NCBI GenBank assembly: GCA_963681965.1
Contig: OY820579.1
Span: 1,376,001 to 1,440,000 of the forward strand
Length of the DNA stretch: 64,000 nucleotides
Direction of reading: 5' to 3'
Source of the DNA: a bacterium
GTDB taxonomy: Bacteria > Electryoneota > JAOADG01
This document shows positions 1 through 64,000 of this stretch, one piece after another. The translations under genes and the position numbers were made by a program. The notes under the pieces were generated by a model, which did no database searches, was not told where the DNA came from, and worked only from the letters and a program-made list of their open reading frames with translations. Every line of letters begins with the position of its first letter. Position 1 is the first letter of the stretch.

Positions 1-603
1 GCCATCATGGGTCCGTCGGGTTCCGGTAAATCGACATTGATGAATATGATCGGTTGTCTCGACACACCGACTTCCGGCTCATACTTCCTTGATGGAACCG
101 ATGTTTCCCGGATGAGCGACGATGATCTTGCTGCTGTTCGCAATCGGAAAATTGGTTTTGTATTTCAGACTTTCAACTTGTTGGCTCGCGCCGATGCGTT
201 GCATAATGTCGAACTCCCCTTGATTTATGCCGGTGTTCCTGCAGTAGAGCGTAAGCGTCGCGCGCAAGAGATGTTGGATCGCGTCGGTCTTGGCGATCGA
301 ATGCACCATCGTCCGAATGAGTTGTCCGGTGGTCAACGGCAACGTGTGGCTATCGCGCGCGCATTGATCAATAATCCATCAATTCTGCTAGCCGACGAAC
401 CGACGGGAAATCTCGATTCGAAAACCGGCGATGAAATCATGGCGTTGATCGATCAACTTTATGCCGCCGGGAATACGATTGTCCTGGTGACTCATGAAGA
501 AACCATCGCAGAGTATGCTCGTCGTATCGTTCGACTATTCGACGGTATGGTTCACTCCGATTCACCTAATACTGTTCGACGCACCAGTACAGTTGAAGCC
601 TGA
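1..603 (+). CDS. ABC transporter ATP-binding protein, MacB/LolD family (5' end outside window)
   Basis: Walker [10 protein letters not shown], signature LSGGQRQR, Walker [14 protein letters not shown]-loop VTHE; frame is open from position 1. Confidence 0.95.
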
Positions 604-605
604 TT

Positions 606-1841
606 ATGACCAAACTTGACGTCATCGGTTTCATCCTTCGCGAATGCTGGGGTGCCGCGATTAAGTCGCTGCGCGCCAACAAGACTCGTACGCTGTTGGC
701 TACTACCGGTATTATCATGGGAGTGGCAACCGTCTGTACGATGCTTGCAATCATTCAAGGATTGAACAAAGCGTTTGCAAGTCAATTTGCTACGCTCGGA
801 ACCGGTACGTTGTACATACAAAAATGGCCGTGGGTTGTCATGGACAACTGGTGGGTCTATATGAATCGCAAGGAAATCAAATACGAGAATTTTAAATTTC
901 TGCGCGAAAATTCCGAACTTGCGCAAGCAATCACTGGCGTGAATTTCGTCAACTCCAATGTGAAAGGACGCGACGTTACTTTGTTACGTGTTGCCTGTTA
1001 TGGAGTAGATGAAAAATACCTTGATGTGCGCGGTGGCGATGTCGAGAATGGTCGGTTTTTTACTGCCGAAGATGTGAACAATTCACGTGCCTTTGCCGTG
1101 ATTGGGCAGGATGTTGCCGATGAATTATTCGGCATGTTCGACCCGATCGGTCGCGAAATTAAAATTGGACCCTTACCGTTTACGGTAATTGGTTTACTGA
1201 CAAAGCAGGGAAAATCGTTTGGTGAATCACTCGATAAATTTGTAATGATTCCCTATCAAACCTCGCTTCGATATACCGGTCGACACTCATCGATCGCGAT
1301 CATCGCCAAAGCTGCCGATCCCGCCGAAGCCGATGAATTGGAGAGCGAGTTAACCGGTCTGATGCGGGTTACCCGTAAATTGAAACCTCATCAGGAAAAC
1401 GACTTTTCGATCAATCGCCAGAATGCACTGGATGAATTCTATAAAAGCATCACTGGTGGTGTCTACACTGCCGGTATCCTCATTGCCGGGATCTCGTTGC
1501 TCGTCGGCGGAATCGGTATTATGAATATCATGTTGGTTTCGGTAACGGAACGAACCAACGAAATTGGAATGCGTAAAGCACTCGGTGCGACTCGTGCATA
1601 TATCCTCCTCCAATTCTTGATCGAATCTGCAATCATTTGTGCGGTAGGCGGTTTTTTCGGTCTATTGATGTCGTTTGGTTTCAGTGAGTTGATTTCAAAA
1701 TCGCTACCGACTTCGATCCCGATTTGGTTGGCGTTGGGAGCAATCGTGTTTTCGGCATTTGTCGGAATTCTCTTTGGTTTGTATCCCGCAGCTCGCGCAG
1801 CCAAGTTGCACCCGATTGATGCGCTCCATTACGAGGCTTAA
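606..1841 (+). CDS. ABC transporter permease, MacB/FtsX family
   Basis: N-terminal TM, periplasmic domain, GGIGIMNIMLVSVTERTNEIGMRKALGA motif, ends HPIDALHYE. Confidence 0.93.
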   Translation: MTKLDVIGFILRECWGAAIKSLRANKTRTLLATTGIIMGVATVCTMLAIIQGLNKAFASQFATLGTGTLYIQKWPWVVMDNWWVYMNRKEIKYENFKFLRENSELAQAITGVNFVNSNVKGRDVTLLRVACYGVDEKYLDVRGGDVENGRFFTAEDVNNSRAFAVIGQDVADELFGMFDPIGREIKIGPLPFTVIGLLTKQGKSFGESLDKFVMIPYQTSLRYTGRHSSIAIIAKAADPAEADELESELTGLMRVTRKLKPHQENDFSINRQNALDEFYKSITGGVYTAGILIAGISLLVGGIGIMNIMLVSVTERTNEIGMRKALGATRAYILLQFLIESAIICAVGGFFGLLMSFGFSELISKSLPTSIPIWLALGAIVFSAFVGILFGLYPAARAAKLHPIDALHYEA

Positions 1842-1895
1842 TCGATTGCTTCACCTTCTATCTATTGTCGATCGTATAAAAAAGAAGAACCCAAG

Positions 1896-3119
1896 ATGAT
1901 TGTTAAAGAAATGATTAACCTATCGCTGACCGCCATCTGGTCGCACCGCTTACGAAGCGGTTTGACACTACTTGGCGTGGTGATCGGAGTCGGTGCAATC
2001 ATTTCCATGATGGCAATCATCACCGGACTGCAAAATAAAATCGATGAGGAGTTGAGTGGCTTGTCTGCGGGAACCTTCCAGATTCAACGCTTCGACGCCA
2101 CCGTTGGATTCGACGAGCATCATCGTGATCGCTATCGACCGCCAATTAAATGGGAGTACATACGGTATATCAGCGAGCTTCCTACGGTATCATCGGTCGG
2201 TGCCGAATCGTGGCAATGGGGTCAAACACTATCTTCCGAGAAAGTCCAAACAAATCCGAACGTTAGTGTTGCCGGCGGTACGACGGAATTTGCGATCAAC
2301 AATGGCTATGCGATTGACCGGGGGCGTTTCTTTACTGAATCTGAAGTCAACGATCAACGGCAGGTTGTCGTCATTGGAAGTAAACTGGCGGATAAATTGT
2401 TCACATCCCATGAGGCGCTGGGGCAATGGATTCGCATTACGGGAAAACCATTTCAAATCATCGGAATTTTTCAAGAAAAGGGTGAGATGTTCGAAGGGGG
2501 AAATAAAAATTTCTTTGCTGTAATCCCCTTGAGTAGTTATGAACGAATTTTCGGTCTTCCCCGCGGTGTGATGATTACGGTCAATGCCAAACACGCTTCT
2601 TTGATGGATCAAGCAATGGAAGATTGTCGCGTGATGTTACGTTCGTTGCGCCATTTAAAACCACAAGAACCGGATAACTTTGCGATTTGGAACAATCAGC
2701 AAATTCTCGATGCCTTCAACAACTTTACGAAATGGATCAAGATCGCCGCGGTGGGTATTGTTGCGATCTCTTTGTTAGTCGCTGGTATCGGCATCATGAA
2801 CATTATGTTGGTTTCGGTTACCGAACGTACCCGCGAAATTGGCGTTCGCAAAGCGCTAGGTAGTACTCGTCGAGATATTCTTACGCAATTCTTAGTCGAA
2901 GCCGTCGTGCTTTCGGAAATCGGTGCGATTCTAGGAACGATTTTCGGTATCGGTTTTCCGCTTCTCTTGGGAGCGGCAACCAAATTCCCAGTTGGTATTC
3001 CGATCTGGACAGTCGTATTGGCATTGGTTTTCTGCAGTGTGGTTGGCGTGGTTTTTGGTGTCTGGCCTGCAATCAAAGCTTCGCGCCTCGATCCAATCGA
3101 AGCATTGCGGTATGAGTAA
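1896..3119 (+). CDS. ABC transporter permease, MacB/FtsX family (second paralog)
   Basis: GIGIMNIMLVSVTERTREIGVRKALG motif, ends LDPIEALRYE. Confidence 0.93.
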   Translation: MIVKEMINLSLTAIWSHRLRSGLTLLGVVIGVGAIISMMAIITGLQNKIDEELSGLSAGTFQIQRFDATVGFDEHHRDRYRPPIKWEYIRYISELPTVSSVGAESWQWGQTLSSEKVQTNPNVSVAGGTTEFAINNGYAIDRGRFFTESEVNDQRQVVVIGSKLADKLFTSHEALGQWIRITGKPFQIIGIFQEKGEMFEGGNKNFFAVIPLSSYERIFGLPRGVMITVNAKHASLMDQAMEDCRVMLRSLRHLKPQEPDNFAIWNNQQILDAFNNFTKWIKIAAVGIVAISLLVAGIGIMNIMLVSVTERTREIGVRKALGSTRRDILTQFLVEAVVLSEIGAILGTIFGIGFPLLLGAATKFPVGIPIWTVVLALVFCSVVGVVFGVWPAIKASRLDPIEALRYE

Positions 3120-3155
3120 GACCCACTAAACTTAGAGAATTTTGACAATCTGTAG

Positions 3156-3184
3156 CGAGTGATTAACCAATCACTCGTTTTTTT
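3156..3184 (+). terminator. Probable intrinsic terminator
   Basis: cgagtgatt-aacc-aatcactcg hairpin followed by a T run, downstream of the ABC operon. Confidence 0.65.
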
Positions 3185-3495
3185 ATTGCTAAAGCCAACT
3201 CTGACAGAAATTTATCTACCGAAACACCTTTTTATCAGTCGTATTCGATTAAATTTGGAATATGAGGGATTGTTTCACAGTAATTTGCGGTGAATTACAC
3301 CACTTCGGGCAATCATAGTATGGTAATTCAATTCAGGAAATCCTTGATTTTGTCGATCTTTAATACGAGTAAGTCGTTTCCGATTCCAATGATGCTGTCC
3401 TAGTTTCCAGAAATGTGCGATTTCTAATTTGGTGTGCAAAGTTTGTTGGTGGATGGTAATCGAGCACCTATTTTAGTAAAAAAATCGAGACCAAA

Positions 3496-4299
3496 ATGAA
3501 CTTCCATGATCATATAAAACAGATCAATCATGACCGGGGCTATCTTTGCTTAGGGTTAGATCCCGACCCCGAGAAGTTGCCTGCGGGATTGTCCGGAACA
3601 GACGGATTGTATACTTTCTGCCACAATGTATTGGTTGCGTGCGCCCCTTCGATTGCTGCCGTGAAACCCAATCTTGCTTTTTTCGAACAATTCGGCGCTC
3701 CGGGCTGGCAAGTTCTTGATCGATTGCGCGCGAATGGTCCATCCGACATCTTGTGGGTATTCGATGCGAAGCGCGGTGATATTGGCAATACTGCTAAAAG
3801 TTACGCTCGTGCGCTATTCGACGGTTTGAATGCCGATGCTGTTACCGTGAACCCGTATCTTGGTACCGATTCCGTAACTCCGTTTCTTTCGCGAGACGAT
3901 CGCGGCGTGTTTCTCCTAGCGTTAACTTCGAATTCGGGTGCAGCCGATTTTCAATATCACGGAAATCCTCCCCTTTGGCAGCGCGTCATCGAAAAAAGCT
4001 GTGAATGGGATAATAACAATCTTGGTTTTGTGGTGGGAGCTACTCGCGAAGAAGAATTAGCCGATGCCCGCATGATCGCCGGTTCACGACCGATCTTGAT
4101 ACCCGGTGTCGGTGCTCAGGGAGGATCGCTAGCGGCTGCGGTCCGAGACGGATTGGGTAACGGTAAATATACCGGTCTGATTAACTTGTCGAGAGCGATT
4201 TTGTACGCCTCGTCTGCCGGTGATTTCGCCGATCAAGCAGCGAAAGTTGCCGAGCAATACAATTTACAGATTAATGAACTAATCGGGAACCATGTCTAA
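3496..4299 (+). CDS. pyrF: Orotidine-5'-phosphate decarboxylase
   Basis: LCLGLDP, catalytic DAKRGDIGNT, TVNPYLG, LIPGVGAQGG, SRAILYAS. Confidence 0.95.
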   Translation: MNFHDHIKQINHDRGYLCLGLDPDPEKLPAGLSGTDGLYTFCHNVLVACAPSIAAVKPNLAFFEQFGAPGWQVLDRLRANGPSDILWVFDAKRGDIGNTAKSYARALFDGLNADAVTVNPYLGTDSVTPFLSRDDRGVFLLALTSNSGAADFQYHGNPPLWQRVIEKSCEWDNNNLGFVVGATREEELADARMIAGSRPILIPGVGAQGGSLAAAVRDGLGNGKYTGLINLSRAILYASSAGDFADQAAKVAEQYNLQINELIGNHV

Positions 4300-4996
4300 A
4301 AAGACTGCACTGAAATTACCGCTCCCTAAAGTGTGGGATCGTATCGAATTGATACCGTTGGAAATGCCGTCGGTAACGCCGCTCTCGTTGCGCGTTGCAG
4401 AACTTCTTACGATCGACAATGCCAAATATCGGTTTGTATTGACTGCACCGGAAGTGAGAGCCTCGGGACCATTCTCGATCGGTAATCGGTTCCTCTTACG
4501 GTACAATGTGCCAAATGGCGTTGTCGAAGCGAAAACCACACTTTTAGTTGCCGAAGATCAGACGAAAGTTCGACATTGGTTATTCGAATACCCGGACACA
4601 TTTACAATTTTACAACGTCGAACTTCGATTCGTGTTTCAGTATATTTGAATGGCGAGATCGATCTAGTTCACGAATCGATGAGTGAGAAGCGCATTGCAC
4701 AATTTTTAGGATCGGTGACTGAGTTATCTGTTGCAGCAGCGGTAATGACATTCAACTTTGATACCGATAATCGTCTTTCGGCGCGTGCGAAAGTGTATTT
4801 TCGCTTTTCATTACCGGAAATTGGTCCGATGGGTGAATTGTCTGCCAGAGTACTCCGAGTTCAAAAAATTCGAGTCAATATGCAGATTCAGACAATCGTA
4901 ACCATCCAGTTCGTTAAGATGCCCAACGTCGTGGAAAAAGCACTCGCTGAATACTGTAAAAAACGCGAGAAATTTTTGTTGGAACGACTTAAATGA
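4292..4996 (+). CDS. PilZ-domain / YcgR-like flagellar-brake-type protein
   Basis: QRRTSIRV (RxxxR) after an N-terminal beta-rich domain; second motif is degenerate (TELSVAAA); ends in a helix with ALAEYC. Confidence 0.55.
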   Translation: MSKKTALKLPLPKVWDRIELIPLEMPSVTPLSLRVAELLTIDNAKYRFVLTAPEVRASGPFSIGNRFLLRYNVPNGVVEAKTTLLVAEDQTKVRHWLFEYPDTFTILQRRTSIRVSVYLNGEIDLVHESMSEKRIAQFLGSVTELSVAAAVMTFNFDTDNRLSARAKVYFRFSLPEIGPMGELSARVLRVQKIRVNMQIQTIVTIQFVKMPNVVEKALAEYCKKREKFLLERLK

Positions 4997-5003
4997 GGAT
5001 ACT

Positions 5004-5588
5004 ATGTCTTTGACTCAGGATCAAGCAGTCGCATTACTCGAAAAATCCGGTGCACTTCTGACCGGTCATTTTATTTTAACCAGTGGATTGCATAGTGATC
5101 GCTATGTTGAGAAATTCCGGTTGCTGGAACGCCCCGAATTTTGCGCACCCTTTGCCGAAGCAATTGCCGAGCGATTTCGCGATTTGAAGCCAACAGTGGT
5201 CGTCGGTCCTGCCATGGGCGGTATTATTCTTGCCTATGAAGTTGCGCGGTTCTTGGGTGTTCGAATGGCGTTCCCGGAGCGGGTCGAAGGCAAATTCGCA
5301 TTCCGACGTGGTTTTGAGTTCTCTTCGGAAGATCGAATACTTGCAGTTGAAGATATTGTAACCACTGGTGGATCGATTCAGGAAGTAATTGATGTATTGA
5401 CCGAACAAGCCGGAAAAGTGGTTGGTTTAGGGCTTATTTGCGATCGTAGTGGCGGAAAAGTTCAATTTCCGGTGGAAACATATTCGGTTGTTCAGCTAAA
5501 TATCCAAGCTTGGAAAGCAGATGAATTACCTCCTCATTTGGTGAATACTCCAGCGGTAAAACCCGGCTCAAGAAGTTTGAAGCAATAG
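5004..5588 (+). CDS. pyrE: Orotate phosphoribosyltransferase
   Basis: GHFILTSGLHS, PRPP-binding VEDIVTTGGS. Confidence 0.95.
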   Translation: MSLTQDQAVALLEKSGALLTGHFILTSGLHSDRYVEKFRLLERPEFCAPFAEAIAERFRDLKPTVVVGPAMGGIILAYEVARFLGVRMAFPERVEGKFAFRRGFEFSSEDRILAVEDIVTTGGSIQEVIDVLTEQAGKVVGLGLICDRSGGKVQFPVETYSVVQLNIQAWKADELPPHLVNTPAVKPGSRSLKQ

Positions 5589-5613
5589 AAAAATCGTATA
5601 ATTTAGAATGACG

Positions 5614-5637
5614 GTAGCGCAGATCTTCCGATCTGCG
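5614..5637 (+). repeat. GTAG-type REP-like palindrome
   Basis: gtag-cgcagatc-ttcc-gatctgcg; same architecture as the other GTAG palindromes in the window. Confidence 0.5.
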
Positions 5638-5718
5638 TTATTCGTCTCTGTTCACAATTCTGATTGCCAGATTCCTGTTTCGGTTGAAAGCTGTACCTTA
5701 GTTAATGAGTATCGGTAA

Positions 5719-6486
5719 ATGAAAATTTGTGTGTTAGCCAGTGGATCGAGTGGAAATTGCACCTTCGTTGAATTGGAGGGGGTGCGCTTCTTAGTCGATG
5801 CCGGGATTTCTGCCAAGAGAGTTGTCGAAGGACTCCGCGATATCGATGAACGGATCGAAGATATCGAGGGAATTCTATTGACCCACGAGCATTCCGATCA
5901 TATTGCTGGAGTGCACCGTCTTCTTGACAAATTCCATCTTCGACTCTATTCCAATCGTGAAACCTTTCGCCGGCTCCATCTTACCGTTCGCTCTGGTCAA
6001 TGGATTGAACTGACACGCGAGGCATTATCGATCGGTCCGGTTCAGATCCACCCATTTGCCGTAAATCATGATGCCGCCGATCCATTTGGGTATCGGCTGG
6101 CAAATTCACATACTTCAGTCGGCGTCATTACCGATTTGGGTTCGGTCACTAATCTCGTTCGTGAACAATTGGCGGGAGTCACAGCGCTAGTAATTGAGGC
6201 GAATTACGACCATCAAATGCTGATTAATGGACCCTACCCTTGGGATTTAAAACAGCGGATTGCCTCGCGATTGGGACATTTATCGAACACCGATTGCGGA
6301 ACGTTGTTGGTCGATCAGATCCACGATGGACTTCGGAAGATTTTTCTTGCGCACCGTTCGGAACACAATAACGATCCGATTTTGTCGCTTGATACCGTTC
6401 AAAAAATCTTATCTGAAGCAAATGTCGATGCACCACCCATTTCGATTTCGCATCAACGAAAATTGTCCGATCTCTGGGTAGGATAA
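5719..6486 (+). CDS. MBL-fold metallo-hydrolase, YycJ/WalJ-like
   Basis: LASGSSGN, THEHSDH, HDAADP, IEANYD, GHLSN. Confidence 0.88.
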   Translation: MKICVLASGSSGNCTFVELEGVRFLVDAGISAKRVVEGLRDIDERIEDIEGILLTHEHSDHIAGVHRLLDKFHLRLYSNRETFRRLHLTVRSGQWIELTREALSIGPVQIHPFAVNHDAADPFGYRLANSHTSVGVITDLGSVTNLVREQLAGVTALVIEANYDHQMLINGPYPWDLKQRIASRLGHLSNTDCGTLLVDQIHDGLRKIFLAHRSEHNNDPILSLDTVQKILSEANVDAPPISISHQRKLSDLWVG

Positions 6487-6599
6487 TCAATTACTTGAAT
6501 TTGTGAGCGAATCTGGGTTTATTCGAGTTTCGATTGTATATTTTTTTGTGATTATCTAGTAATAGGTTGTTTGTCTATTTAATCGGAGGATTCCAGCGC

Positions 6600-7295
6600 A
6601 TGCGCATGATACCTATCGCAGTCTTGTCTGCAACATTCCTGCTGGCAAGTATTGGTTGTGCAAAACAGGAGAAACCAGCAGTGAGTGATACATCGAAAGC
6701 CACACCGGAAGTGGCGCAAACTTCTAAGATTGACAAATCAAAGATCGAAGCTCCGGCAGATCAAATGCCGAAATCCGATGAAGTCGCAATTATCGACGTT
6801 CAGGGATTTGGTCGAATTGTACTTGGGTTCTTCCCTGAGAAGGCACCGAAACATGTCAAGAATTTCATCGATTTGGCGAAGCAGGGCTTCTTCGATGGTA
6901 CGACCTTCCATCGCGTGATTCCCGGCTTCATGATTCAGGGTGGCGATCCTAATAGCAAGGATGATGATCCTAATAACGACGGTATGGGCGGACCGAGCAC
7001 CCGCGTGAATGCCGAATTCACCGATCTGAAGCACCTTCCCGGTACTCTTTCGATGGCGCGCTCGCAGGATCCTAATAGCGCTGGTAGTCAATTCTTTATT
7101 TGCCACAAGGCAGCAGCATTCTTAAACGGTCAATATTCGGTTTTCGGACAGGTATTGGCGGGTATGGATGTTGTAGATAAAATCGCGAATGCACCACGCG
7201 GTGCAGCCGACAATCCTTATGCGATGAACTGCTCGAATCGTCAGAAAATCGCAATGAAAGTGACAATAGCTAAGTGGAGCGAAGTCATTCAGTAA
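6600..7295 (+). CDS. Cyclophilin-type peptidyl-prolyl isomerase, lipoprotein
   Basis: FHRVIPGFMIQGGDP, SMARSQDPNSAGSQFFI; lipobox LASIGC; RBS ggagga before ATG 6600. Confidence 0.92.
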   Translation: MRMIPIAVLSATFLLASIGCAKQEKPAVSDTSKATPEVAQTSKIDKSKIEAPADQMPKSDEVAIIDVQGFGRIVLGFFPEKAPKHVKNFIDLAKQGFFDGTTFHRVIPGFMIQGGDPNSKDDDPNNDGMGGPSTRVNAEFTDLKHLPGTLSMARSQDPNSAGSQFFICHKAAAFLNGQYSVFGQVLAGMDVVDKIANAPRGAADNPYAMNCSNRQKIAMKVTIAKWSEVIQ

Positions 7296-8107
7296 CACCT
7301 GCCGAACGGTCGCTCAGTCGCGCGGAAATTCGCGAACTGACGGCACTGGCAATCAAGAAATATCGGAACGAGCGCGGTCGTACAATTGCCGAAGGGGAGC
7401 AATTGGTGGCGGAAGCGCTCGTTTCGGCTTGGTCTGTACATGAAGTCGTAGCAACCCCACAATTTATTGCTAGTAAAGGGATGATCAAGCTCTTCCCGCT
7501 GATGGCTGAGCGTGAAGTCGCACTACGATCCGTTCCCGAAGAAGTGTTGAAGAAAGTCTCGGAGTTAGCTACATCGCCCGGTGTTCTAGCGACGGTCTCG
7601 CCTCCGGTATGGGGCGACAAACCGTTCCGAACTGGCGTAGTACTCGCGTTGGATCGCATTAGCGATCCGGTCAATCTTGGATCGATCGCTCGAACGGCTT
7701 GTTTCTATGGGATTGAGCGGCTATTATTGTCGGAGGAGTGTGTCGACGTACTCAATCCGCGTGCTTTACGAGCCTCGATGGGCGGTCTGTTTTTTCTTAC
7801 GATTCTGACGACGAAATCGTTGAAAAATGAATTACGAAAATTGCAGCATGACGGAGCCAAAATTGTTGTTGCCGATGCCGTAACCGGAACGGATGTACAA
7901 CTGAATCCATCAGAGCTACCAATGGTTTTGGTGATGGGTAGCGAAGCGCATGGAATTCGACCGGAAATTATTGAAATTGCCGATTACCACTGGCGATTAA
8001 ACCCGATCGGTCGGGATTTGACACTAAATGTCGCGGCTGCGACTGCCATTTTGCTGGATCGATTTTCCCGGATGACTGCTCGGAGTATCCCCAGGGATTT
8101 TTCATGA
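7274..8107 (+). CDS. TrmH/SpoU family RNA methyltransferase (start uncertain)
   Basis: DPVNLGSIARTA, LVMGSEAHG, TLNVAAATAI SPOUT motifs. Confidence 0.88.
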   Translation: MERSHSVTPAERSLSRAEIRELTALAIKKYRNERGRTIAEGEQLVAEALVSAWSVHEVVATPQFIASKGMIKLFPLMAEREVALRSVPEEVLKKVSELATSPGVLATVSPPVWGDKPFRTGVVLALDRISDPVNLGSIARTACFYGIERLLLSEECVDVLNPRALRASMGGLFFLTILTTKSLKNELRKLQHDGAKIVVADAVTGTDVQLNPSELPMVLVMGSEAHGIRPEIIEIADYHWRLNPIGRDLTLNVAAATAILLDRFSRMTARSIPRDFS

Positions 8108-8940
8108 ATGATGCGCCGGATCGTCAGGAAGAAGAGAAAATCCCATACAGTCAATACCCGGAATTGTTTGAATCGACATGGGTGCTTATACTTACTTTGA
8201 TTTGGGGTGAATTGATGATTTGGGGATTGAAACAGCTCCCCATCAATGAACCTTTTTCACTCTGTCTGAGTACGGGTGGTTTGATCTTACCGGCACTAGT
8301 ATGGACGATGCGCAGTCGATTCACACTAAAATCGATTTTTCGGTTGCAATATCCCGGTTTTTATCATTTATTGCTTGCTATCCCATTCAGTATCGGGGTA
8401 TCGATCATTGTAGATGCTGTAGATCGATGGTGGTCCTTGTTGATTCCCCCCGATCCGGAATATGTTGCTGCTTTGTCCCGAAGTGTGACTGGTAATACCG
8501 TATACGAAGTAGTCGCGATTGTGATGGCTGCCGGATTTCTAGCACCACTTTTCGAAGAGATGCTCTTTCGCGGGTTGTTACAGGGAGTGATGGAGATTCG
8601 CACCTCCTTCTATTCCGCGATTCTATGGACAGCCGCAATATTCAGTGTTTTTCACGGTAATTTTTCGCTGCTACTGCCACTGATTCTGCTAGCGATCGTA
8701 TTGGGTGCAATGGTTTGGCGCGTCGATTCGATATTTCCAGCCGTCGTAGCACACAGTGTGAATAATCTCTTGATGCTGTATTCGATGAAGAAGCCGGATG
8801 GAGCGATATTTCCCGGTTATTTGGATGGACATCATGTCGCCCTGATTTGGTTGAGTGTCGCGATAGTATTAGCAGTAATTTCCGGTTATTTGTACTTCCG
8901 CTTTCCCGATGAAAATAGTCTTACGGAGACAACCGAATGA
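8104..8940 (+). CDS. CPBP (Abi/CAAX-II) family intramembrane metalloprotease
   Basis: EEMLFRG, FSVFH and AHSVNN motifs; multiple TM segments. Confidence 0.88.
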   Translation: MNDAPDRQEEEKIPYSQYPELFESTWVLILTLIWGELMIWGLKQLPINEPFSLCLSTGGLILPALVWTMRSRFTLKSIFRLQYPGFYHLLLAIPFSIGVSIIVDAVDRWWSLLIPPDPEYVAALSRSVTGNTVYEVVAIVMAAGFLAPLFEEMLFRGLLQGVMEIRTSFYSAILWTAAIFSVFHGNFSLLLPLILLAIVLGAMVWRVDSIFPAVVAHSVNNLLMLYSMKKPDGAIFPGYLDGHHVALIWLSVAIVLAVISGYLYFRFPDENSLTETTE

Positions 8941-9182
8941 ATGCGCTTCCCTTCAAATTCAATCCTCAGCGCCACCGTCGATTGCTTCGATTAACGAAGA
9001 TCAGGCGTATCGCGATGATGATATATATCGTTTGTCTGTCATTCTTCGGTACAGCGGCTGTATTTACATTGATGGCCCCGAAAAGCTGGGATTGGGTATT
9101 GATCGGTGGAGCCTTGTCAATCTTGAGTGGTATGTTCTTCTATTATATCTCTTCAGAGCTGAAACGGGAACATGAACATTAA
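8937..9182 (+). CDS. Small two-TM hypothetical membrane protein
   Basis: ATGA overlap with the upstream gene, overlaps the downstream gene, two hydrophobic helices. Confidence 0.65.
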   Translation: MNALPFKFNPQRHRRLLRLTKIRRIAMMIYIVCLSFFGTAAVFTLMAPKSWDWVLIGGALSILSGMFFYYISSELKREHEH

Positions 9183-10656
9183 AGTTTCGGTATTGCGAAA
9201 TCAATCGGAAATCGTACTTCGCTGCAATTCCGGCGAATACGAATTGTGCTGGAACGATCAATCGGCGCGGTTGACACTTGGTGCCGAACGCAAACTGACT
9301 TGTTCCTCAGTCATTCGAACACCTTGGTGTCGTCGCACCTATTTGGGTGATCATCCGATACCAGATAGTTTCCCGGTTGGTGTCATTGGTAAGAGTGAGA
9401 ATGGAATTGTCAGCTCGCGTCGGTGGTTGTGTTTGGAGACAACCGACCAAATCGAGAGTACCGATCCGTTATATACTCAAGCTTGTGCGATTGCGAATTC
9501 CGAAGCTACCGACGCGATCCTATCCTATCGGGATGAACGACCCAAGAGCGAAGATTTCATCACAATGGATTGGCAGAAAATTTCCACTCCCGTAGTATTT
9601 CGACCCCTTACTGACGATGCAACAATCGAGATTAAAAAAGTGCGAGTCGGTATCGGGTTTCATTGGGATACCTCACGCGATTTACTATATCGCGGAGAAA
9701 TTTCCATTCACCTTCTCGCTGATGGTTTGTGTGCAGTTATTTCGACCCCTCTGGAAGAGTATCTTGCAGTAGTGAATAGTTCTGAAATGCCCGCCGACTT
9801 ACCCCTCGAATTCTTGAAAGCGCAGACCGTTGCTGCGCGGAGTTGGTTACTGGCAAATTTGGGAACTCACCATCCCGGTGCTCCGTTCGATGTATGTTCG
9901 GATGATCACTGTCAGTGTTATCATGGTGCAATTAAGATAAAAGAGCACAGTTTACAAGCGGCGCGGGAAACCGAAAGTGAAATATTGGTGACACGAGATA
10001 CTGCTGACAACCGACGTATAACCGACGCGCGCTATGCGAAAACATGTGGGGGACGGTTTGAACCGGGTAATCGAATCTGGGGTGGAGAAACCCCTGGATT
10101 GCTCTATTCCCACGATCATTCCGATTTATCTCAAAAATCTCCGATTGCCTCGGAAACCGAAGCTTCATCAGTGATTTTGGACGAATCGATACCCGATTAC
10201 TGTAACCCAAAAAGGTTTCCCTATCCCGCATCATTAGCGTATTGTGAACCATTTTACCGCTGGCGTAAAGAACATTCTAATGCTCAAATTGCCGAATGGA
10301 TTAAACGATCGACTGGAATTGAAGTAGGTTTCATCCACGCGATTGAACCACTGAGACGTGGACCATCCGGACGATTACACCATCTCCAAGTGGCAGGTCA
10401 TCTGGCAACGGTTGAATTAAAGGGTGAATTGGCAATCCGTCGGGCGTTATCCGATTCTCATCTTCCCTCTTCCGCATTTGTGGTCGAAATTGTTGCCGAT
10501 CGAATTGTTATAGCGGGCGCGGGATGGGGACACGGAGCCGGTTTGTGTCAGACCGGAGCAGCCGTACGAGCTGGTTTGGGACAGGATTATCGAACAATTC
10601 TGTCGGCGTATTACCCGGATTCGCAAGTCGAAAAAGTACTTCAGGTAGAGCGATGA
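9172..10656 (+). CDS. SpoIID/LytB domain protein (putative peptidoglycan lytic transglycosylase)
   Basis: EEYLAVVNSSEMP, EFLKAQTVAARS, DVCSDDHCQCY, GAGWGHGAGLCQTGA, ILSAYYP. Confidence 0.88.
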   Translation: MNIKVSVLRNQSEIVLRCNSGEYELCWNDQSARLTLGAERKLTCSSVIRTPWCRRTYLGDHPIPDSFPVGVIGKSENGIVSSRRWLCLETTDQIESTDPLYTQACAIANSEATDAILSYRDERPKSEDFITMDWQKISTPVVFRPLTDDATIEIKKVRVGIGFHWDTSRDLLYRGEISIHLLADGLCAVISTPLEEYLAVVNSSEMPADLPLEFLKAQTVAARSWLLANLGTHHPGAPFDVCSDDHCQCYHGAIKIKEHSLQAARETESEILVTRDTADNRRITDARYAKTCGGRFEPGNRIWGGETPGLLYSHDHSDLSQKSPIASETEASSVILDESIPDYCNPKRFPYPASLAYCEPFYRWRKEHSNAQIAEWIKRSTGIEVGFIHAIEPLRRGPSGRLHHLQVAGHLATVELKGELAIRRALSDSHLPSSAFVVEIVADRIVIAGAGWGHGAGLCQTGAAVRAGLGQDYRTILSAYYPDSQVEKVLQVER

Positions 10657-12167
10657 ACATTCCCGACGACAAACCTTTACCGCAGCTCTCGTCGTCAAAA
10701 GTCGAGCGGTTAGAGAAGTATCGCCGCTGGAATACCAGTTGGCTGGGGCGTGTCGATAGTTATTTGATTACTGCGATTGTTGCGTCGATCATGGGTTTGT
10801 TCATGCGATTGTTTCAACGGACAAGAGTGTATCATCGCGAACGCTTAGATTTTGTAAAACTTCCCACGATGCTGTTGCCAAATCATGTTTCGATTGCTGA
10901 CGATTTCTTCTTGTGCCCTCCGATATTTTATTGGCGAAGCATCTTCCGCTATGGCTGGATGCCGTATCATGCCCCGGAGGAAAAGAATTTTTTCAAGGGT
11001 AAAATTCTCAGTTACATGATGCGGAAATTAAAATGTGTACCGCTAACGCGTGGTGCCGGATTTATGCAGCCAGGGCTAGTGCGATTGATGGAATTAGCGC
11101 ATACCGATAATATGCTGTGGATGTATCCCGAAGGCGGTCGCACCCGAACTGGCGATATCAACCGTGGAAAAGCCGGTGTGGGCATGATTTTGTATCGGAC
11201 GCACGCCCAAGCCATTCCGATTTATCACACCGGTCTGCACGAAGTACTTCCAATCGGATCCAGGTTTCCTAAGTTGTATAAGAAAATCGATATCATCGTC
11301 GGCAATCCGATCGATTTTGAGGATTTGTTTCTTCTCCCGGATGAACCGAAAACCTGGCAAGCGATTGCTGATCGAATTACGATTAAACTCTCCGAGTTAC
11401 GCGATGAATTGGATGAAATTCTCGGAGTGAAAAAAAATCTGATTTCTGATTCGAGTGTCGACGATACCGTTGGAGAACAAAGAAATAGTGGAAGAATACC
11501 AATCCCGTTAATAAAGAATATTGCTCCACGGGTTCGCTGGTACGACCTGAAATGGCAATCGACGCTTGCTAACTATCTGACGGTGCTGCGATTAATTCTG
11601 GTGCCGGTATTTGTTTACTTATTCCTCTCGGAAAATTTGTTTACCCAGATTTCGGCGACATTAGTTTTTATTTTTGCCGCGATCACCGATGCAATTGATG
11701 GATACGTGGCTCGGAAACGCAATGAGGTTACCAATTTTGGTACTTTTGCCGATCCACTGGCAGACAAGCTCTTGACAATTACCACTTTTTTTCTGATTGC
11801 ATTTCGAAAAGAATTCTCGGCATTTTTCCTGAATCTTTTCGTGTTTATCTCTTTGATTGCTACACGTGAAATTGGAATTACGATGTTGCGAATTTGGGCA
11901 ATCGATCAAGGGGTACCGGTCAAAACATCGGTGTGGGGTAAAGCGAAAACCGGAATTCAACTCGGAACATTGATTGGAACACTGCTCTATTTTAATGTGC
12001 GCGATATCCTCGAAAAATACGGAATCGAAGTAGAGTATTTAAACGATAAAACGATGGTTCCGGTATTGCACGGTTTGTTTTTCCTTTGCCTTGTGATCAC
12101 GATAATTTCGGGTTTTCTTTATCTCAGGAACCTCTCCTTTCAGAAAAAGAAAAGAAACGATCAATAG
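10653..12167 (+). CDS. Fusion: PlsC/tafazzin-like acyltransferase + CDP-alcohol phosphatidyltransferase (PgsA-like)
   Basis: N-half has NHVSIADD and YPEGGRTR; C-half has ANYLTVLR and DAIDGYVARKRNEVTNFGTFADPLADK; ATG 10653 overlaps the upstream TGA (ATGA). Confidence 0.85.
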   Translation: MNIPDDKPLPQLSSSKVERLEKYRRWNTSWLGRVDSYLITAIVASIMGLFMRLFQRTRVYHRERLDFVKLPTMLLPNHVSIADDFFLCPPIFYWRSIFRYGWMPYHAPEEKNFFKGKILSYMMRKLKCVPLTRGAGFMQPGLVRLMELAHTDNMLWMYPEGGRTRTGDINRGKAGVGMILYRTHAQAIPIYHTGLHEVLPIGSRFPKLYKKIDIIVGNPIDFEDLFLLPDEPKTWQAIADRITIKLSELRDELDEILGVKKNLISDSSVDDTVGEQRNSGRIPIPLIKNIAPRVRWYDLKWQSTLANYLTVLRLILVPVFVYLFLSENLFTQISATLVFIFAAITDAIDGYVARKRNEVTNFGTFADPLADKLLTITTFFLIAFRKEFSAFFLNLFVFISLIATREIGITMLRIWAIDQGVPVKTSVWGKAKTGIQLGTLIGTLLYFNVRDILEKYGIEVEYLNDKTMVPVLHGLFFLCLVITIISGFLYLRNLSFQKKKRNDQ

Positions 12168-12484
12168 AATTTTATTATTAATTTTACGGTTTGTTGATTT
12201 TTACTAACAATCTTGATAATTGACAATATAAAACATGTTTAACTACTGATAGAATGTTAATTATTCTTGCACTCCATCCGTTACTTCATCTTGCTCCTTA
12301 CTTAAATATTCTTTAATGAGGATTGCAATCCCCTGCTGCTACACACTATACAAAAAGTAAGTAAAAATTTATTGAAGATTTACACTGATCAAATGATGAA
12401 TATCATTTTGTCAGTTATCTTTGTAACGATCCTAGTCGCTGATTATTCCTTGGAAACGATACCGATAACTGGCTCTAATTCTCA

Positions 12485-12512
12485 TTAATTTCTCGATAAA
12501 ATATGCCGAAAT
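12485..12512 (+). promoter_or_regulatory. Candidate sigma-28 (FliA/SigD)-type promoter
   Basis: taat-N15-gccgaaat against consensus TAAA-N15-GCCGATAA, upstream of an MCP-containing operon. Confidence 0.3.
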
Positions 12513-12800
12513 AAAAAATGAATGTCGAGTAGGCGTAGTGTTTTTGAAGCAGTTGAACAAACGGACAGTAAAAAAAAATCCTCATCGAGAACTCTGCAAT
12601 TTTCGAGAGATTTATATGTATTTTGTGAGTACTAGATCGTGAAGTTGGGGTTGTCTAATATAAATTCTAGTACTCTTTTTTCAACGTTCCCATTCAATTA
12701 CCACCGACGCTTAGTACTCCGCATCATTCAATCAACTACGATGTAAACAAGCACTTCTAGATCGAAATTCTTGAACAAATTAACATAGAATGGAGGCAGA

Positions 12801-14048
12801 ATGTCAATGATTGGTAACAGTATCCAATCCTGTCGAATCGTTAACGCACTAATCGTGATCTTGATTGTTGCGATCGGTGTGGGAACCATTCAGGCATCCA
12901 CTGGCATAAAAACCTATGGATATTTTTCGGTCAATTATGAGGATGTCGGGAAGCTACCTGATAAAACGAATAGTCCCGGTGAGTTTACCTATCCTCATCT
13001 AAATCTTATGTTTCAAGCGACTTCGGGGAATAATTTTCGAACATACGTCAACTTATCGGGTGATGATGCTGATGTCATCAATGTGAGAAATTACTGGGGT
13101 GAGTACGTTTACCGCGATTATTTAAAGTTCCGCGCGGGTAAGATCTATCGTCCCTTCGATCTATTCAACGAAAAACTCGACGCAGTACCAACATACCTTG
13201 GTATTGAACCTCCGGAATTGTTTGATAAAGATCATTTACTGCTTCCTCGAACCGATAACTTTCTCGTTCACGGAAACATCCCGCTATCGGGTAACATGTT
13301 GAAATATGCCGTAATGACCGGGAATTCTGAAATCGTATCCAACTCGCGACCGGTCTCATGGGATTTGAATTATAACGTTGAAAATTATCTGATCGGTACT
13401 TCCGGATATTATTCCAACGAAAAAGATGGTCCGGTGATGGGAGTTGGTGAAGGATCCCCTAATGGTGGTATTCTTCCTTGGATGGCAAGTGATAAATATT
13501 CTGTCTTGGGTGGCTATGCGCAAGCGAAGTTTGGTGGTCTATTAGTCCAAGGTGCATATTGGACAGCCAAGCACAATGCCGTTCGTGATCCAGCGAAAGT
13601 CTTGTCGATCAATCGCGGTAGATTGAACCAGCGTCAATTGGAACGATTCGGTCTGGATGTTGCTTCGCCAACGACCGCCGATGTCAAGACAGAAGCAAAA
13701 TATGATATCAATACGTATTACATTCGCTTCGGCTATACTCTACCCGAAGGTTTCATTCCCGGTGTGACTTGGGAATTGACACCGTTCTTGTTCCTCGATT
13801 ATTACAGCAATCCGGAGACGATCGCGAAGAAGTCGGATGGCGGCGATAACGAAGCTGGTGTGTCGGACGATGGTAAATTTACCAAGCCGACCATCGGTAT
13901 TGCTATTCGTCCCAATTCAAGCGTTGCGTTGAAAATCGACGCTAGTACGCATCAATATAAATGGACCGATCCAGCAGATGTTGCAGCCGGTTCGAAAAAT
14001 GTCCATTATGAAGAAATCCGCTTCGATCTATCTTTCTTCTTCGAATAA
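12801..14048 (+). CDS. Putative outer-membrane beta-barrel / porin-like protein
   Basis: Signal peptide, amphipathic beta strands, aromatic C-terminus (FDLSFFFE). Confidence 0.6.
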   Translation: MSMIGNSIQSCRIVNALIVILIVAIGVGTIQASTGIKTYGYFSVNYEDVGKLPDKTNSPGEFTYPHLNLMFQATSGNNFRTYVNLSGDDADVINVRNYWGEYVYRDYLKFRAGKIYRPFDLFNEKLDAVPTYLGIEPPELFDKDHLLLPRTDNFLVHGNIPLSGNMLKYAVMTGNSEIVSNSRPVSWDLNYNVENYLIGTSGYYSNEKDGPVMGVGEGSPNGGILPWMASDKYSVLGGYAQAKFGGLLVQGAYWTAKHNAVRDPAKVLSINRGRLNQRQLERFGLDVASPTTADVKTEAKYDINTYYIRFGYTLPEGFIPGVTWELTPFLFLDYYSNPETIAKKSDGGDNEAGVSDDGKFTKPTIGIAIRPNSSVALKIDASTHQYKWTDPADVAAGSKNVHYEEIRFDLSFFFE

Positions 14049-14068
14049 GAAACAATGAAAGGGAGAAC

Positions 14069-14506
14069 ATGAAAATGTATCGGTTTATCGGTTGTTTATT
14101 GTTGGTGGCAGTGCTGTCAATGGCTGCTTTCGGTCAAACTGTGATCATCGTGAATAGTGCCAATCCAGTTAAGGCTGCAACTCGCGCAGAAATTGCCAAT
14201 TTCTATCTTGGCAAGACCACACAATGGAGCGATGGAACGAAAGCAGTGCCGATCGATCAAAAGAAATCGTCACAAGCTGGAGCTATGTTTCTCGAGAAAA
14301 TCGTCAAAATGAAAGAAAGCGATTTCAAGAAAACATGGGTCGAGAAGATGTTATCGGGCGAAGCCGAACCATTGCAGGTGAAAGGTTCTGACGACGAAGT
14401 TGTCGAATTTGTAAAAGCGAATACCGGTGCGATCGGGTATATCAGCGCAAAGTCGGTTGCAGATGGTGTTAAAGTCTTGCCAATCGACGGCAAAAAAGAG
14501 TGGTAA
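14069..14506 (+). CDS. Small periplasmic binding protein (PstS-like single-lobe PBP)
   Basis: Signal peptide; VIIVNSANP, FYLGKTTQWSDG, VVEFVKANTGAIGYI. Confidence 0.7.
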   Translation: MKMYRFIGCLLLVAVLSMAAFGQTVIIVNSANPVKAATRAEIANFYLGKTTQWSDGTKAVPIDQKKSSQAGAMFLEKIVKMKESDFKKTWVEKMLSGEAEPLQVKGSDDEVVEFVKANTGAIGYISAKSVADGVKVLPIDGKKEW

Positions 14507-14602
14507 CAACGTTAGTTAACAAGTAGGTACTGTAGGAAGTGGATTATCGAATTGGATAGTCCACTTCCGAACGGTAAGTCGAATAAAAAATCTAGGTGAT
14601 CC

Positions 14603-17044
14603 ATGATCCAGGAAAATTCGAAACTCTTTTCCATCAAGGGAAAATTGATTGTATTGATGACAACCTTCACCTTGTTGATCTCTACTTTCACATTTTTTTA
14701 TTTTCCTGCCAAGCAGAAAACGGTTCTTGAGCAGGAAAATCAAGCACGAATTAGCACTGTAACCGAAATGGTTGCATTGGGTGCTGGCATTGGACTTGGA
14801 ACGGATCAGCTGATCGTCGTCAAGAATGTTTTCGATTGGGCGAAACTGGACAGCAATTTGAAATATATCGCGGTACTGGATAAGTCCGGTGATAAAATTT
14901 CTCAATTCCCCAAAGATCTTCAATTGGATATTGCAGCACTGAAAAATGCTGGTGATATCTCACGCGATAACGGCATCATTCGCGTCGTTAAAGAAATCAA
15001 GTACAATAATCAAATGATCGGTACCGTTCTGCTGGGTGCCGATTTGTCCGCGTTAAACAATGAACTATCGAGAACGCGTGTCGCTGCTGCGATCGTCAGC
15101 TTAGTTATCCTAATCTTTGGTGTCATCGTATCCACACTATTGGGCGGATATTTTAGTAAGCGGCTCGGCAAATTGGTATCTCTAGCCGACGCAGTTAAAT
15201 CGGGTGACTATTCGACTCGTTTGGACGATTCTGGACAAGACGAGATCAAATTACTCGGCAATTCCATGCTGGAAATGAGCACTGTACTGCAATCCAAGGA
15301 ACAAGAAGTCAATTCCGCTTTGAATGAAGCCAATGAAGCAAAGGAACGCGCAATGTCGGCACTGCTCGATTCCGAGGCGAAAGCCGCTTCGTTGAATGAG
15401 ATGGGTCGGGAATTGCAGGAGAAGCAAAGTGAAATCGCCGGTGCATTGGAAGAAGCAAATGTTGCGAAAGAAAGAGCTGTTGTGGCACTACGCGATTCCG
15501 AAGCAAAGGCGACATCGTTAAATGAAATGAGTCGTACTCTGCAAGGTAAACAAGATGAAATTGCTTTTGCCCTCAAAGATGCCGAAGTCAAAGTTTCATA
15601 TTTAAACACGATCCCTGCACCGATCATGACGATGGACACCGAGTTGAATCTGGTATTTATGAACAAATGTGCATTGGATGCCGCTGGTACGACAATCGAT
15701 GTCATTAAAGGACGAAAGTGTTTCGACTTTTTTAAGAATCCACACTGCAACACCGATCAGTGTTGTTCGATGAGAGCAATCCGAGATCAAAAAGTTCATT
15801 CCAGTGAAACAACTGTGACAGCATGGGGAAAACAAGTTCCGATTATGTACACCAGCGCGTCACTTACCGATCATAACGGCAATGTCACAGGCGCATTAGA
15901 GTACATTAGCGATATTTCCAATATTCGCAAGGTTGTCGACGAGGTTAGTACTGTCGCGGCACGGTTGCAAAAAGGCAGCTTAAAGGATCGAGTCTACGTC
16001 GAAGGAGCTGAAGGTGATTACAAACGCCTAATCGATAGTTTTAATTCCGCGATCGACAATATTCTTAAGCCGATCGATGAGACGATTTCGTGTTTGAAAC
16101 ACCTTGCCGAGGGCAATCTAACTGTTCGCATTACCGGTGACTATTCCGGCGACCATGCTGCGCTCAAGGAAGCATTGAATTCTACGCTCGAGCAATTGAA
16201 CGAGCTATTGATCGAGATCAACGTTACAGTCGATCAGGTAACAACGGGTGCAGAGCAGGTTAGTTCTGCAAGTCAGTCCCTTTCGCATGGGGCAAATGAA
16301 CAAGCGAGTTCGCTCGAGGAAATCTCGTCGGCGATGACTGAAATTGGTGCCCAAACGAATCAAAATGCTTCGAACGCCACCTTTGCCAATAAGCTTTCCG
16401 ATGAAACCAAAGAAAAAGCCGAGTTGGGCAATAAACACATGAATCAGATGTTGAAGGCGATGAATGATATCAATGAATCGTCCTCGCAGGTTTCGAAGAT
16501 TATTAAGGTGATCGATGAAATCGCATTCCAGACTAATCTCCTCGCGTTGAATGCCGCCGTTGAAGCTGCCCGTGCCGGTGAGCACGGCAAAGGCTTTGCC
16601 GTTGTCGCAGAAGAAGTTCGAAGTCTGGCACAACGGAGTGCGAAAGCTGCGAAAGAGACTTCGGAGCTGATTGAAGGATCGAAGAGCCGTGTCGATAACG
16701 GAACTAAAATTGCCCAACAAACCGCGAAAGCGCTTGAGGAAATTGCGTCTGGTGTACGGAAAGTATCCGACTTGATTAACAATATCAACTCCGCTTCCAG
16801 CGAACAGGCTGCCGGATTTGCTACGGTCAATACCGCCTTGTCGACTGTCGATCAAGTCACGCAGTCGAATTCCGCAATTGCCGAAGAAAGTGCCTCGTCA
16901 TCGGAAGAATTGACTAGTCAGGCGTTGCATGTACGCGACTTGATCTCGCGATTCAAAGTGAGCGACAGCGATGGATCCAATCGACCGATGCGTACCCGAT
17001 CAATTTCCGCATCGACTAATCGCGGGTTAAGAAGGTTCTCATAA
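14603..17044 (+). CDS. Methyl-accepting chemotaxis protein (2 TM, HAMP, coiled-coil repeat, PAS, HAMPs, MA domain)
   Basis: [41 protein letters not shown] hairpin-tip signature. Confidence 0.95.
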
Positions 17045-17081
17045 AATAACTCTTATCTTCTGTAGAAATATTGAGTTAACT

Positions 17082-17114
17082 GGGCGGTGTTATCGTCAAA
17101 CACCGCCCTTGTTT
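17082..17114 (+). terminator. Probable intrinsic terminator
   Basis: gggcggtgtt...aacaccgccc hairpin followed by ttgtttt. Confidence 0.7.
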
Positions 17115-17201
17115 TATTCACTCGTAGCCTACCAACGGATTGATTGAGCCGGTCGTATCATTAGTAGTTCATATCGTAAACTATAATGGAAGGGTACGGC
17201 A

Positions 17202-17576
17202 ATGGTACAGCATTTAACCAAAGCAACATTTTTAACGCAAGTGTTCGATTTCGAACATGAATCGGCATGGCAATTCAAAGGAACAAAACCGGCAATTATC
17301 GATTTCTACGCCGATTGGTGTGGTCCTTGTAAAGCGGTTGCTCCGGTTTTAGAAAAACTTGCTGGAGAATATTCCGATAAAGTCGATGTCTACAAGATCG
17401 ATACCGAAGCAGAACAGGAATTGGCTGGTGCTTTCGGAATTCGAAGTATTCCCAGTATTCTCTTCATACCGATGGAAGGAAAGCCGATGATGCATGTCGG
17501 TGCTTTGCCGAAGGAAGCGTTTAAAGAAGTTATTGAACGCGATCTACTTGGTTCGACTAATTCGGTTTCTGCATAA
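17202..17576 (+). CDS. trxA: Thioredoxin
   Basis: DFYADWCGPCK active site, GIRSIP. Confidence 0.93.
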   Translation: MVQHLTKATFLTQVFDFEHESAWQFKGTKPAIIDFYADWCGPCKAVAPVLEKLAGEYSDKVDVYKIDTEAEQELAGAFGIRSIPSILFIPMEGKPMMHVGALPKEAFKEVIERDLLGSTNSVSA

Positions 17577-17599
17577 TTCAATATTAATTTGAAGATTGT

Positions 17600-17640
17600 A
17601 AAAGAATAAGGGCGACCCTAATGGTCGCCCTTATTCTTTT
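17600..17640. terminator. Bidirectional intrinsic terminator
   Basis: aaaagaataagggcgacc-ctaat-ggtcgcccttattctttt between convergent genes. Confidence 0.8.
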
Positions 17641-17677
17641 ACAAAGAACCAACTACCAATTTCTAAGTACTACTAAT

Positions 17678-18784
17678 CTACTGGTGTTGATACGAATAGG
17701 TCGTCGAGAAATTATCCCATTTCAATTGATAATATCCGACTCCGGCAGAATCAACTTCCGCTTTCATGAAGATCGAGTCGGCATAACTGAATTCGGTATA
17801 CCAACTTCCACTGCTATTTCGCAGCGAAGAGCCGGTAATTGCCCAGCGAATCGGAGTCAAGTCAAGCGCAGTACTGATGCCACTTCCGGTCCACCGGTAA
17901 TATGCACTATCCAACGCTACCGGTTGAATAAAAGTACCAGTGAGCCAATAAGAATAATCGTTCAATGCCCCACCCCAACCGCGACCAAAATAGGTCAGAT
18001 CGAAGCGAGCTGTACCCGACAATTTCGCAATCGAATCGGTTGTCAATCGCTTACTGTTTACTTCGTAGCTATATTTCCCGTGATGCACCGTATCACCACC
18101 GTAAAGATCCCAGCGATACCAACTCGAATCCTGAGTTCGCGTTGGGTAGCGCCAGATATCCGGATTGAACCGCACGCTCTCCGCTAATGTATCTGCAGTG
18201 GTCTTTTTGTAATTGCCATTCGTTTGCCTGAGAAATTCGGTCGTGTCGGGATACGAATGAAGTGCACCATAGCCGTGTTGAAATTGATCGACTAATAAGG
18301 TGATTTCGTATATCCGATCTAGTATCGGGGGGGCAATCGCTGTCTGATCGCCTTGAGTAAAGGTGTGAATCACCACACTGTCAGTATTGGTGTAGGGTGA
18401 ATTGCCATAAGAATTAAAGGCATACACCCGGTAATAAGTGAGCGTGGTTAAATTGACCGTCGAATCGGTAAACCGAACGACATTGGAATCGACGACACCT
18501 AACACCGAATAGCCAGTATCGCTTAACACTTTTCGATCAATCCGGAATCCGGCTTCGCGTTGCGAATTATCCTGCCAAACTAGCAATACCCGATGCGATG
18601 AGATAATTTCTGCTTGAAAACTAGTTGGTGGAGCCGGGATCGTTGTGTCGGGATAAGTGGTAGTTGTATCGGTATTATTGTGATTCGACACCGGATTCTT
18701 ATTGCTTTCTTTTTTACATGAAGAGAACGCCAGAATCAGTAGGATAGTGAACAATGTGAAAACACCGAACCATCTGGATTTCAT
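17678..18784 (-). CDS. Lipoprotein with fibronectin type III-like domain
   Basis: Lipobox AFSSC; PAPPTSF...LVWQDNS..EAGFRIDR...YYRVYAFNSYGNSPY. Confidence 0.75.
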   Translation of the reverse strand: MKSRWFGVFTLFTILLILAFSSCKKESNKNPVSNHNNTDTTTTYPDTTIPAPPTSFQAEIISSHRVLLVWQDNSQREAGFRIDRKVLSDTGYSVLGVVDSNVVRFTDSTVNLTTLTYYRVYAFNSYGNSPYTNTDSVVIHTFTQGDQTAIAPPILDRIYEITLLVDQFQHGYGALHSYPDTTEFLRQTNGNYKKTTADTLAESVRFNPDIWRYPTRTQDSSWYRWDLYGGDTVHHGKYSYEVNSKRLTTDSIAKLSGTARFDLTYFGRGWGGALNDYSYWLTGTFIQPVALDSAYYRWTGSGISTALDLTPIRWAITGSSLRNSSGSWYTEFSYADSIFMKAEVDSAGVGYYQLKWDNFSTTYSYQHQ

Positions 18785-18811
18785 GTAATACTCTCCTGCC
18801 CGTCTGATTTG

Positions 18812-19777
18812 CTAATGTTTTGATTTACTTTTTGAGAATCGGTCGACGATTACCGATAAAATGATCGATAAAAATAATGTAACTGCAACAACCACCAGAC
18901 TGGTTTGTGCGGATATTTCCAGCCAGTGCTTCACGAGCATCTTCACCCCGATGAATGCCAAGATCAAGGCAATTGCCAGTTTCAAATAGCGAAAGAGCGG
19001 TAACAGTCGGTCCAACACGAAAAAGAGTGAGCGTAATCCCAGAATTGCAAATATATTCGATGTATATACCAGAAACGGATTGGAAGTAATCGAAAAGATT
19101 GCTGGAATCGAATCGACTGCAAAGAGAATATCGGTAGTTTCAACTGCAATCAAAACCAGAATTAACGGCGTTAGCATCCGTTTTCCGTTTTGCTTTGAAA
19201 AGAACCGTGCACCATCGTAGTAGTCTATCACTGGAAAACGTTTGCGCATCCAGCGGAGAATCAAATTGTTTTCCGGTTTTACGTTGGCATCTTCTTTCGC
19301 TAATACCATTTGAATGGCGGTATAAACCAGAAATGCCCCGAAGATATAGAGTATCCATTCGAACCGGGAGATTAAAATGGCTCCTGCTGCCACAAAAACT
19401 CCCCGGAAAAACAAAGCTCCGATAATGCCCCAGAATAACACACGATGGCGGTATTCGCTTGGAACCGCGAAATAACTGAACAAAAGAACGAAAACGAACA
19501 AGTTGTCGACCGAAAGCGAATACTCGACGAGGTAACCGGTGACAAACAAGATTGCTGGTTTTGGACCATATTCATTGAAGATCCAAAGTGCAAACAATCC
19601 GGCAGCAGCAACATAAAATCCCACCCAAGCAATCGCTTCCCAAAACTTCGGTGAATGAGCTCTTCGTTGACCGAAACCAAGGTCGATCGACAATAAAGCG
19701 AAGACGATGACATGGAATACAATCCACATCCATAAGGGAGGAGATATTTCCGACATTAATTGTGTTGTTGGTTCCAT
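18812..19777 (-). CDS. TerC/Alx family membrane protein
   Basis: GYLVEYSLSVDNLFVF, RVLFWGIIGA, DILFAVDSIPAI, SNIFAILGLRSL. Confidence 0.93.
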   Translation of the reverse strand: MEPTTQLMSEISPPLWMWIVFHVIVFALLSIDLGFGQRRAHSPKFWEAIAWVGFYVAAAGLFALWIFNEYGPKPAILFVTGYLVEYSLSVDNLFVFVLLFSYFAVPSEYRHRVLFWGIIGALFFRGVFVAAGAILISRFEWILYIFGAFLVYTAIQMVLAKEDANVKPENNLILRWMRKRFPVIDYYDGARFFSKQNGKRMLTPLILVLIAVETTDILFAVDSIPAIFSITSNPFLVYTSNIFAILGLRSLFFVLDRLLPLFRYLKLAIALILAFIGVKMLVKHWLEISAQTSLVVVAVTLFLSIILSVIVDRFSKSKSKH

Positions 19778-19970
19778 TGTTTACCTTTTTCTGCTAGTAT
19801 AATATACGGAGAATCCACAAATTGGAAAATTGAGAAAAAAGTAACAAACTGGTCGAGTGAATTTCTGCTTGGGTGTGTCGATAGAGTGGTAATGTGTGAA
19901 AATACGCGCGTTCACGTTTGATGATGCAAGACATGTGATATGCGTTCGAATTTGCATCGAATCATTCTGA

Positions 19971-19988
19971 TTGTTACCTTATTCACAA
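19971..19988. promoter_or_regulatory. Candidate Rex operator upstream of the hox operon
   Basis: TTGTTAC-CTTA-TTCACAA against Rex consensus TTGTGAA-N4-TTCACAA (2 mismatches). Confidence 0.35.
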
Positions 19989-20260
19989 ATGATGGTACTC
20001 ATAACTGAAGTATTATCCATTAGTTGAAACGCTGTTGTATCGCGATGCGACATTTGGAAACGATCCCCTTGTTACCCTTGCTGGACGCCACTTGCCGAAG
20101 TACTTCTATTTTCGCATACCGACGTTTTTCATTCAATATTCCGGTTAAATTGCGAATTCCGATACGTGGATCGTAGAGAGTTCGTTGTAGTTGTTTTCGT
20201 CACAACGTCTCATTTTCCGGATTGATTTCGACACGATTCTTATTGTAAGGAGGACGCAAC

Positions 20261-20758
20261 GTGTTGAATTATGTCAAACCAGCACCACCATCGACCGATA
20301 AACGATGGAAGTTGGTTCAAGCGGAGATGCGGAAATTTGGAAATTCGCACTACGCGTTGATTCAAACACTACACGCTGTTCAAGACGCCTTCGGCTTCCT
20401 CGATGACGATGCCTTGACCTATGTCGCAACGGCATTGCGAGTGCCACTCAGCCGCGTGTACGGTGTCGCAACGTTCTACCACTATTTCACACTCAAGCCT
20501 GCCGGGCGACACACCTGTACAATTTGTACCGGTACCGCATGTTACATCAAGGGAGTGCCGGATCTCCTCAAAGCGATCCAAGAACGATTCGGTGTCAAGT
20601 TAGGCGAAACTACCGAAGACAATGCAATCTCGTTTCTCTCTGCCCGGTGTGTCGGAGCCTGCGGTTTAGCGCCCGTTGCGGTGATCGATGGTGAAACCGT
20701 CGGTAAATTGACGGCTTCCACTCTGATTTCGAAACTGGAGGAGGTAGCTGCGAAATGA
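20261..20758 (+). CDS. hoxE: Bidirectional hydrogenase diaphorase subunit HoxE (NuoE-like)
   Basis: GVATFYHYF, CTGTACY, CVGACGLAP [2Fe-2S] motifs; RBS aggagg before GTG. Confidence 0.9.
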   Translation: MLNYVKPAPPSTDKRWKLVQAEMRKFGNSHYALIQTLHAVQDAFGFLDDDALTYVATALRVPLSRVYGVATFYHYFTLKPAGRHTCTICTGTACYIKGVPDLLKAIQERFGVKLGETTEDNAISFLSARCVGACGLAPVAVIDGETVGKLTASTLISKLEEVAAK

Positions 20759-22377
20759 TTCTTGAAGATCTCAATATTCTCGCGGAAAAGTCGATCGAAG
20801 AAGTTACGAATGCCACCCATCGCATCCATGTCTGTATGGCTGCCGGATGCATCTCCTCTGGCAGCGAAAAAGTTCTGCTGGCGCTTCGCGAAGAAGTGAA
20901 GAAGCGTGGTAAGGATGCCGAAATCCTCGTCAAAGGTGTCGGATGTATGGGTCCCTGTTCCGGTGGTCCGGTGGTAACGGTTGAAACCGAAAATATCATG
21001 TACTGCCATGTCGAACCGACCGATGTAACCGATATTATCGATCAGCTCGGCGATCAACCCGTCGAACGAATTCTGAATCCCACCAATGTCCCCTTCTTCG
21101 AACGACAAGTAAAAATTGTGCTCGAGAACTGCGGTAAGATCGATCCTGATCGGATCGACGATTATCTCGCCGCGAACGGATATTTCTCGTTGTATCGCAG
21201 CATCTCGCACCTTTCGCCATCGGAAGTGATCGATGAAATCGTGAAGAGCGGTCTGCGTGGTCGTGGTGGCGCTGGTTTCTCGACTGGACTGAAATGGCGA
21301 ACCGTTGCCAAAGCGAACAGCTCAGCTAAATACATCGTCTGCAATGCCGATGAGGGCGACCCCGGTGCATTCATGGATCGCAGTGTCCTCGAAAGCGATC
21401 CGCATCGCGTCCTTGAAGGCATGGCAATCGCTGGCATGGCGGTCGGAGCGCACAAGGGTTTCGTATATGTACGTGCCGAGTACCCGTTGGCAATCAAGCG
21501 ACTGCAAAATGCGATCAAGCAAGCGGAACGGAATGGAATCCTCGGCAATTCGGTGATGGGTTCAACGTTTAACTTCAGCGTTGAGATTCGGCTCGGTGCC
21601 GGTGCATTCGTCTGTGGTGAAGAAACCGCGTTAATGGCATCGATCGAAGGACGACGCGGTACCCCGCGACCCCGTCCACCGTATCCATCCGAACGCGGTC
21701 TGTTTGGGCAACCGACATTAATCAACAACGTCGAAACCTATTCCAATATTCCGACGATTATTCGCAACGAAGCGGCATGGTTCCAGAAGATCGGTACCGA
21801 GAAGAGCAAGGGAACGAAAGTTTTTGCGCTCGCTGGACAAGTTGTCAATACCGGATTGATCGAAGTACCGATGGGTATCACTTTACGCGAAATCGTGTTC
21901 GATATCGGTGGTGGTATTCCCAATGGCAAGCAGTTGAAAGCAATCCAAACCGGTGGTCCTGCCGGTGGGTGTATTCCCGTGTCCTGCATCGACGAACCGG
22001 TCGATTACGAAACCTTGACTCGCCTCGGATCGATGATGGGATCGGGGGGAATGATTGTCATCGACGAGACTTCGGATATGGTCGATGTCGCGAAGTATTT
22101 CATGGATTTCAGTGTCTCGGAATCGTGCGGAAAATGCGTGCCGTGCCGGGTTGGAACAGCGCAATTGTACGATTTGCTTGAGAAAATCCTACGCCACGAA
22201 GGCAGTGAAAAAGATGTTGCAATGCTGGAAGAGTTGTGCGACTTGGTTGGAGCGACCAGTTTGTGTGGTCTCGGTCAAGGCGCGCCAAATCCGGTGAGAA
22301 GTACATTACGGCATTTCCGTCACGAATATGAAGCGCATCTTCAGAGTGAAGCGGAGATGGAGGGGGTGGTTGAATGA
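20755..22377 (+). CDS. hoxF: Bidirectional hydrogenase diaphorase subunit HoxF (NuoF-like)
   Basis: SGLRGRGGAGF, CNADEGDPGAFMDR, GAGAFVCGEET, ESCGKCVPCRVG. Confidence 0.92.
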   Translation: MILEDLNILAEKSIEEVTNATHRIHVCMAAGCISSGSEKVLLALREEVKKRGKDAEILVKGVGCMGPCSGGPVVTVETENIMYCHVEPTDVTDIIDQLGDQPVERILNPTNVPFFERQVKIVLENCGKIDPDRIDDYLAANGYFSLYRSISHLSPSEVIDEIVKSGLRGRGGAGFSTGLKWRTVAKANSSAKYIVCNADEGDPGAFMDRSVLESDPHRVLEGMAIAGMAVGAHKGFVYVRAEYPLAIKRLQNAIKQAERNGILGNSVMGSTFNFSVEIRLGAGAFVCGEETALMASIEGRRGTPRPRPPYPSERGLFGQPTLINNVETYSNIPTIIRNEAAWFQKIGTEKSKGTKVFALAGQVVNTGLIEVPMGITLREIVFDIGGGIPNGKQLKAIQTGGPAGGCIPVSCIDEPVDYETLTRLGSMMGSGGMIVIDETSDMVDVAKYFMDFSVSESCGKCVPCRVGTAQLYDLLEKILRHEGSEKDVAMLEELCDLVGATSLCGLGQGAPNPVRSTLRHFRHEYEAHLQSEAEMEGVVE

Positions 22378-23099
22378 ACGGTCAACCGGTACAAGTAATC
22401 ACGATGTTCATCGACGATCGGGAAGTCGGTGCGCGATCCGATGAGACAATTCTGCAAGTCGCGAAAGAGAACGATATCTATATCCCGACACTCTGTTTCC
22501 TCGAAGGACTATCGTCGGTCGGTTCCTGCCGAATCTGCGTGGTTGAGGTGGAAGGTACAAATCGGTTGTTACCGGCATGTGTCACGCTAGTATCCGAAGG
22601 AATGAGAATCCGCACCAGTTCGGCACGGTTATCGGCATATCGCCATAAGATTCTCGAATTGCTGTTTTCCGAGCGCAATCATATTTGCGCGGTATGCGTA
22701 TCGAACGGTCATTGCGAATTGCAGCAGATGGCGGAAAAACTCGGCATGAATTTCGTGCACTATCCCTACCGCCATGCACAGTACAAAGTTGATGCGACCC
22801 ACGACCGGTATGTTTCCGATCAGAACCGCTGCATCCTCTGCTATCGTTGTGTTCGTGTCTGTGGTGAAATCGAAGGTGCTCACACACTCGATATCATGTC
22901 GCGCGGGATCAATACGCGAATTATCTCCGATCTCAATACCGATTGGGGAATTTCCGAAACCTGTACCCGCTGTGGTAAATGCGTGCAAGTCTGTCCGACT
23001 GGAGCACTAAGTGAGCGTGGTCGATCGGTCGCGGAAAATGCCAAACGACGCGCCTTCTTGCCGTACCTCACGATGATGCGGAAGGAGGATGCGGAATGA
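22374..23099 (+). CDS. hoxU: Bidirectional hydrogenase subunit HoxU
   Basis: IPTLC, CRICVVE, HICAVC, CILCYRCVRVC, CTRCGKCVQVCPTGAL. Confidence 0.92.
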   Translation: MNGQPVQVITMFIDDREVGARSDETILQVAKENDIYIPTLCFLEGLSSVGSCRICVVEVEGTNRLLPACVTLVSEGMRIRTSSARLSAYRHKILELLFSERNHICAVCVSNGHCELQQMAEKLGMNFVHYPYRHAQYKVDATHDRYVSDQNRCILCYRCVRVCGEIEGAHTLDIMSRGINTRIISDLNTDWGISETCTRCGKCVQVCPTGALSERGRSVAENAKRRAFLPYLTMMRKEDAE

Positions 23100-23629
23100 G
23101 CAAGCCGAAATTTGCCACCATCTGGCTCGACGGCTGTTCCGGTTGCCATATGTCCTTCCTCGATATCGACGAGCGCATCGTTGCACTATCCGAATTGGTC
23201 GACGTGGTCTACAGCCCATTGGTCGACAGCAAGGAGATGCCCGAGGATGTCGATATCACTTTGGTCGAAGGGGCAATCAGCAGCGTGGAAGATCTCGAAA
23301 AGATCCGAAAAGTTCGTAAGCGTACTAAGATTCTCGTCGTCATGGGCGACTGTGCAATAACCGGCAACGTTCCTGCGATGCGCAACTCGTTCGGTCCGGA
23401 AAAAGTACTTGAGCACGCGTACCTCGAAACGACTTCGCACCATCCGATGATTCCCAATGAAGTCATACCGAAACTGCTGAAGAACGTCCGTCCGGTGCAC
23501 GATGTAGTAAAAGTCGATGTCTATCTTCCCGGCTGCCCGCCGCCGGCGGATGCGATTTTTTATGTTTTGACTGAATTGTTGGCTGGGCGAGAACCGGAAA
23601 CAACCAAAGTTTCCCGGTTCGGGAAGTAG
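23096..23629 (+). CDS. hoxY: NiFe hydrogenase small subunit HoxY
   Basis: WLDGCSGCHMSFLD, GDCA, LPGCPP. Confidence 0.92.
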   Translation: MSKPKFATIWLDGCSGCHMSFLDIDERIVALSELVDVVYSPLVDSKEMPEDVDITLVEGAISSVEDLEKIRKVRKRTKILVVMGDCAITGNVPAMRNSFGPEKVLEHAYLETTSHHPMIPNEVIPKLLKNVRPVHDVVKVDVYLPGCPPPADAIFYVLTELLAGREPETTKVSRFGK

Positions 23630-23640
23630 GGGGAAAGACA

Positions 23641-25062
23641 ATGCCGAAACAGATCGTAATCGATCCCATCACCCGGATCGAAGGGCATTCGAAAATTACG
23701 CTGCAACTGGACGATCAGGGCGTCGTTCAGAAAGCCCATATCCATACGACACAATTCCGCGGATTCGAAAAATTTTGCGAAGGTCGCCCGTTTTACGAAA
23801 TGCCGTCGCTCATGGCGCGTACCTGCGGTATTTGTCCGGTATCGCATTTGATCGCTTCCGCGAAAGCATGCGATGAAATGCTCTCGGTTCAGATTCCGCA
23901 TACCGCGATGAATTTGCGCCGCATCATGAATCTTGCGCAGATCATTCAATCGCATGCGTTGAATTTCTTCTACCTGTCTGCTCCCGATTTTCTATTTGGA
24001 ATGGACGGCGATCCGAAGAGCCGCAACCTGTTCGGGATGATGAAAGAGAATCCTGAATTGGCGCGCGACGGAATCCGGATGCGTCAGATTGGACAGCAGA
24101 TCATCGAAATTCTCGGTGGTAAGCGCATTCATCCCGCGTGGGTGGTTCCTGGCGGTGTCAATGAAGCACTCTCGCTGGAACGCAGTGGGATCATCATGAA
24201 AATGATTCCGGAAGGAATCGACATCATGAAACGAACGCTCTACTGGTTCCGCTGGATGATGGAAAAATACCAACCGGAAATCGGCACGTTCGGAAATTTC
24301 CCGTCGTTGTTCCTCGGTCTGGTCGATGCCAATGGCAACTGGGAACATTACGATGGCAAATTGCGCATCGTCGATCCCGCCGGGAATATCATCGCCGATC
24401 ATTTCGAGCCGCAGCAGTACATGAAGATCATTGGCGAAGCGGTTGAGCCGTGGACCTATATGAAATTCCCATACTACAAACCGATGGGTTATCCGCATGG
24501 GATGTACCGTGTCGGCCCGCTGGCGCGATTGAACATCATCGACGCTTTCGGAACGCCGCTTGCCGATCAGGAACTTGAAGAATTCCGCGGTAAAGAGCGC
24601 AAACCGGTACTCAGTTCGTTCCATTATCATTGGGCACGGCTGATCGAAATTCTTCATGCGATGGAGAGTATCGAGAAGATGTTGAACGATCCCGAAATTC
24701 TCAGCAAGCATATTCGCGCCACTGCCGATCCGAATTGCTACGAAGGGGTTGGCGTATCGGAAGCGCCGCGCGGTACGTTGATTCATCATTACAAGATCGA
24801 TGAGCAGGGAGTGGTGACTTGGGCGAATCTCATCATTGCCACCGGTCACAACAATCTGGCGATGAATCGCGGAATTCTGCAGGTCGCGAAGAATTTCGTC
24901 GATGGCACCAATTTGCAGGAGGGGATGTTGAATCGCGTCGAAGCGGTCATTCGTGCATTCGATCCCTGCCTCAGTTGCTCGACGCATGCCAATGGCAAGA
25001 TGGCAATGACCATCGAACTTCTGGACTACGAAGGGAATCGCGTCAGTACGCTCGAGCAATAA
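23641..25062 (+). CDS. hoxH: NiFe hydrogenase large subunit HoxH (group 3d)
   Basis: TRIEGH, RTCGICPVSH (L1), DPCLSCSTH (L2) followed by a cleavable C-terminal extension. Confidence 0.94.
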   Translation: MPKQIVIDPITRIEGHSKITLQLDDQGVVQKAHIHTTQFRGFEKFCEGRPFYEMPSLMARTCGICPVSHLIASAKACDEMLSVQIPHTAMNLRRIMNLAQIIQSHALNFFYLSAPDFLFGMDGDPKSRNLFGMMKENPELARDGIRMRQIGQQIIEILGGKRIHPAWVVPGGVNEALSLERSGIIMKMIPEGIDIMKRTLYWFRWMMEKYQPEIGTFGNFPSLFLGLVDANGNWEHYDGKLRIVDPAGNIIADHFEPQQYMKIIGEAVEPWTYMKFPYYKPMGYPHGMYRVGPLARLNIIDAFGTPLADQELEEFRGKERKPVLSSFHYHWARLIEILHAMESIEKMLNDPEILSKHIRATADPNCYEGVGVSEAPRGTLIHHYKIDEQGVVTWANLIIATGHNNLAMNRGILQVAKNFVDGTNLQEGMLNRVEAVIRAFDPCLSCSTHANGKMAMTIELLDYEGNRVSTLEQ

Positions 25063-25083
25063 GACGCGTTCGAATAAACTCAA

Positions 25084-25372
25084 GTAGGGGCGGGCTCCCA
25101 CGCCCGCCTGTTCTTGTATCTTTTCTTTGGTTTCATTGTATCCTGTTCTGTCGTTGCGAGGACGACGCGAAGCGGCGGACATGGCAACCTACTCTTTTCG
25201 TCTTTTCCCAATACCCAATCCCTATCACCCACACCCTATTCTGTTGGTGGCGCAGGCCTCCGAGCCTGCGATTTTCCTGTAGTACTACCTAACTCCGAAT
25301 CGGCATTTTTGATCCTTATCTGTCATTGCGAGGACTGAATTCACCGAAGGTGAATGAAGGACGTGGCAATCT
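25084..25372. repeat. Cluster of REP-like palindromes (GTAG type and TGTCRTTGCGA...GGCAAYCT type)
   Basis: gtaggggcgggctcccacgcccgcc at 25084; tgtcgttgcgagg...catggcaacct at 25149-25190; cgcaggcctccgagcctgcg near 25251; tgtcattgcgagg...gtggcaatct at 25321-25372. Confidence 0.75.
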
Positions 25373-25497
25373 ATTTTTTTTTACACGATACACTGATTAA
25401 ACTCCGTGGCACAAATTCTCCTATCACTCATCAATTGCTTGTAAATACTCTCCATCCACATTATTATTGATATACCACCTGTCCGACCGGAGCCACT

Positions 25498-28167
25498 ATG
25501 ACTTTCCGCTATCGTACTCTACACCAATACCCGCTCGCATTCGCGACGATGCTTGTCTTCGCTCTGTCGATCCTTCTCCCGCAAATTTCTTACGCTGTCA
25601 CGGTACAATCGACGCGATTACCGCACCCGTTCCAATTCACCGAGAACAAAGGGCAGTGGGACAGTGCCGTCCTGTATAAATGCGAGGTGCGCAGCGACGG
25701 CTTCACTTGGTTCCTCGAGCGCGATGGTGTCACCCTCGTCACCTCCATCATCGATTCTTCTTCTTTGGTAGGGGCGGTTCGCGAACGCACCGATCCTTTT
25801 TCCAGTAGGGGCGGGCTCCCACACCCGCCCGCAAGCGGCAACGACGTTGCCGCCGTAGGGGCGTATGGCATACGCCCTGATCATGAATCCTTTCCATTAA
25901 AATCCCACGCGCTCAAATTCAAATTCGTGCAACCATCCGGGGACACGGGCGGTTCGCGAACCGCCCCTACCATGAATAAATACGCATCCGCAAAATGGAT
26001 TGATGCATAAGGTGAACTATCGTGGCACAACAATTATTTCTTGGGGAATGATTCCTCGAAGTGGGCGCCGGATTGCCGCAATTTCTCGCGCGTGGTGCAT
26101 CACGATGTTTGGGATGGCATCGATGTCGAATGGTATGAGAGCAAGGGACATCTCGAATTCGATTTCGTGATTCATCCTGGTGCCGATCCCAAGCAAATCA
26201 AGATGGTGTGTGAAGGGTTGGAAGCGCCAATCACAGGCGGAGGACGGACACTCTTGTCCGTCGGCTCAATAATTTCTGTCATAAAAAGGAGTCGGACAGG
26301 AGTGTCCGACCTCCACTTATCGAATGAACTTTCGCTTCCCACTTCCCTCGGCGAATTGCGAATGAGAATTCCGGGAGCTTACCAAACCACTGCGAATGGT
26401 ACACACGGAAATAATGTCACGGCACAATTCAGACTCGTGTTAGAAAATCTCTTCGCGATCGATCTGCCGAATGACTACGATGCATCTCAGGCTCTCCGGA
26501 TCGATCCGCTGGTCTACTCGACGTTTGTCGGTAGTACAGGTGACGACGAAGCATTAGCACTTGGAGTTACCAGTACGGGATCTGTTGTCATTGCAGGATC
26601 ATCCAGTGGATTTGACTATCCTACTACTCCGGGAACGATCGAACGGATGAATGCCGGATTATCGGACTGTATCATTTCCGAGTTGGATTCAACCTTGTCA
26701 CTCCTGCAATTCAGTACTTATCTCGGTGGTGTATTCAATGATTTCAGCAATGGATTGACAATTGATTCACAGAATTGTATCTACGTGACTGGTTCCACTG
26801 AGAGCGACAACTTTCCAACGACAACGAATGCATATTGCCGTTCGCATTCCGGATATCGAACTGATGATTGTTTCGTGTTACAAGTGAATTCCACTGGTTC
26901 GCAATTGCTCTACAGTTCAATGATAGGAACAAGCGCTCAAGATGTTAGTAATGATATCATAGTTGATGAATCGGATAGTAGTTGTATCATAACCGGATCT
27001 ACCGGTGGTACAAACTATCCAATAACGGCTGGTGCATATACACCTCCCTTCAACGTAGGAGCAGTCATTACTAAATTCGATATGTTCCATCCAACCTTAC
27101 TATTCAGTACTTACATTGGTGGCACAAACGGTGCTGAAGGCAAGTCTATTGTATATATTCCGCTAGATCAATCACTAATCATTGGAGGTTATACTTTCAG
27201 TTCCAATTTTCCATGCTCAAGCGATGCATTCGATTCATCTTTTCATGGAGGAGTAGATGCCTTCATATCACGAGTGAGTCACGATGGTAGCATTTTAATG
27301 AAGAGTACTTATATCGGTGGTTCCGGTGGGGATAGAATTCATGATATAGCATTGTCGCAGGATAGTATCATTATCGCTGTCGGTGTTACTGCAAGTAGTG
27401 ATTATCCCCATACTGAAAATGCATTCGATACAACCCAAAATGGAAATTATGATTGTTTTGTTACTGTTATAAATAATAATTTGTCTCATCTATTATATAG
27501 TTCATTTTTTGGTGGCACTGATAACGATATTGGTATGGCAGTTGCTCGTAATTCTTATGAAATTATTGTTACTGGAACAACTTCTAGCACAAATTTTCCG
27601 ACAACAATGAACGCGTTGCAACAGTCTTATAGTGGAGGTTCAAATGACTGTTTTGTCGTTCGTATTTCATTAGATAATCCCAATCATTTTTATAGTACAT
27701 TCCTTGGAGGATCGAGCGACGATGGCGGAGAGGATATTTGTTGCATATCAATCAGTAAAATATGCGCCATTGGCTTAACATCAAGTGCTAATTTCCCAAT
27801 TTCATCATCATGTTTTGATACATCGAGTAATGGTCAATATGACTGCTTCATCACCCAATTCACTATCGATACTACTTCGGTTCAGGAGTCTTCACTTCAC
27901 CCAAATTCCACACTTCTAGTTAAGAATTATCCCAACCCCTTCAACGCCACCACCACTCTTTCCTACACCCTCCCGTCCTTGTCTCGCGTCGATCTTCGTC
28001 TCTACGACCTCACCGGTCGCGAAGTATCGACGCTGGTGCAGCGTGAGCAGCGTGCCGGCACCTATCGCGTGTTGCTCGATGGGTCGCGCTTAGCCAGTGG
28101 AACCTATTTTGTGCGGTTGCAGGCGGGAATGTTTTCGAAGACGGAGAAGATTGTGTTGTTGAAGTAA
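25498..28167 (+). pseudogene. Secreted SBBP (beta-propeller) repeat protein with C-terminal sorting domain, split by one in-frame TAA at 26008-26010
   Basis: ORFs 25498-26010 and 26041-28167 are in the same frame and read KWIDA*GELSWHNNYFLGNDSSKW; FTENKGQW, LEFDF.I.PGADP and IDPLVYSTF motifs; repeated STYLGG/vtG.T.S.nFP units; tail NYPNPFN...KIVLLK. Confidence 0.75.
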
Positions 28168-28180
28168 TTCATAGTGTGAA

Positions 28181-28581
28181 GTAGATGCGAACATCCGTGT
28201 TCGCCCGTATCTTCTTTGGTAGGGGCGGTTCGCGAACCGCCCGAAACGTGATGTCTGAAAGACATCACGCGGATATGAAAAATAAATCAATGAATGAATC
28301 CGGAAATATTTCTGCGTCATCAATGGATTAGGGCGGTTCTCGAACCACCCCTACCACAGGAAGCATGATTCAAAAAACGCAGGCTGAAGCCTGCGGCTAC
28401 ACAAGAGAAGGTTGCCACAGCCCCTACGGGGCTTCGCAACGACAAAGCAGGATACAAGAATCAAGATACAAGCGGTGGTCAGAACAAGTTCTGACCTACG
28501 GAAAAGAAGGAATTCGCCCAAGCGGAGTTGGGCAGTACTACGGAAAAGAATGAATATGCCCAAGCGGAGTTGGGCAGTACT
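28181..28581. repeat. Dense mixed REP-like palindrome cluster
   Basis: gtaggggcggttcgcgaaccgccc at 28219; reverse copy at 28331-28354; cgcaggctgaagcctgcggctac; aggttgccacagcccctacggggcttcgcaacgaca at 28409-28444; gcccaagcggagttgggcagtact twice. Confidence 0.75.
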
Positions 28582-28737
28582 GCACAATACAATACCTACC
28601 TCTCACTAATATCATGTTTATTGTAAAAATATAATTAGTCGTCTGATATACCCCACCCCAATTTCGTATATTATTTGTTCTTGTTTACCGAAATCCGGCG
28701 TCGATAAATATTCACGCCAACAACTCAAAGGTGTACC

Positions 28738-31383
28738 ATGATTCCGTCATCCGAAATTCGTCGTCAATTCATCGAGTACTTCGAACAACGCGCCCACACG
28801 TTCGTGCCGAGCGCGCCAGTCGTGCCGCGCGACGATCCGACCCTGCTTTTCACCAATGCCGGAATGAATCAATTCAAGGATGTGTTCCTCGGTCAGGGAA
28901 CCCGCACGTATTCCCGCGCCGTCAACTCACAGAAGTGTTTGCGCGTTTCCGGAAAGCACAACGACCTCGAGGAAGTCGGCGTCGACACCTATCATCACAC
29001 CTTTTTCGAAATGCTCGGCAATTGGAGTTTCGGCGATTACTACAAGCATGAAGCCATCTCGTGGGCATGGGATCTGCTGACGAATGTCTGGAAACTGCCG
29101 AAGGACAAGCTCTACGCGACAGTATACGAAGACGACGACGAAGCGGAACAACTTTGGAAAGAGCTGACCGACATCGATCCCACACACATCTCGCGCTGGG
29201 GTAAAAAGGATAATTTCTGGGAAATGGGCGATGTCGGACCGTGCGGACCGTGCAGTGAAATTCATATCGATCGCGGAATCGAGTACGATGCCGACCCGAA
29301 AGCTGGCGTCAATACCGGTTCTGCACGGTATATGGAAATCTGGAATCTGGTATTCATTCAATACAATCGCGACGAAACGGGCACACTCACGCCGCTCCCC
29401 TCGAAACATGTCGATACCGGAATGGGCTTCGAGCGCCTCTGTTCTGTAATGCAGGGTGTTTCTTCTAACTACTCTACCGATGTTTTCCAGCCGTTAATTC
29501 AGAAAGTTGCCGAGCTATCCGGCGTTGCCTATAGCGATGGTCCCGCAGGCACACCGCACCGAGTTCTCGCCGACCACGTTCGAGCGGTATCATTTGCGAT
29601 CGCCGACGGTGCGCTTCCCGGCAATGAGGGGCGCGGTTATGTCTTGCGTCGCCTGCTCCGTCGTGCTGCCCGCTATGCCCGTCAGTTGGGCGTTACCGGT
29701 CCATTGGTGAATGAACTGGTGCCAGTCCTCGATGCGACCATGGGTGAATTCTATCCCGAACTGCGCGCCAAGAAAGACCATATCATCCGGGTGATCCGCG
29801 CCGAAGAACAGAACTTTTCCCGCACGCTGGACAACGGTATCGAACGGTTCGAATCCGAAATTGCGAAGCTACCCAAAGCTGGAACACTCTCCGGTGAAGT
29901 CGCATGGCAATTGTACGACACCTTCGGTTTCCCGCTTGACCTGACTGAACTCATGGCGCGGGAAGCTGGTTATACCGTCGATGTCAGTGGATTCAATGCG
30001 CAATTGAATGCACAACGCGAACTGGGTCGGGCATCGACTAAGGTGAAGCATCAACAAGCGGTTTTGAGCGAATGGATCATTGAGCGCGAAGGAAGTTCGC
30101 ATTTCACCGGATTCAACCGGATCGATCAAAAATCGGATGTCCTCCGCTGGCGATTGGTGAAAGAGCAGGATGAAGACATCCTCGAAGTAGTATTATCGGA
30201 AACCCCATTCTATCCCGAGGGTGGCGGTCAGTTGGCTGATTTCGGAACTCTGGCGGCGAGTGGTTTTTCCGCCGAAGTCTTCGATGTAACCAAGTCCGAT
30301 TACGGTCCAGTACACCGTTGCCGGTTGTTGGAATGGTCGGAAACGATGCCCGAAACCGTCACAGCGGAAGTGAATCGTAATCGCCGTCTCGATCTGGCGC
30401 GTAACCATACCGCGACTCACCTGTTGAATCAAGCGTTGCGCATCTTCTGCGGTCATCATATCCATCAGGCGGGTTCGCTCGTACATCCCGACTATCTTCG
30501 CTTCGACTTCACGCACTACGAAAAAGTGCCCTTGGATAAAGTTGTTGCCATCGAGAAATGGGTGAACGAACAAATTCTTGAAAACCTTCCGGTCGAACCG
30601 ACCGAAGAAGCTATGAGTGCGCTGAAAGCCGATATCGAAGCGGGCAAGATCGAAGCGATGTTCGATGAAAAGTACGGTGATACTGTACGGGTTGTGCGTG
30701 TTCGCGATCCCTTTACCCGGGAAGTTGTCTCACAGGAGTTGTGTGGTGGAACTCATGTTGCGACTACCGGCGAATTGGGCTATTTCGCCATTACCACTGA
30801 AACCGGTGCCGCTGCCGGAGTGCGCCGTATCGAAGCTGTTACCGGTCGTGCTGCGCTGGCGCGAATCCTCGATCAGGAAGCGCAATTGACACGGATGCAG
30901 GAACTCCTCAACAGTAGCGGCAGCGATATCGTTGACAAATTGACCAAAACACTCGACGAGAAGCGGGCGCAGGAAAAAGCTTTTGCCGCCCTCGAAACGC
31001 GTTGGGCACAGGCAAAGATGAATGAACTGCTAGCCACTGCTCCAATGATTGGCAGCGTGCGGGTGATCGCTGCCGAAATTGAAGGGGCATCAACCGATAC
31101 ATTGAAAACGATGTGCGATGCCGTCCGCGAACGCGAGCGAGGGGTTGTGGTGGTGCTCGGTTCGCGCGCGATGGGGAGTGCTTCCTTTGCTGCCGCAGTG
31201 ACCGAAGATCTCCTGACACTGGGTAAACTAAAAGCGGGCGATATTGTGAAGGAGGTCGCCAAGGCTGCCGGTGGTGGCGGTGGTGGCAAGGCGCACTTGG
31301 CAACAGCTGGTGCGAAAGACCCGGCACGCCTATCGGATGGCTTGGCTGTAGTCAAAACAACGATCGAAAAGTTGATTGGGTAA
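28738..31383 (+). CDS. alaS: Alanine--tRNA ligase
   Basis: DPTLLFTNAGMNQFK, HHTFFEMLGNWSFGDY, DTGMGFER, editing HTATH...ELCGGTH, C-terminal GGGGG. Confidence 0.98.
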   Translation: MIPSSEIRRQFIEYFEQRAHTFVPSAPVVPRDDPTLLFTNAGMNQFKDVFLGQGTRTYSRAVNSQKCLRVSGKHNDLEEVGVDTYHHTFFEMLGNWSFGDYYKHEAISWAWDLLTNVWKLPKDKLYATVYEDDDEAEQLWKELTDIDPTHISRWGKKDNFWEMGDVGPCGPCSEIHIDRGIEYDADPKAGVNTGSARYMEIWNLVFIQYNRDETGTLTPLPSKHVDTGMGFERLCSVMQGVSSNYSTDVFQPLIQKVAELSGVAYSDGPAGTPHRVLADHVRAVSFAIADGALPGNEGRGYVLRRLLRRAARYARQLGVTGPLVNELVPVLDATMGEFYPELRAKKDHIIRVIRAEEQNFSRTLDNGIERFESEIAKLPKAGTLSGEVAWQLYDTFGFPLDLTELMAREAGYTVDVSGFNAQLNAQRELGRASTKVKHQQAVLSEWIIEREGSSHFTGFNRIDQKSDVLRWRLVKEQDEDILEVVLSETPFYPEGGGQLADFGTLAASGFSAEVFDVTKSDYGPVHRCRLLEWSETMPETVTAEVNRNRRLDLARNHTATHLLNQALRIFCGHHIHQAGSLVHPDYLRFDFTHYEKVPLDKVVAIEKWVNEQILENLPVEPTEEAMSALKADIEAGKIEAMFDEKYGDTVRVVRVRDPFTREVVSQELCGGTHVATTGELGYFAITTETGAAAGVRRIEAVTGRAALARILDQEAQLTRMQELLNSSGSDIVDKLTKTLDEKRAQEKAFAALETRWAQAKMNELLATAPMIGSVRVIAAEIEGASTDTLKTMCDAVRERERGVVVVLGSRAMGSASFAAAVTEDLLTLGKLKAGDIVKEVAKAAGGGGGGKAHLATAGAKDPARLSDGLAVVKTTIEKLIG

Positions 31384-31394
31384 CAGTATTTATG

Positions 31395-31429
31395 AATTGG
31401 GGTATCGCTACGATGCCCCAATTTTTTTT
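31395..31429 (+). terminator. Intrinsic terminator after alaS
   Basis: aattggggtatcg-cta-cgatgccccaatt followed by a T run. Confidence 0.75.
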
Positions 31430-31512
31430 CTACCGATAATCGGAATCCTCGATTTTTACTCGAAAAATGTCGATATTCCTGTATCGACCCTAATATCGAA
31501 ACGGGGGGTAGT

Positions 31513-31896
31513 ATGCCATTCAAATGTTGTTCGCTATGCAATAAATGCTGGGAAGAGTTCCTTGACTTAGTGAAGGACGTTTCCTTGCATCTGAATGGTT
31601 ATCAAGCCGGTTTTAAGAATCCCGATGATGGTCTGATTTATCTTACTCACGACACTGACGGGTGCCATTCCACCATTGCGATCCGAGCTGCCGATCTCCG
31701 ACCGTTGTACAAAGGACCCGATATTCAGGTCCGAAACACCGGTCAATCTACTTGCGAAGGACGATGCTTAAAGTCGGACGATTTCGATGTCTGCAACGCT
31801 GAATGCGATTTAGCTTGGATTAGGCGTGCCTTGCAGTCGTTTAGATCGCACCGAGTACCTGATCATTTACTGCCACCGCCCCCTGTTGCTCAATAA
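31513..31896 (+). CDS. Cys-rich hypothetical protein (probable metal-binding)
   Basis: 127 aa with CCxxC, HxxxxCH and two CxxxC motifs; G-rich RBS-like run upstream. Confidence 0.65.
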   Translation: MPFKCCSLCNKCWEEFLDLVKDVSLHLNGYQAGFKNPDDGLIYLTHDTDGCHSTIAIRAADLRPLYKGPDIQVRNTGQSTCEGRCLKSDDFDVCNAECDLAWIRRALQSFRSHRVPDHLLPPPPVAQ

Positions 31897-32074
31897 ATTG
31901 CGCCTCAACGAGACGATGAATAGGAAGTTCCTGCCATTTTGATTGATTAAGACGTCAATTTATTCTTATTTTTGTTCCCAATCACTTTTTTTTTGTGGGA
32001 TGCTTCGCTTTGCATGGATTTCGTTGTATAATTTAGTTCGTATCGAAACTTCTCGATCGACATGATGGAGTAGA

Positions 32075-32806
32075 ATGCCGACCGAAACCGTCTTTCAACG
32101 ACTATTGGCTTTCCGCCGGGACCGGGGTCCCGGGCTGATTGTGCTGCTTGATCCCGACCGCACTGATGCGACCGCGATGGCAGCACTAGCTGCACGCGCC
32201 GAAAATGCCGGTGCCGCGGCGATCCTTTATGGTACGAGTTATTTGACCGGGAACCACTTCGAAGAATCGCTCCGGAAAGTAAAATCAGCAACAACCTTGC
32301 CGGTCGTACTATTTCCGAGTAATTCCCGTCAACTGACTGCCGAAGCCGATGCTGTCTTGCTGCTTTCGCTCCTTTCTTCACGAAATCCCCAGTATTTGAT
32401 TGGTGAACATGTAATTGCTGCACCCATCATCAAACATCTCCGTTTGGAAGCAATAGCCACCGGTTATTTGCTTATTTCCTCCGGTCGGATGACCACTGCC
32501 GAATTTATGAGTGGATCGCCGCCGATCCCGCGCGACAAACCCGAACTAGTTGCCGCACACGCTTTGGCTGCCGAACAACTCGGTATGAAATGTGTCTATC
32601 TCGAAGCTGGCAGTGGTGCCGAATTTCCGGTTCCGGCGGAAGCTATCGCGGCAACCCGTCACGAGATTTCACTTCCAATTCTCGTGGGTGGTGGTATTCG
32701 AACCCCCGAACAAGTTCAAACTGCCGTTAAAGCTGGTGCCGATTTCATTGTCATTGGAACCCTACTCGAACAAGTACCCAGCACCGAATTAACATCTCTT
32801 CTTTAG
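32075..32806 (+). CDS. Geranylgeranylglyceryl/heptaprenylglyceryl phosphate synthase (PcrB/GGGPS family)
   Basis: LLDPD, LFP, SRNPQYLIG, YLEAGSGA, VGGGIR, IVIGT. Confidence 0.9.
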   Translation: MPTETVFQRLLAFRRDRGPGLIVLLDPDRTDATAMAALAARAENAGAAAILYGTSYLTGNHFEESLRKVKSATTLPVVLFPSNSRQLTAEADAVLLLSLLSSRNPQYLIGEHVIAAPIIKHLRLEAIATGYLLISSGRMTTAEFMSGSPPIPRDKPELVAAHALAAEQLGMKCVYLEAGSGAEFPVPAEAIAATRHEISLPILVGGGIRTPEQVQTAVKAGADFIVIGTLLEQVPSTELTSLL

Positions 32807-32901
32807 ATATCTACTGGTATTACCAAGACAATTTTTGAGATAAGACAAACCCGCATCAACGAGAATGCGGGTTGACTATTACATATAAAATTCTCTCTTG
32901 A

Positions 32902-35421
32902 TTAAAATTCCGCTTCCACCCCGAGAATCGGGAAGAAAGCGTACTGGTACTCGGTTTCTTTAGTTCCATCTGTTCGATAGCTGTAGCCGAATATATTTTT
33001 CCGGTTCGTCACATTCTGAATTGCGACCACCGTATTGAGATCCCAATTCGAGAAATGATAGCGGCTGATCCATTGTAAATCGAGTCGTGAATAATCGGGA
33101 TACCGGATACTATTAATATTCGGGGAATCGATCCATGCGCCGCGCGACCATGCCATTCCACCGATTCGATCTTGCCGCCACGTTACAAATTCTTGCGGAG
33201 TGTAGGTTTTACCTGTCTGGTAGCGATATTTGAATCCGATTTCCATATCGTTGGAGAATGGTAAAATATAACTTGGATACTTTACAAAAAACGGCATATC
33301 GTTCAGTCGATTCCGAAAATTTTTAGTGATCTCACCCGTTGAAACCACCACGATCCAAGGAAAATCGTATTCATCCGGAAATTCATCCGATACTTTCGGT
33401 TTGCGGGGATCGAGATCCCGCGTCTTTGACCAGGATACGCTGAGCGTTCCATAGAAATTCTTTACCTGTTTCTGCTGTAAGAAAAATTCCGCTCCGTAGG
33501 AGTACTTCTCTCCGACATTATGCCGTTTTTCCGACCGGAGTGTATCGGTGGCTTGATAGATGAATTCCTCCGAAACCGCAAAATCGTTGTATTTCTTGTA
33601 GTACCCTTCGATTGAATACTTCAACCCTTCGCCAATAATCGATTCAATTCCGGCTGCAAAATTTCGGGCATGAATATTTTTCAGTCGAATATTATAACCG
33701 ACATTGTTCCGATCGCCATATTCCGGAAACGGCTGAGTCTGGTAGTATTCACCTACCGCGAATTTTAACTTGGTGGTTCTTGGTACGAGCTGATATTCTA
33801 GATTCAATCGCGGACTAATATTTCCCTGACGGGTGTAGCTGAAGTAATCGTATCGAACACCGACAGTCACTTTTAATTCGTGTGTAATGTGAAAATCGTC
33901 GCTCAAGTAGCCGTAGGATCTGTTTGCATTGCCAAATTTGATCTGTTGCTGAAAACTTCCCTCTGGTCGAACAATTGGTCCCGTCTCGAATACGCCATCG
34001 CCGTTTAAATCGTACCGGCTGGTATCGGCTTGGACATAAACATCGGTAGTCCACTTTTGAACCGACTGAATCTGACCACCAAGCGATACTTCGTGTCCTC
34101 GGTACGGTGGGAAGTAGTAGTCGAATTTCGCCGATACAAATGATTGGTCAGCTCGTTCGCCAAAATGAGGAAATGAATTTAAAATCCGGTAATTGTCAAC
34201 ATGTCCGTTGGCATCGAATTGTCGTTCGGTATATTCGCGATGTACCGAAATATTGTAATTATTCCCAATTGTCGCCAGTGTAAAATTGGAGTACCCTTTA
34301 TTGCCCCACAGACTTCTCAGAGTGACGCCGTAAGCATATTGTTGAGATCGAAAATTCGTCGTATTGATTGCCGAGGAATCGGTTACGCTCTTTAAGTAAT
34401 CGCTATCCTTTTTCGGATCCCCTTCGAATAATATTCGGTCGTCGCCGAATATTCCGTTGAAAACCAATTTCTGCCGTGGTGACAGGTCGTAAACGATTTT
34501 CGATTGCATATCCCAGTATTTCGGTACCGCCGTTAAGCCCAACGCATCGGCACCCACCACTTGATCGAAAACTTCGAGCAGACTTTGTCGTGCCGAAAAC
34601 ATCCACGATCCGCGACCGCCGTTAAGACGCCCTTCCATCAATGTACCGGCCCCGGCAAAATGCATCGATGTGTTCGACGCAAATCGGACATTCCGATCCC
34701 CTTCACGCAGCGTCACTTTCATCACCGAGGAGATTTTATCGCCGTAACGCGCCGGAAATCCTCCGGTCGAAAATTCGACATCTTCGATCATATCGGTATT
34801 TACCATATTGATCGGACCAGCCGAATTGTATTCGTTCGGATAGTGATTTGTCGATGGGATTTCAATCTCATCGAGAACCGTCAAGTTTTCAAATGGAGCA
34901 CCGCCGCGAACGATCAATTCGTTATTCATATCCTGTGAATTGGCAACGCCCGGAAGAATTTGAACGATTCGCTGCATATCCATCAGTGAACCGGGATTTC
35001 GCTTAATTTCGGATGCATCGATTACTGCTGAGCTCATTGCTCCTACAGTTCCACCATCGCGAAAGTAATCCGGCTTCACTGTCATCTCGTCTAGATGCGA
35101 TCGAGTGGCTGTCAGTTTAGCCTTTACTTTCGCGCTTCGACCGGTTGAAACGACGATATTCGTCACTACCGATGGTTGGTAACCGATTGCTGAACAGCGA
35201 AGTGAGTATTCTCCGACAGGTAATTTGGGGATTATGAATTTTCCGGTAGTATCGCTGATAGCACCGATTTTTTTTCCGACAATCTGAACGGAGGCGCCAA
35301 TTAATGGCTCTGAACTATTTTCATCGATAATTTGCCCGCTAATCGATCCTTCACGTACTTGAGCAATTGCCGCAATCGAAAATAGAAAGAGGAGTAAAAG
35401 AAGAGTTGCTAGTTTCATCAT
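32902..35421 (-). CDS. TonB-dependent receptor with N-terminal carboxypeptidase-regulatory-like domain
   Basis: Signal peptide, GSISGQIIDE..EPLIGA, plug motif LIVRGG...GGFPARYG, C-terminal Phe (VEAEF). Confidence 0.88.
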   Translation of the reverse strand: MMKLATLLLLLFLFSIAAIAQVREGSISGQIIDENSSEPLIGASVQIVGKKIGAISDTTGKFIIPKLPVGEYSLRCSAIGYQPSVVTNIVVSTGRSAKVKAKLTATRSHLDEMTVKPDYFRDGGTVGAMSSAVIDASEIKRNPGSLMDMQRIVQILPGVANSQDMNNELIVRGGAPFENLTVLDEIEIPSTNHYPNEYNSAGPINMVNTDMIEDVEFSTGGFPARYGDKISSVMKVTLREGDRNVRFASNTSMHFAGAGTLMEGRLNGGRGSWMFSARQSLLEVFDQVVGADALGLTAVPKYWDMQSKIVYDLSPRQKLVFNGIFGDDRILFEGDPKKDSDYLKSVTDSSAINTTNFRSQQYAYGVTLRSLWGNKGYSNFTLATIGNNYNISVHREYTERQFDANGHVDNYRILNSFPHFGERADQSFVSAKFDYYFPPYRGHEVSLGGQIQSVQKWTTDVYVQADTSRYDLNGDGVFETGPIVRPEGSFQQQIKFGNANRSYGYLSDDFHITHELKVTVGVRYDYFSYTRQGNISPRLNLEYQLVPRTTKLKFAVGEYYQTQPFPEYGDRNNVGYNIRLKNIHARNFAAGIESIIGEGLKYSIEGYYKKYNDFAVSEEFIYQATDTLRSEKRHNVGEKYSYGAEFFLQQKQVKNFYGTLSVSWSKTRDLDPRKPKVSDEFPDEYDFPWIVVVSTGEITKNFRNRLNDMPFFVKYPSYILPFSNDMEIGFKYRYQTGKTYTPQEFVTWRQDRIGGMAWSRGAWIDSPNINSIRYPDYSRLDLQWISRYHFSNWDLNTVVAIQNVTNRKNIFGYSYRTDGTKETEYQYAFFPILGVEAEF

Positions 35422-35713
35422 TCGCCCGGTTTGATGGTATGAAAATTTCGTGTGAATCAATATATTCAATTTCGATTTCATTTGTAAGTGTTGTAATAAA
35501 GCCGAAACGTTGCATTGAAGACATCTGCCGGTCATTTAATCCTTGAAAATGGGTTTTCAGTATTCACAAAGACTTATGAATCGAAATCAAAGATCAAAGT
35601 GAGCCATCGACAACCGAAAACAATTGGTTAATTCGAACATTTTTTGTAATTTCGATCCGTGAATTATCAGCACTATTGTTAAGTTTCAAATTTTTATCGC
35701 TAAAGGGGGACAG

Positions 35714-36856
35714 ATGTCTTCAAGCTCGCGTACAGCCTCTAAATTTCTTGCAATTATCGCTTTGTTGTCACTTTCATCGCTGGTTTGGTCTGAAGAAGCA
35801 AAACCATTGAAATGGAATGATTTAATCACGTTGTCTGGCGATTTTCGGTATCGTCATGAACTCATCAATTTGGAAGGAGATCCGATGCCGCGAAACCGCG
35901 AACGAATTCGCGCGCGGTTAGGGTTGGCTGCTCAAGTGAATGAAGACTGGAAAGTCAATTTTCGGCTTACAACCGGTGAAACCGAGAACTCGACTTCTGC
36001 GAATCAAACATTGGCAGATTCAGTCAACAAAGGCGATGGCGAAAGCCGGAAAATATTCTGGTTGGAAACCGCAAATGTCGAATGGAAACCCGCTGAAAAT
36101 GTGAATTTTTATATCGGTAAATTCCCGATGCCGTTGTTTCTCACCGATCTCGTATTTAGTCCCGACCTTAGTTTCGAAGGTGGTTTCGCCAAATCCGAAT
36201 TCAAGATGAATGAGAAAATGACGATGTTTGCATCATTCGGTGAATCGTGGTTGCGAGAGAATTCCAAGAGCAATGATCAGAGTTTGATGATTGCGACGTT
36301 GGGCATCAAAGGCAATTGTTGCGAGTATGGTTACTGGCTTGGCTGCGCCTATTTCGATTTTTCGAATGTGAAGGATTATCCGCTCTTTTACGGAAAGTCG
36401 TTGGGTAATACCCTCGATTCCAATCGGTCATTCGGTAGAACATTTGCTGCCTACAAATACGATTACGACTTAATGGATGTCGCCACCAAATTGGAATGGA
36501 ATGGACTCAAGGGGTATCCCGTCAATGTCTTCGGTGAATACGTGCAGAATGGCGATGTTGGCGAAAAGAATACGGCGTGGGTAGGGGGGTTCCAATTCGG
36601 AAAAGCGAAGAACCCGAAAAATTGGGGAATGCTTTATTCCTATCGGAAAATTGAAAGTGATGCTATTGTTGGTGCATTAGCGGAACCAAGCATCGGTGTA
36701 TTAGGATCAAATTACAATTGCAATCGCATCGAATTCGAATATTGTCTCGCAAAAAATGTCAATACCACCGTTCGAGCCTACGATGTCAAACTCGATCCCA
36801 CCGGTGCAAACAAAAAATTCCGGCAATATCAGCTCGACCTCGTGCTGAAATTCTAA
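35714..36856 (+). CDS. Putative porin (outer-membrane beta-barrel)
   Basis: Signal peptide, SGDFRYRHE, RERIRARLG, RLTTG, ends QLDLVLKF. Confidence 0.75.
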   Translation: MSSSSRTASKFLAIIALLSLSSLVWSEEAKPLKWNDLITLSGDFRYRHELINLEGDPMPRNRERIRARLGLAAQVNEDWKVNFRLTTGETENSTSANQTLADSVNKGDGESRKIFWLETANVEWKPAENVNFYIGKFPMPLFLTDLVFSPDLSFEGGFAKSEFKMNEKMTMFASFGESWLRENSKSNDQSLMIATLGIKGNCCEYGYWLGCAYFDFSNVKDYPLFYGKSLGNTLDSNRSFGRTFAAYKYDYDLMDVATKLEWNGLKGYPVNVFGEYVQNGDVGEKNTAWVGGFQFGKAKNPKNWGMLYSYRKIESDAIVGALAEPSIGVLGSNYNCNRIEFEYCLAKNVNTTVRAYDVKLDPTGANKKFRQYQLDLVLKF

Positions 36857-36910
36857 TCTCAACTCGATTTAAGCGTACTGAGGGAGGATTGATGATCCTC
36901 CCTTTTGTTT

Positions 36911-38017
36911 TTATCCTGAAGCGCCCCACGATTTCCAATAATCGGGATTTTCAATTCCTTTAGCGGTGTCCGTCATCTGTAATGGTCGCGAAGTATCCAG
37001 CATCACTGCCATTTCGTCGGTGTGAGATTTTTGTTGCGATGCTATCCGTGCCTTTGGATGAGGTCCGTGCGGAAATCCCTGGGGATGGAAGGTAATCATC
37101 CCGGCACGAATATTGTCGCGTGAGAAAAAGTCACCATCGTGATAAAACAGTACCTCGTCGTAATCGATATTGCTGTGATAAAACGGCACTTTCACCGCAT
37201 CCTCATCGGTTTCCAGTGGTCGCGGTAAAAAGCTGCAGATTACAAATCCCTTCCCGACGAAGGTCGTATGAACTGGAGGGGGAAGATGTTGTCGGTGTGA
37301 ATTAACTGGCAGATACTGATCGATATTCAATCGCCAGGGAAATAGATCTCCTTTCCAACCAATCACATCCAAGGGATGATGATTGAAGAAAAAACTCGTT
37401 GTCTCGCCCTGTCGAATTACCTGCACTTCATATTCGCGATTTGGCTCACTAGGATAAGCCATCGGTTCGGGGATGAATACGGCAGCCGGATCGTACAATG
37501 CGTGTTGTCCCAGTATTCCTCGCGATGGTTGTTCGATTTCACCACGGTATGCTTCGATTTGTAACAGTGTCGATGGGTCAGAAGGTACGATCCGATGCAA
37601 CAATCCACGGGGAATCAGCAAATAATCCCCCTGTCTATACGGCATCGGTCCGAACAGTGTCTCGCAGATCCCTTTGCCGCGATGGACAAAGTATATCCGT
37701 TCCGCATCGCTATCGCGAAGCCAGTAAGGCATCGGTTCCAATATCGACAATATTGAAAAAGCGACATCGTCGTTGTACAACAATTTCCGGCAATTATCCG
37801 GGCAGGAGGGAAGTGATGAGGTATCGAAACTTCTCGGTTTCAAGGTTCCCTCGATTCGTTGCCAGTCGGTAGGAGGATGGGTGTGAGTCAGGTGTGCTAC
37901 CCGCGAGAAAAAACCCGCTCGACCATATTCCTCTTCGAAGGTTCCATCTGGTAGATCCTTGTGGGCTGTGGTTGCCACCACCCCTTTGACCAAGTGTACA
38001 TTGCGCGATTCGTTCAT
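36911..38017 (-). CDS. hmgA: Homogentisate 1,2-dioxygenase family protein
   Basis: HHPLDVIGWKG, HLPPPVH, PFYHSNIDYDEVLFY, HPQGFPHGPHP, EMAVMLDT; RBS ggagg before ATG 38017. Confidence 0.85.
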   Translation of the reverse strand: MNESRNVHLVKGVVATTAHKDLPDGTFEEEYGRAGFFSRVAHLTHTHPPTDWQRIEGTLKPRSFDTSSLPSCPDNCRKLLYNDDVAFSILSILEPMPYWLRDSDAERIYFVHRGKGICETLFGPMPYRQGDYLLIPRGLLHRIVPSDPSTLLQIEAYRGEIEQPSRGILGQHALYDPAAVFIPEPMAYPSEPNREYEVQVIRQGETTSFFFNHHPLDVIGWKGDLFPWRLNIDQYLPVNSHRQHLPPPVHTTFVGKGFVICSFLPRPLETDEDAVKVPFYHSNIDYDEVLFYHDGDFFSRDNIRAGMITFHPQGFPHGPHPKARIASQQKSHTDEMAVMLDTSRPLQMTDTAKGIENPDYWKSWGASG

Positions 38018-38153
38018 CTTACTCCTCCCTTGAATAAACATTGTACGAGAGTTATATCCATTCAGTAATCCATTGATTTCCTCCGTATCTTATATTCATT
38101 CTGTTGAAGTGTGATTCTGTAGCCAGCGCCTGTTATTGCGTTCACTTTTTTTA

Positions 38154-38460
38154 TAGCCGCAGACTTTAGCCTGCGTTCCGTTTCTTTTGAGTAGGGCGTA
38201 TGGCATACGCCCTAAGGTTCGATCGCGATCGAACCCTTCATTACCAGAATAGTGGACTAATGGTTATTACTATCAATCTTTACATCTTTTGTAGGGGCGG
38301 TTCGCGAACCGCCCGTAACAGTTGAATTGGCAGAATGCGCAGATTGAAATATTGAATCAAAGGATGCGGGTGTCTTACTTTCGGTGAGCGCTTTGCGGTT
38401 GCCATACGCCCCAAGGTTCGTTCGCGAACGCGCCTTTCATTACCAGATTAGCGGACTAAA
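38154..38460. repeat. REP-like palindrome cluster with a local ~60-bp duplication
   Basis: gtagggcgtatggcatacgccc at 38192; gtaggggcggttcgcgaaccgccc at 38291; catacgcccyaaggttcg...cattaccaga..ag.ggactaa near 38205 and 38403. Confidence 0.65.
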
Positions 38461-38564
38461 GGCCGCCGCTACCATGCGGTTAGTGAATAAAATGAAATGC
38501 CATTAGTCAGTATTTGAATCTGAATCTTGTATTGCAATCTGTCGCTATTATTTCGCGAGGGAAC

Positions 38565-39149
38565 ATGTCCGAAAAAAAAATCCGCATCTACACCCGTGTC
38601 GGCGACAAAGGGCAAACAGCGCTGTTCAGTGGTGATCGAGTTAGCAAATCCGATCCCCGCGTGGCAGCATACGGTACCATCGATGAACTCAATTCTTTGC
38701 TCGGATGGACTCAGGTTGCGATTGCGATGCTTTCCTGTGAAGGGGCTGCGCGGTTGGGAGCAATGCTCGATGCGTTGCAGCACGAGCTGTTCGAAGTAGG
38801 TGCCGACTTAGCAACGCCCCCTTCGAATAATGCCGACACGTACCAAATCAAGCGGATTGGTGAACCGGAAGTGAAACAGCTCGAACACTGGATTGATGAA
38901 TTGGAGACTGCGTTACAGCCGCTCCGCGCTTTCATTCTGCCGGGAGGAAGTGAAGCCGCAGCCCGACTGCATCTGGCACGTACCGTTTGTCGCCGTGCCG
39001 AGCGCGAAGCCGTCGCCGCACTGGAGTCTGTCCCCGATATCAATCCCGGTGTCATCCAGTACTTGAACCGGCTCAATGATCTTTTCTTTGTAATGGCACG
39101 CAATGCCAACAAAATCCAGAATCGCGATGATGTTGTTTGGAAAAGGTGA
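38565..39149 (+). CDS. Cob(I)alamin adenosyltransferase, PduO type
   Basis: IYTRVGDKGQT, AYGTIDELNS, FILPGG, ARTVCRRAER, YLNRLND. Confidence 0.92.
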   Translation: MSEKKIRIYTRVGDKGQTALFSGDRVSKSDPRVAAYGTIDELNSLLGWTQVAIAMLSCEGAARLGAMLDALQHELFEVGADLATPPSNNADTYQIKRIGEPEVKQLEHWIDELETALQPLRAFILPGGSEAAARLHLARTVCRRAEREAVAALESVPDINPGVIQYLNRLNDLFFVMARNANKIQNRDDVVWKR

Positions 39150-39172
39150 TTGATCTTGAATTTTATGAGCAC

Positions 39173-39204
39173 CAAAAAACGCCCCTTGCGGGGCGTTTTC
39201 TTTT
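39173..39204. terminator. Bidirectional intrinsic terminator
   Basis: aaaaaacgcccc-ttgc-ggggcgttttctttt between convergent genes. Confidence 0.8.
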
Positions 39205-39230
39205 ACGATTCACTGATACGCTGCGAATTG

Positions 39231-39635
39231 TTAACTTGCTGACCCACTCGCGGCGAACTGCCGCAGCATTCGATCTGCAACCTTCTCCGCCAACCGTTCC
39301 AACAGCTCGGTCCGTCCTTCCGCCCAATCCTGGGCGACAGTCCGAATCGCGCCCTGCAATTCAGCCGGTTGATGAGCAGATTGAGGGTCTTCCAATTGAC
39401 GCTTGGCACCATGAAGCGACATCCCGTGATCAAGTATCATTGACTTCAATCGCTCGACACGTTCAACCACATCCGGTGCGTATCGCTTGTGCCCGCCAGG
39501 GGTACGAGCGACCTGCAAGTATTCGCGAAACTCACGTTCCCACTTCGATAATGTCGGAGGGGGAACGCCGGTGATCGCATGGACCTGAGAAGGGGTAAAA
39601 CCATCCCCGGTCGGTATGTTCGGTATTCGCTCCAT
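39231..39635 (-). CDS. MerR-type HTH DNA-binding protein
   Basis: TGVPPPTLSKWEREF, RTPGGHKRY, GMSLHGAKRQL. Confidence 0.8.
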   Translation of the reverse strand: MERIPNIPTGDGFTPSQVHAITGVPPPTLSKWEREFREYLQVARTPGGHKRYAPDVVERVERLKSMILDHGMSLHGAKRQLEDPQSAHQPAELQGAIRTVAQDWAEGRTELLERLAEKVADRMLRQFAASGSAS

Positions 39636-39742
39636 TAATCGGTCCTCGCGATGGACCAGATCAATGAGGGGGCGCGAGCCCCACGACTCCGGTGACCTCC
39701 CCGTCGCCGACGGTTATGCCGTCCAACTTTGGGTTCAATACT

Positions 39743-39770
39743 TTATCGACAACTCCAAGTGAAATATTTA
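39743..39770 (-). promoter_or_regulatory. Candidate sigma-28 (FliA/SigD)-type promoter for the MerR-like gene
   Basis: Minus strand TAAA-N16-GTCGATAA against consensus TAAA-N15/16-GCCGATAA. Confidence 0.45.
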
Positions 39771-39940
39771 CAATCTATTAACGGTTGAGAAATAGTTAAA
39801 GCAAATGTGACGGATTGTTACTCTAACACCTTAACGAAAATGAGACGCTCCTGAGATTTAACCAACGTGAAATCGAATTTCGACCGTTCAGTTTCGTGAT
39901 TGACCCGATTTCACTTATTTTACACCCAATTATTCGGAGT

Positions 39941-40594
39941 ATGAGAGTGGAGTTAATTTCCTTCATTACCGATTGGATCCTGCATCTTGACGTTCACTTA
40001 GCACAGGTGATACAGCAATACGGTAGCTGGACTTACGGAATCTTATTTTGTGTGATCTTCTGCGAAACTGGTTTGGTCGTGATGCCATTTCTACCCGGCG
40101 ATTCGTTGCTTTTCGTCGCTGGTGCCCTAACTGCGAAGAATCCCGATGTATTGAATATCGGTTTTCTGTTTGGGTTACTTTATTTTGCAGCGGTTGCAGG
40201 CGACAACACCAATTACGCCATCGGTCGATTCCTCGGGTTGAAACTGTTTACCAAACCCGATAGCAAATTCTTCCGGAAGGATTATCTTGATCGCACGCAC
40301 TCCTTTTACGAGAAATATGGCAAGAAAACCATCATTCTTGCTCGATTCGTACCGATCGTACGGACCTTTGCGCCCTTCGTCGCCGGTCTTGGGCGAATGA
40401 GCTATCTTACTTTTCTCACGTTCGATTTGCTCGGCGGGGCGCTCTGGATTGGCTCGCTAACTTTTGCGGGTTACTTTTTCGGTAATATCGAATTCATCCA
40501 GAAAAACCTGACCGTCGTTATTTTTTCCATTATCTTTCTTTCGATTCTTCCTGCGATCATTGAAGTTGTTCGCGAAAAATGGAGTAAGAAATGA
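39941..40594 (+). CDS. DedA family membrane protein (start 39941 or GTG 39947)
   Basis: FCETGLVVMPFLPGDSLLF, GDNTNYAIGR, ARFVPIVRTFAPFVAG. Confidence 0.93.
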   Translation: MRVELISFITDWILHLDVHLAQVIQQYGSWTYGILFCVIFCETGLVVMPFLPGDSLLFVAGALTAKNPDVLNIGFLFGLLYFAAVAGDNTNYAIGRFLGLKLFTKPDSKFFRKDYLDRTHSFYEKYGKKTIILARFVPIVRTFAPFVAGLGRMSYLTFLTFDLLGGALWIGSLTFAGYFFGNIEFIQKNLTVVIFSIIFLSILPAIIEVVREKWSKK

Positions 40595-42645
40595 ACCGGA
40601 TATACATCTCACTTCTGTTATTGTTGACATGTAGTTTTCTGGCGATTGCCGCTACGCCGAATCCCCCCGCAGTATCGCATAAGATTGCGTTTACGCTGAA
40701 TCCGACGACTCAAATGCTAACGGGAATCGATACTATTTCCATTCACCACGGCAACCATAAATTCTATCTTGCGAAGAAATGCGATGCCAGCATTGTCGAT
40801 ATCACCGACAAAAAAAACGAGCCGCTGAAACTGGTGACGGCGAATCTGTTGGCGAAAACCGATGCCGAAGAGTGGGAAGCGAATGCGAATGCAATCGAAA
40901 TCAGTGGACCGAAAACAGTAGTTGCGAATTGGAGTGGCGTTTTCAACGATTCTTCCGCCAACGTGCAATTTTCACGCGAACAAGTCGCCGGTGTTCCTGA
41001 AGGGGTTATTGCCAAACAAGGAATTTTTCTATCGACCTCGGCGCTGTTTTATCCGATCGAATTCAATACTGTCCATGAATATACAGTGACGATTTCGACT
41101 CCGAGCGGTTGGACACCCATCACGACCGGGTTACGAACTAAAATCGGTCTTGCTCCGGAAGGTTTTGTCAATTGGTCGTTTGGTGGACCGTGGCAGAACG
41201 AAGGTTTGAGTATTGCTGCCGGTGAGTTTATTGTTCGATCTACCGACACACTCGGCATCTCCATCGAAACCTGTTTCTCGCCTGCACGCGATTCGCTTGC
41301 ACCAACCTACTTAGCTGCGGCGAAAAAGTATATTGCACGTTACTCACGCGAATTTGGAGCTTACCCTTGGCCATCATTTGCCATGGTCGAAGCATTTTTT
41401 CCCGCTGGTTATGGACTTCCGGGATACACTTTCCTCGGATCGGAAGTCATAGCATTGCCGTTTATCGTCACAACTTCGCTCGGTCATGAAGTTTTGCACA
41501 ATTGGTGGGGGAACGGCGTGTTCGTTTCCAGTAGCGGAAATTGGTGTGAGGGTCTGACGACATTTGGCGCCGATTGGGCGTACAAAACCGATCGTGGCGA
41601 GGATGCCGAGTATCGTCGTGGTTTGATCAAAGATTATGCCAGTTATGTCAACAATGGCAACGATTTTCCACTTCGCAAATTTACCTCGCGTTCCAGTGGC
41701 GCTACCCGCGCAGTCGGATACAACAAGTGCGCATTTCTGTTCTATGCATTAAAAAATCGAATCGGTGACGATGCCTTCAATCGCGCGCTACAGCGATTCT
41801 ACGCACAGTACCGGTATCGGTTCGCCGGATGGGACGAATTACGCGAGTGTTTCCAACAGGAAGCGCCGCATGAATCGTTGAAGTATTTCTTCCGTGATTG
41901 GATCGACGAGACTGGTGCGGTTGAGTTGAAGAATTTATCGATGAAGAATGTCGGCAAAACGACCGAGATTTCACTCGCTGTTTCCGGAAAACCATTCCCG
42001 ACATGGATTCCCGCCAAATTAAGCAATGGCGATAGTTCCCGGATCGTCCAGATCGACGGAAGAACCATTCGCAACGGGAAATTGACTTGGAGTAGTGCGA
42101 TCGAATCGACCATTCACAATTGGCAACCGAATGAAGTGACCATCGATCCCTATTATCAAGTCTGGCGTAAACCGGCTCCGGGCGAGATCCCCCCGTCACT
42201 ATCTGATCTGTACGGTGCGAAAAAAGTCGGTTGTTGGATCGAGGGAAATGGCGATTGGCAACTCGATTCTGCGTTGAGAAAATTAGCCGTGTCGCTGTTC
42301 GATACCACCGTCGTCTGGCTGAAAACAACCGAAGAATTTCCCGAGATCCCGATTGTCACACTTCGGAAAGATATATCGAAAACAGCACTCTATCTGCACG
42401 AACCGACACCCGAGCAGAAATTGCTGTTCGGCAAACCGCTCTTTGAAGTGAAAAACGAAGGGAAGCGAATCGTCGGTTTGATCTCTGTTGACAATCTTGC
42501 CGGTGTATCCTACTTGCAGCGCAAGGCACCCCATTACGGGAAATATTCCCGAATCGTCTTTGATGAGACTGGTAAGAACATTATCAAAGATCTGGCTCAA
42601 CCCGGGAAACACGCGCTTCACTACGTATTGCCGCAAGCTAAATAG
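40591..42645 (+). CDS. Secreted M1-family (gluzincin) metallopeptidase
   Basis: Signal peptide; HEVLHNWWGN...WCEGLT (HExxH-x18-E); VGYNK. Confidence 0.85.
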   Translation: MNRIYISLLLLLTCSFLAIAATPNPPAVSHKIAFTLNPTTQMLTGIDTISIHHGNHKFYLAKKCDASIVDITDKKNEPLKLVTANLLAKTDAEEWEANANAIEISGPKTVVANWSGVFNDSSANVQFSREQVAGVPEGVIAKQGIFLSTSALFYPIEFNTVHEYTVTISTPSGWTPITTGLRTKIGLAPEGFVNWSFGGPWQNEGLSIAAGEFIVRSTDTLGISIETCFSPARDSLAPTYLAAAKKYIARYSREFGAYPWPSFAMVEAFFPAGYGLPGYTFLGSEVIALPFIVTTSLGHEVLHNWWGNGVFVSSSGNWCEGLTTFGADWAYKTDRGEDAEYRRGLIKDYASYVNNGNDFPLRKFTSRSSGATRAVGYNKCAFLFYALKNRIGDDAFNRALQRFYAQYRYRFAGWDELRECFQQEAPHESLKYFFRDWIDETGAVELKNLSMKNVGKTTEISLAVSGKPFPTWIPAKLSNGDSSRIVQIDGRTIRNGKLTWSSAIESTIHNWQPNEVTIDPYYQVWRKPAPGEIPPSLSDLYGAKKVGCWIEGNGDWQLDSALRKLAVSLFDTTVVWLKTTEEFPEIPIVTLRKDISKTALYLHEPTPEQKLLFGKPLFEVKNEGKRIVGLISVDNLAGVSYLQRKAPHYGKYSRIVFDETGKNIIKDLAQPGKHALHYVLPQAK

Positions 42646-42670
42646 AGATATGATCGAGTCTTGAGAATTT

Positions 42671-42699
42671 GGGGTGGTCGCAACCACCCCTTTTTTTTT
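42671..42699 (+). terminator. Intrinsic terminator
   Basis: ggggtggt-cgca-accacccc followed by a T9 run. Confidence 0.8.
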
Positions 42700-42838
42700 G
42701 TTTCGAATTGACAATCGTGAAAAATCTTGCAAATTTTCAATTTTCTATTGCACAATCAAAATTAACCCATTATTCTATAGATAGCTTACATGGCACTGCC
42801 GGCATGATTGTTGGTGAAACAAAATCAAATGGGGCAGG

Positions 42839-43084
42839 ATGATGGAAACGCAAATTGAATTTCAGCCGGCACTTCAAGTAGTCGATCTGAATATCTTGAA
42901 AGATGCAGCTCAGCATTTACTGCAACTCGGGTACCCTTCGCAGATTAAACCTTGGGAAGAAGTTACCCCTTCCGAATTGGAAGAATGGATGAATCCTGCG
43001 CAAGGGGGATACCTCCTTTCGCTTCCCGCAGATAATTTTTTCCAAGCGATGAATGAACTGGGTAAAATCTATAAAGCCACCTGA
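42839..43084 (+). CDS. Small hypothetical protein
   Basis: 81-aa ORF with a purine-rich upstream sequence; no recognised motif. Confidence 0.5.
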   Translation: MMETQIEFQPALQVVDLNILKDAAQHLLQLGYPSQIKPWEEVTPSELEEWMNPAQGGYLLSLPADNFFQAMNELGKIYKAT

Positions 43085-43254
43085 TAGAGGAGGATTTTAC
43101 TCTAAGAATTGTAAGTATACCCCGAAATTGTTTTTAATTGATCGGAACCTTTTACTTCGAGGCGGTGTTTATATGTTGAACCCGCTATATCGAGTAAATC
43201 TATATTATTTCATAGAATTATTTAGATCGCTTTCTCATCCTTGGAGTTGCTGCT

Positions 43255-43896
43255 ATGACTGTCGCACCATTGAAGCGATACCGAATTCCCCACTTCCCAA
43301 CCTATGATTTTTTGCTCGAACATCCCATACTACTGGAGAAGCTACCAGACCGCTGGTGCAACAATAAGCTAGTGATGCTCGCGCTCGGAACACTGTCTTT
43401 TATGATGGGAAGCTGCAAGCCGGATGAACCAAAATGGGAAGGTGGAATTGTTGTACCAATTTTGACTGAAAATGAAGCACAACAGATTATCCGGGAAGAA
43501 GCGTCAACTGCTGGGATCACTTTCATCACCGACTCGCTCACAATACCTAATGTGAGAATTCCCATAAGCTTTATCAGATACTCTCATCCATCGGATTCAG
43601 TTCATCTCACTCCCGAAACCAACTTAACGCTCGACGGTCACGACACATTACGTCAGATCAGCTACGAATTCATATCGGAAACAGATTTATCCCAGTGGAG
43701 AATTCAATCGGATACGTTATACGAAATTTATAATATTAACCGCTCGAAAACTGCTAGGGAGCTTCAGACTGAACTCCGGACGCAGCGACCGGATCTGCAT
43801 GTGGGGGTATTTTCTGAGCAAAATGGCAACCCACAAGATCTCCGCCAACAGGTACGGGATTTCATCTCGTGGCTGCATCAACAAGGAGTTTACTAG
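43255..43896 (+). CDS. Radical-SAM-associated putative lipoprotein, paralog 1
   Basis: Leader MTVAPLKRYRIPHFP...LPDRW, lipobox MGSC (C54), WEGG segment, ends LRQQVRDFISWLHQQGVY. Confidence 0.85.
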   Translation: MTVAPLKRYRIPHFPTYDFLLEHPILLEKLPDRWCNNKLVMLALGTLSFMMGSCKPDEPKWEGGIVVPILTENEAQQIIREEASTAGITFITDSLTIPNVRIPISFIRYSHPSDSVHLTPETNLTLDGHDTLRQISYEFISETDLSQWRIQSDTLYEIYNINRSKTARELQTELRTQRPDLHVGVFSEQNGNPQDLRQQVRDFISWLHQQGVY

Positions 43897-43897
43897 C

Positions 43898-44533
43898 ATG
43901 TTGGTTGAACCACTTCGAAGATACGATACTCCGAAGTATCCAAACTTCGAGGGCACCGTGCAGCATCCGGAAATACTGCAAACAATTCCACACCGGTGGC
44001 GTCACAATAGCTGGGTATTTTTTTCTCTGAGCACGGTTGTTTGGTTCTGCACCGGTTGTCCTTGGGGAGGTGGATTTGCTACACACGGCATACCGCCCTC
44101 TGAAGCTGAGATGTTAGCAATTATCAACAGCGAAGCTCGAACAGCCGGAATTGTATTCAAGGGCGATACGCTAACGTTACCGAATGTGTCGTTACCTCTG
44201 CACTTTTCCACTCCTCATCACACCGATACTCTTTGTCCATCGTCGCCTATCGGTTTGAACATGGATGGATTCGATTCCACACATTCAATCGCCTATGAAT
44301 TCGTCGCATGGGAAGATCTCGACGCGTGGAACCGACTCGTATCGATTGAAGCATATCAATCCCTAATGATGAGGCAAACGGCAGAAGCGCTTCAAACGCA
44401 ATTGCGCGCGGATCATCCCGAATTGAAAATCGGTGTATTCCATGAGCCGAATTATCAGGGATCCGATACTCTTAATATCCGACAGCAAGTACAATCATTT
44501 ATCGCTTGGATCCGGTCACAGGGAGTGATGTAA
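43898..44533 (+). CDS. Radical-SAM-associated putative lipoprotein, paralog 2
   Basis: Start reassigned to ATG 43898 by alignment with paralogs; MLVEPLRRYDTPKYP...IPHRW, CTGC (C54), WGGG, IRQQVQSFIAWIRSQGVM. Confidence 0.85.
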   Translation: MLVEPLRRYDTPKYPNFEGTVQHPEILQTIPHRWRHNSWVFFSLSTVVWFCTGCPWGGGFATHGIPPSEAEMLAIINSEARTAGIVFKGDTLTLPNVSLPLHFSTPHHTDTLCPSSPIGLNMDGFDSTHSIAYEFVAWEDLDAWNRLVSIEAYQSLMMRQTAEALQTQLRADHPELKIGVFHEPNYQGSDTLNIRQQVQSFIAWIRSQGVM

Positions 44534-44535
44534 CG

Positions 44536-45174
44536 ATGTTGATCCAACCGGTACGAAACTACCAAATTCCGAAATATCCCGTCTTCGCGGAAGTGCAATA
44601 CTATCCCGATTTAATGGAGACGATGCCCGCTTGCTGGGGGCATAGTAAATTCGCAATGTCTTCTTTCAGTGCCATAGCGATGTTGGTGTTGAGTGGCTGT
44701 CCCATTTTTTCCCGGACTGCCGGACCACCTTCGATACCACCAGTGATGACCGAATCCGAAGCTGCGCAAATTATCCTGCAAGTTGCCGATTCCGCCGGTG
44801 TTCATTTTAACGGCAGTCAGTTGACGTTGAACAATATTAGCATTCCTTTGCATTTCTATAGCGACACGACCACAACCGATACCCTCCATCATACCGCGAT
44901 CACCAATCTGGTGTTTGATGGTAACGATACAACGCATCACGTAGCATACGAATATATTTCATCGGAAGACTTGTCGATCTGGCGCAATCTGGATACTAGC
45001 AGGATATACCGATCAATCGATGGTGTGAAAACTGCCAGAGATCTTCAAAGTGAACTGAGAGTTCTTCGACCGGATTTACACATTGGTGCGTTTTATCCCT
45101 CCAATTACGAAGACGAATTGCGCCAACAAGTACGGGATTTCATCGCATGGTTGCGAACCGAAGGGGTGATTTGA
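44536..45174 (+). CDS. Radical-SAM-associated putative lipoprotein, paralog 3
   Basis: Start ATG 44536; MLIQPVRNYQIPKYP...MPACW, LSGC (C55), LRQQVRDFIAWLRTEGVI. Confidence 0.85.
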   Translation: MLIQPVRNYQIPKYPVFAEVQYYPDLMETMPACWGHSKFAMSSFSAIAMLVLSGCPIFSRTAGPPSIPPVMTESEAAQIILQVADSAGVHFNGSQLTLNNISIPLHFYSDTTTTDTLHHTAITNLVFDGNDTTHHVAYEYISSEDLSIWRNLDTSRIYRSIDGVKTARDLQSELRVLRPDLHIGAFYPSNYEDELRQQVRDFIAWLRTEGVI

Positions 45175-45176
45175 CA

Positions 45177-45938
45177 ATGCTAATCGAACCGATCAAACGC
45201 TATCCCAAACCCAATTACCCCATCTTCCAGTTTGTGCAGGAACACCCCGAATTGCTCGAGAAATTGCCGAAGCAGTGGTTCAACAATCCCGTGCTGCTAA
45301 GTGCTGCATGTGCTGCCGGAATGCTGATCGGTTGCGATCACGGAACCACCAGTCCCTCGACGATGAGATCCAGTAGTGTTGCTCCGGTCTATGCCCATGG
45401 TGAGGGAAGAGCGATTTGGGGCGGAGTCATTTTCGGTGCGGCGTATAGTTTTTTTACCGAAGCCGAAGCGCGGCGATTAATATTGGATGAATTTACGGCT
45501 GCGGGGTATTCGATTACCGATACGACAAAAGCCATCGAAAATGTGAAAATTCCGGCAACGAGCTATTTCGAAACGTTGGATAGCGTCGTTACGTATTTTC
45601 CGACCACAGTATCGCGATTGCAGCTTGATGGTTACGATTCGACTTTGTCGATTGGTTACGAATTTGTTTCCGATGACGATTTCTATAATTGGCGGAGATC
45701 GGATTCGGTGCTCAGCACAGTCTATGTCGAAAATTTGAAAACGACTGCAGAACGTCTGCGACAGGGATTAATGAAGAAACAGACCAATACACATCTTGGT
45801 GTTTTCTACGATCCACTAACATATTACCTGGGGTATGACGCTGCCGATTCGGTAGTAGCAGCGCAAAAGAATAAAACCGAACTGCAACGCCAAGTTCGAG
45901 ATTTCATCGGGTGGCTGCGGTCACAAGGAGCTTTATAA
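45177..45938 (+). CDS. Radical-SAM-associated putative lipoprotein, paralog 4
   Basis: Start ATG 45177; MLIEPIKRYPKPNYP...LPKQW, LIGC (C53), HGEGRAIWGG, LQRQVRDFIGWLRSQGAL. Confidence 0.85.
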   Translation: MLIEPIKRYPKPNYPIFQFVQEHPELLEKLPKQWFNNPVLLSAACAAGMLIGCDHGTTSPSTMRSSSVAPVYAHGEGRAIWGGVIFGAAYSFFTEAEARRLILDEFTAAGYSITDTTKAIENVKIPATSYFETLDSVVTYFPTTVSRLQLDGYDSTLSIGYEFVSDDDFYNWRRSDSVLSTVYVENLKTTAERLRQGLMKKQTNTHLGVFYDPLTYYLGYDAADSVVAAQKNKTELQRQVRDFIGWLRSQGAL

Positions 45939-45940
45939 TC

Positions 45941-46735
45941 ATGCTAATCGAACCGGTTAAACGTTATGAAACTCCGCAATACCCGGCGTTCGAATATGTG
46001 CAAGAACACCCGGAAATCCTAAAGAAATTACCGAAGCGATGGCACGACCACAAACACGCAATCGCTGCAGTATCGATATTTGCATTAATAGTGGGAATCA
46101 GCCAAAGTAAAAATGTATTCAGCCTAAATGATAACATGACAGATAGTTTAAGATCCAGTTATCGAGATGGAAAATTGTCTTGGGGAGGAGAAGGTTCTAT
46201 GCAGCCTCAATCAAAATTTTTTACTGAAGCGGAAGCGAAATGTATTATCGATGACGAAGCAGCAAAATCGGGAATACAATTTAACTTGGGTACACGCGTT
46301 TTATCGAATGTGGAAGTACCAAAAACTTCGACCTATCTAAACTATCCTTCACAACGACAACTGGGAAATAGGATACGAAATCTTGAACTTGATGGCTTCG
46401 ATTCTGTCAAGAAAATAGGATTTGAATTTATTTCGTTAGACGATTTCAATGCATGGAAAGATTCGAGTAATATTAATGGAAGCACTCGCGGCGAAATCAA
46501 TCTGAAACAAACCGCGCAAGAATTACGAAATGGGTTAGAAAAAAAATCGTTACACATGCATATCGGCGTTTTCTACGATCCGATAGGGTCGGAATATTCT
46601 AAGTACACTCATTTCGCCGATCCTTCAATGAATACTGATAAAATGAACCGGAAATTAAGTCAAGAGACGGAACAAGCACTACGAATCCAAGTCCAAGAAT
46701 TTGTTAAGTGGATGAAAGAGCAAGGAGCGCAATAA
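45941..46735 (+). CDS. Radical-SAM-associated exported protein, paralog 5 (no lipobox Cys)
   Basis: Start ATG 45941; MLIEPVKRYETPQYP...LPKRW, hydrophobic stretch, WGGEG, LRIQVQEFVKWMKEQGAQ. Confidence 0.85.
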   Translation: MLIEPVKRYETPQYPAFEYVQEHPEILKKLPKRWHDHKHAIAAVSIFALIVGISQSKNVFSLNDNMTDSLRSSYRDGKLSWGGEGSMQPQSKFFTEAEAKCIIDDEAAKSGIQFNLGTRVLSNVEVPKTSTYLNYPSQRQLGNRIRNLELDGFDSVKKIGFEFISLDDFNAWKDSSNINGSTRGEINLKQTAQELRNGLEKKSLHMHIGVFYDPIGSEYSKYTHFADPSMNTDKMNRKLSQETEQALRIQVQEFVKWMKEQGAQ

Positions 46736-46738
46736 CCG

Positions 46739-47878
46739 ATGCACCTGACGCTCCACCTGACCGGTCAATGCAATTTTCGCTGCAGCTACTGTTATGCCGA
46801 GAAGAATCCAGTCGATATGAGCTTTGAAACGGCGCAGAAAGCCATTCAGATGTCGCTGCGGATGCTCGAAGAAAAGCAGAGTGATAGTAGTCTGGGCATA
46901 GTTTTCTTCGGTGGCGAACCACTTTTGCGCAAACCGTTGATCCGCGAGATCATGACCTATTGCAAGCGCATCGAGACCGAAACGAAACGCCCCTTCCATT
47001 TCAAAATGACCACCAACGGCATGTTGCTCGACGAAGCATTTCTCACCGATCCGCTCACCTCACAAATCATGATTGCATTGAGTCACGACGGTATCCCGGC
47101 AGCACACGATGCTCACCGCCACGATGTCGGTGGACATCCCACTTCGCAAAAATTGGATCCGGTAATCGATCTACTGCTGAAACATCAACCCTATGCGCTG
47201 GTGATGCAAGTGGTTTCACCGGACACCGTGCCGTATTATGCACAATCGGTTCGCTACCACTATGCGTGCGGTTTCCGGTACCTAATCTATACGCTTGATT
47301 TCAAAGCGGATTGGAATGATAAGTCGTTTAAAGACCTTGCAAAGCAGTATAAGGAGTTGGCAGAGTGGTATGAGACCATGACATTGAAGGAAAAGAAATT
47401 TTATTTCAGCCCGTTCGATAAAAAAATCGCCAGCCATATTTTTCCGGAAGAGTGTAACGGCGAACGTTGCGACTTCGGAAAACGACAAGTCTCGGTCGCT
47501 GCAACCGGAAGGATCTTTCCCTGCATTCAATTTGTCGGCGATGGGAGCGACTCGCGGTTCTGTATCGGCGATGTCGAAACCGGTATCGATCAGAAGCGAA
47601 GCGCTAAACTCTACTTCGAGAATTTCGCCGAGAAAGCATCGTGCTTCGATTGCGCCATCAAAGAGCGCTGCAATCAGTACTGCGGCTGTATCAATCTTCA
47701 TACTACCGGCAAGATCAATACCGTCTCACCATACCTTTGCGCACATGAACGAATCGTCCTGCCGATTGCCGATCGGTTAGCGGAGAAGCTCTATAAAAAA
47801 CGGAGTGCGATGTTTATTCAGAAACAGTACAATCATCTTTACCCGCTACTGTCGCTGGTCGAGGATCGGACACGATAG
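46739..47878 (+). CDS. Radical SAM/SPASM domain protein (peptide/protein maturase-like)
   Basis: CNFRCSYC, FFGGEPLL, TTNG, SHDG; SPASM motifs CDFG...GRIFPC and CFDCAIKERCNQYCGC...C. Confidence 0.93.
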   Translation: MHLTLHLTGQCNFRCSYCYAEKNPVDMSFETAQKAIQMSLRMLEEKQSDSSLGIVFFGGEPLLRKPLIREIMTYCKRIETETKRPFHFKMTTNGMLLDEAFLTDPLTSQIMIALSHDGIPAAHDAHRHDVGGHPTSQKLDPVIDLLLKHQPYALVMQVVSPDTVPYYAQSVRYHYACGFRYLIYTLDFKADWNDKSFKDLAKQYKELAEWYETMTLKEKKFYFSPFDKKIASHIFPEECNGERCDFGKRQVSVAATGRIFPCIQFVGDGSDSRFCIGDVETGIDQKRSAKLYFENFAEKASCFDCAIKERCNQYCGCINLHTTGKINTVSPYLCAHERIVLPIADRLAEKLYKKRSAMFIQKQYNHLYPLLSLVEDRTR

Positions 47879-47979
47879 GTGATGGGGGGTAGGGTGTGGG
47901 GATTAGGAAAAGATCGGGTGGACATATTCTTGTTCGCCCATTAGATAAACTGTATCTGAAAACATTTTGTGTCTTGATT

Positions 47980-48046
47980 TGTCGTTGCGAGGACTGCAAC
48001 GAAGGAACGTGCAAAGCACTTCCGAAGCGGAAGGACGAAGCAACCT
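47980..48046 (+). repeat. TGTCGTTGCGA...GCAACCT palindromic repeat copy
   Basis: tgtcgttgcgagg...ggacgaagcaacct, same termini as the array around the GIY-YIG gene. Confidence 0.65.
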
Positions 48047-48156
48047 CCTCCTGTGTCTTGTCAATAAGACGATTGTGAAATGCCCGCAAGTCAGGTGAAG
48101 CCTGACACACCTTTGTGAAGATCTCCTGCCGCAAACGACTGAAATCGAATTAGATA

Positions 48157-48390
48157 CTACTTCAACAACACGATCTTCTGTGTCTTCGCAAAATCTCCAG
48201 CATTCAACCGCACGAAATACGTTCCGGTGGCCAGCGACTTCCCATCGAACTGGAAGGTGTATTCGCCGGGATCCTGATGGAAGTCTACGAGCTTTGCCAC
48301 TTCTCTTCCAGCAATGTCGTACACCCGCAAATCGACTTTCCTTGTCTTCGCAATCGTATATCGAATCTCGGTTGTAGCGTTGAAGGGATT
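48157..48390 (-). pseudogene. Orphan C-terminal sorting-domain fragment with no start codon
   Basis: Manual translation NPFNATTEIRYTIAKTRKVDLRVYDIAGREVAKLVDFHQDPGEYTFQFDGKSLATGTYFVRLNAGDFAKTQKIVLLK*; homologous to the tails ending at 28167 and 58217. Confidence 0.8.
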
Positions 48391-48399
48391 GGAGTGTGA

Positions 48400-51300
48400 T
48401 TATTCAAATTTGCCGTCTTCGGAATTTTCCATATCGTGGACGATTTTCATCGTCTCGACACTGACGGTACAGACACGCTGCAATAGATCGATTACTTTAT
48501 CTTTGTAATCGGCAAAGCGATAGGTATTGAATAACTCTGCTATGGTTGGGTCGGATGGTTTCTTCTCTTTGTATTGATCGAGAATCCATTCGAGCGCACT
48601 GCGATTGCCAAGTTTGTATTCCCACGCCTCGGCCGGGATTCCGGTGAGCGAAGTCATTTCGTCCAATTCGATCGTACCGTGCTCTTTATCGGCCTTGAGT
48701 TTCACTTTGAGTTTGGGGACATAATCCGTCAACGTTCCCGGCTCGGTAACGGCGGGAAAAGATGTGGTCTGCTTGGGTCGCGAGGGTTGCCGGGGAGCTT
48801 CGACGAGTTGCAACCCGAACGGTGCGGCCGCTTCGAAGCCAATGTGCAGTTCCATCAATTGTTTGCCCCACTGCGACCACAACGAAAAGTCTTTGTAGAA
48901 AGGAATCCGGGGAAAGTCGCATTTCAGATTCTGAGCGTACTTTTTACGATACGCCGGGTTGTGCAACACTGCATAACAGTAGTGGAAAATCTGCTCGCGG
49001 CTGATCGTCTTATCTTTGTAATGCTTCTGGAATTCTTTCAAGCCCCAGTCGGTGAGGTTGTCTATAGGGTTTCCCGCTTCGTCAAATCGGAACAATGGAA
49101 TATTCTGACACCCACCTGGAAGACAATTCAAATCGACATAATATTTACTAGATAAACTTAAGAATTGATTTGCATGAGCAGAACCAGAAATACAAATAAT
49201 TTTGTTTTCAGAAGTCGTATGTCTAATTTTTGACCACTTAAACGTTCTTCCTGTTAAGTATTTATCACAATAAAACATTAAATAAGTAAAAGGTCGATAG
49301 ATACAACCACTAACTTGAGAATGGTTAAATGATATATGGAGTCGTTTCTGACGACATTTGTCAAGCTTTACGTTAAATTTAATTTTTGAGTCAGAAATGT
49401 TAGACATGTTCATCGAAATTTCATATTGTTCAATAAAGTATTTTACTTTGTTTTTTAGTAATTCTGAACTATAGTCATACATCCAATGATCACTTTTCGT
49501 CTCAATTCCTAATGAAAAAGTTTTGAACAGTGCGCATTGCCCTTTTTGTGATTTAACTAACTTGTCAATTAATGGTATTAAATGTTCCCAATCATTGTTC
49601 ACAAGATCAATCCAATGATGGTTCTTATCTGGAGTGATCGCTTGAAAATTGATTTGATGCAATGGATTTGATTTTAAAAATTCAAATTTTTCTTTTCTAG
49701 TTGCTCGTATGTTGCAAGGAAGTGCATAAAAGATGTTACATTTGTCATTTACTTTACATTTTTGTTTTATTAAAAATGCAATAGAAATACCGACTGCTGC
49801 TGATACACCAAAAATTGTATGTTTCTCATTCAAGAAGATACCGTCTAAACCAGATAAATCGTGAATGTTCCCACCTAAGTCGATAAAGTAAGCAGAATCA
49901 AATTCTGTTTGGATGCATTTGCGGAAGCCATTAAAGGCACAACCATGCAAAAATTTATTATTTGTTATGAAACAAATTATTCCACCATCATTAATCCTAT
50001 CTGAAGCCCACCGAAAAAATCTTACGTAAGGGTCATATAACATATATTGTGTTTGTGCAGTCCCATTTTTTACGTAAGTATCTTTTATTCGCTTGTCAAT
50101 TTCAAAATATCTTTTGTTGCTATTTTGATAATTATAGTTTGGTTGTTTCGCGTTATACGGTGGATTCCCAATCACGACCGAGATTTTCTTGTTGTTTTGT
50201 TCGCAAATTCGCTTGGCATTCTCGCTGCTGATTCCAAACAACGTACCCTGTTTCCCTTCGTACCCAAGCGCGGCAGTATTGTCCAGCGTATCGACAAAGC
50301 AGAGATTCGGAAACTCTTCGAAGGCACCCATTTTCTGCTTGTAAGAGTATTCGATATTCAAATTGGCGATGTAATACGGGAGGATGGCAACCTCGTTCGC
50401 CAGCAATTCGTTCTTGTATTTATCGAGCAGATACTGCTTGGGAATGTGCTCGATAATCTCGCAAATGAATGTCCCGGTTCCAGTAGCAGGATCGAGAATT
50501 TCGACATTCTTCGAGGCGAGTGTTTTCCCGAAATGCTTGTGCAGCAGATAATCGGTACTCTCGACCATGAACTTTACAATTTCATTGGGTGTATAGACCA
50601 CGCCCAAGCGGTCGGCCGCTTTCGGGTTGTACACTTTATAGAAATTCTCGTAGAGAACTTTGAGAAATTTCTGTTTTTCGTGGTGGTCGGGAATACCGGA
50701 GGCCGCTTCGTGAATGGTGCCGTAAAAATGCTCGATATTGCCCAGCAGTGTTTTCCGTTCCGGGTAAGTAAACAACTTTTCGATCAGCTCTTCCAACTTG
50801 CGCGCGATATTGTTGTGACGGTGGAAGTCCGGTTCGTCAAAGACTCTATTGAATATATCGGCAGTTAGGATATGCTGAATCATCATCTCGCGGATATCGT
50901 CGGCAGTAATGGCGGGATTGATTTCGGTCTTGCATAAATCGTGGAATTCTTCGAATGCGTCCAAATACGGCTGATTATTTTTGCTCTTGATGTCGATTTG
51001 CACGCGGATGGCCACCAGAATCTTGGGAATATCGGTTTTGAAGATCTCCAGTGCCGCTTCGAATTTTCGTATGATTTCGCGTTTGAATTCGATAAAGGAG
51101 ACAATCAAGCGGTCGAGTTGTGCCGGTTCATGAACATTCGCCCGCCCGACCAATTGACCGTTCTGAAACAGTACGGCACTTTGGCTGTCTTCGAATAAAA
51201 TGTTGGTGAGTGGGTATCCCTTTTTTATTTTTATATCGATCTCTTCGTCTAAACTGTCTTTTTCGTCTTTACTTTCCCAATACCCGATATCCAAACCCCA

Positions 51301-51510
51301 GCTATTTCGCAAAATGCCGTCGGGTTTGACGTTTTTTCCGGTCGTTCCAAGTACAAATACTTCCCGCACTACTCGTAAATTGCGGTCGTCGGCGTAACGA
51401 TTCAATAAATTACAAAAACATCCTTTGATAGTATCTTCATTGGCTGTTTTCGCAAACTTAACAGTTTGATCGTATTCGTTGTAGTATTCTTGGATATAAA
51501 GCTGCGACAT
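48400..51510 (-). CDS. Restriction-modification protein: N-terminal PD-(D/E)xK-like nuclease + N6-adenine MTase + Type ISP-like C-terminal specificity domain (no helicase)
   Basis: KPDG...YWESKD; GVVYTPNEIV; motif I LDPATGTGTF; motif IV IGNPPY; C-terminal YAVLHNPAYR...FPRIP...WEYKLGNRSALEWILDQY. Confidence 0.85.
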   Translation of the reverse strand: MSQLYIQEYYNEYDQTVKFAKTANEDTIKGCFCNLLNRYADDRNLRVVREVFVLGTTGKNVKPDGILRNSWGLDIGYWESKDEKDSLDEEIDIKIKKGYPLTNILFEDSQSAVLFQNGQLVGRANVHEPAQLDRLIVSFIEFKREIIRKFEAALEIFKTDIPKILVAIRVQIDIKSKNNQPYLDAFEEFHDLCKTEINPAITADDIREMMIQHILTADIFNRVFDEPDFHRHNNIARKLEELIEKLFTYPERKTLLGNIEHFYGTIHEAASGIPDHHEKQKFLKVLYENFYKVYNPKAADRLGVVYTPNEIVKFMVESTDYLLHKHFGKTLASKNVEILDPATGTGTFICEIIEHIPKQYLLDKYKNELLANEVAILPYYIANLNIEYSYKQKMGAFEEFPNLCFVDTLDNTAALGYEGKQGTLFGISSENAKRICEQNNKKISVVIGNPPYNAKQPNYNYQNSNKRYFEIDKRIKDTYVKNGTAQTQYMLYDPYVRFFRWASDRINDGGIICFITNNKFLHGCAFNGFRKCIQTEFDSAYFIDLGGNIHDLSGLDGIFLNEKHTIFGVSAAVGISIAFLIKQKCKVNDKCNIFYALPCNIRATRKEKFEFLKSNPLHQINFQAITPDKNHHWIDLVNNDWEHLIPLIDKLVKSQKGQCALFKTFSLGIETKSDHWMYDYSSELLKNKVKYFIEQYEISMNMSNISDSKIKFNVKLDKCRQKRLHISFNHSQVSGCIYRPFTYLMFYCDKYLTGRTFKWSKIRHTTSENKIICISGSAHANQFLSLSSKYYVDLNCLPGGCQNIPLFRFDEAGNPIDNLTDWGLKEFQKHYKDKTISREQIFHYCYAVLHNPAYRKKYAQNLKCDFPRIPFYKDFSLWSQWGKQLMELHIGFEAAAPFGLQLVEAPRQPSRPKQTTSFPAVTEPGTLTDYVPKLKVKLKADKEHGTIELDEMTSLTGIPAEAWEYKLGNRSALEWILDQYKEKKPSDPTIAELFNTYRFADYKDKVIDLLQRVCTVSVETMKIVHDMENSEDGKFE

Positions 51511-51649
51511 ATTGGTTTCCGTTTATTCAGACAAAGCAATATAACCATTTTTGCGGCTTGATAGTATGCATTTCCATAATTATTTCGGTGCTTGCGACCC
51601 GAGTTGCTCGCGAATAATACCGGTTACTGTCCGGCTACGCCGGACTCCC

Positions 51650-51673
51650 GGGCGCTTCGCGAAGCGCCCCTAC
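51650..51673 (-). repeat. GTAG-type REP-like palindrome
   Basis: gggcgcttcgcgaagcgcccctac; compensatory stem variant of the 28219 repeat. Confidence 0.65.
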
Positions 51674-51942
51674 CAATAAATTGCCACATTGTGCGTGCAA
51701 AAAAATGCATACGAACGACCGAACAGGATAAAAAACAATTGATGGTCGCGGAGCGATGCGCGATTGCCCTGAACGAAGCACCAAGCACCATGCACCACCC
51801 CCATTTTCCCCACCGCAAAAATCTCGCTATCTTAAGGCTTGGCTGAGGGCAACGTCTTGAATGTATTACGTCCCCCATTTCGCCTCACCTTTTCTTGGAA
51901 CAAGTTACGCTCCCAACCCGCTTATGGAAGCAGGAGAACCGA

Positions 51943-53742
51943 ATGAACGAACCGAACGAAAACCGGGTATTGCTGTTCGGCAATGAAGCGATTGCTCAAG
52001 GCGCCCGCGAAGCCGGCGTCTATTTTGCTTCCGCTTACCCCGGAACCCCGTCGACCGAAATTCTCGAAGTATTCGCGACCTATCCCGGCGTCTTCGCCAA
52101 ATGGTCACCCAACGAAAAAGTCGCCCTCGAAGTCGGAATTGGCGCATCGATCAGCGGCACCCGCACCCTCGTCTGCATGAAGCATGTCGGTGTCAACGTC
52201 GCCATGGATCCCCTGATGACCTTCACCTACACCGGCGTTCGCGGCGGTTTCGTGTTGGTCAGTGCCGACGATCCCGAGATGCATTCCAGCCAGAACGAGC
52301 AGGATAACCGCATCATCGGAAAATTCGCCAAGATCCCCGTATTCGACCCATCCGACAGTCAGGATGCCCACGATTTCACGATGCTCGGCTATGAAATTTC
52401 CGAACGCTTCAACACCCCTGTGATGTTGCGCGAAACTACCCGCATCGCCCACGCTAAAGGTCTCGTAAAATTAGGACAGTGGCGCGACCCGGTACGTGGC
52501 GAAAAATTCGTACCCGAAATCAGCCGGTTCGTCATGATGCCGAACTTCGCCAAGCCGCGCCACACCTTTGTCGAAGCGCGTACTCTTGAATTGGCGAAAT
52601 TCTCCGACGAATGGGAAGGGAACAAACTCGAACTGAAGAGCAAGGAAATCGGTATTATCACCGGTGGTGTCGCAGTTCAGTACATTCGCGAATTGCTGCC
52701 CGATGCCAGCTTCCTGCAAGTCGGCATGGTATGGCCGTTCCCTGCCGAAAAAGCGAAGAAACTTGCCGCACATTGCAAGCGCATTATCGTCGTCGAAGAA
52801 CTCGAACCGTTCCTCGAAAATGAAGCGAAGATTCTCGGAATCGAATGCGAAGGCAAAAAATATTTCCCAATCGAAGGGGAATTGAATCTTGATAAGGTCG
52901 CGAAAGGCTTATTTGAAGCCGGTCTGCGCGACAGCCAGCCAGTTTATCCCAAACAAGCCGAAGTGATGGTTCGTCCTCCGGTGCTCTGCCCCGGTTGCCC
53001 GCATCGCGGTATTTTCATGGCATTGAAAGAGGTCAAAGCGCACGTCTTCGGCGATATCGGCTGCTATACGCTCGCCGCGCTGAAGCCGCTCGAAACGCTG
53101 CATTGCTGCTATTGCATGGGCGCCTCGATCGGGAATGCGATCGGCGTAGCACTGTCGACCACCGGTCAGAAAAACGCGGTGACGGCAGTACTCGGCGACT
53201 CGACGTTCCTGCATAGCGGTGTCACCGGTTTGATGGACATGGTCTACAGCAGTGCCAACATGACGCTCGTGATTGTCGACAACGACATTACCGCCATGAC
53301 CGGCGGTCAGGAAAATCCCGGTTCCGGGATGGACTTGATGGGTAAACCGGCACCGAAGATTTTGATCGAGGATATCGTCAAGGCATGCGGGATCAAGAAA
53401 CTCTTAATCTGCGATACCTATGACTATGATAAAACACTCGCCGATTTGAAAGACGCGATTGCATTCGAAGGTCCGTCGGTAGTGATCGCTCGGCGTCCCT
53501 GCGCGCTGTTCCCGCGGAAAGTCAAGATCGATCCCTACATCGTGAAAGACGATCCCTGCACCGGTTGTGGCTTGTGCCTCAAGATCGGTTGTCCGGCGCT
53601 GTCGATCACCGGTCGCAAGACGGCGAAGGGGCTTGACATTCCGATGATCGATCCGACGATTTGCACGGGTTGCACATTGTGCGTTCAGGTCTGCAAATTC
53701 GATGCGATTTTCCAGAAAAGTGCGGAAGGGGTCACAGCATGA
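51943..53742 (+). CDS. iorA: Indolepyruvate:ferredoxin oxidoreductase alpha subunit
   Basis: GNEAIAQG, YPGTPSTE, MKHVG.NVA.D, RPPVLCPGCPH, GDIGCY, GDSTFLHSG, C-terminal 2x[4Fe-4S]; RBS aggag before ATG 51943. Confidence 0.93.
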   Translation: MNEPNENRVLLFGNEAIAQGAREAGVYFASAYPGTPSTEILEVFATYPGVFAKWSPNEKVALEVGIGASISGTRTLVCMKHVGVNVAMDPLMTFTYTGVRGGFVLVSADDPEMHSSQNEQDNRIIGKFAKIPVFDPSDSQDAHDFTMLGYEISERFNTPVMLRETTRIAHAKGLVKLGQWRDPVRGEKFVPEISRFVMMPNFAKPRHTFVEARTLELAKFSDEWEGNKLELKSKEIGIITGGVAVQYIRELLPDASFLQVGMVWPFPAEKAKKLAAHCKRIIVVEELEPFLENEAKILGIECEGKKYFPIEGELNLDKVAKGLFEAGLRDSQPVYPKQAEVMVRPPVLCPGCPHRGIFMALKEVKAHVFGDIGCYTLAALKPLETLHCCYCMGASIGNAIGVALSTTGQKNAVTAVLGDSTFLHSGVTGLMDMVYSSANMTLVIVDNDITAMTGGQENPGSGMDLMGKPAPKILIEDIVKACGIKKLLICDTYDYDKTLADLKDAIAFEGPSVVIARRPCALFPRKVKIDPYIVKDDPCTGCGLCLKIGCPALSITGRKTAKGLDIPMIDPTICTGCTLCVQVCKFDAIFQKSAEGVTA

Positions 53743-54329
53743 GCGACAATATGACCAATGTACTGCTCGTCGGAGTCGGCGGACAGGGTGTGGTTCTGGC
53801 ATCCAATATTATCTGTGAAGTAGCGCTCCGTGCCGGTTTCGATGTAAAGAAGTCGGAAGTACACGGCATGAGTCAACGTGGTGGCGTCGTATCGAGTCAT
53901 GTCCGGTTCGGTCCGAAAGTTTATTCCCCGTTGATTGCCGCCGGTGCGAGCGATGTGGTGCTCGGACTCGAAGCGGCGGAAGCGTTGCGCTTTGCCCATG
54001 AAGTCCGCAAGGGAGGTACGCTGATCGTTTCGACTCAGACGATCAAACCGCCATCCGCATCCGAACGCAAAGGACCGCGCTATCCCGACGATCCGATTGC
54101 GAGTGCGAAAGAAATCTGTGCCGGTAACGTGGTCTCGATCGCTGCCGAGGACATTGCGCTGAAGCTTGGCAATCCGCGTCTCTCCAGCACGATTCTGCTG
54201 GGTGCGCTGTCGACCAATCTTTCGATCGACGAAAAAACGTGGAAGGATACGATTGCGGCGATGGTTCCGAAAAAGACCATCGACCTCAATCTCGCTGCTT
54301 TCGATGCGGGTCGGAATGCGGTGAAGTAA
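53739..54329 (+). CDS. iorB: Indolepyruvate:ferredoxin oxidoreductase beta subunit
   Basis: GVGGQGVVLAS, SEVHGMSQRGG.V.SHVR, NLAAFDAG; ATGA overlap with iorA. Confidence 0.92.
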   Translation: MSDNMTNVLLVGVGGQGVVLASNIICEVALRAGFDVKKSEVHGMSQRGGVVSSHVRFGPKVYSPLIAAGASDVVLGLEAAEALRFAHEVRKGGTLIVSTQTIKPPSASERKGPRYPDDPIASAKEICAGNVVSIAAEDIALKLGNPRLSSTILLGALSTNLSIDEKTWKDTIAAMVPKKTIDLNLAAFDAGRNAVK

Positions 54330-54349
54330 GTAATTCACCAAAAAATGAC

Positions 54350-54380
54350 AAAGCGCCTCCACAGGGGGCGCTTTACTTTT
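54350..54380. terminator. Intrinsic terminator after iorB
   Basis: aaagcgcctc-caca-gggggcgcttt followed by T-rich sequence. Confidence 0.65.
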
Positions 54381-54606
54381 TATATTTATCTTTGATAAAT
54401 TTTATCTCTGCCTCATATACTCCGATAGCGTCTTTGGATATTTTGATTTCTTCTTCCATTGTTCTAACCCCAACAGAATTTCCTATTAATTCATCATGGT
54501 TACGATTAATCTCGCAAATTTCTATTTTCTCTTTAGCAAACTCGATACAATGAAGAAGTTTATTCATGCTTCTAACATCATCAAGGAACATTTCACTGTA
54601 ACACAT
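54373..54606 (-). CDS. Small AT-rich hypothetical protein (helical/coiled-coil)
   Basis: 77-aa ORF with aggag RBS upstream on the minus strand. Confidence 0.5.
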   Translation of the reverse strand: MCYSEMFLDDVRSMNKLLHCIEFAKEKIEICEINRNHDELIGNSVGVRTMEEEIKISKDAIGVYEAEIKFIKDKYKK

Positions 54607-54780
54607 AGTACTCTCCTGTTAGTGATAACCTAGAAAAATAATTGTAGTTGATTTAAATATAAAGTAACGTATTAATTTTACACAATCAATATAAAAATTG
54701 ATTGTTACCTAATAATGCTATGAATACTAATTTGTAGTATGCCACTGCCCTGCGGGGCTTCGCAATAACATACTAAAGAA

Positions 54781-55240
54781 TCGAAGTTGGTTGGCACAAT
54801 TTCAGCGTTTCACCCACCTGTCGTTGCGAACACAGTCAGCCGCCTCGGCTGACGAAGTGTGGCAACCTTCTCTTGTTAACTCCACAGAAATAAAAAAAGA
54901 GCAGATTGCCACACTTCGCTTCGCTTCGTTCGCAATGACAGATCAAGACAAAAGATAAGAAAAGCGTCGAAGATGGTGGGTATAATTTCAGCGTTTCACC
55001 CACCTGTCGTTGCGAACGCAGTCAGCCGCTTCGGCTGACGAAGTGTGGCAACCTTCTCTTGTTGACTCCACAGAAATAAAAAAAAAGCAGATTGCCACAC
55101 TTCGCTTCGCTTCGTTCGCAATGACAGATCAAGACAAAAGATAAGAAAAGCGTCGAAGATGGTTGGCACAATTTCTGCGTTTCGCTCACCTGTCGTTGCG
55201 AACGAAGTCAGCCACCTCGGCTGACGAAGTGTGGCAACCT
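54781..55240. repeat. 186-bp tandem repeat (~2.5 copies) built from inverted palindrome pairs
   Basis: tgtcgttgcgaa...gtgtggcaacct at 54819, 55005 and 55191; agattgccacac...ttcgcaatgaca at 54903 and 55089. Confidence 0.9.
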
Positions 55241-55251
55241 ACTCCTTTTCA

Positions 55252-55539
55252 CTACCTGATTTGATCGCTAATATCCTTCCATTCGGGATTCATCGATTCG
55301 ACCAATGCATTTTTCCTTGCCCGATTCCAATGTTTGATCTGTTTCTCCCGCATGATGGCTGAGGTGGGATTGTCGGTTACTTCGGTATAGACCAATTTTT
55401 TTACAAAGAATGTTTTCGTGAAGCCGGCTACAAACCCTTGTTGGTGTTCGTACACGCGGCGCGCAAGATTACTAGTAACACCGGTGTAGAGGACGGTATT
55501 CGTGTAGTTTGTCATCATGTACACGTAATATTGCTTCAT
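55252..55539 (-). CDS. Small standalone GIY-YIG nuclease family protein
   Basis: YYVYMMTN..NTVLYTGVTSNLARRVYEH, AIMREKQIKHWNR, NPEWKD. Confidence 0.9.
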   Translation of the reverse strand: MKQYYVYMMTNYTNTVLYTGVTSNLARRVYEHQQGFVAGFTKTFFVKKLVYTEVTDNPTSAIMREKQIKHWNRARKNALVESMNPEWKDISDQIR

Positions 55540-55565
55540 AAAAGAAAATTAATACAAAAAAGAGT

Positions 55566-55789
55566 GGATAGCCACAGCCCCTACGGGGCTTCGCAACGAC
55601 AGATCAGGATACAAGACAAAAAAATAGATGAAAAGAGTAGATTGCCACACCCGCCTTGCGGCGGGTTCGCAATGACAGATCAAGATTCAAGATAAAAAAA
55701 AGAATCGAAATGGGCGGTACAATACCAGCGGTTCACTTACCTGTCGTTGCGAACGAAGGCAGCCGAAGGCTGACTAAGTGTGGCAACCT
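55566..55789. repeat. Three more copies of the same palindromic repeat family upstream of the GIY-YIG gene
   Basis: Reverse copies at 55566-55601 and 55639-55677; forward copy at 55742-55789. Confidence 0.85.
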
Positions 55790-56102
55790 GCGTTTGTAGT
55801 CGAAATCGGTATACTAAATCTCAGACCTCTACTTCCCAGCAGCGTCATGCAAAATTAGTTACGCTATAACATGAAGCCGCCTTCCTCACCGTCGATTAAC
55901 ATCCGACCATCCTAATTGTCCATTCGGTAGATCCCTGCAGTTCAAAATCGACTATCAATCAATCGAATATTTGGAGGCATTCTGCCACAATACTAGAAAT
56001 TTTCAATTCTTCCGGTTTACTGCTAAAAAATCTATTCAAGAATTACTATCTTGATTGCCATAGTCGATGATATTTCTGGATATATCCTCTGAAGGGTGTC
56101 AA

Positions 56103-58217
56103 ATGAACGAAAAAGCAATTTCACCAATCATATTAGTGATCTTTATTCAATTGGTACTCGCCGTTGCGTTGTTCGCTCAGCCGAAAATTGACAGTAGGCA
56201 AATCCACTCTTCAAATAAATCAATATTCCCCGCGCAATCTATTTCCTCAATCAATGAAACCGATTGGACGTCATTAGATACCAGTGGCTATACCCCCGAT
56301 CTCACCATGACTGAGAACGGTGTTTTCTATGCCTCTCTGGTTGTAAACAGCGGCACATTCCGAGTGCTGAAATCGTCCAATAACGGTAGTACCTGGTCGA
56401 CCATTTGCACAATGAATTATCCCAACGGTTATATCGATGGAACGCCGGTAATTGAAGCAATCGACGCGAGCAATTCCATCGTTGTAGCAGTTGCCTTGAA
56501 AGATACGATCAGCGCTGCAACTTACCGGACTTCGGTGAAGGTCTTCAAGTACGACACTACCGGTGCGAATCTGGTTCAGAACACGGTCTATACAAACAGT
56601 TGGTTAGCCGATGCTATTTATCTATCGCTCACAACAAATAAGTTCGAAACAGAATATCCAAGTCACACCGGTAATTATTATCTGGCAGTAAATGAATTTG
56701 TCGGCAACCGCGGTGTTAATAACGATATCCTCGTTTACAGCAGTACTAACAATGGTAATTCCTGGAGTGCCGGTGAAATGGCTGCTACCGATGTTCGGTA
56801 TGCCTCATCGGGCAAATCGATTGCCGCCAGTTATGGCACGATATACCTCTGCTATCTGGAATATGCTGATGCGACTCAAGTAAGAGTCAGTCAAAGCAGT
56901 ATGAATGGATGGACCAATGCGGTGGTATTGTCGAGTGACAACGGAGCGGTACGACATTGCGCGATCGCTGCGAAATCGGGAGTCATTATCGTTTCAGGAA
57001 CAAAAAGTACGCCCGACGATCGAATCTGCGTGAGCCGTTCCACTGACTTTGGTTTCAGTTGGTCGACCCAACAGACTTTCACCAACTTGGATAGTGCTTG
57101 TTGGCAACCGTCAGTGGCAGTAAATCGAACCGGACAATTCAGCATTTCAGCTTACAACTACCGAGTGAATACCAATATTGTCAGTTGGAGTTTGCCAACG
57201 ACGAACGGCGCTTGGGTTTACAATGGCGTACTAAGTAGTGCCAATGGCGTGAATTTAGCATGGTTGGAATCGGCACTTACCAACACCAACCTGACCTCGG
57301 TAGTATGGTCGGATGCGAGTTCAAGAGCACAGTTCGCGCTGGAACAACCACCACTACCACCCACTCTTAGTACCCCGATGAATAATGCGACCAGTGTAGC
57401 TATTTCTCCCAACTTTACTTGGCAAGCTTCCGAAACTGCTCAGAGCTATCGTTTCCAGTTATCCACCAGTTCGAATTTCGGCACGACACTGATCAACCAG
57501 ACGGGAATCACACAAACACGATATTCTGGTACTTCGTTATCATACTCAACGACATACTACTGGCGAGTTTGTGGCGATAATCATGCTGGAACGGGCGAGT
57601 GGTCTACTGTCTGGCATTTTACTACAGTGGGACAGCCACTTCCGATCGCACCTTTATTGCTGGCACCGATCAATTCAGCGACCAATGTCGGAACCAGTCC
57701 AACACAATTTGTCTGGCAACAAACCTCGAATGCGAGTTCATACCGTATTACCGTCGATAACGATCCGTTGTTTCAATCGCCCGAAATCAACGATACAACG
57801 CGAAATTTATTCTATTCATCAAATCTGCTGCAACCAAACACAGTGTATTACTGGAAGGTTCGGGGAATCAATGGCGGTGGACAGGGTCCGTACTCTACCA
57901 TCTGGTATTTTACTACTGCCGCTTCGGGTGTTGGCGACGAATCGACTCAGGTCACAGATTTTCGGCTCGACCCTGCTTACCCGAATCCCTTCAATCCATC
58001 TACGACCATTTCGTACAGTGTGAAAACCGCATCGCCGGTCGATTTGCGCGTCTTCACTCCCACTGGTGTCGAAGTGGCAACACTGGTTCATCGGCAGCAG
58101 CAGCCCGGTCGGTACTCAGTCTCGTTTGATGGATCGCAGCTCCCGTCGGGAATTTATTTTTATCGGATGGAAGCGAATCATTTTTCGATGATTCGTAAAA
58201 TGATCTTAGTTAAATAG
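56103..58217 (+). CDS. Secreted protein: Asp-box/BNR-repeat domain, two FN3-like repeats, C-terminal sorting domain
   Basis: Signal peptide; SSNNGSTW, STNNGNSW and STDFGFSW Asp-boxes; two P.L..P.N.AT...YYW.V...WS..W.FTT units; AYPNPFN...KMILVK. Confidence 0.82.
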   Translation: MNEKAISPIILVIFIQLVLAVALFAQPKIDSRQIHSSNKSIFPAQSISSINETDWTSLDTSGYTPDLTMTENGVFYASLVVNSGTFRVLKSSNNGSTWSTICTMNYPNGYIDGTPVIEAIDASNSIVVAVALKDTISAATYRTSVKVFKYDTTGANLVQNTVYTNSWLADAIYLSLTTNKFETEYPSHTGNYYLAVNEFVGNRGVNNDILVYSSTNNGNSWSAGEMAATDVRYASSGKSIAASYGTIYLCYLEYADATQVRVSQSSMNGWTNAVVLSSDNGAVRHCAIAAKSGVIIVSGTKSTPDDRICVSRSTDFGFSWSTQQTFTNLDSACWQPSVAVNRTGQFSISAYNYRVNTNIVSWSLPTTNGAWVYNGVLSSANGVNLAWLESALTNTNLTSVVWSDASSRAQFALEQPPLPPTLSTPMNNATSVAISPNFTWQASETAQSYRFQLSTSSNFGTTLINQTGITQTRYSGTSLSYSTTYYWRVCGDNHAGTGEWSTVWHFTTVGQPLPIAPLLLAPINSATNVGTSPTQFVWQQTSNASSYRITVDNDPLFQSPEINDTTRNLFYSSNLLQPNTVYYWKVRGINGGGQGPYSTIWYFTTAASGVGDESTQVTDFRLDPAYPNPFNPSTTISYSVKTASPVDLRVFTPTGVEVATLVHRQQQPGRYSVSFDGSQLPSGIYFYRMEANHFSMIRKMILVK

Positions 58218-58256
58218 GGTGAGTAAAACGATCCAATGGAAAAACTGGTTGAGTTA

Positions 58257-58291
58257 AAAAAACAGCACCCCCATCTGGATGTGCTGTTTTT
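58257..58291. terminator. Bidirectional intrinsic terminator
   Basis: aaaaaacagcac...gtgctgttttt between convergent genes. Confidence 0.65.
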
Positions 58292-58312
58292 CTTTCAAAA
58301 TGTCGACTGTAC

Positions 58313-59068
58313 TTACCGCTCGAGCATTACAGCATACCCGCCATTCGTCGTGATCGGTAGCGGATTATTGTCGTACGCAGCACCGACACCCCCGACTTCA
58401 ATCCAACCACTCGGGCGTAGTGTCTGCGGTGTCAAACCAGTAAAGGCAAAGAAGCCCCACGAATTCGTCGTAGTGGTTTGCAATACCACTTCGGCGGCAT
58501 TCAAACATCGTACCGTTACACCAGACACACCGATCCTGCGTGTCATGGCATTCTCATTATAGTCGGCACACACTCCGGCAATCTTCACATCGCTACCCAT
58601 CCGGGTATAAGCACTGTACGTAATCAAATTCGTCGAGGATCGACTCGCGGCAATCATCACACCATTGCTGTTGCTAAGGGTAATAGTCTGTTCTTGTGAA
58701 TCGCCGACACGAAACGTATCAGGACTAGCACCTGATTGATAGACTGTATCGACCGTCATATGTAAAGTCGGTGGATTGTAATGTCCGTGTCCAGCCATAC
58801 GCAACGTAATGACACCATTCGTTTTGTGCTCATACACATAATAGCCGCTGGAGTCGATTCGAAGATAAGCTGAATCCGCAGAAAAAGCGGAAACGGTATA
58901 GTTTGACGTTCCGGAAACTTGCTGCGCCCACACGGCATGTCGCCAATTACCAACTAAATCGTTGCTGGACTGCGTGCTAGATGGATTACTGGAGCTGTCG
59001 GAAGAACAGCTCAACATCGTTATACTCATCAGAATTCCGATGATACTAATTAGAAGAAAACGTGACAT
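58313..59068 (-). CDS. Hypothetical lipoprotein (lipocalin-like N-domain plus carboxypeptidase-regulatory-like C-domain, tentative)
   Basis: Lipobox MLSC, Ser-rich linker, LVGNW; GVTV...TTTNSWGFFAFTGL; RBS gagg before ATG 59068. Confidence 0.65.
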   Translation of the reverse strand: MSRFLLISIIGILMSITMLSCSSDSSSNPSSTQSSNDLVGNWRHAVWAQQVSGTSNYTVSAFSADSAYLRIDSSGYYVYEHKTNGVITLRMAGHGHYNPPTLHMTVDTVYQSGASPDTFRVGDSQEQTITLSNSNGVMIAASRSSTNLITYSAYTRMGSDVKIAGVCADYNENAMTRRIGVSGVTVRCLNAAEVVLQTTTTNSWGFFAFTGLTPQTLRPSGWIEVGGVGAAYDNNPLPITTNGGYAVMLER

Positions 59069-59171
59069 CGAATACCTCAATTTTATGAATCACTATATCA
59101 ATAGTACGAGAATACGGATGAATACTCGATTTCAAAATAATAATCTGGTACTATTGTAAATAATCAGTGAT

Positions 59172-60320
59172 TTACTTCACTCTTAAAAATTCACCCACTT
59201 TTCGGTTTTGTAGATCGGTAAATTTGGGTATTCCGGTGACAATTAATGGTCGATCGGGAACCGTTTCCGTCCAAGCTGCGATATAGGCATTGATTGCCGA
59301 CAAATGTCGACCGCACCGTGTTTCCAACGAAATCCCGGTTTCCGGGTAATCCACTTTGAGCAATCCTGTTGCTACCGCTTTGAAATAGGCAGCATCGGCT
59401 CCTTGAACAATCATTTCATTCGTTGTTTTCCCGCGAAGCCGCCCTTGTGCCACATTCGCCGTCTCTACCAGAATCGGCTTCGTATTGGTATGATCGCCCA
59501 ATTCGCGATGCGACAGTCCACGCAACTTCTGTGGCGACGGCTCGAAACTGTATTTCAGATCTTCCCCATCCAATTCCATCAGAGCTGTCGATGCTAACTC
59601 CATCGAATTCTCGTGTGCAATCAGAGCATTGATCACCGGATATTCTAGCGACGCTTCGTGCATGTCGATCGTCAGATCGATCTTTTCTGCCATAACCATC
59701 GCTGTTATTCCTGCCGTTACCCGTTCGGTAAACAATCCACAACTATCACCGGGAAAGCAGCGATTCAAATTTCGCAGATCTTTACCTGATAACAATTGAC
59801 CACTCGGCACGTGTGGTTTTACATCCGGTGTCGGCCACTGATCCAGCATATTCGTCAAGCGCGAGCCGAACTGCACATGAATTGTTTTGCCGTCCGCCAC
59901 CGGCAACGTGTAAAAGGGTGGGTGTCCTTCACCAGGTTCAGTAGTCGAAAATCCGGAAGCATTCGCGCGCGGGATAATAAAAAGTCGACCCCGTTCCATC
60001 TTCGCAGTCGATAACGCCACCATCGCCGAAACATGTCCTGCCGGTTCATCGGGATGAGTGCCGCCAAGTAGCAATAACGATCCGCTATTTTCAGCAGTAG
60101 CACCTTCTGCAGCGAGAATGTATACTTCCGTATCGCCGCGCGTACCTTTCAGCCACGGTGCCCATTCCGACAACAAATGAAATTTAGCGTTGGCGGGAAT
60201 CGCGATCGGTAATGAATGCTCGGCGCGTTGCCGATAAAGCGGAACGCCCCCAAGCACCGCTAGTGCCAGCGCCATCGTCAGCCAGAAGAGACCTTCCCAG
60301 TGATGCCAAAACTTGTTCAT
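59172..60320 (-). CDS. Succinylglutamate desuccinylase/aspartoacylase (M14-like) family protein with N-terminal TM anchor
   Basis: GGTHPDEPAG, NLNRCFPG, IDMHE zinc-carboxypeptidase-fold motifs. Confidence 0.8.
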   Translation of the reverse strand: MNKFWHHWEGLFWLTMALALAVLGGVPLYRQRAEHSLPIAIPANAKFHLLSEWAPWLKGTRGDTEVYILAAEGATAENSGSLLLLGGTHPDEPAGHVSAMVALSTAKMERGRLFIIPRANASGFSTTEPGEGHPPFYTLPVADGKTIHVQFGSRLTNMLDQWPTPDVKPHVPSGQLLSGKDLRNLNRCFPGDSCGLFTERVTAGITAMVMAEKIDLTIDMHEASLEYPVINALIAHENSMELASTALMELDGEDLKYSFEPSPQKLRGLSHRELGDHTNTKPILVETANVAQGRLRGKTTNEMIVQGADAAYFKAVATGLLKVDYPETGISLETRCGRHLSAINAYIAAWTETVPDRPLIVTGIPKFTDLQNRKVGEFLRVK

Positions 60321-60499
60321 TTTACACCCAACAAGCGAAGCAACAATGGTACCAAAACTAGCGCTGCAACTAATTTTTCCTGAGGAAGTGCCGAACGTAG
60401 CGGGTTACCCGCAATCGGTTTGCGCAGCAATGACCACACTACCGCTATTAATAGTAAAGCAGTAAATCCGTAATAGACATAGTAAAGAAATTGGTACAT
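60317..60499 (-). CDS. Small two-TM membrane protein
   Basis: ATGA overlap with the downstream gene; ends LVPLLLRLLGVK. Confidence 0.65.
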   Translation of the reverse strand: MYQFLYYVYYGFTALLLIAVVWSLLRKPIAGNPLRSALPQEKLVAALVLVPLLLRLLGVK

Positions 60500-60514
60500 G
60501 TTTCAATTTTACCG

Positions 60515-61789
60515 TTAATTCATACCCAATAATCCGGTGACAAATTTTGCATTCCACAAAATCACCAGCGCCCACCCGACTCCGATAATGAGCCACGGTA
60601 GTGCCGGTTTCAATAATGTTAAGTAGTTCTTTTCGCCGACAATTTCCGCCGCAAACGTTCCCGCCAATGCTGTTGGCGGCATCATATCACCTAGACCAGC
60701 ATACAACGATAGCGCAGCGCCGACGACGATTTCATTGCCGCCCAGCATCGCTAATAAAATCGGAACACCGAGTACTGTTGCCGAGCCAAATGCCGATAGC
60801 GCACCGAAAAGCGGCATTACGATTGCTGCTGCTAAGGGGAGTAATGGTTTCGGTAAGAGCAACGTTGAAACAACCAGATCGCCACGTCCGCCAATCAACG
60901 CCAATGCTTGCAAAAATGTCCCGATACCAACCAGAATTGCCGCAACCGGTAAGGTTGATCGATATGCTAAAATTGCGGCTGCAAGTTTCCGTTGTTTCGG
61001 AACAAACGGCAGTGTCAGTGTCGTACCGAGTAAGAACAGCGCCGGAATTCCGGGATCGCGAACCATATTTGGAATAAACCGAATGACCATCAACAGTGTA
61101 ATCACAATGACGAGTGGCAATAGCGCAAATAACTTCGTCGCTGATACCGGTTCCGTGTACTTCTCAAGGTGCAATGTTCCTTGCGCTTTGAGTGTCCGGC
61201 GTAACGCCGGGTATGCCATCCCGAAGGCGGTGATCAGAGCTGGTGGAATCGTCAATAGCAATAATGGTTTATCGAAACCAAGGAACGGCATATCGACGCC
61301 GTTGGCGAGCATCATGACCGGAAGATTAATCGGAGGTGCAATCATGCCGTAGATTGCGAGGAGCGCAATCAGTGCTCCGGTTTTTCGTCGTTCGACACCA
61401 AGATCGATCAGTAGCGGAGCGGTCAATGCACCGGTTGTCAAGACTGCGGAACTACTGAGACCGGTAACTGCCCCCGGCATCAGGAGAAAAAAAGTAACGG
61501 CGACAATAAATGCCGCTGGTGAGCGCGAGGTTCCACGCAATAGCAAACTGCGCAATGTTCGTAATGCGCCCGCTTCTTCCAGCATCCGCAAAAATAGCAG
61601 TGCCGCTGCTACGATCAGTAGCGGATCGATAAAAACGAACATTCCTTCAACTAAATCGCGCCAAGGGAGACCGTAGCCACCGATCAGACATCCTGCCACA
61701 CCGGCAAGAAACAGCGCAATACCGCGAGGTAATTTTACTGCGAACGACAACACGCCGAAAATGGCGATCATGACAAGTAAGTAGATCAT
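60515..61789 (-). CDS. IT-superfamily permease (TRAP DctM-like large subunit)
   Basis: About 11-12 TM; GMIAPPINLP and GDMMPPTALAG. Confidence 0.75.
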   Translation of the reverse strand: MIYLLVMIAIFGVLSFAVKLPRGIALFLAGVAGCLIGGYGLPWRDLVEGMFVFIDPLLIVAAALLFLRMLEEAGALRTLRSLLLRGTSRSPAAFIVAVTFFLLMPGAVTGLSSSAVLTTGALTAPLLIDLGVERRKTGALIALLAIYGMIAPPINLPVMMLANGVDMPFLGFDKPLLLLTIPPALITAFGMAYPALRRTLKAQGTLHLEKYTEPVSATKLFALLPLVIVITLLMVIRFIPNMVRDPGIPALFLLGTTLTLPFVPKQRKLAAAILAYRSTLPVAAILVGIGTFLQALALIGGRGDLVVSTLLLPKPLLPLAAAIVMPLFGALSAFGSATVLGVPILLAMLGGNEIVVGAALSLYAGLGDMMPPTALAGTFAAEIVGEKNYLTLLKPALPWLIIGVGWALVILWNAKFVTGLLGMN

Positions 61790-61962
61790 GCGATAACGAA
61801 TCTTTCGATGATTGCTGCGATTTTACAGCTAAAAGGTACGCTGTAAATAGGTTAAGGCAAAATCGATTTACTTTTACACTTGGTTGAAAACGGTTGGACT
61901 TTCGACGTGCGACAAATTACCTTGGGAGCACGTGAGTTGTAGTAAAATTAGGAAAGTTGGAA

Positions 61963-62385
61963 ATGGTCATCGATTTATCGGCATTACAAACAGCGGTGGG
62001 ATCGTTAGAGCGAGCGCTAACTGTCAAGCACAACAAAGCTTTTATGGAAAAGCTTTCCCCTGCTGAAGCCGAGACGATAAACTACGGTGTGATACTCTGT
62101 TTCGAGTTTACGTTCGATTTATGCGGTAAATTTCAAAAACGCTGGATGGATGTTCACTTTGGATCAGCCAGTACCGAAGGGATTCTTCGGAAGGAATTCT
62201 ATCGCCGTTGTGCTGAAAAAGGTTTGAATATCGACGTAAAACGCTGGATGGAATTCTACGAGGCGAGGAGCGCTACCGGACACACTTTTGATCAGGCAAA
62301 TGCAGAAGCAATTGCCAATGTCGCGACCCGATTCTATACCGATGCGCGGCGATTTCTGATTTCGATCGTAGCCGCAAATAAATGA
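61963..62385 (+). CDS. HI0074-family nucleotidyltransferase substrate-binding (HEPN-like) protein
   Basis: GVILCFEFTFDLCGK resembles 'GvIqrFEftyEl.wK'; WMEFYEARSATGHTFD. Confidence 0.75.
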   Translation: MVIDLSALQTAVGSLERALTVKHNKAFMEKLSPAEAETINYGVILCFEFTFDLCGKFQKRWMDVHFGSASTEGILRKEFYRRCAEKGLNIDVKRWMEFYEARSATGHTFDQANAEAIANVATRFYTDARRFLISIVAANK

Positions 62386-62461
62386 ACGTCGGTTTCCCTT
62401 TATCACCTTATCATATTTGAATTCAACCACCATAAATCAAACTCAATGCCGAGATACTTAT

Positions 62462-62947
62462 ATGACAATTGATACTGAATCAAACCGAATGTTTCTCCGT
62501 CATATTCTTGCCACGATTGCCTATCGGATCCGGAAACCACTCACCAATATTCCAGACAGTTATCCCGGGTACCGTGTCGGCGAGCAATCGATGACGCCAC
62601 TCGAATTGTTTTCGCATCTAGCTGACCTCTTTGAATGGGCACTATCGATGGCTCGTGGAGAGAACAAGTGGGAATTTAACAAACCGCAATCGTGGGAAGT
62701 GGAAGTAGAACGATTCTATTCGGCACTAAAGAATCTTGACGACTATCTGGCTTCCTCGGAAATAGTGCACTGCTCGCTGGAACGACTTTTTCAGGGACCG
62801 ATTGCCGATTCGATGACACATGTCGGACAACTCGCAATGCTTCGCCGGCTTGCAGGATCGCCAATTCGCGGTGAGAATTATTTCGTCGCCGATATTGAAG
62901 TGGGTTCGGTAGGAAAAGACCAAAAGAAGGCGGTGAGGGAGTTTTAG
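62462..62947 (+). CDS. DinB-like hypothetical protein
   Basis: LRHILATIAYR, TPLELFSHLAD, QGPIADSMTHVGQLAMLRR. Confidence 0.7.
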   Translation: MTIDTESNRMFLRHILATIAYRIRKPLTNIPDSYPGYRVGEQSMTPLELFSHLADLFEWALSMARGENKWEFNKPQSWEVEVERFYSALKNLDDYLASSEIVHCSLERLFQGPIADSMTHVGQLAMLRRLAGSPIRGENYFVADIEVGSVGKDQKKAVREF

Positions 62948-62992
62948 GAGATAATCTACCCACTTTGTGGTGTTATGAAATTTAGAGTTATT

Positions 62993-64000
62993 CTATACTT
63001 TTCTGTTAATTAAGTTCGACATTAAATACTTAACATTCTCTATCGACGGATTAAAAAAATTCATACGTTGTAGGATATACTCAGCAATTTCTGAAGCATT
63101 GTCGATTGGCAATATTCTCCAATTCGCGATGCTTTTGCTTGCATTATACTCAATATCATTTTCCGATGAAGAAAATCTTGTCATTCGAGAGAACCCAAGA
63201 TTCGAGCTAGTTTTAAGAAATTTATCTTTTACTCCTTTCAAAGCAAATTGTAACGAGACTTCTTGTTCGATATTTTCAAACTTCTCGAAAAATTGATTTA
63301 ATAACAAAAGACACTCGATTGCTGAGTATGCAATAATTTCGTAAGAGATATACTTTTCTTCAATGCCTTTCAAATCGCAATACCTATCTTCCCACAGTTC
63401 TTCAATGATATAAATTAAACCAGATTCTTCCAGTTCCCAAAATTGAATACCCGCACCAAATAAATCATCTTCTCGCGAAATTATAACACTCCTGATTCCC
63501 TTTTTTACAGCCTTCACTAAATTGGTGTCAAATTTGTTACAAAAAAGCATCGGCCACCCTCTATACTCGACACTGATTTGCTGCGCCAATTCGGTCAATT
63601 CCTTAATTTGGTATCTTCTCTCAACATATTGACTTGGATAGATGATTATTTCTCTATAGCTTCGATTCCTATTTTTATAGGGATTCACGTTGTCAAAATC
63701 AGCTCTTAGTCTCTCAATGTCCTTTAAATATCGATCTTCAGGTTCTGTTGGTAAACTAGTTATGCCATGTTTTAATATCGAAGAAAACATTGAAACTAAT
63801 TGATTCGATCTGTTTCGAATAGCTTTTTCAATAAGCTCAGAAAAATCTTTTGTGGAAACGATTTCAATCGATTCGTTGTTATCAGAACGGATGTATAATG
63901 CCGCTTTTCGAAGAATGTTGGGAAATTCGGACTTGCAAAGATGAGGCGTTGATTTGAACTGTGGAATCTGCAATATTCCAAAAAATTTCTCATTTTCATT
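62993..64000 (-). CDS. AT-rich protein, probable AlbA_2/Schlafen-domain family, C-terminal part (start outside window)
   Basis: Frame open to the window edge; GILQIP...PHLCK...ALYIRS...ES resembles the end of an AlbA_2 domain. Confidence 0.5.
   Translation of the reverse strand, partial: NENEKFFGILQIPQFKSTPHLCKSEFPNILRKAALYIRSDNNESIEIVSTKDFSELIEKAIRNRSNQLVSMFSSILKHGITSLPTEPEDRYLKDIERLRADFDNVNPYKNRNRSYREIIIYPSQYVERRYQIKELTELAQQISVEYRGWPMLFCNKFDTNLVKAVKKGIRSVIISREDDLFGAGIQFWELEESGLIYIIEELWEDRYCDLKGIEEKYISYEIIAYSAIECLLLLNQFFEKFENIEQEVSLQFALKGVKDKFLKTSSNLGFSRMTRFSSSENDIEYNASKSIANWRILPIDNASEIAEYILQRMNFFNPSIENVKYLMSNLINRKV

Follow-up and report, generated by a model that had tools for sequence, protein, structure and literature searches.

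Does a radical SAM (rSAM) enzyme encoded directly behind five tandem genes for leader-bearing proteins modify their products before export? In the 64,000-nucleotide stretch of DNA analysed here (the window), five paralogs of 211–264 aa, P1 to P5, occupy positions 43255–46735 and the enzyme gene follows, all on the forward strand. A sequence-only reading had noted this array, with genes 1–3 nt apart, and ORFs and alignment confirmed it: the gaps from P1 through to the rSAM gene are 1, 2, 2, 2 and 3 nt. The same reading proposed that the leader recruits the enzyme, that a variable segment is then modified and that the leader is removed with a lipoprotein signal peptide; the observation itself was confirmed, while this interpretation is partly supported. 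We consider it probable that the locus represents a widespread, unnamed two-gene module, here in a copy with its substrates multiplied to five, in which an rSAM enzyme acts in a leader-dependent manner on full-size exported proteins.

Five paralogs with a conserved leader

P1 (43255..43896; 213 aa) consists of a leader (residues 1–34), a hydrophobic helix, Cys54 (MGSC), an alpha/beta body and a conserved C-terminal helix. P2 (43898..44533; 211 aa), P3 (44536..45174; 212 aa) and P4 (45177..45938; 253 aa) have the same layout, and P5 (45941..46735; 264 aa) shares the leader and body but has no Cys ahead of the body. The starts of P2–P5 ('ML[IV]xP') were picked from the alignment; the ORF list puts them at earlier in-frame codons. 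A GGAG-like element lies 9–12 nt upstream of each chosen start, and the reading frames of all six genes are open. A terminator-like hairpin and T-run (42671..42700, forward strand; 8-bp stem with 6 GC pairs, then T9), located after an upstream M1-peptidase-like gene, bounds the unit upstream; this hairpin is a consensus match only, and such sites are no more numerous in the region than in shuffles.

Conservation among the paralogs is highest in the leader, with a mean pairwise identity of 48% over residues 1–34, compared with 21% over residues 35–71 and 37% over the body; P2–P5 are 33–40% identical to P1. The residues that had been claimed as invariant (P5, Y9, P12, P15, P24, P31 and W34) were all upheld by the five-paralog alignment, together with M1. 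The 34-codon leaders of P1, P2, P3 and P5 (starts 43255, 43898, 44536 and 45941) are equivalents of the P4 leader, of which residues 1–40 (45177..45296) formed the chain used for complex prediction. In the window's genome, a 40-column leader profile matched the five paralogs only (E 5e-16 to 2e-11; next match 0.097). The leader consensus of the wider partner family is M-K-[VI]-x-P-V-[KR]-x-Y-x-x-P-x-Y-P ... P-x-R-W, ∼37 residues in length, and its best-kept aromatics are Y9 and Y14 (119 and 103 of 137 sequences, respectively, with a further 22 carrying F at Y14). The leader is also portable, with the N-terminal motif PVKxYxxPxYP being found on the unrelated protein bodies of loci L033 and L037. 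At the sequence level, its conservation and its presence on unrelated bodies support leader-like behaviour of the N-terminal extension.

The proposed lipobox in four of the five paralogs held only in part. A Cys is present in P1–P4 (positions 54, 54, 55 and 53, respectively), and in P1 and P3 (LSGC) a PROSITE-like lipobox pattern matched at the Cys with which the hydrophobic stretch closes. For P4, the scripted scan gave only the earlier C45, and LIGC at C53 agrees with the pattern by eye; P2, with Cys51 and Cys54 (FCTGC), fails it. Nor do the products appear to be lipoproteins in general, as had been suggested: the lipobox column holds a Cys in only 77/136 family members (∼4 in 10 are without), the PROSITE-like pattern matched in 93/151, and the lipobox Cys is absent from P5 and from the sister species' copy. 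Because no Cys precedes the P5 body, its hydrophobic helix would be an uncleaved anchor.

The Gly/Pro-rich segment that follows had been described as hypervariable and as the site of modification. The wider family keeps a motif at this place, roughly APIFxHGxGRGxFGC...PPxFLSExEA, and the segment of the five paralogs is a decayed copy of it, with HGxGRGxFGC lost wholly or partly. P4 retains it as APVYAHGEGR, but has GG in place of most members' GC. The 'FGC' Cys is present in 107/133 family sequences, and 8/137 are without any Cys between W34 and E95. The alignment of P1–P5 contains no conserved Cys, and therefore a thioether link is unlikely in the window copies. A decayed motif that is absent from short forms and has no shared Cys argues against this segment as the modified site, and no residue universal to the long, short and other-body forms was found downstream of the leader. 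In the AF2 model of P4 (mean pLDDT 87.4, pTM 0.75), the body forms a well-folded alpha/beta domain. Its acidic residues E95, D151, E162 and D168 are conserved, and it ends in the shared motif R/Q-xQV-x-x-F-x-x-W-x-x-x-(Q/E)G, as reported earlier and as seen in the alignment; over 137 family sequences, Q239 and F243 are present in 137/137 and W246 in 135/136.

Distribution of the partner/rSAM pair

A profile search recovered 1982 representatives of the partner family (E<=1e-3), for which no Pfam or NCBIfam match was found, and the partner/rSAM gene pair occurs in many bacterial phyla. In the window's phylum (61 genomes searched, including the window's own), the partner family is present in four. 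The rSAM gene adjoins the partner in all three non-window genomes, in either gene order, and the sister species retains the pair in a different genomic neighbourhood.

The frequency of homologs without a neighbouring rSAM gene was assessed from both sides, and the linkage held. An adjacent family member accompanies 22 of the 26 closest rSAM loci (genome contigs, E<=5e-74), and at the remaining four a neighbouring ORF bears the same motif at its N-terminus. Conversely, the rSAM is present in 68 of 80 metagenome loci fetched via the partner's C-terminal motif, and 10 of the 12 loci without it stop <=144 nt from a contig edge. At locus L138, no rSAM accompanies the family member, which is flanked by 3.9 kb and 2.6 kb of sequence. 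Tandem partner arrays, in which one enzyme is accompanied by 2 to 6 partners, were seen in 22/80 metagenome loci, and no third recurrent gene family was found in the partner/rSAM loci. Two-sided adjacency without a third conserved gene supports, as far as gene order can, a functional unit of paralogs and rSAM.

The enzyme, its relatives and predicted leader docking

The rSAM gene (46739..47878, forward strand) encodes 379 aa without an N-terminal RRE. The cluster motif CNFRCSYC (residues 11–18; 46769..46792) and the full SPASM domain first read from the sequence were borne out, since C11, C15, C18 and the seven canonical SPASM Cys are invariant in 27/27 orthologs, as is an eighth Cys. The SPASM region (residues 244–334; 47468..47740) contains the invariant C244, C262, C302, C305, C311, C315, C317 and C334, and the window enzyme has all the residues that are invariant among the 27 orthologs. 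Pfam gives only Radical_SAM and Fer4_12 matches, so the SPASM call comes from the Cys pattern together with matches to SPASM maturases in NCBIfam. Every one of the best NCBIfam matches is a peptide or protein maturase (PapB at 209 bits, nif11, QhpD, CXXX-repeat and SCIFF), and none of the nearest named relatives is a small-molecule enzyme. In a quick tree, the long-form, short-form and variant rSAM clades match partner architecture (SH-aLRT 99–100).

Recruitment of the rSAM by the leader gained support from complex prediction. The P4 leader and rSAM gave ipSAE values of 0.79, 0.83 and 0.85 in three runs compared with 0.00 for the best of three controls, with the calibration of the ipSAE mark (reached by 58/80 solved complexes and 2/110 mismatched pairs) being rough here, since custom alignments were used. 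The runs share at least 95% of contacts, and partner pLDDT is at least 81. The predicted interface comprises leader residues 1–9, 12–17, 20, 26–27, 29–34, 37 and 39–40, and rSAM residues 329–379 plus 192–194, 218, 233–236 and 301–307; W192, D345, L351 and Y364 are each invariant in 27/27 orthologs. The C-terminal extension (residues 339–379; 47753..47875) makes up most of the predicted docking surface, including D345, A348, L351, Y352 and Y364; neither the PapB nor the CteB alignment reaches it. The tag is thus predicted to dock on a clade-specific extension of the rSAM, not on an RRE. Y14, the Tyr of PxYP, has the lowest expected error and is buried against this extension, and Y9 sits beside SPASM C302 and C305. 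No residue of the core (1–191, containing the SAM cluster) is in the interface; with the leader on the SPASM/C-terminal side, the model is silent on which residue reaches the active site.

The best-scoring named family, the PapB/freyrasin ranthipeptide system (NF047865; rSAM residues 3–328), also combines radical SAM and SPASM domains with adjacent substrate genes, but its score of 209 bits is below the cut-off of 340. PapB has an N-terminal RRE (residues 1–86; PMC12715619), whereas the window rSAM has its cluster motif already at residue 11. PapB joins Cys to Asp/Glu within the CxxxD repeats of its short peptide substrate (PMC9413430); in contrast, the window substrates are 211–264-aa anchored proteins with no shared Cys and with one Cx3[DE] each in P1 and P5 only. 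The closest solved structure by sequence is the SCIFF thioether maturase CteB (PDB 5wgg; 92.8 bits). The SPASM Cys patterns align, but CteB aligns only from its residue 99 on and its N-terminal domain has no counterpart in the window rSAM, which continues for 41 residues after the alignment ends and has its extra invariant C317 where CteB has Ala.

The gene pair points to an undescribed chemical modification of proteins before export. The idea is only partly new, since modification of full-size exported proteins by rSAM enzymes has precedents in sulfatases (modified by the anaerobic sulfatase-maturating enzyme, anSME) and in QhpC (modified by QhpD). Like the window enzyme, anSME is a SPASM enzyme that lacks an RRE; its target is a full-size protein, which it modifies prior to export. 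However, its structure 4k37 is a distant match (47.7 bits), the window rSAM scores 75 bits against TIGR03942 (cut-off 349), and a [CS]x[PA]xR motif is in none of the five paralogs, nor in the G001 copy. To our knowledge, sulfatases have no conserved extension ahead of the signal peptide. QhpD (TIGR03906; 125 bits) is a SPASM enzyme guided by N-terminal parts of its substrate protein. A further precedent is CrpC, a SPASM enzyme that modifies CrpA, is likewise guided by N-terminal substrate parts and is predicted to carry an RRE (PMC13692751). QhpC and CrpA are Cys-rich with thioether links, whereas the window system has no conserved Cys among its paralogs, no RRE, and a leader fused to a membrane-targeting signal.

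In lasso peptides, a YxxP leader motif is bound by an RRE. The window leader would similarly offer a short Tyr/Pro motif as the enzyme handle (Y14 of PxYP), but its predicted receptor is the C-terminal helical extension of the SPASM enzyme rather than an RRE winged helix, and lasso machinery is not present with the window system. YSIRK and KxYKxGKxW are conserved motifs on signal peptides that route proteins to secretion sites or accessory Sec systems. As in the window leader, conserved sequence before the hydrophobic core marks a dedicated pathway; neither of these motifs is known to be tied to a radical SAM enzyme.

Proposed mechanism and alternatives

We infer the occurrence of a modification, its site and the fate of the leader as follows. 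Partners would be made with a ∼37-residue cytoplasmic N-terminal extension ahead of a signal anchor or lipoprotein signal peptide. The RRE-less rSAM would bind this extension through its C-terminal helical extension and the adjoining SPASM surface, with the PxYP Tyr seated in a pocket of invariant D345, L351 and Y364, and the leader would thereby tether the still cytoplasmic pre-protein to the enzyme. A radical-mediated modification may then be installed downstream of the leader, in the hydrophobic or juxtamembrane stretch, before the protein is exported. With a lipobox, the leader would be lost together with the signal peptide; without one, as in P5, it would remain as a cytoplasmic tail. Counting against this proposal, hydrophobic signal anchors are normally targeted co-translationally, which would leave a cytoplasmic enzyme little time to reach sequence past the anchor.

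Alternatively, the leader itself could be the substrate, with the rSAM altering a PxYP or KxY residue (e.g. Tyr cross-link or epimerisation) and the modified product mattering either as a released peptide or, in members that stay uncleaved, as the cytoplasmic tail. Its motif is the sole element common to all partner types, other bodies included, it is the only part certain to stay in the cytoplasm with the enzyme, and its Y9 and Y14 are well kept. We think this unlikely, because the predicted burial of Y14, the position of Y9 and the lack of contact with the SAM-cluster core have the geometry of a docking site, and the tail would be thrown away wherever a lipobox is present.

Another reading, which we regard as improbable, is that the anchored proteins are receptors or tethers whose tail recruits or regulates an rSAM acting on another molecule. 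The folded body with its conserved acidic residues could bind an extracellular ligand, the predicted docking site lies apart from the active site and no conserved target residue was found. However, lipobox cleavage would separate tail from body, so no signal could pass in the many members with a lipobox-column Cys or pattern match. Several partners per enzyme are more in keeping with maturase precursors than with receptors, every one of the nearest named enzymes is a peptide or protein maturase, and no alternative conserved substrate gene lies nearby.

More doubtful still is a released signal peptide as the product, in which leader and hydrophobic peptide become bioactive after modification and signal peptidase II cleavage, in the way that enterococcal pheromones are excised from the signal peptides of lipoproteins. 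Such a role is consistent with a leader conserved above the body and portable between bodies, with the lipobox-like site in many members and with a cluster needing no dedicated protease or exporter; strong conservation of the body and C-terminal helix would be odd for a mere carrier, and many members lack the Cys. Finally, it is scarcely credible that the genes adjoin by local chance, or persist in the window's genome as a decaying remnant that no longer has a function: the five copies have lost HGxGRGxFGC in whole or part and sit on long branches (0.9–1.9 changes per site), but the open frames, the intact invariant residues of enzyme and leaders, the GGAG-like element before every start and the pair kept by the sister species in another neighbourhood all argue against it.

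The operon and its radical SAM/SPASM enzyme

Six genes run in one direction across window positions 43255-47878, all on the + strand: five paralogous partner genes, P1 (43255-43896, 213 aa), P2 (43898-44533, 211 aa), P3 (44536-45174, 212 aa), P4 (45177-45938, 253 aa) and P5 (45941-46735, 264 aa), and a gene for a radical SAM/SPASM enzyme (rSAM; 46739-47878, 379 aa). With the paralog starts set by alignment at ML[IV]xP, the partner genes are separated by 1, 2, 2 and 2 nt and P5 lies 3 nt from the rSAM gene. A GGAG-like element is found 9-12 nt 5′ of each start. For P2-P5 and rSAM, this RBS-like element sits within the (Q/E)G(V/A) codons that are conserved at the end of the gene before it (regions 43870-43897, 44510-44535, 45150-45176, 45915-45940 and 46710-46738), and therefore the same bases serve both protein conservation and translational coupling. 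The other paralogs share 33-40% identity with P1. Their best-kept region is the leader, an N-terminal extension of 34 residues in which M1, P5, Y9, P12, P15, P24, P31 and W34 are common to all five copies without gaps; mean pairwise identity is 48% over residues 1-34, 21% over residues 35-71 and 37% over the body. A Cys at 53-55 ends the hydrophobic stretch in P1-P4 and is absent from P5. The sequence-only reading had described this array and its enzyme accurately, from the coordinates and leader positions to the Cys at 53-55 in four of the five copies, the CNFRCSYC motif and the SPASM cysteines.

An Rfam search of positions 42000-49000 returned no RNA family, and promoter and terminator scans gave sites no more frequently than in shuffled sequence. 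Between one terminator-like site and P1 lies an 81-aa acidic ORF (42839-43084, +) with no family match; it has no counterpart 5′ of the partner copy in G001, the genome of a sister species.

The CNFRCSYC motif occupies residues 11-18 of the enzyme, with C11, C15 and C18 invariant in 27 of 27 orthologs, and Pfam Radical_SAM matches at 46.8 bits (cut-off 29.5). Seven further cysteines (C244, C262, C302, C305, C311, C315 and C334), arranged with the spacing that we take to define a seven-Cys SPASM motif, are invariant in the same 27 sequences and align with the SPASM cysteines of CteB, the closest solved structure (5wgg, 92.8 bits). An eighth Cys in this part, C317, is also invariant (27/27), and CteB has Ala at that place. 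CteB leaves one auxiliary-cluster site free for a substrate Cys; if C317 fills that site, this would be a weak hint, by analogy, against Cys-coordinating thioether chemistry. CteB aligns only from its residue 99, with window-enzyme residues 3-338, and the CxxxCxxC starts at residue 11, so the window enzyme lacks an N-terminal RRE, a domain that in PapB spans residues 1-86 (PMC12715619). Past the CteB alignment, the window enzyme has 41 extra C-terminal residues. PADLOC matched the enzyme only over the N-terminal radical SAM core, to viperin models, and a defence role was rejected.

The partner family and its linkage to one radical SAM clade

P1-P5 matched no Pfam or NCBIfam model at E ≤ 0.1. 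Typical and short-form members of the wider family likewise have no Pfam or NCBIfam model for the family, PADLOC has none for the partners, and the source annotation of members, checked for eight clusters (two named), reads 'hypothetical protein' or is absent. A word-filtered homology search with the five-paralog profile returned only three foreign relatives, because the word filter limited the search and not because the family is rare: when 1.84 billion cluster representatives were searched exhaustively with a profile, 1982 matched at E ≤ 1e-3, 1410 of them at E ≤ 1e-10 and 472 at E ≤ 1e-30.

From 137 aligned sequences, we derived a consensus leader of M-K-[VI]-x-P-V-[KR]-x-Y-x-x-P-x-Y-P-T-R-x-[IV]-L-[DE]-E-H-P-E-L-L-R-L-V-P-K-R-W-x-x-N. 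P31 and W34 are present in all 137 sequences, P15 in 135, P12 in 129, Y9 in 119 and Y14 in 103 (Phe in a further 22). The leader is followed by a hydrophobic helix, a linker, an HGxGRGxFGC motif and an alpha/beta body. The post-linker motif reads in full [VI]-A-P-[IV]-F-x-H-G-x-G-R-G-x-F-G-C-x-x-V-x-P-P-V-F-L-S-E-x-E-A, and the body ends with L-R-x-Q-V-R-D-F-I-x-W-L-K-A-Q-G-V-I. A Cys occupies the lipobox column in 77 of 136 sequences, and the 'FGC' Cys is kept in 107 of 133 (Gly in 19). In the window, P4 still reads APVYAHGEGRAIWGG at the HGxGRGxFGC motif and P1-P3 hold fragments only. What the sequence-only reading took for a hypervariable Gly/Pro segment, and proposed as the modified part, is a decayed counterpart of this motif. 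Three members of 390-410 aa (P0018, P0049 and P0148) contain an insertion that resembles the N-terminal domain of copper amine oxidase (PF07833, 45-50 bits).

Within the phylum of the window, Electryoneota, the family was found in 4 of the 61 genomes searched, the window's own included. G001 has one partner copy directly 5′ of an rSAM 62% identical to the window enzyme, in a different neighbourhood with Mla genes upstream, and in two other genomes of the phylum (G036 and G005) the partner is shorter (178-186 aa) and lies directly 3′ of an rSAM 37-38% identical. Elsewhere, this rSAM clade occurs with the family in Planctomycetota, Acidobacteriota, Armatimonadota, Bacillota, Verrucomicrobiota, Bacteroidota, Ignavibacteriota, Fibrobacterota, Spirochaetota, Myxococcota, Lentisphaerota and Krumholzibacteriota; Haloferula rosea (L029) is one carrier in culture.

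A scan of genome contigs with the rSAM alignment, from which 80 loci were kept, measured the linkage from the enzyme side, with family membership judged by profile search of six-frame ORFs. At the 26 loci with E ≤ 5e-74 (36-61% identity), a family member adjoins the rSAM gene in 22. The other four (L026, L031, L033 and L037) have an adjacent ORF that, by eye, opens with the same N-terminal motif; an 18-column leader profile matched three of these (L037 at 2.4e-5, L033 at 0.0059 and L031, whose ORF is cut off by the contig end, at 0.011) and missed L026. The leader motif and hydrophobic helix precede an unrelated Cys-rich body with CxxxD pairs in L033 (6136-6801, a Myxococcota MAG), and yet another unrelated body in L037 (4313-4981, an Armatimonadota MAG). 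The remaining 54, more distant rSAM loci gave no family match and no leader-profile match at E < 1; weaker leader look-alikes were noted by eye at two loci (L038 and L044), among the ORFs listed for 10 loci inspected.

From the partner side, a metagenome scan with the C-terminal motif of the larger partner alignment yielded 80 kept loci, with an rSAM gene adjacent in 68. Among the 12 loci without one, 10 end 0-144 nt past the last family ORF and L171 has only 112 nt of upstream sequence; L138, with flanks of 3.9 kb and 2.6 kb, is the one clear exception. The sequence-only reading had held that homologues commonly found without an adjacent rSAM gene would refute its proposed coupling, and adjacency counted from both sides therefore gives no such refutation. 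Tandem arrays are frequent, with at least two family ORFs in 22 of the 80 metagenome loci; a Planctomycetota genome (L021:1506-4939) has five partner copies ahead of one rSAM, and a metagenome contig (L123:2622-6255) has six partner ORF hits ahead of one. When all other ORFs of these loci were clustered, no third gene proved to be conserved. The two clusters next in size (83 and 49 loci) consist, judged from one example each, of opposite-strand ORFs overlapping the rSAM or partner genes, and the remaining clusters cover at most 12 loci each. In the window's own genome, a 40-column leader profile matched the five paralogs only (E 4.9e-16 to 2e-11; next 0.097), and the rSAM has no close paralog (self 554 bits; next 92.5).

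Two loci have unusual enzyme genes. At L146:3189-5582, a metagenome locus, the rSAM-containing open frame is 798 aa, about twice the usual length, and may be a fusion or have lost a stop codon. A Fibrobacter MAG (L045:3254-6657) has two distant rSAM paralogs in tandem (∼30% identity to the window enzyme), with a gene for a small basic protein after each; this seems to be a different system, possibly an analogous one.

A quick tree of the 27 rSAM orthologs resolved a long-form clade (14 rows, SH-aLRT 99), a short-form clade (8 rows, 99) and a third clade (4 rows, 100) whose partners read 'SYLDPDP...PYPF' after the motif; there is one partner architecture per rSAM clade. The window and G001 enzymes group with sequences from Armatimonadota, Planctomycetota and Acidobacteriota in a set of six rows (98), apart from those of G005 and G036 of the same phylum, and this placement points to a horizontally transferred cassette. 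For the partners, a quick tree was built from the window set and every third representative (51 family members); in it P1-P5 cluster with the G001 copy (96) on long end branches (0.9-1.9), and the five-copy array is therefore a lineage-specific expansion.

Predicted leader recognition and the partner fold

Complex prediction of the rSAM (27-row alignment) with P4 residues 1-40 (137-row alignment) gave ipSAE values of 0.79, 0.83 and 0.85 in three runs, and the best of three controls reached 0.00. The runs share at least 95% of contacts, with a partner pLDDT of at least 81. When the tool was calibrated, 58 of 80 solved complexes and 2 of 110 mismatched pairs reached the mark, rates that are rough here, since we used our own alignments. 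The predicted interface on the enzyme comprises residues 192-194, 218, 233-236, 301-307 and many positions of 329-379. The pairs with least error place leader Y14 against D345, A348, E349, L351, Y352, H233 and I234, and leader I6 and Y9 are predicted to lie against C305, A306 and I307. All 27 orthologs have W192, D345, L351 and Y364, and 26 of them have an aromatic residue at position 352. The predicted leader interface takes in no residue of the radical SAM core, and the leader is thus modelled as a handle and not as the attacked residue. To our knowledge, there is no solved complex of this kind, so it seems unlikely that the docking score is due to a memorised structure. Together, the models support binding of the leader by the rSAM. 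A conserved leader read by its maturase, as expected of RiPP precursors, is present here, with the recognition itself predicted.

In the AlphaFold2 model of P4 (137-row alignment; mean pLDDT 87.4, pTM 0.75), the leader forms short helices and residues 38-53 a further helix; after an ill-defined linker, a three-layer alpha/beta domain starts at residue 78 and ends with a long C-terminal helix (222-249). Strand 78-82, within the HGxGRGxFGC motif, is part of this fold. Foldseek of the model against the PDB returned no match at E ≤ 0.001. The best VIA-align rows (Z 4.9-5.8, rmsd 3.3-3.7, 88-101 residues aligned), which lie inside the tool's stated noise range, are nuclease domains of the PD-(D/E)xK (restriction-endonuclease-like) fold, namely Bax1 (Z 5.8, rmsd 3.3, 99 aligned), I-Bth0305I (Z 5.4) and VRR_NUC (Z 4.9), with flavodoxin-like folds interspersed. 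Members of that fold have an acidic triad on alpha1, beta2 and beta3; in the partner family, E95, D151 and E162 are conserved and the Lys position is Val; conserved E95, E105, D151, E162 and D168 would suit a metal site. Since the best Z of 5.8 is within noise, we treat a nuclease-like PD-(D/E)xK body as a lead only. The metal site is likewise a lead. A 'Metalloprotease' label in the ESM Atlas comes from one automatically named cluster without a Pfam family, the rest being unnamed, and was given no weight.

Membrane targeting varies among the copies. The lipobox pattern, in the form that we take to be standard, is matched at the Cys ending the hydrophobic stretch in P1 and P3 and fails in P2; P5 has no Cys there. 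For P4 the script reported C45 only, and LIGC at C53 fits by eye. Family-wide, 93 of 151 representatives have a lipobox-like pattern (median Cys position 54), and members without a match would keep the helix as an anchor. Lipoproteins typically have a short basic n-region and a Cys within the first ∼35-40 residues; the paralogs depart from this rule, as the Cys at 53-55 stands behind a conserved n-region of ∼37 residues. Tolerance of both cleaved and anchored outcomes fits a leader whose job ends before or at export.

The putative modification, related maturases and flanking genes

Every one of the best NCBIfam matches of the window enzyme is to a peptide or protein maturase, each scoring far under its cut-off: PapB (NF047865) at 209 bits (cut-off 340), nif11 at 129 and QhpD at 125, followed by CXXX-repeat at 124, SCIFF at 122 and anSME TIGR03942 at 75 (cut-off 349). 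Orthologs from other genomes also score below 340 against the PapB family (L012 218, L015 222 and L025 245 bits). PapB substrates need Cys-Asp/Glu pairs (Cx3D/E), whereas P1-P5 have no Cys in common, and Cx3[DE] is present only in P1 and P5, once each. For this reason, and because 8 of 137 family members have no Cys between W34 and E95, thioether formation was rejected as a general answer for P1-P5. Formylglycine chemistry, as in anSME/sulfatase pairs, was set aside for the five copies since the [CS]x[PA]xR target motif is absent from all six proteins examined (P1-P5 and the G001 copy). Given scores under the cut-offs, no RRE and no target motif, the window system lies outside the PapB, SCIFF, QhpD and anSME families.

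The only elements common to every partner type are the leader and the hydrophobic helix, and so the putative modification target is the leader, the following helix or juxtamembrane stretch, or residues that differ between sub-clades. Leader-dependent maturases use the leader as a handle and modify downstream of it. Because our model gives the leader the same role, we favour a putative site just downstream of the leader.

The system has the features of the broad radical SAM/SPASM peptide and protein maturase class, namely the cluster motif, the seven-Cys SPASM domain and adjacent, co-inherited partner genes, and it resembles a leader-dependent rSAM maturase with multiple precursors. In contrast to RiPP precursors, which are short, release the core as a peptide and have a protease or exporter in the cluster, the partners here have 211-264 aa and a folded domain, with no third conserved gene. 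Its special features would be a leader placed before a signal anchor or lipoprotein signal, full-size folded putative substrates, a predicted C-terminal docking extension on the enzyme and the absence of an accessory protease or exporter. Searches of the accessible literature returned no description of the partner-rSAM pair.

Known rSAM/SPASM maturases act mostly on short peptides, with the leader mostly read by an RRE. Validated protein-size substrates of such enzymes are few (PMC13692751). In the present case, one rSAM clade is linked, gene for gene, to a family that counts at least 1410 sequence clusters (E ≤ 1e-10) and is without a Pfam or NCBIfam model. We tentatively propose, at somewhat below an even chance, a new protein-maturation route in more than 10 bacterial phyla. 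A RiPP-style leader fused before a Sec/lipoprotein signal peptide would be read by a new leader-binding module, the C-terminal extension of the SPASM enzyme in place of an RRE. Before export, full-size surface proteins would thereby acquire a non-thioether modification put in place by radical chemistry, and ordinary processing of the signal peptide would also take the leader off. Should the enzyme indeed modify its partners, this would be a new post-translational modification of cell-surface proteins, with a new kind of leader-recognition domain and a simple scheme whereby the leader is lost through the export signal. The system is small, with two components and clear point-mutant predictions (Y14 of the leader; D345, L351 and Y364 of the enzyme), and is therefore directly testable.

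Upstream of the operon, a gene for a DedA/VTT-domain membrane protein (39896-40594, +) shares its last 4 nt with the beginning of the next gene, which encodes a 684-aa M1-peptidase-like protein (40591-42645, +) whose peptidase match of 24.5 bits is under the Pfam cut-off of 27.7. Just downstream and convergent with the operon is a 1036-aa Type ISP/IIG restriction-modification enzyme (48400-51510, -; PADLOC REase_MTase_IIG 813 bits; Pfam Type_ISP_C, ISP_coupler, Eco57I and N6_Mtase). The GC content drops to 0.32 at 49000-49999, which suggests foreign DNA. Further on lies a two-gene indolepyruvate/2-oxoacid:ferredoxin oxidoreductase-like pair (51895-54329, +), which looks like part of routine anaerobic metabolism; its first gene has TPP_enzyme_C, POR_N and 4Fe-4S dicluster domains.

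Follow-up and report, generated by a model that had tools for sequence, protein, structure and literature searches.

A WGG segment in tandem paralogs probably marks an unstudied protein-modification system rather than a Trp-specific site

Within a 64,000-nucleotide stretch of a bacterial genome (contig OY820579.1, positions 1,376,001 to 1,440,000; hereafter the window), five consecutive genes, P1–P5, encode proteins with a short, divergent linker behind the export signal, and four of these linkers carry W-x-G. The gene that follows encodes a radical SAM/SPASM enzyme. The question raised by the locus is whether this segment is a substrate for Trp-directed chemistry, as the original prediction proposed, or whether the recurrence of Trp has another origin.

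The tandem cassette and its divergent linker

P1–P5 are five genuine tandem paralogs on the forward strand (43255–46735), with P1 33–40% identical to the others and intergenic spacers of 1–3 nt, and are followed by the enzyme gene (Table 1). An intrinsic-terminator-like hairpin upstream ends an M1-peptidase-like gene and forms the 5′ boundary of the cassette. The segments quoted in the original prediction are exact, with W-x-G present in P1 (as WEG) and in P2, P4 and P5 (as WGG), and missing from P3. Their placement just after the lipobox, the pattern [LVI][ASTVI][GAS]C that closes a signal peptide, holds for P1–P4 and fails for P5. The tetrapeptides of P3 and P4 fit this pattern, and those of P1 (M-G-S-C, ending at C54) and P2 fit it loosely. 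Family-wide, the corresponding column is Cys in 146 of 294 aligned rows, and the 37-residue extension that precedes the hydrophobic core is atypical.

Table 1. Features of the cassette, in window coordinates
Feature	Position	Strand	Description
Terminator-like hairpin and T-run	42671..42700	+	8-pair stem, 6 G-C pairs
P1	43255..43896	+	213 aa; family member; class 'motif absent'
P1 tag (residues 1-37)	43255-43365	+	tag HMM 52.3 bits
P1 linker W-E-G-G	43435-43446	+	rest of family motif gone
P2	43898..44533	+	211 aa; truncated family motif
P2 tag	43898-44008	+	tag HMM 49.9 bits
P2 WGG	44063-44071	+	C-T-G-C, then P-W-G-G-G
P3	44536..45174	+	212 aa; no W; of the motif, only the P-x-F start kept
P3 tag	44536-44646	+	tag HMM 41.7 bits
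P3 segment P-I-F-S-R-T-A-G-P-P	44701-44742	+	preceded by L-S-G-C
P4	45177..45938	+	253 aa; L-I-G-C
P4 tag	45177-45287	+	
P4 motif V-A-P-V-Y-A-H-G-E-G-R-A-I-W-G-G	45378-45425	+	fullest local copy
P5	45941..46735	+	264 aa; no Cys behind hydrophobic stretch
P5 tag	45941-46051	+	tag HMM 55.9 bits
P5 WGG	46181-46189	+	partial motif S-Y-R-D-G-K-L-S-W-G-G; last Gly codon GGA
Radical SAM/SPASM enzyme	46739..47878	+	379 aa; no N-terminal RRE domain

The linker had been described as hypervariable and as the only strongly divergent, length-variable region of these proteins. Its length does vary (17, 16, 18, 40 and 41 residues in P1–P5), and its mean pairwise identity is 0.25 over aligned pairs and 0.14 over all columns, compared with 0.46 for the N-terminal tag, the best-conserved part, and 0.37/0.33 for the body. 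The hydrophobic stretch (0.16) is equally divergent, however, and the claim that the linker stands alone in this respect does not hold. Across the family, mean top-residue frequency is 0.60 at the positions equivalent to the linker motif (68–89), 0.51 in the tag and 0.37 in the body, and the truly variable positions are 55–67 (0.18). The label 'hypervariable' is valid within this genome only. All four Trp residues of the paralogs fall in a single alignment column, one Gly of the stretch does not vary among the five, and the Trp column together with the next two aligns to a family-wide (F/Y)-G-C, indicating that W-x-G recurs through common motif ancestry rather than independent enrichment.

A widespread partner family and its adjacent enzyme

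A profile search returns 1,701 representative relatives, clustered at 50% identity, at E ≤ 1e-3 (208 at E ≤ 1e-30), spread over many phyla and including cultured Hungatella, Pseudobacteroides and Formimonas strains. Neither Pfam nor NCBIfam holds a model for this family and a literature search found no publication on it; the partner family is widespread, unnamed and uncharacterised. Its members share a conserved N-terminal tag of 35–37 residues, a hydrophobic export segment (bearing a lipobox-like Cys in roughly half the members), a variable spacer, a Gly-rich motif and a body of ~150 residues with a candidate restriction-endonuclease-like fold. The best VIA-align matches to the body are endonuclease-like, with 3hrl at Z 7.7 (rmsd 3.3, 89 aligned), 3r3p at Z 7.2, Bax1 at Z 6.6, VRR_NUC at Z 6.4 and Hjc at Z 5.3, each within a range rated common; a Foldseek search gives nothing at E ≤ 0.001. 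The PD-(D/E)xK fold has an alpha-beta-beta-beta-alpha-beta core and a D ... (D/E)-x-K catalytic motif, and the conserved D ... E-F-V-S of the body lacks Lys in the canonical position.

The motif reads V-A-P-x-F-x-H-G-x-G-R-G-x-(F/Y)-G-C, then x-x-x-x-P-P-x-F-L-S-E-x-E-A; it is among the best-conserved parts of the protein across relatives and directly adjoins the export signal on its C-terminal side. Conservation over the 294 aligned rows is high at P70 (263), F72 (247), H74 (234), G75 and G77 (249 each) and G82 (240), and position 83 is Cys in 209 rows and Gly in 50. Copies of the Cys type are tight (G82 in 196 of 202, P89 in 199 of 202) and those of the Gly type relaxed (P89 in 14 of 45). 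The family consensus contains a single Cys, in G-C-V-A-V-N-P-P, and no second conserved Cys that might serve as a disulfide partner was found in the mature part of the family alignment.

This Cys is absent from all five local copies. P4 and P5 hold a Cys-less motif, with Gly (codon GGA) at the Cys position of P4, and P1–P3 have lost most of it; in the congener, G001, the single family copy has no His, Cys or W at the motif. In the tree of the radical SAM enzymes, those of the window and G001 are sisters (100/97), nested in starred clades in which all other loci carry a Cys-type copy, so that the loss of Cys in these two genomes is secondary. The local WGG is therefore best read as a decayed, lineage-specific relic of the conserved motif. 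Within this complete genome, an HMM of the Cys-type motif matches P4 alone among the ORFs (E 6.1e-5), HMM searching found no Cys-type substrate elsewhere, and the tag HMM matches P1–P5 only (E ≤ 2.4e-10; next 0.057).

The enzyme belongs to the radical SAM/SPASM superfamily (Pfam Radical_SAM, 46.8 bits, cut-off 29.5). The 48 aligned orthologs all keep eleven Cys residues, namely C11, C15 and C18 of a CX3CX2C site and C244, C262, C302, C305, C311, C315, C317 and C334. Its best family match is PapB (NF047865; 209 bits, E 1e-61, residues 3–328 of 379; next best 129), below the curated cut-off of 340 and hence outside that family, and the nif11-type radical SAM family is matched at 129 bits against a cut-off of 519. 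CteB, SCIFF and nif11-type maturases carry an N-terminal RRE of ~90 residues. The alignment with the best solved relative, CteB (PDB 5WGG; E 1.8e-25), begins at CteB residue 99, indicating that the window enzyme has no RRE; it likewise begins at positions 79–99 of the profiles of RRE-dependent maturases, with only ~10 residues ahead of its first cluster Cys. From its sequence, we place the enzyme in the CteB/PapB thioether clade as an RRE-less member. Of the 82 fetched loci, 73 have an ortholog (44–61% identity) directly downstream of the family gene and in the same orientation, and four of the nine exceptions lie at contig ends. No third conserved gene was found across these loci, where the family gene is often present in tandem copies followed by one enzyme gene.

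Structure predictions point to the tag as the site of recruitment. Three runs of a P4–enzyme complex model give ipSAE values of 0.84, 0.84 and 0.86, compared with 0.01 for the highest-scoring of three controls; the runs agree in at least 70% of their contacts, and partner pLDDT is at least 51. Among solved complexes, 116 of 157 attain this ipSAE mark, as do 2 of 215 mismatched pairs; the calibration is approximate here owing to self-made, unpaired alignments and the inclusion of ligands. No partner relative has a solved structure, making it unlikely that the model recalls a known complex. Confident contacts join P4 residues 1–47, comprising the tag and hydrophobic stretch and not residues 68–83, to enzyme residues 192–194, 218, 233–236, 301–307 and 329–378, and the conserved C-terminal tail (~338–378) of the enzyme is the predicted holder of the tag. 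The modelled docking site of the enzyme is thus the conserved 35-residue tag that precedes the export signal, not WGG. Residues 68–83 receive no confident placement, leaving the model silent on the loop rather than negative. In an AF2 model of P4, residues 71–80 fold onto the body at pLDDT 95, suggesting that the loop belongs structurally to the mature protein instead of serving as a free core peptide. Sulfatases likewise have their formylglycine motif buried after maturation.

Which part of the protein is the target?

The original prediction took W-x-G/WGG as a core peptide for a Trp-directed crosslink or backbone rearrangement, with P3 as a natural negative control. This reading has the shared column of W-x-G in four of five copies, the invariant Gly and the homology of the stretch to a family-wide motif in its favour, and is nonetheless very improbable. 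The enrichment of W and G expected in homologous segments is found for Gly (12.8% vs 6.5%), along with Cys and His, and is reversed for Trp, which makes up 0.3% of the segment and 1.7% of the body. Of 283 members from outside the window, none has WGG and 7 have W.G, and the congener has no W there. The aromatic position itself is F in 143, Y in 36, T in 24 and L in 14 members outside the window and so is not strictly aromatic; W fills it in 8 of 294 rows, of which six come from proteins of the window, entered in duplicate, and two from other representatives. The cyclophane and splicease enzymes invoked as a model also fit poorly, as the window enzyme scores far under the cut-offs of both kinds of family (among the cyclophane formers, YhhB 77 of 445 bits, AmcB 56 of 425, GrrM/OscB 50 of 310, FxsB 48 of 370), belongs to none of the cyclophane-forming families, and has thioether formers as its nearest relatives. 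A three-residue cyclophane needs its third residue to supply a side-chain carbon, and here Gly occupies that place. Trp-directed chemistry is best dropped, given the lack of WGG outside the window and the depletion of Trp. What survives of the proposal is the segment as an enzyme target: with a conserved Gly/His/Cys-rich motif behind the export signal and a dedicated SPASM neighbour, the Gly-rich segment is a reasonable candidate in typical members.

We lean towards the reading that the WGG segment is a decayed remnant and that typical members are modified by the paired enzyme, likely at the Gly-rich loop. A target outside the loop, whether in the first helix, whose (S/T)-E-x-E-A start is universally conserved, in another part of the body or in the tag itself, with the loop merely functional or structural (e.g., a His/Cys metal- or ligand-binding site), is rather unlikely, even though E94 (284 of 294) and S/T93 (271 of 294) exceed the Cys in conservation and the loop is modelled as packed on the body. 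Tag and enzyme also outlast the loop in this genome, in G001 and in two distant pairs that lack the loop entirely, L007 and L008. In other arrays the tag is undiminished in degenerate copies (median tag-HMM bits 50.5 for Cys-type, 53.9 for Gly-type, 50.0 for other and 36.7 for motif-absent copies), and the tag scores fit a target outside the loop equally well. Yet at least one Cys-type copy is kept in 69 of 74 loci that bear the enzyme, and the far tighter conservation of the Cys-type block relative to the Gly type points to a Cys-tied function. The nearest relatives of the enzyme all work through a substrate Cys, according to published accounts of their chemistry (PMC9413430, PMC13692751), and a tag-borne modification would not survive where a signal peptidase cuts the tag away. 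The pair might instead be vestigial in this lineage, the enzyme having ceased to modify P1–P5 after the loss of Cys and persisting through shortness of time or another role. This too is improbable, despite the five Cys-less copies in a complete genome with no other tag-bearing or Cys-type protein and an enzyme that departs from 7 of 102 highly conserved columns (6 in G001; median 2, maximum 9 in the other 44). The enzyme retains every one of the 11 invariant Cys along with its other invariant residues, the tag remains the best-conserved part of the paralogs (42–56 bits each), and the five-fold expansion with its short spacers resembles a working operon. Moreover, the window and G001 enzymes are 62% identical with neither gene broken, arguing for long-term purifying selection. 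As both enzymes retain all 11 Cys in genomes that have no Cys-type copy, their job may not strictly need the motif Cys.

A possible maturation route and its relation to known systems

In the favoured reading of a modified Gly-rich loop, the C-terminal tail of the enzyme would grip the tag in the cytoplasm as a leader ahead of the export signal, and modification would take place while the protein is still unfolded. Export would follow, with tag and signal either cleaved or retained as an anchor. The likeliest target in typical members would be the loop with its single conserved Cys, and the product a thioether-type link or other Cys-centred change, both by analogy with the relatives of the enzyme. 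If the local enzyme still modifies P1–P5, the position must be one other than Cys.

PapB/PapA (freyrasin ranthipeptide) and CteB (SCIFF thioether maturase) represent the closest named and solved relatives of the enzyme, respectively. PapB and CteB share with it the CX3CX2C site and the full Cys set of the seven-Cys SPASM pattern; its additional invariant C317 and conserved C-terminal tail lie outside both models. Typical partners, as in the PapA system, have a conserved Cys near conserved acidic residues, but they are exported proteins of 210–400 aa with one Cys, whereas PapA-type substrates are short, Cys-rich peptides with repeated C-x3-D. Cys-x3-Asp/Glu motifs are reported for PapB-family substrates in two studies (PMC9413430, PMC10739248). 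P1–P5, unlike the substrates of PapB and CteB, have neither the motif Cys nor any conserved Cys in common past the export segment.

Anaerobic sulfatase maturase, another RRE-less radical SAM/SPASM enzyme, provides a working analogy. Its substrate is an entire protein bound for export, modified in the cytoplasm, and the target motif sits soon after the signal peptide and is eventually enclosed in the folded domain. The match to its family (TIGR03942; PDB 4K36-4K39) is weak, at 75.3 bits against a cut-off of 349.45 and E ~1e-11 to the solved enzyme, and does not amount to membership. Furthermore, the partner consensus C-V-A-V-N-P-P has no C/S-x-P/A-x-R motif, and sulfatases are not known to have a dedicated tag before the signal peptide. 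CrpC of Methanococcus voltae is reported to be a SPASM radical SAM enzyme that adds thioether links to CrpA, a protein-sized substrate encoded beside it (PMC13692751). This likeness to the present pair is one of description; CrpC has an RRE, and CrpA is Cys-rich and archaeal, unlike the partner family. In the DAG-RiPPs (DybA/DybH), the available account has substrates, some protein-sized, modified in the cytoplasm and then passed to the Sec/lipoprotein pathway via a lipobox signal peptide; the enzyme is a multinuclear non-haem iron oxidase rather than a radical SAM enzyme, the modified motif is C-terminal, and that account describes no conserved tag preceding the signal peptide (PMC13056109). 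The terms 'radical SAM', 'rSAM' and 'SPASM' have 0 occurrences in that paper.

It is conceivable, though on the unlikely side, that the pair represents a widespread and undescribed form of maturation, in which a leader precedes a Sec, lipoprotein or possibly Tat signal, an RRE-less enzyme is recruited through its tail, and a new loop modification is installed on an exported endonuclease-fold protein. If so, the loop might carry a crosslink or a protein-derived cofactor, following a logic like that of sulfatase formylglycine, and the Cys-less arrays here would be a natural experiment for a second, Cys-independent activity. To our knowledge, whole-protein radical SAM/SPASM modifiers are few, namely sulfatase maturase, QhpD and CrpC (2026). 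The pair would add a large family to these systems, in a novel arrangement of a leader-like tag before an export signal and an enzyme without an RRE. A defined tag, a candidate single-Cys loop, cultured source organisms and natural Cys-less control variants are assets for experiment. The WGG segment probably marks an unstudied protein-modification system rather than a Trp-specific site.

The cassette and its divergent linkers

Six closely spaced plus-strand genes, separated by 1–3 nt, are found between a strong terminator and a convergent restriction-modification gene. They encode the five tandem paralogs P1–P5 and a radical SAM/SPASM enzyme. Each paralog opens with about 37 conserved residues (M-x-x-x-P-x-K-R-Y-x-x-P-x-Y-P ... 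P-x-R-W in the five-copy alignment), followed by a hydrophobic stretch, a variable linker of 16–18 residues in P1–P3 and 40–41 in P4 and P5, and a T-E-x-E-A helix that begins the conserved body. The original prediction had singled out this linker as the one strongly divergent region, positioned just after a lipobox and carrying W-x-G in four of the five copies. The quoted segments are exact and the W-x-G count is correct. Pairwise identity in the linker is indeed low (0.14–0.25, versus 0.46 for the N-terminal stretch and ~0.35 for the body), but the hydrophobic stretch is equally divergent (0.16), and a lipobox-like Cys follows that stretch in P1–P4 but not in P5.

Features of the cassette and its surroundings, in window coordinates
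Feature	Position	Strand
684-aa protein, M1-like	40591-42645	+
Strong terminator, 5' of the cassette	42671-42700	
81-aa ORF	42839-43084	+
P1 paralog	43255-43896	+
P2 paralog	43898-44533	+
P3 paralog	44536-45174	+
P4 paralog	45177-45938	+
P5 paralog	45941-46735	+
Radical SAM/SPASM gene, sixth in the cassette	46739-47878	+
57-aa ORF, T9SS sorting domain	48157-48330	-
1036-aa protein, Type ISP-like	48400-51510	-

The 81-aa ORF between the terminator and P1 was left outside the cassette because it matched no family in Pfam and NCBIfam scans and had no counterpart of at least 70 aa among the ORFs listed upstream of the cassette in the congener genome G001. The 684-aa protein has an N-terminal hydrophobic signal and scores 24.5 bits with Peptidase_M1, just under the cut-off of 27.7; the terminator stands between its gene and the cassette. 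On the other side, the isolated 57-aa ORF scores 28.9 bits (cut-off 27) with Por_Secre_tail, the T9SS C-terminal sorting domain; it is probably what remains of a larger secreted protein and gives a hint of a host in the FCB group. In the 1036-aa protein, matches were obtained to the Type ISP coupler (from residue 157, with no nuclease or helicase part ahead), to N6 methylase/Eco57I and to the Type ISP C-terminal specificity domain. It may be related to Type ISP proteins in a truncated or methylase-only form.

The protein family and its motif

The family was missed by a word-based protein search, in which P3 retrieved only itself (1 protein among 84 candidates), and was detected by profile search only: a profile built from P1–P5 and scored against 1.84 billion representatives matched 1,701 proteins at E ≤ 1e-3, 1,064 at E ≤ 1e-10 and 208 at E ≤ 1e-30. 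Members are named 'hypothetical protein' in their source records, an exact cluster look-up gave no names, and ESM Atlas matches were confined to the family's own unnamed clusters. The automatic name 'Metalloprotease', carried by one such cluster and one NCBI record, was set aside, as no protease family or motif stands behind it. Pfam and NCBIfam scans assigned P1–P5 to no family, and scans of 14 and a further 6 more typical members found none beyond chance-level matches and an inserted Cu_amine_oxidN1 domain; this insertion, present in five of the 14 (all long forms), fits an extracytoplasmic location. A PDB sequence search with the family profile gave nothing below E 0.95.

A scan with one genome per species yielded 79 loci from Armatimonadota, Bacillota (including Hungatella hathewayi DSM 13479, Pseudobacteroides cellulosolvens and Candidatus Formimonas warabiya), Acidobacteriota, Planctomycetota, Verrucomicrobiota, Bacteroidota, Lentisphaerota, Hydrogenedentota and others. 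Among the window's relatives the family is rare, being found in 4 of 61 genomes: the window's own, G001 with one copy, and the same-phylum genomes G005 and G036 with distant, short homologs. The latter loci (L008 and L007, respectively) are a far-diverged sister pair with 37% identity in the enzyme and a reversed gene order relative to the main family, the enzyme lying upstream; their homolog has the N-terminal stretch, L-Q-G-C and a Gly/Pro-rich linker, and lacks the family motif. Tandem arrangement is common: counted at the ORF level over 83 loci, and slightly inflated by one split gene, substrate-gene copies number one in 51 loci, two in 16, three in 11, four in 1, five in 3 and nine in 1.

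A family-HMM alignment of 294 rows (150 best representatives and 144 family ORFs from the loci and the window, two sets that may overlap and that both contain the window's proteins) gives, ahead of the helix, the consensus V-A-P-(I/V/L)-F-x-H-G-(D/E)-G-R-G-(S/A)-(F/Y)-G-C-V-(A/S)-V-N-P-P-V-F-L-S-E-E-E-A. The Pro is present in 263 of the 294 rows, the Phe in 247, the His in 234 and the three Gly in 249, 249 and 240, and the last motif position is Cys in 209 and Gly in 50. Mean top-residue frequency is 0.60 in the motif block, 0.63 in the first helix, 0.51 in the N-terminal stretch and 0.37 in the body; the truly variable part of the family is limited to positions 55–67 (0.18). P4 aligns to this motif residue for residue (V-A-P-V-Y-A-H-G-E-G-R-A-I-W-G-G), and the W-G-G of the window therefore corresponds to the family's (F/Y)-G-C. 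The second half of the motif is kept in P5 and only P-I-F in P3, while hardly more than W-(E)-G-G is left in P1 and P2.

The original prediction had proposed Trp-directed chemistry at W-x-G and, as its own check, enrichment of Trp and Gly in homologous segments. With the window's five proteins and duplicates removed, WGG occurs in this segment in none of 283 members and W.G in 7, against [FY]GC in 159 and HG.G in 224. The outcome of that check is divided, as Gly is enriched in the segment (12.8%, body 6.5%) but Trp is depleted (0.3%, body 1.7%); Cys (2.2%, body 0.5%) and His (2.8%, body 1.1%) are also more frequent there than in the body. The W-x-G segment is real as an observation, but its Trp-directed interpretation is not supported.

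Mixed arrays occur elsewhere. In L037 (a Fimbriimonadaceae MAG; 9 copies), L017 (5) and L016 (3), degenerate copies stand beside canonical copies with the motif Cys (Cys-type). The canonical copies of L037 and L017 occupy the array end nearest the enzyme, from which one short degenerate copy still separates them in L037. Likewise, the two most motif-like copies of the window, P4 and P5, come last.

The enzyme and the loss of the motif Cys

The enzyme (379 residues) carries a CX3CX2C site together with the complete set of SPASM Cys, none of which varies among the 48 aligned orthologs. Its best named family is PapB (209 bits, cut-off 340), followed by nif11-type (129), QhpD-type (125), CXXX-repeat (124) and SCIFF maturase (122 bits) families; the cyclophane-forming families score 48–77 bits against cut-offs of 310–445, which speaks against an enzyme of the cyclophane type. 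Among solved structures the enzyme is closest to CteB (E 1.8e-25), with an alignment that starts only at CteB residue 99, so an RRE domain is absent.

In 73 of 82 fetched loci, the family gene or genes are followed immediately, on the same strand, by an ortholog of the enzyme (44–61% identity, E ≤ 1e-20). Four of the nine exceptions are at contig ends (L022, L034, L068, L085), L086 has a different, fused architecture, and L059, L077 and L079 show no enzyme copy within the fetched flank, although the L079 genome has an intact copy elsewhere. In L083 (7275–8300; a Chthoniobacteraceae MAG), three family copies are followed by an enzyme frame that breaks off after ~35 codons and then by other ORFs; an intact ortholog is found elsewhere in that genome (L088). 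Clustering of all ORFs from 83 loci gave no third conserved gene, be it a transporter, a protease or an RRE protein, and the next clusters, among the examples listed, are alternative-frame ORFs overlying the two genes.

In the enzyme tree, the window's and G001's proteins are sisters (100/97) and sit inside starred clades (8 and 19 rows) in which every other locus has a Cys-type copy. This nesting indicates that the Cys was lost secondarily, by parsimony on a tree that is midpoint-rooted only. The codon at the Cys position is GGA (Gly) in both P4 and P5, two changes from a Cys codon, and a sequencing error was accordingly rejected. Across the complete genome, an HMM of the N-terminal stretch finds P1–P5 only (E ≤ 2.4e-10; next match 0.057), a Cys-type motif HMM finds P4 only, and there is one enzyme of this family. 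Over 102 columns conserved to at least 93%, the window's enzyme departs at 7 and G001's at 6, versus a median of 2 and a maximum of 9 for the other 44 orthologs (the alignment without the window, L006, L007 and L008). Four departures are common to both enzymes (residues 174, 185, 318 and 321), with L318 and Q321 right behind the invariant C315-x-C317 of the SPASM domain; as a single evolutionary event, they can do no more than hint at co-adaptation. In this genome WGG is a relic of the family motif, and the enzyme, if it still acts on P1–P5, does so without that Cys.

Predicted tag recognition and the candidate target

The complex of the enzyme (48-sequence alignment) with P4 residues 1–110 was modelled with SAM and three clusters, the P4 alignment comprising 93 of 150 listed representatives, taken as rows with one matched stretch starting at or near residue 1. 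Three runs reached ipSAE values of 0.84, 0.84 and 0.86, versus 0.01 for the best of three controls, and share at least 70% of their contacts; partner pLDDT is at least 51. At the mark applied, 116 of 157 solved complexes pass, as do 2 of 215 mismatched pairs, a calibration that is only approximate for custom alignments and riding ligands. The score is unlikely to reflect an already known complex, because the partner has no relative of solved structure. Confident contacts involve P4 residues 1–9, 12–17, 20, 26–34 and 37–47 and enzyme residues 192–194, 218, 233–236, 301–307 and 329–378, the last being a conserved C-terminal tail outside both the PapB model (ends at 328) and the CteB alignment (ends at 338). 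From this model we infer that the N-terminal stretch may serve as a leader-like tag that precedes the export signal and is bound by the C-terminal tail of the enzyme, which would replace an RRE. In two Planctomycetia MAGs (L068, L081) the tag lacks its second half (H-P-E-L-L ... P-x-R-W), and Y-P-T-R-R-E-V-L-A-G leads directly into the hydrophobic stretch, an arrangement that we take to resemble a twin-arginine signal; both have Thr at the aromatic motif position.

Whether the motif loop is what the enzyme modifies in typical members is a matter of weighing. In favour, 69 of 74 enzyme-bearing loci have at least one Cys-type copy, and the block around the Cys is tight in these copies (alignment positions G82 in 196 and P89 in 199 of 202) and relaxed in copies with Gly instead (P89 in 14 of 45). 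The mature part of the family offers no second conserved Cys for a disulfide, and relatives of the enzyme act via a substrate Cys; thioether formation in proteins by SPASM enzymes is described for CrpC/CrpA (PMC13692751). Against a loop target, the tag retains its full strength in degenerate copies elsewhere (median tag-HMM scores: Cys-type copies 50.5 bits, Gly-type 53.9, other 50.0, motif-absent 36.7), intact enzymes occur without Cys-type copies, and the AF2 model of P4 (mean pLDDT 86.9) packs residues 71–80 onto the body at pLDDT 95. P4 residues 68–83 are not among the confident contacts of the complex, which is silent on the loop and is not counter-evidence to its binding.

The body itself gave VIA-align matches to restriction-endonuclease-like folds (3hrl, Z 7.7; 3r3p, 7.2; Bax1, 6.6; VRR_NUC, 6.4; Hjc, 5.3). 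All of these scores fall in a range that the tool rates as common, and no function can be assigned from them. It has a conserved D ... E-F-V-S without the canonical Lys, and Foldseek found no PDB match at E ≤ 0.001.

A full-text literature search, judged from its result listings, returned no description of the family–enzyme pair. The DAG-RiPPs (PMC13056109) are similar in combining cytoplasmic modification with subsequent entry into the lipoprotein pathway but differ in using an enzyme class other than radical SAM. The segment belongs to a widespread variant of radical-SAM protein maturation that has no name so far, and any target residue in it is a candidate only.
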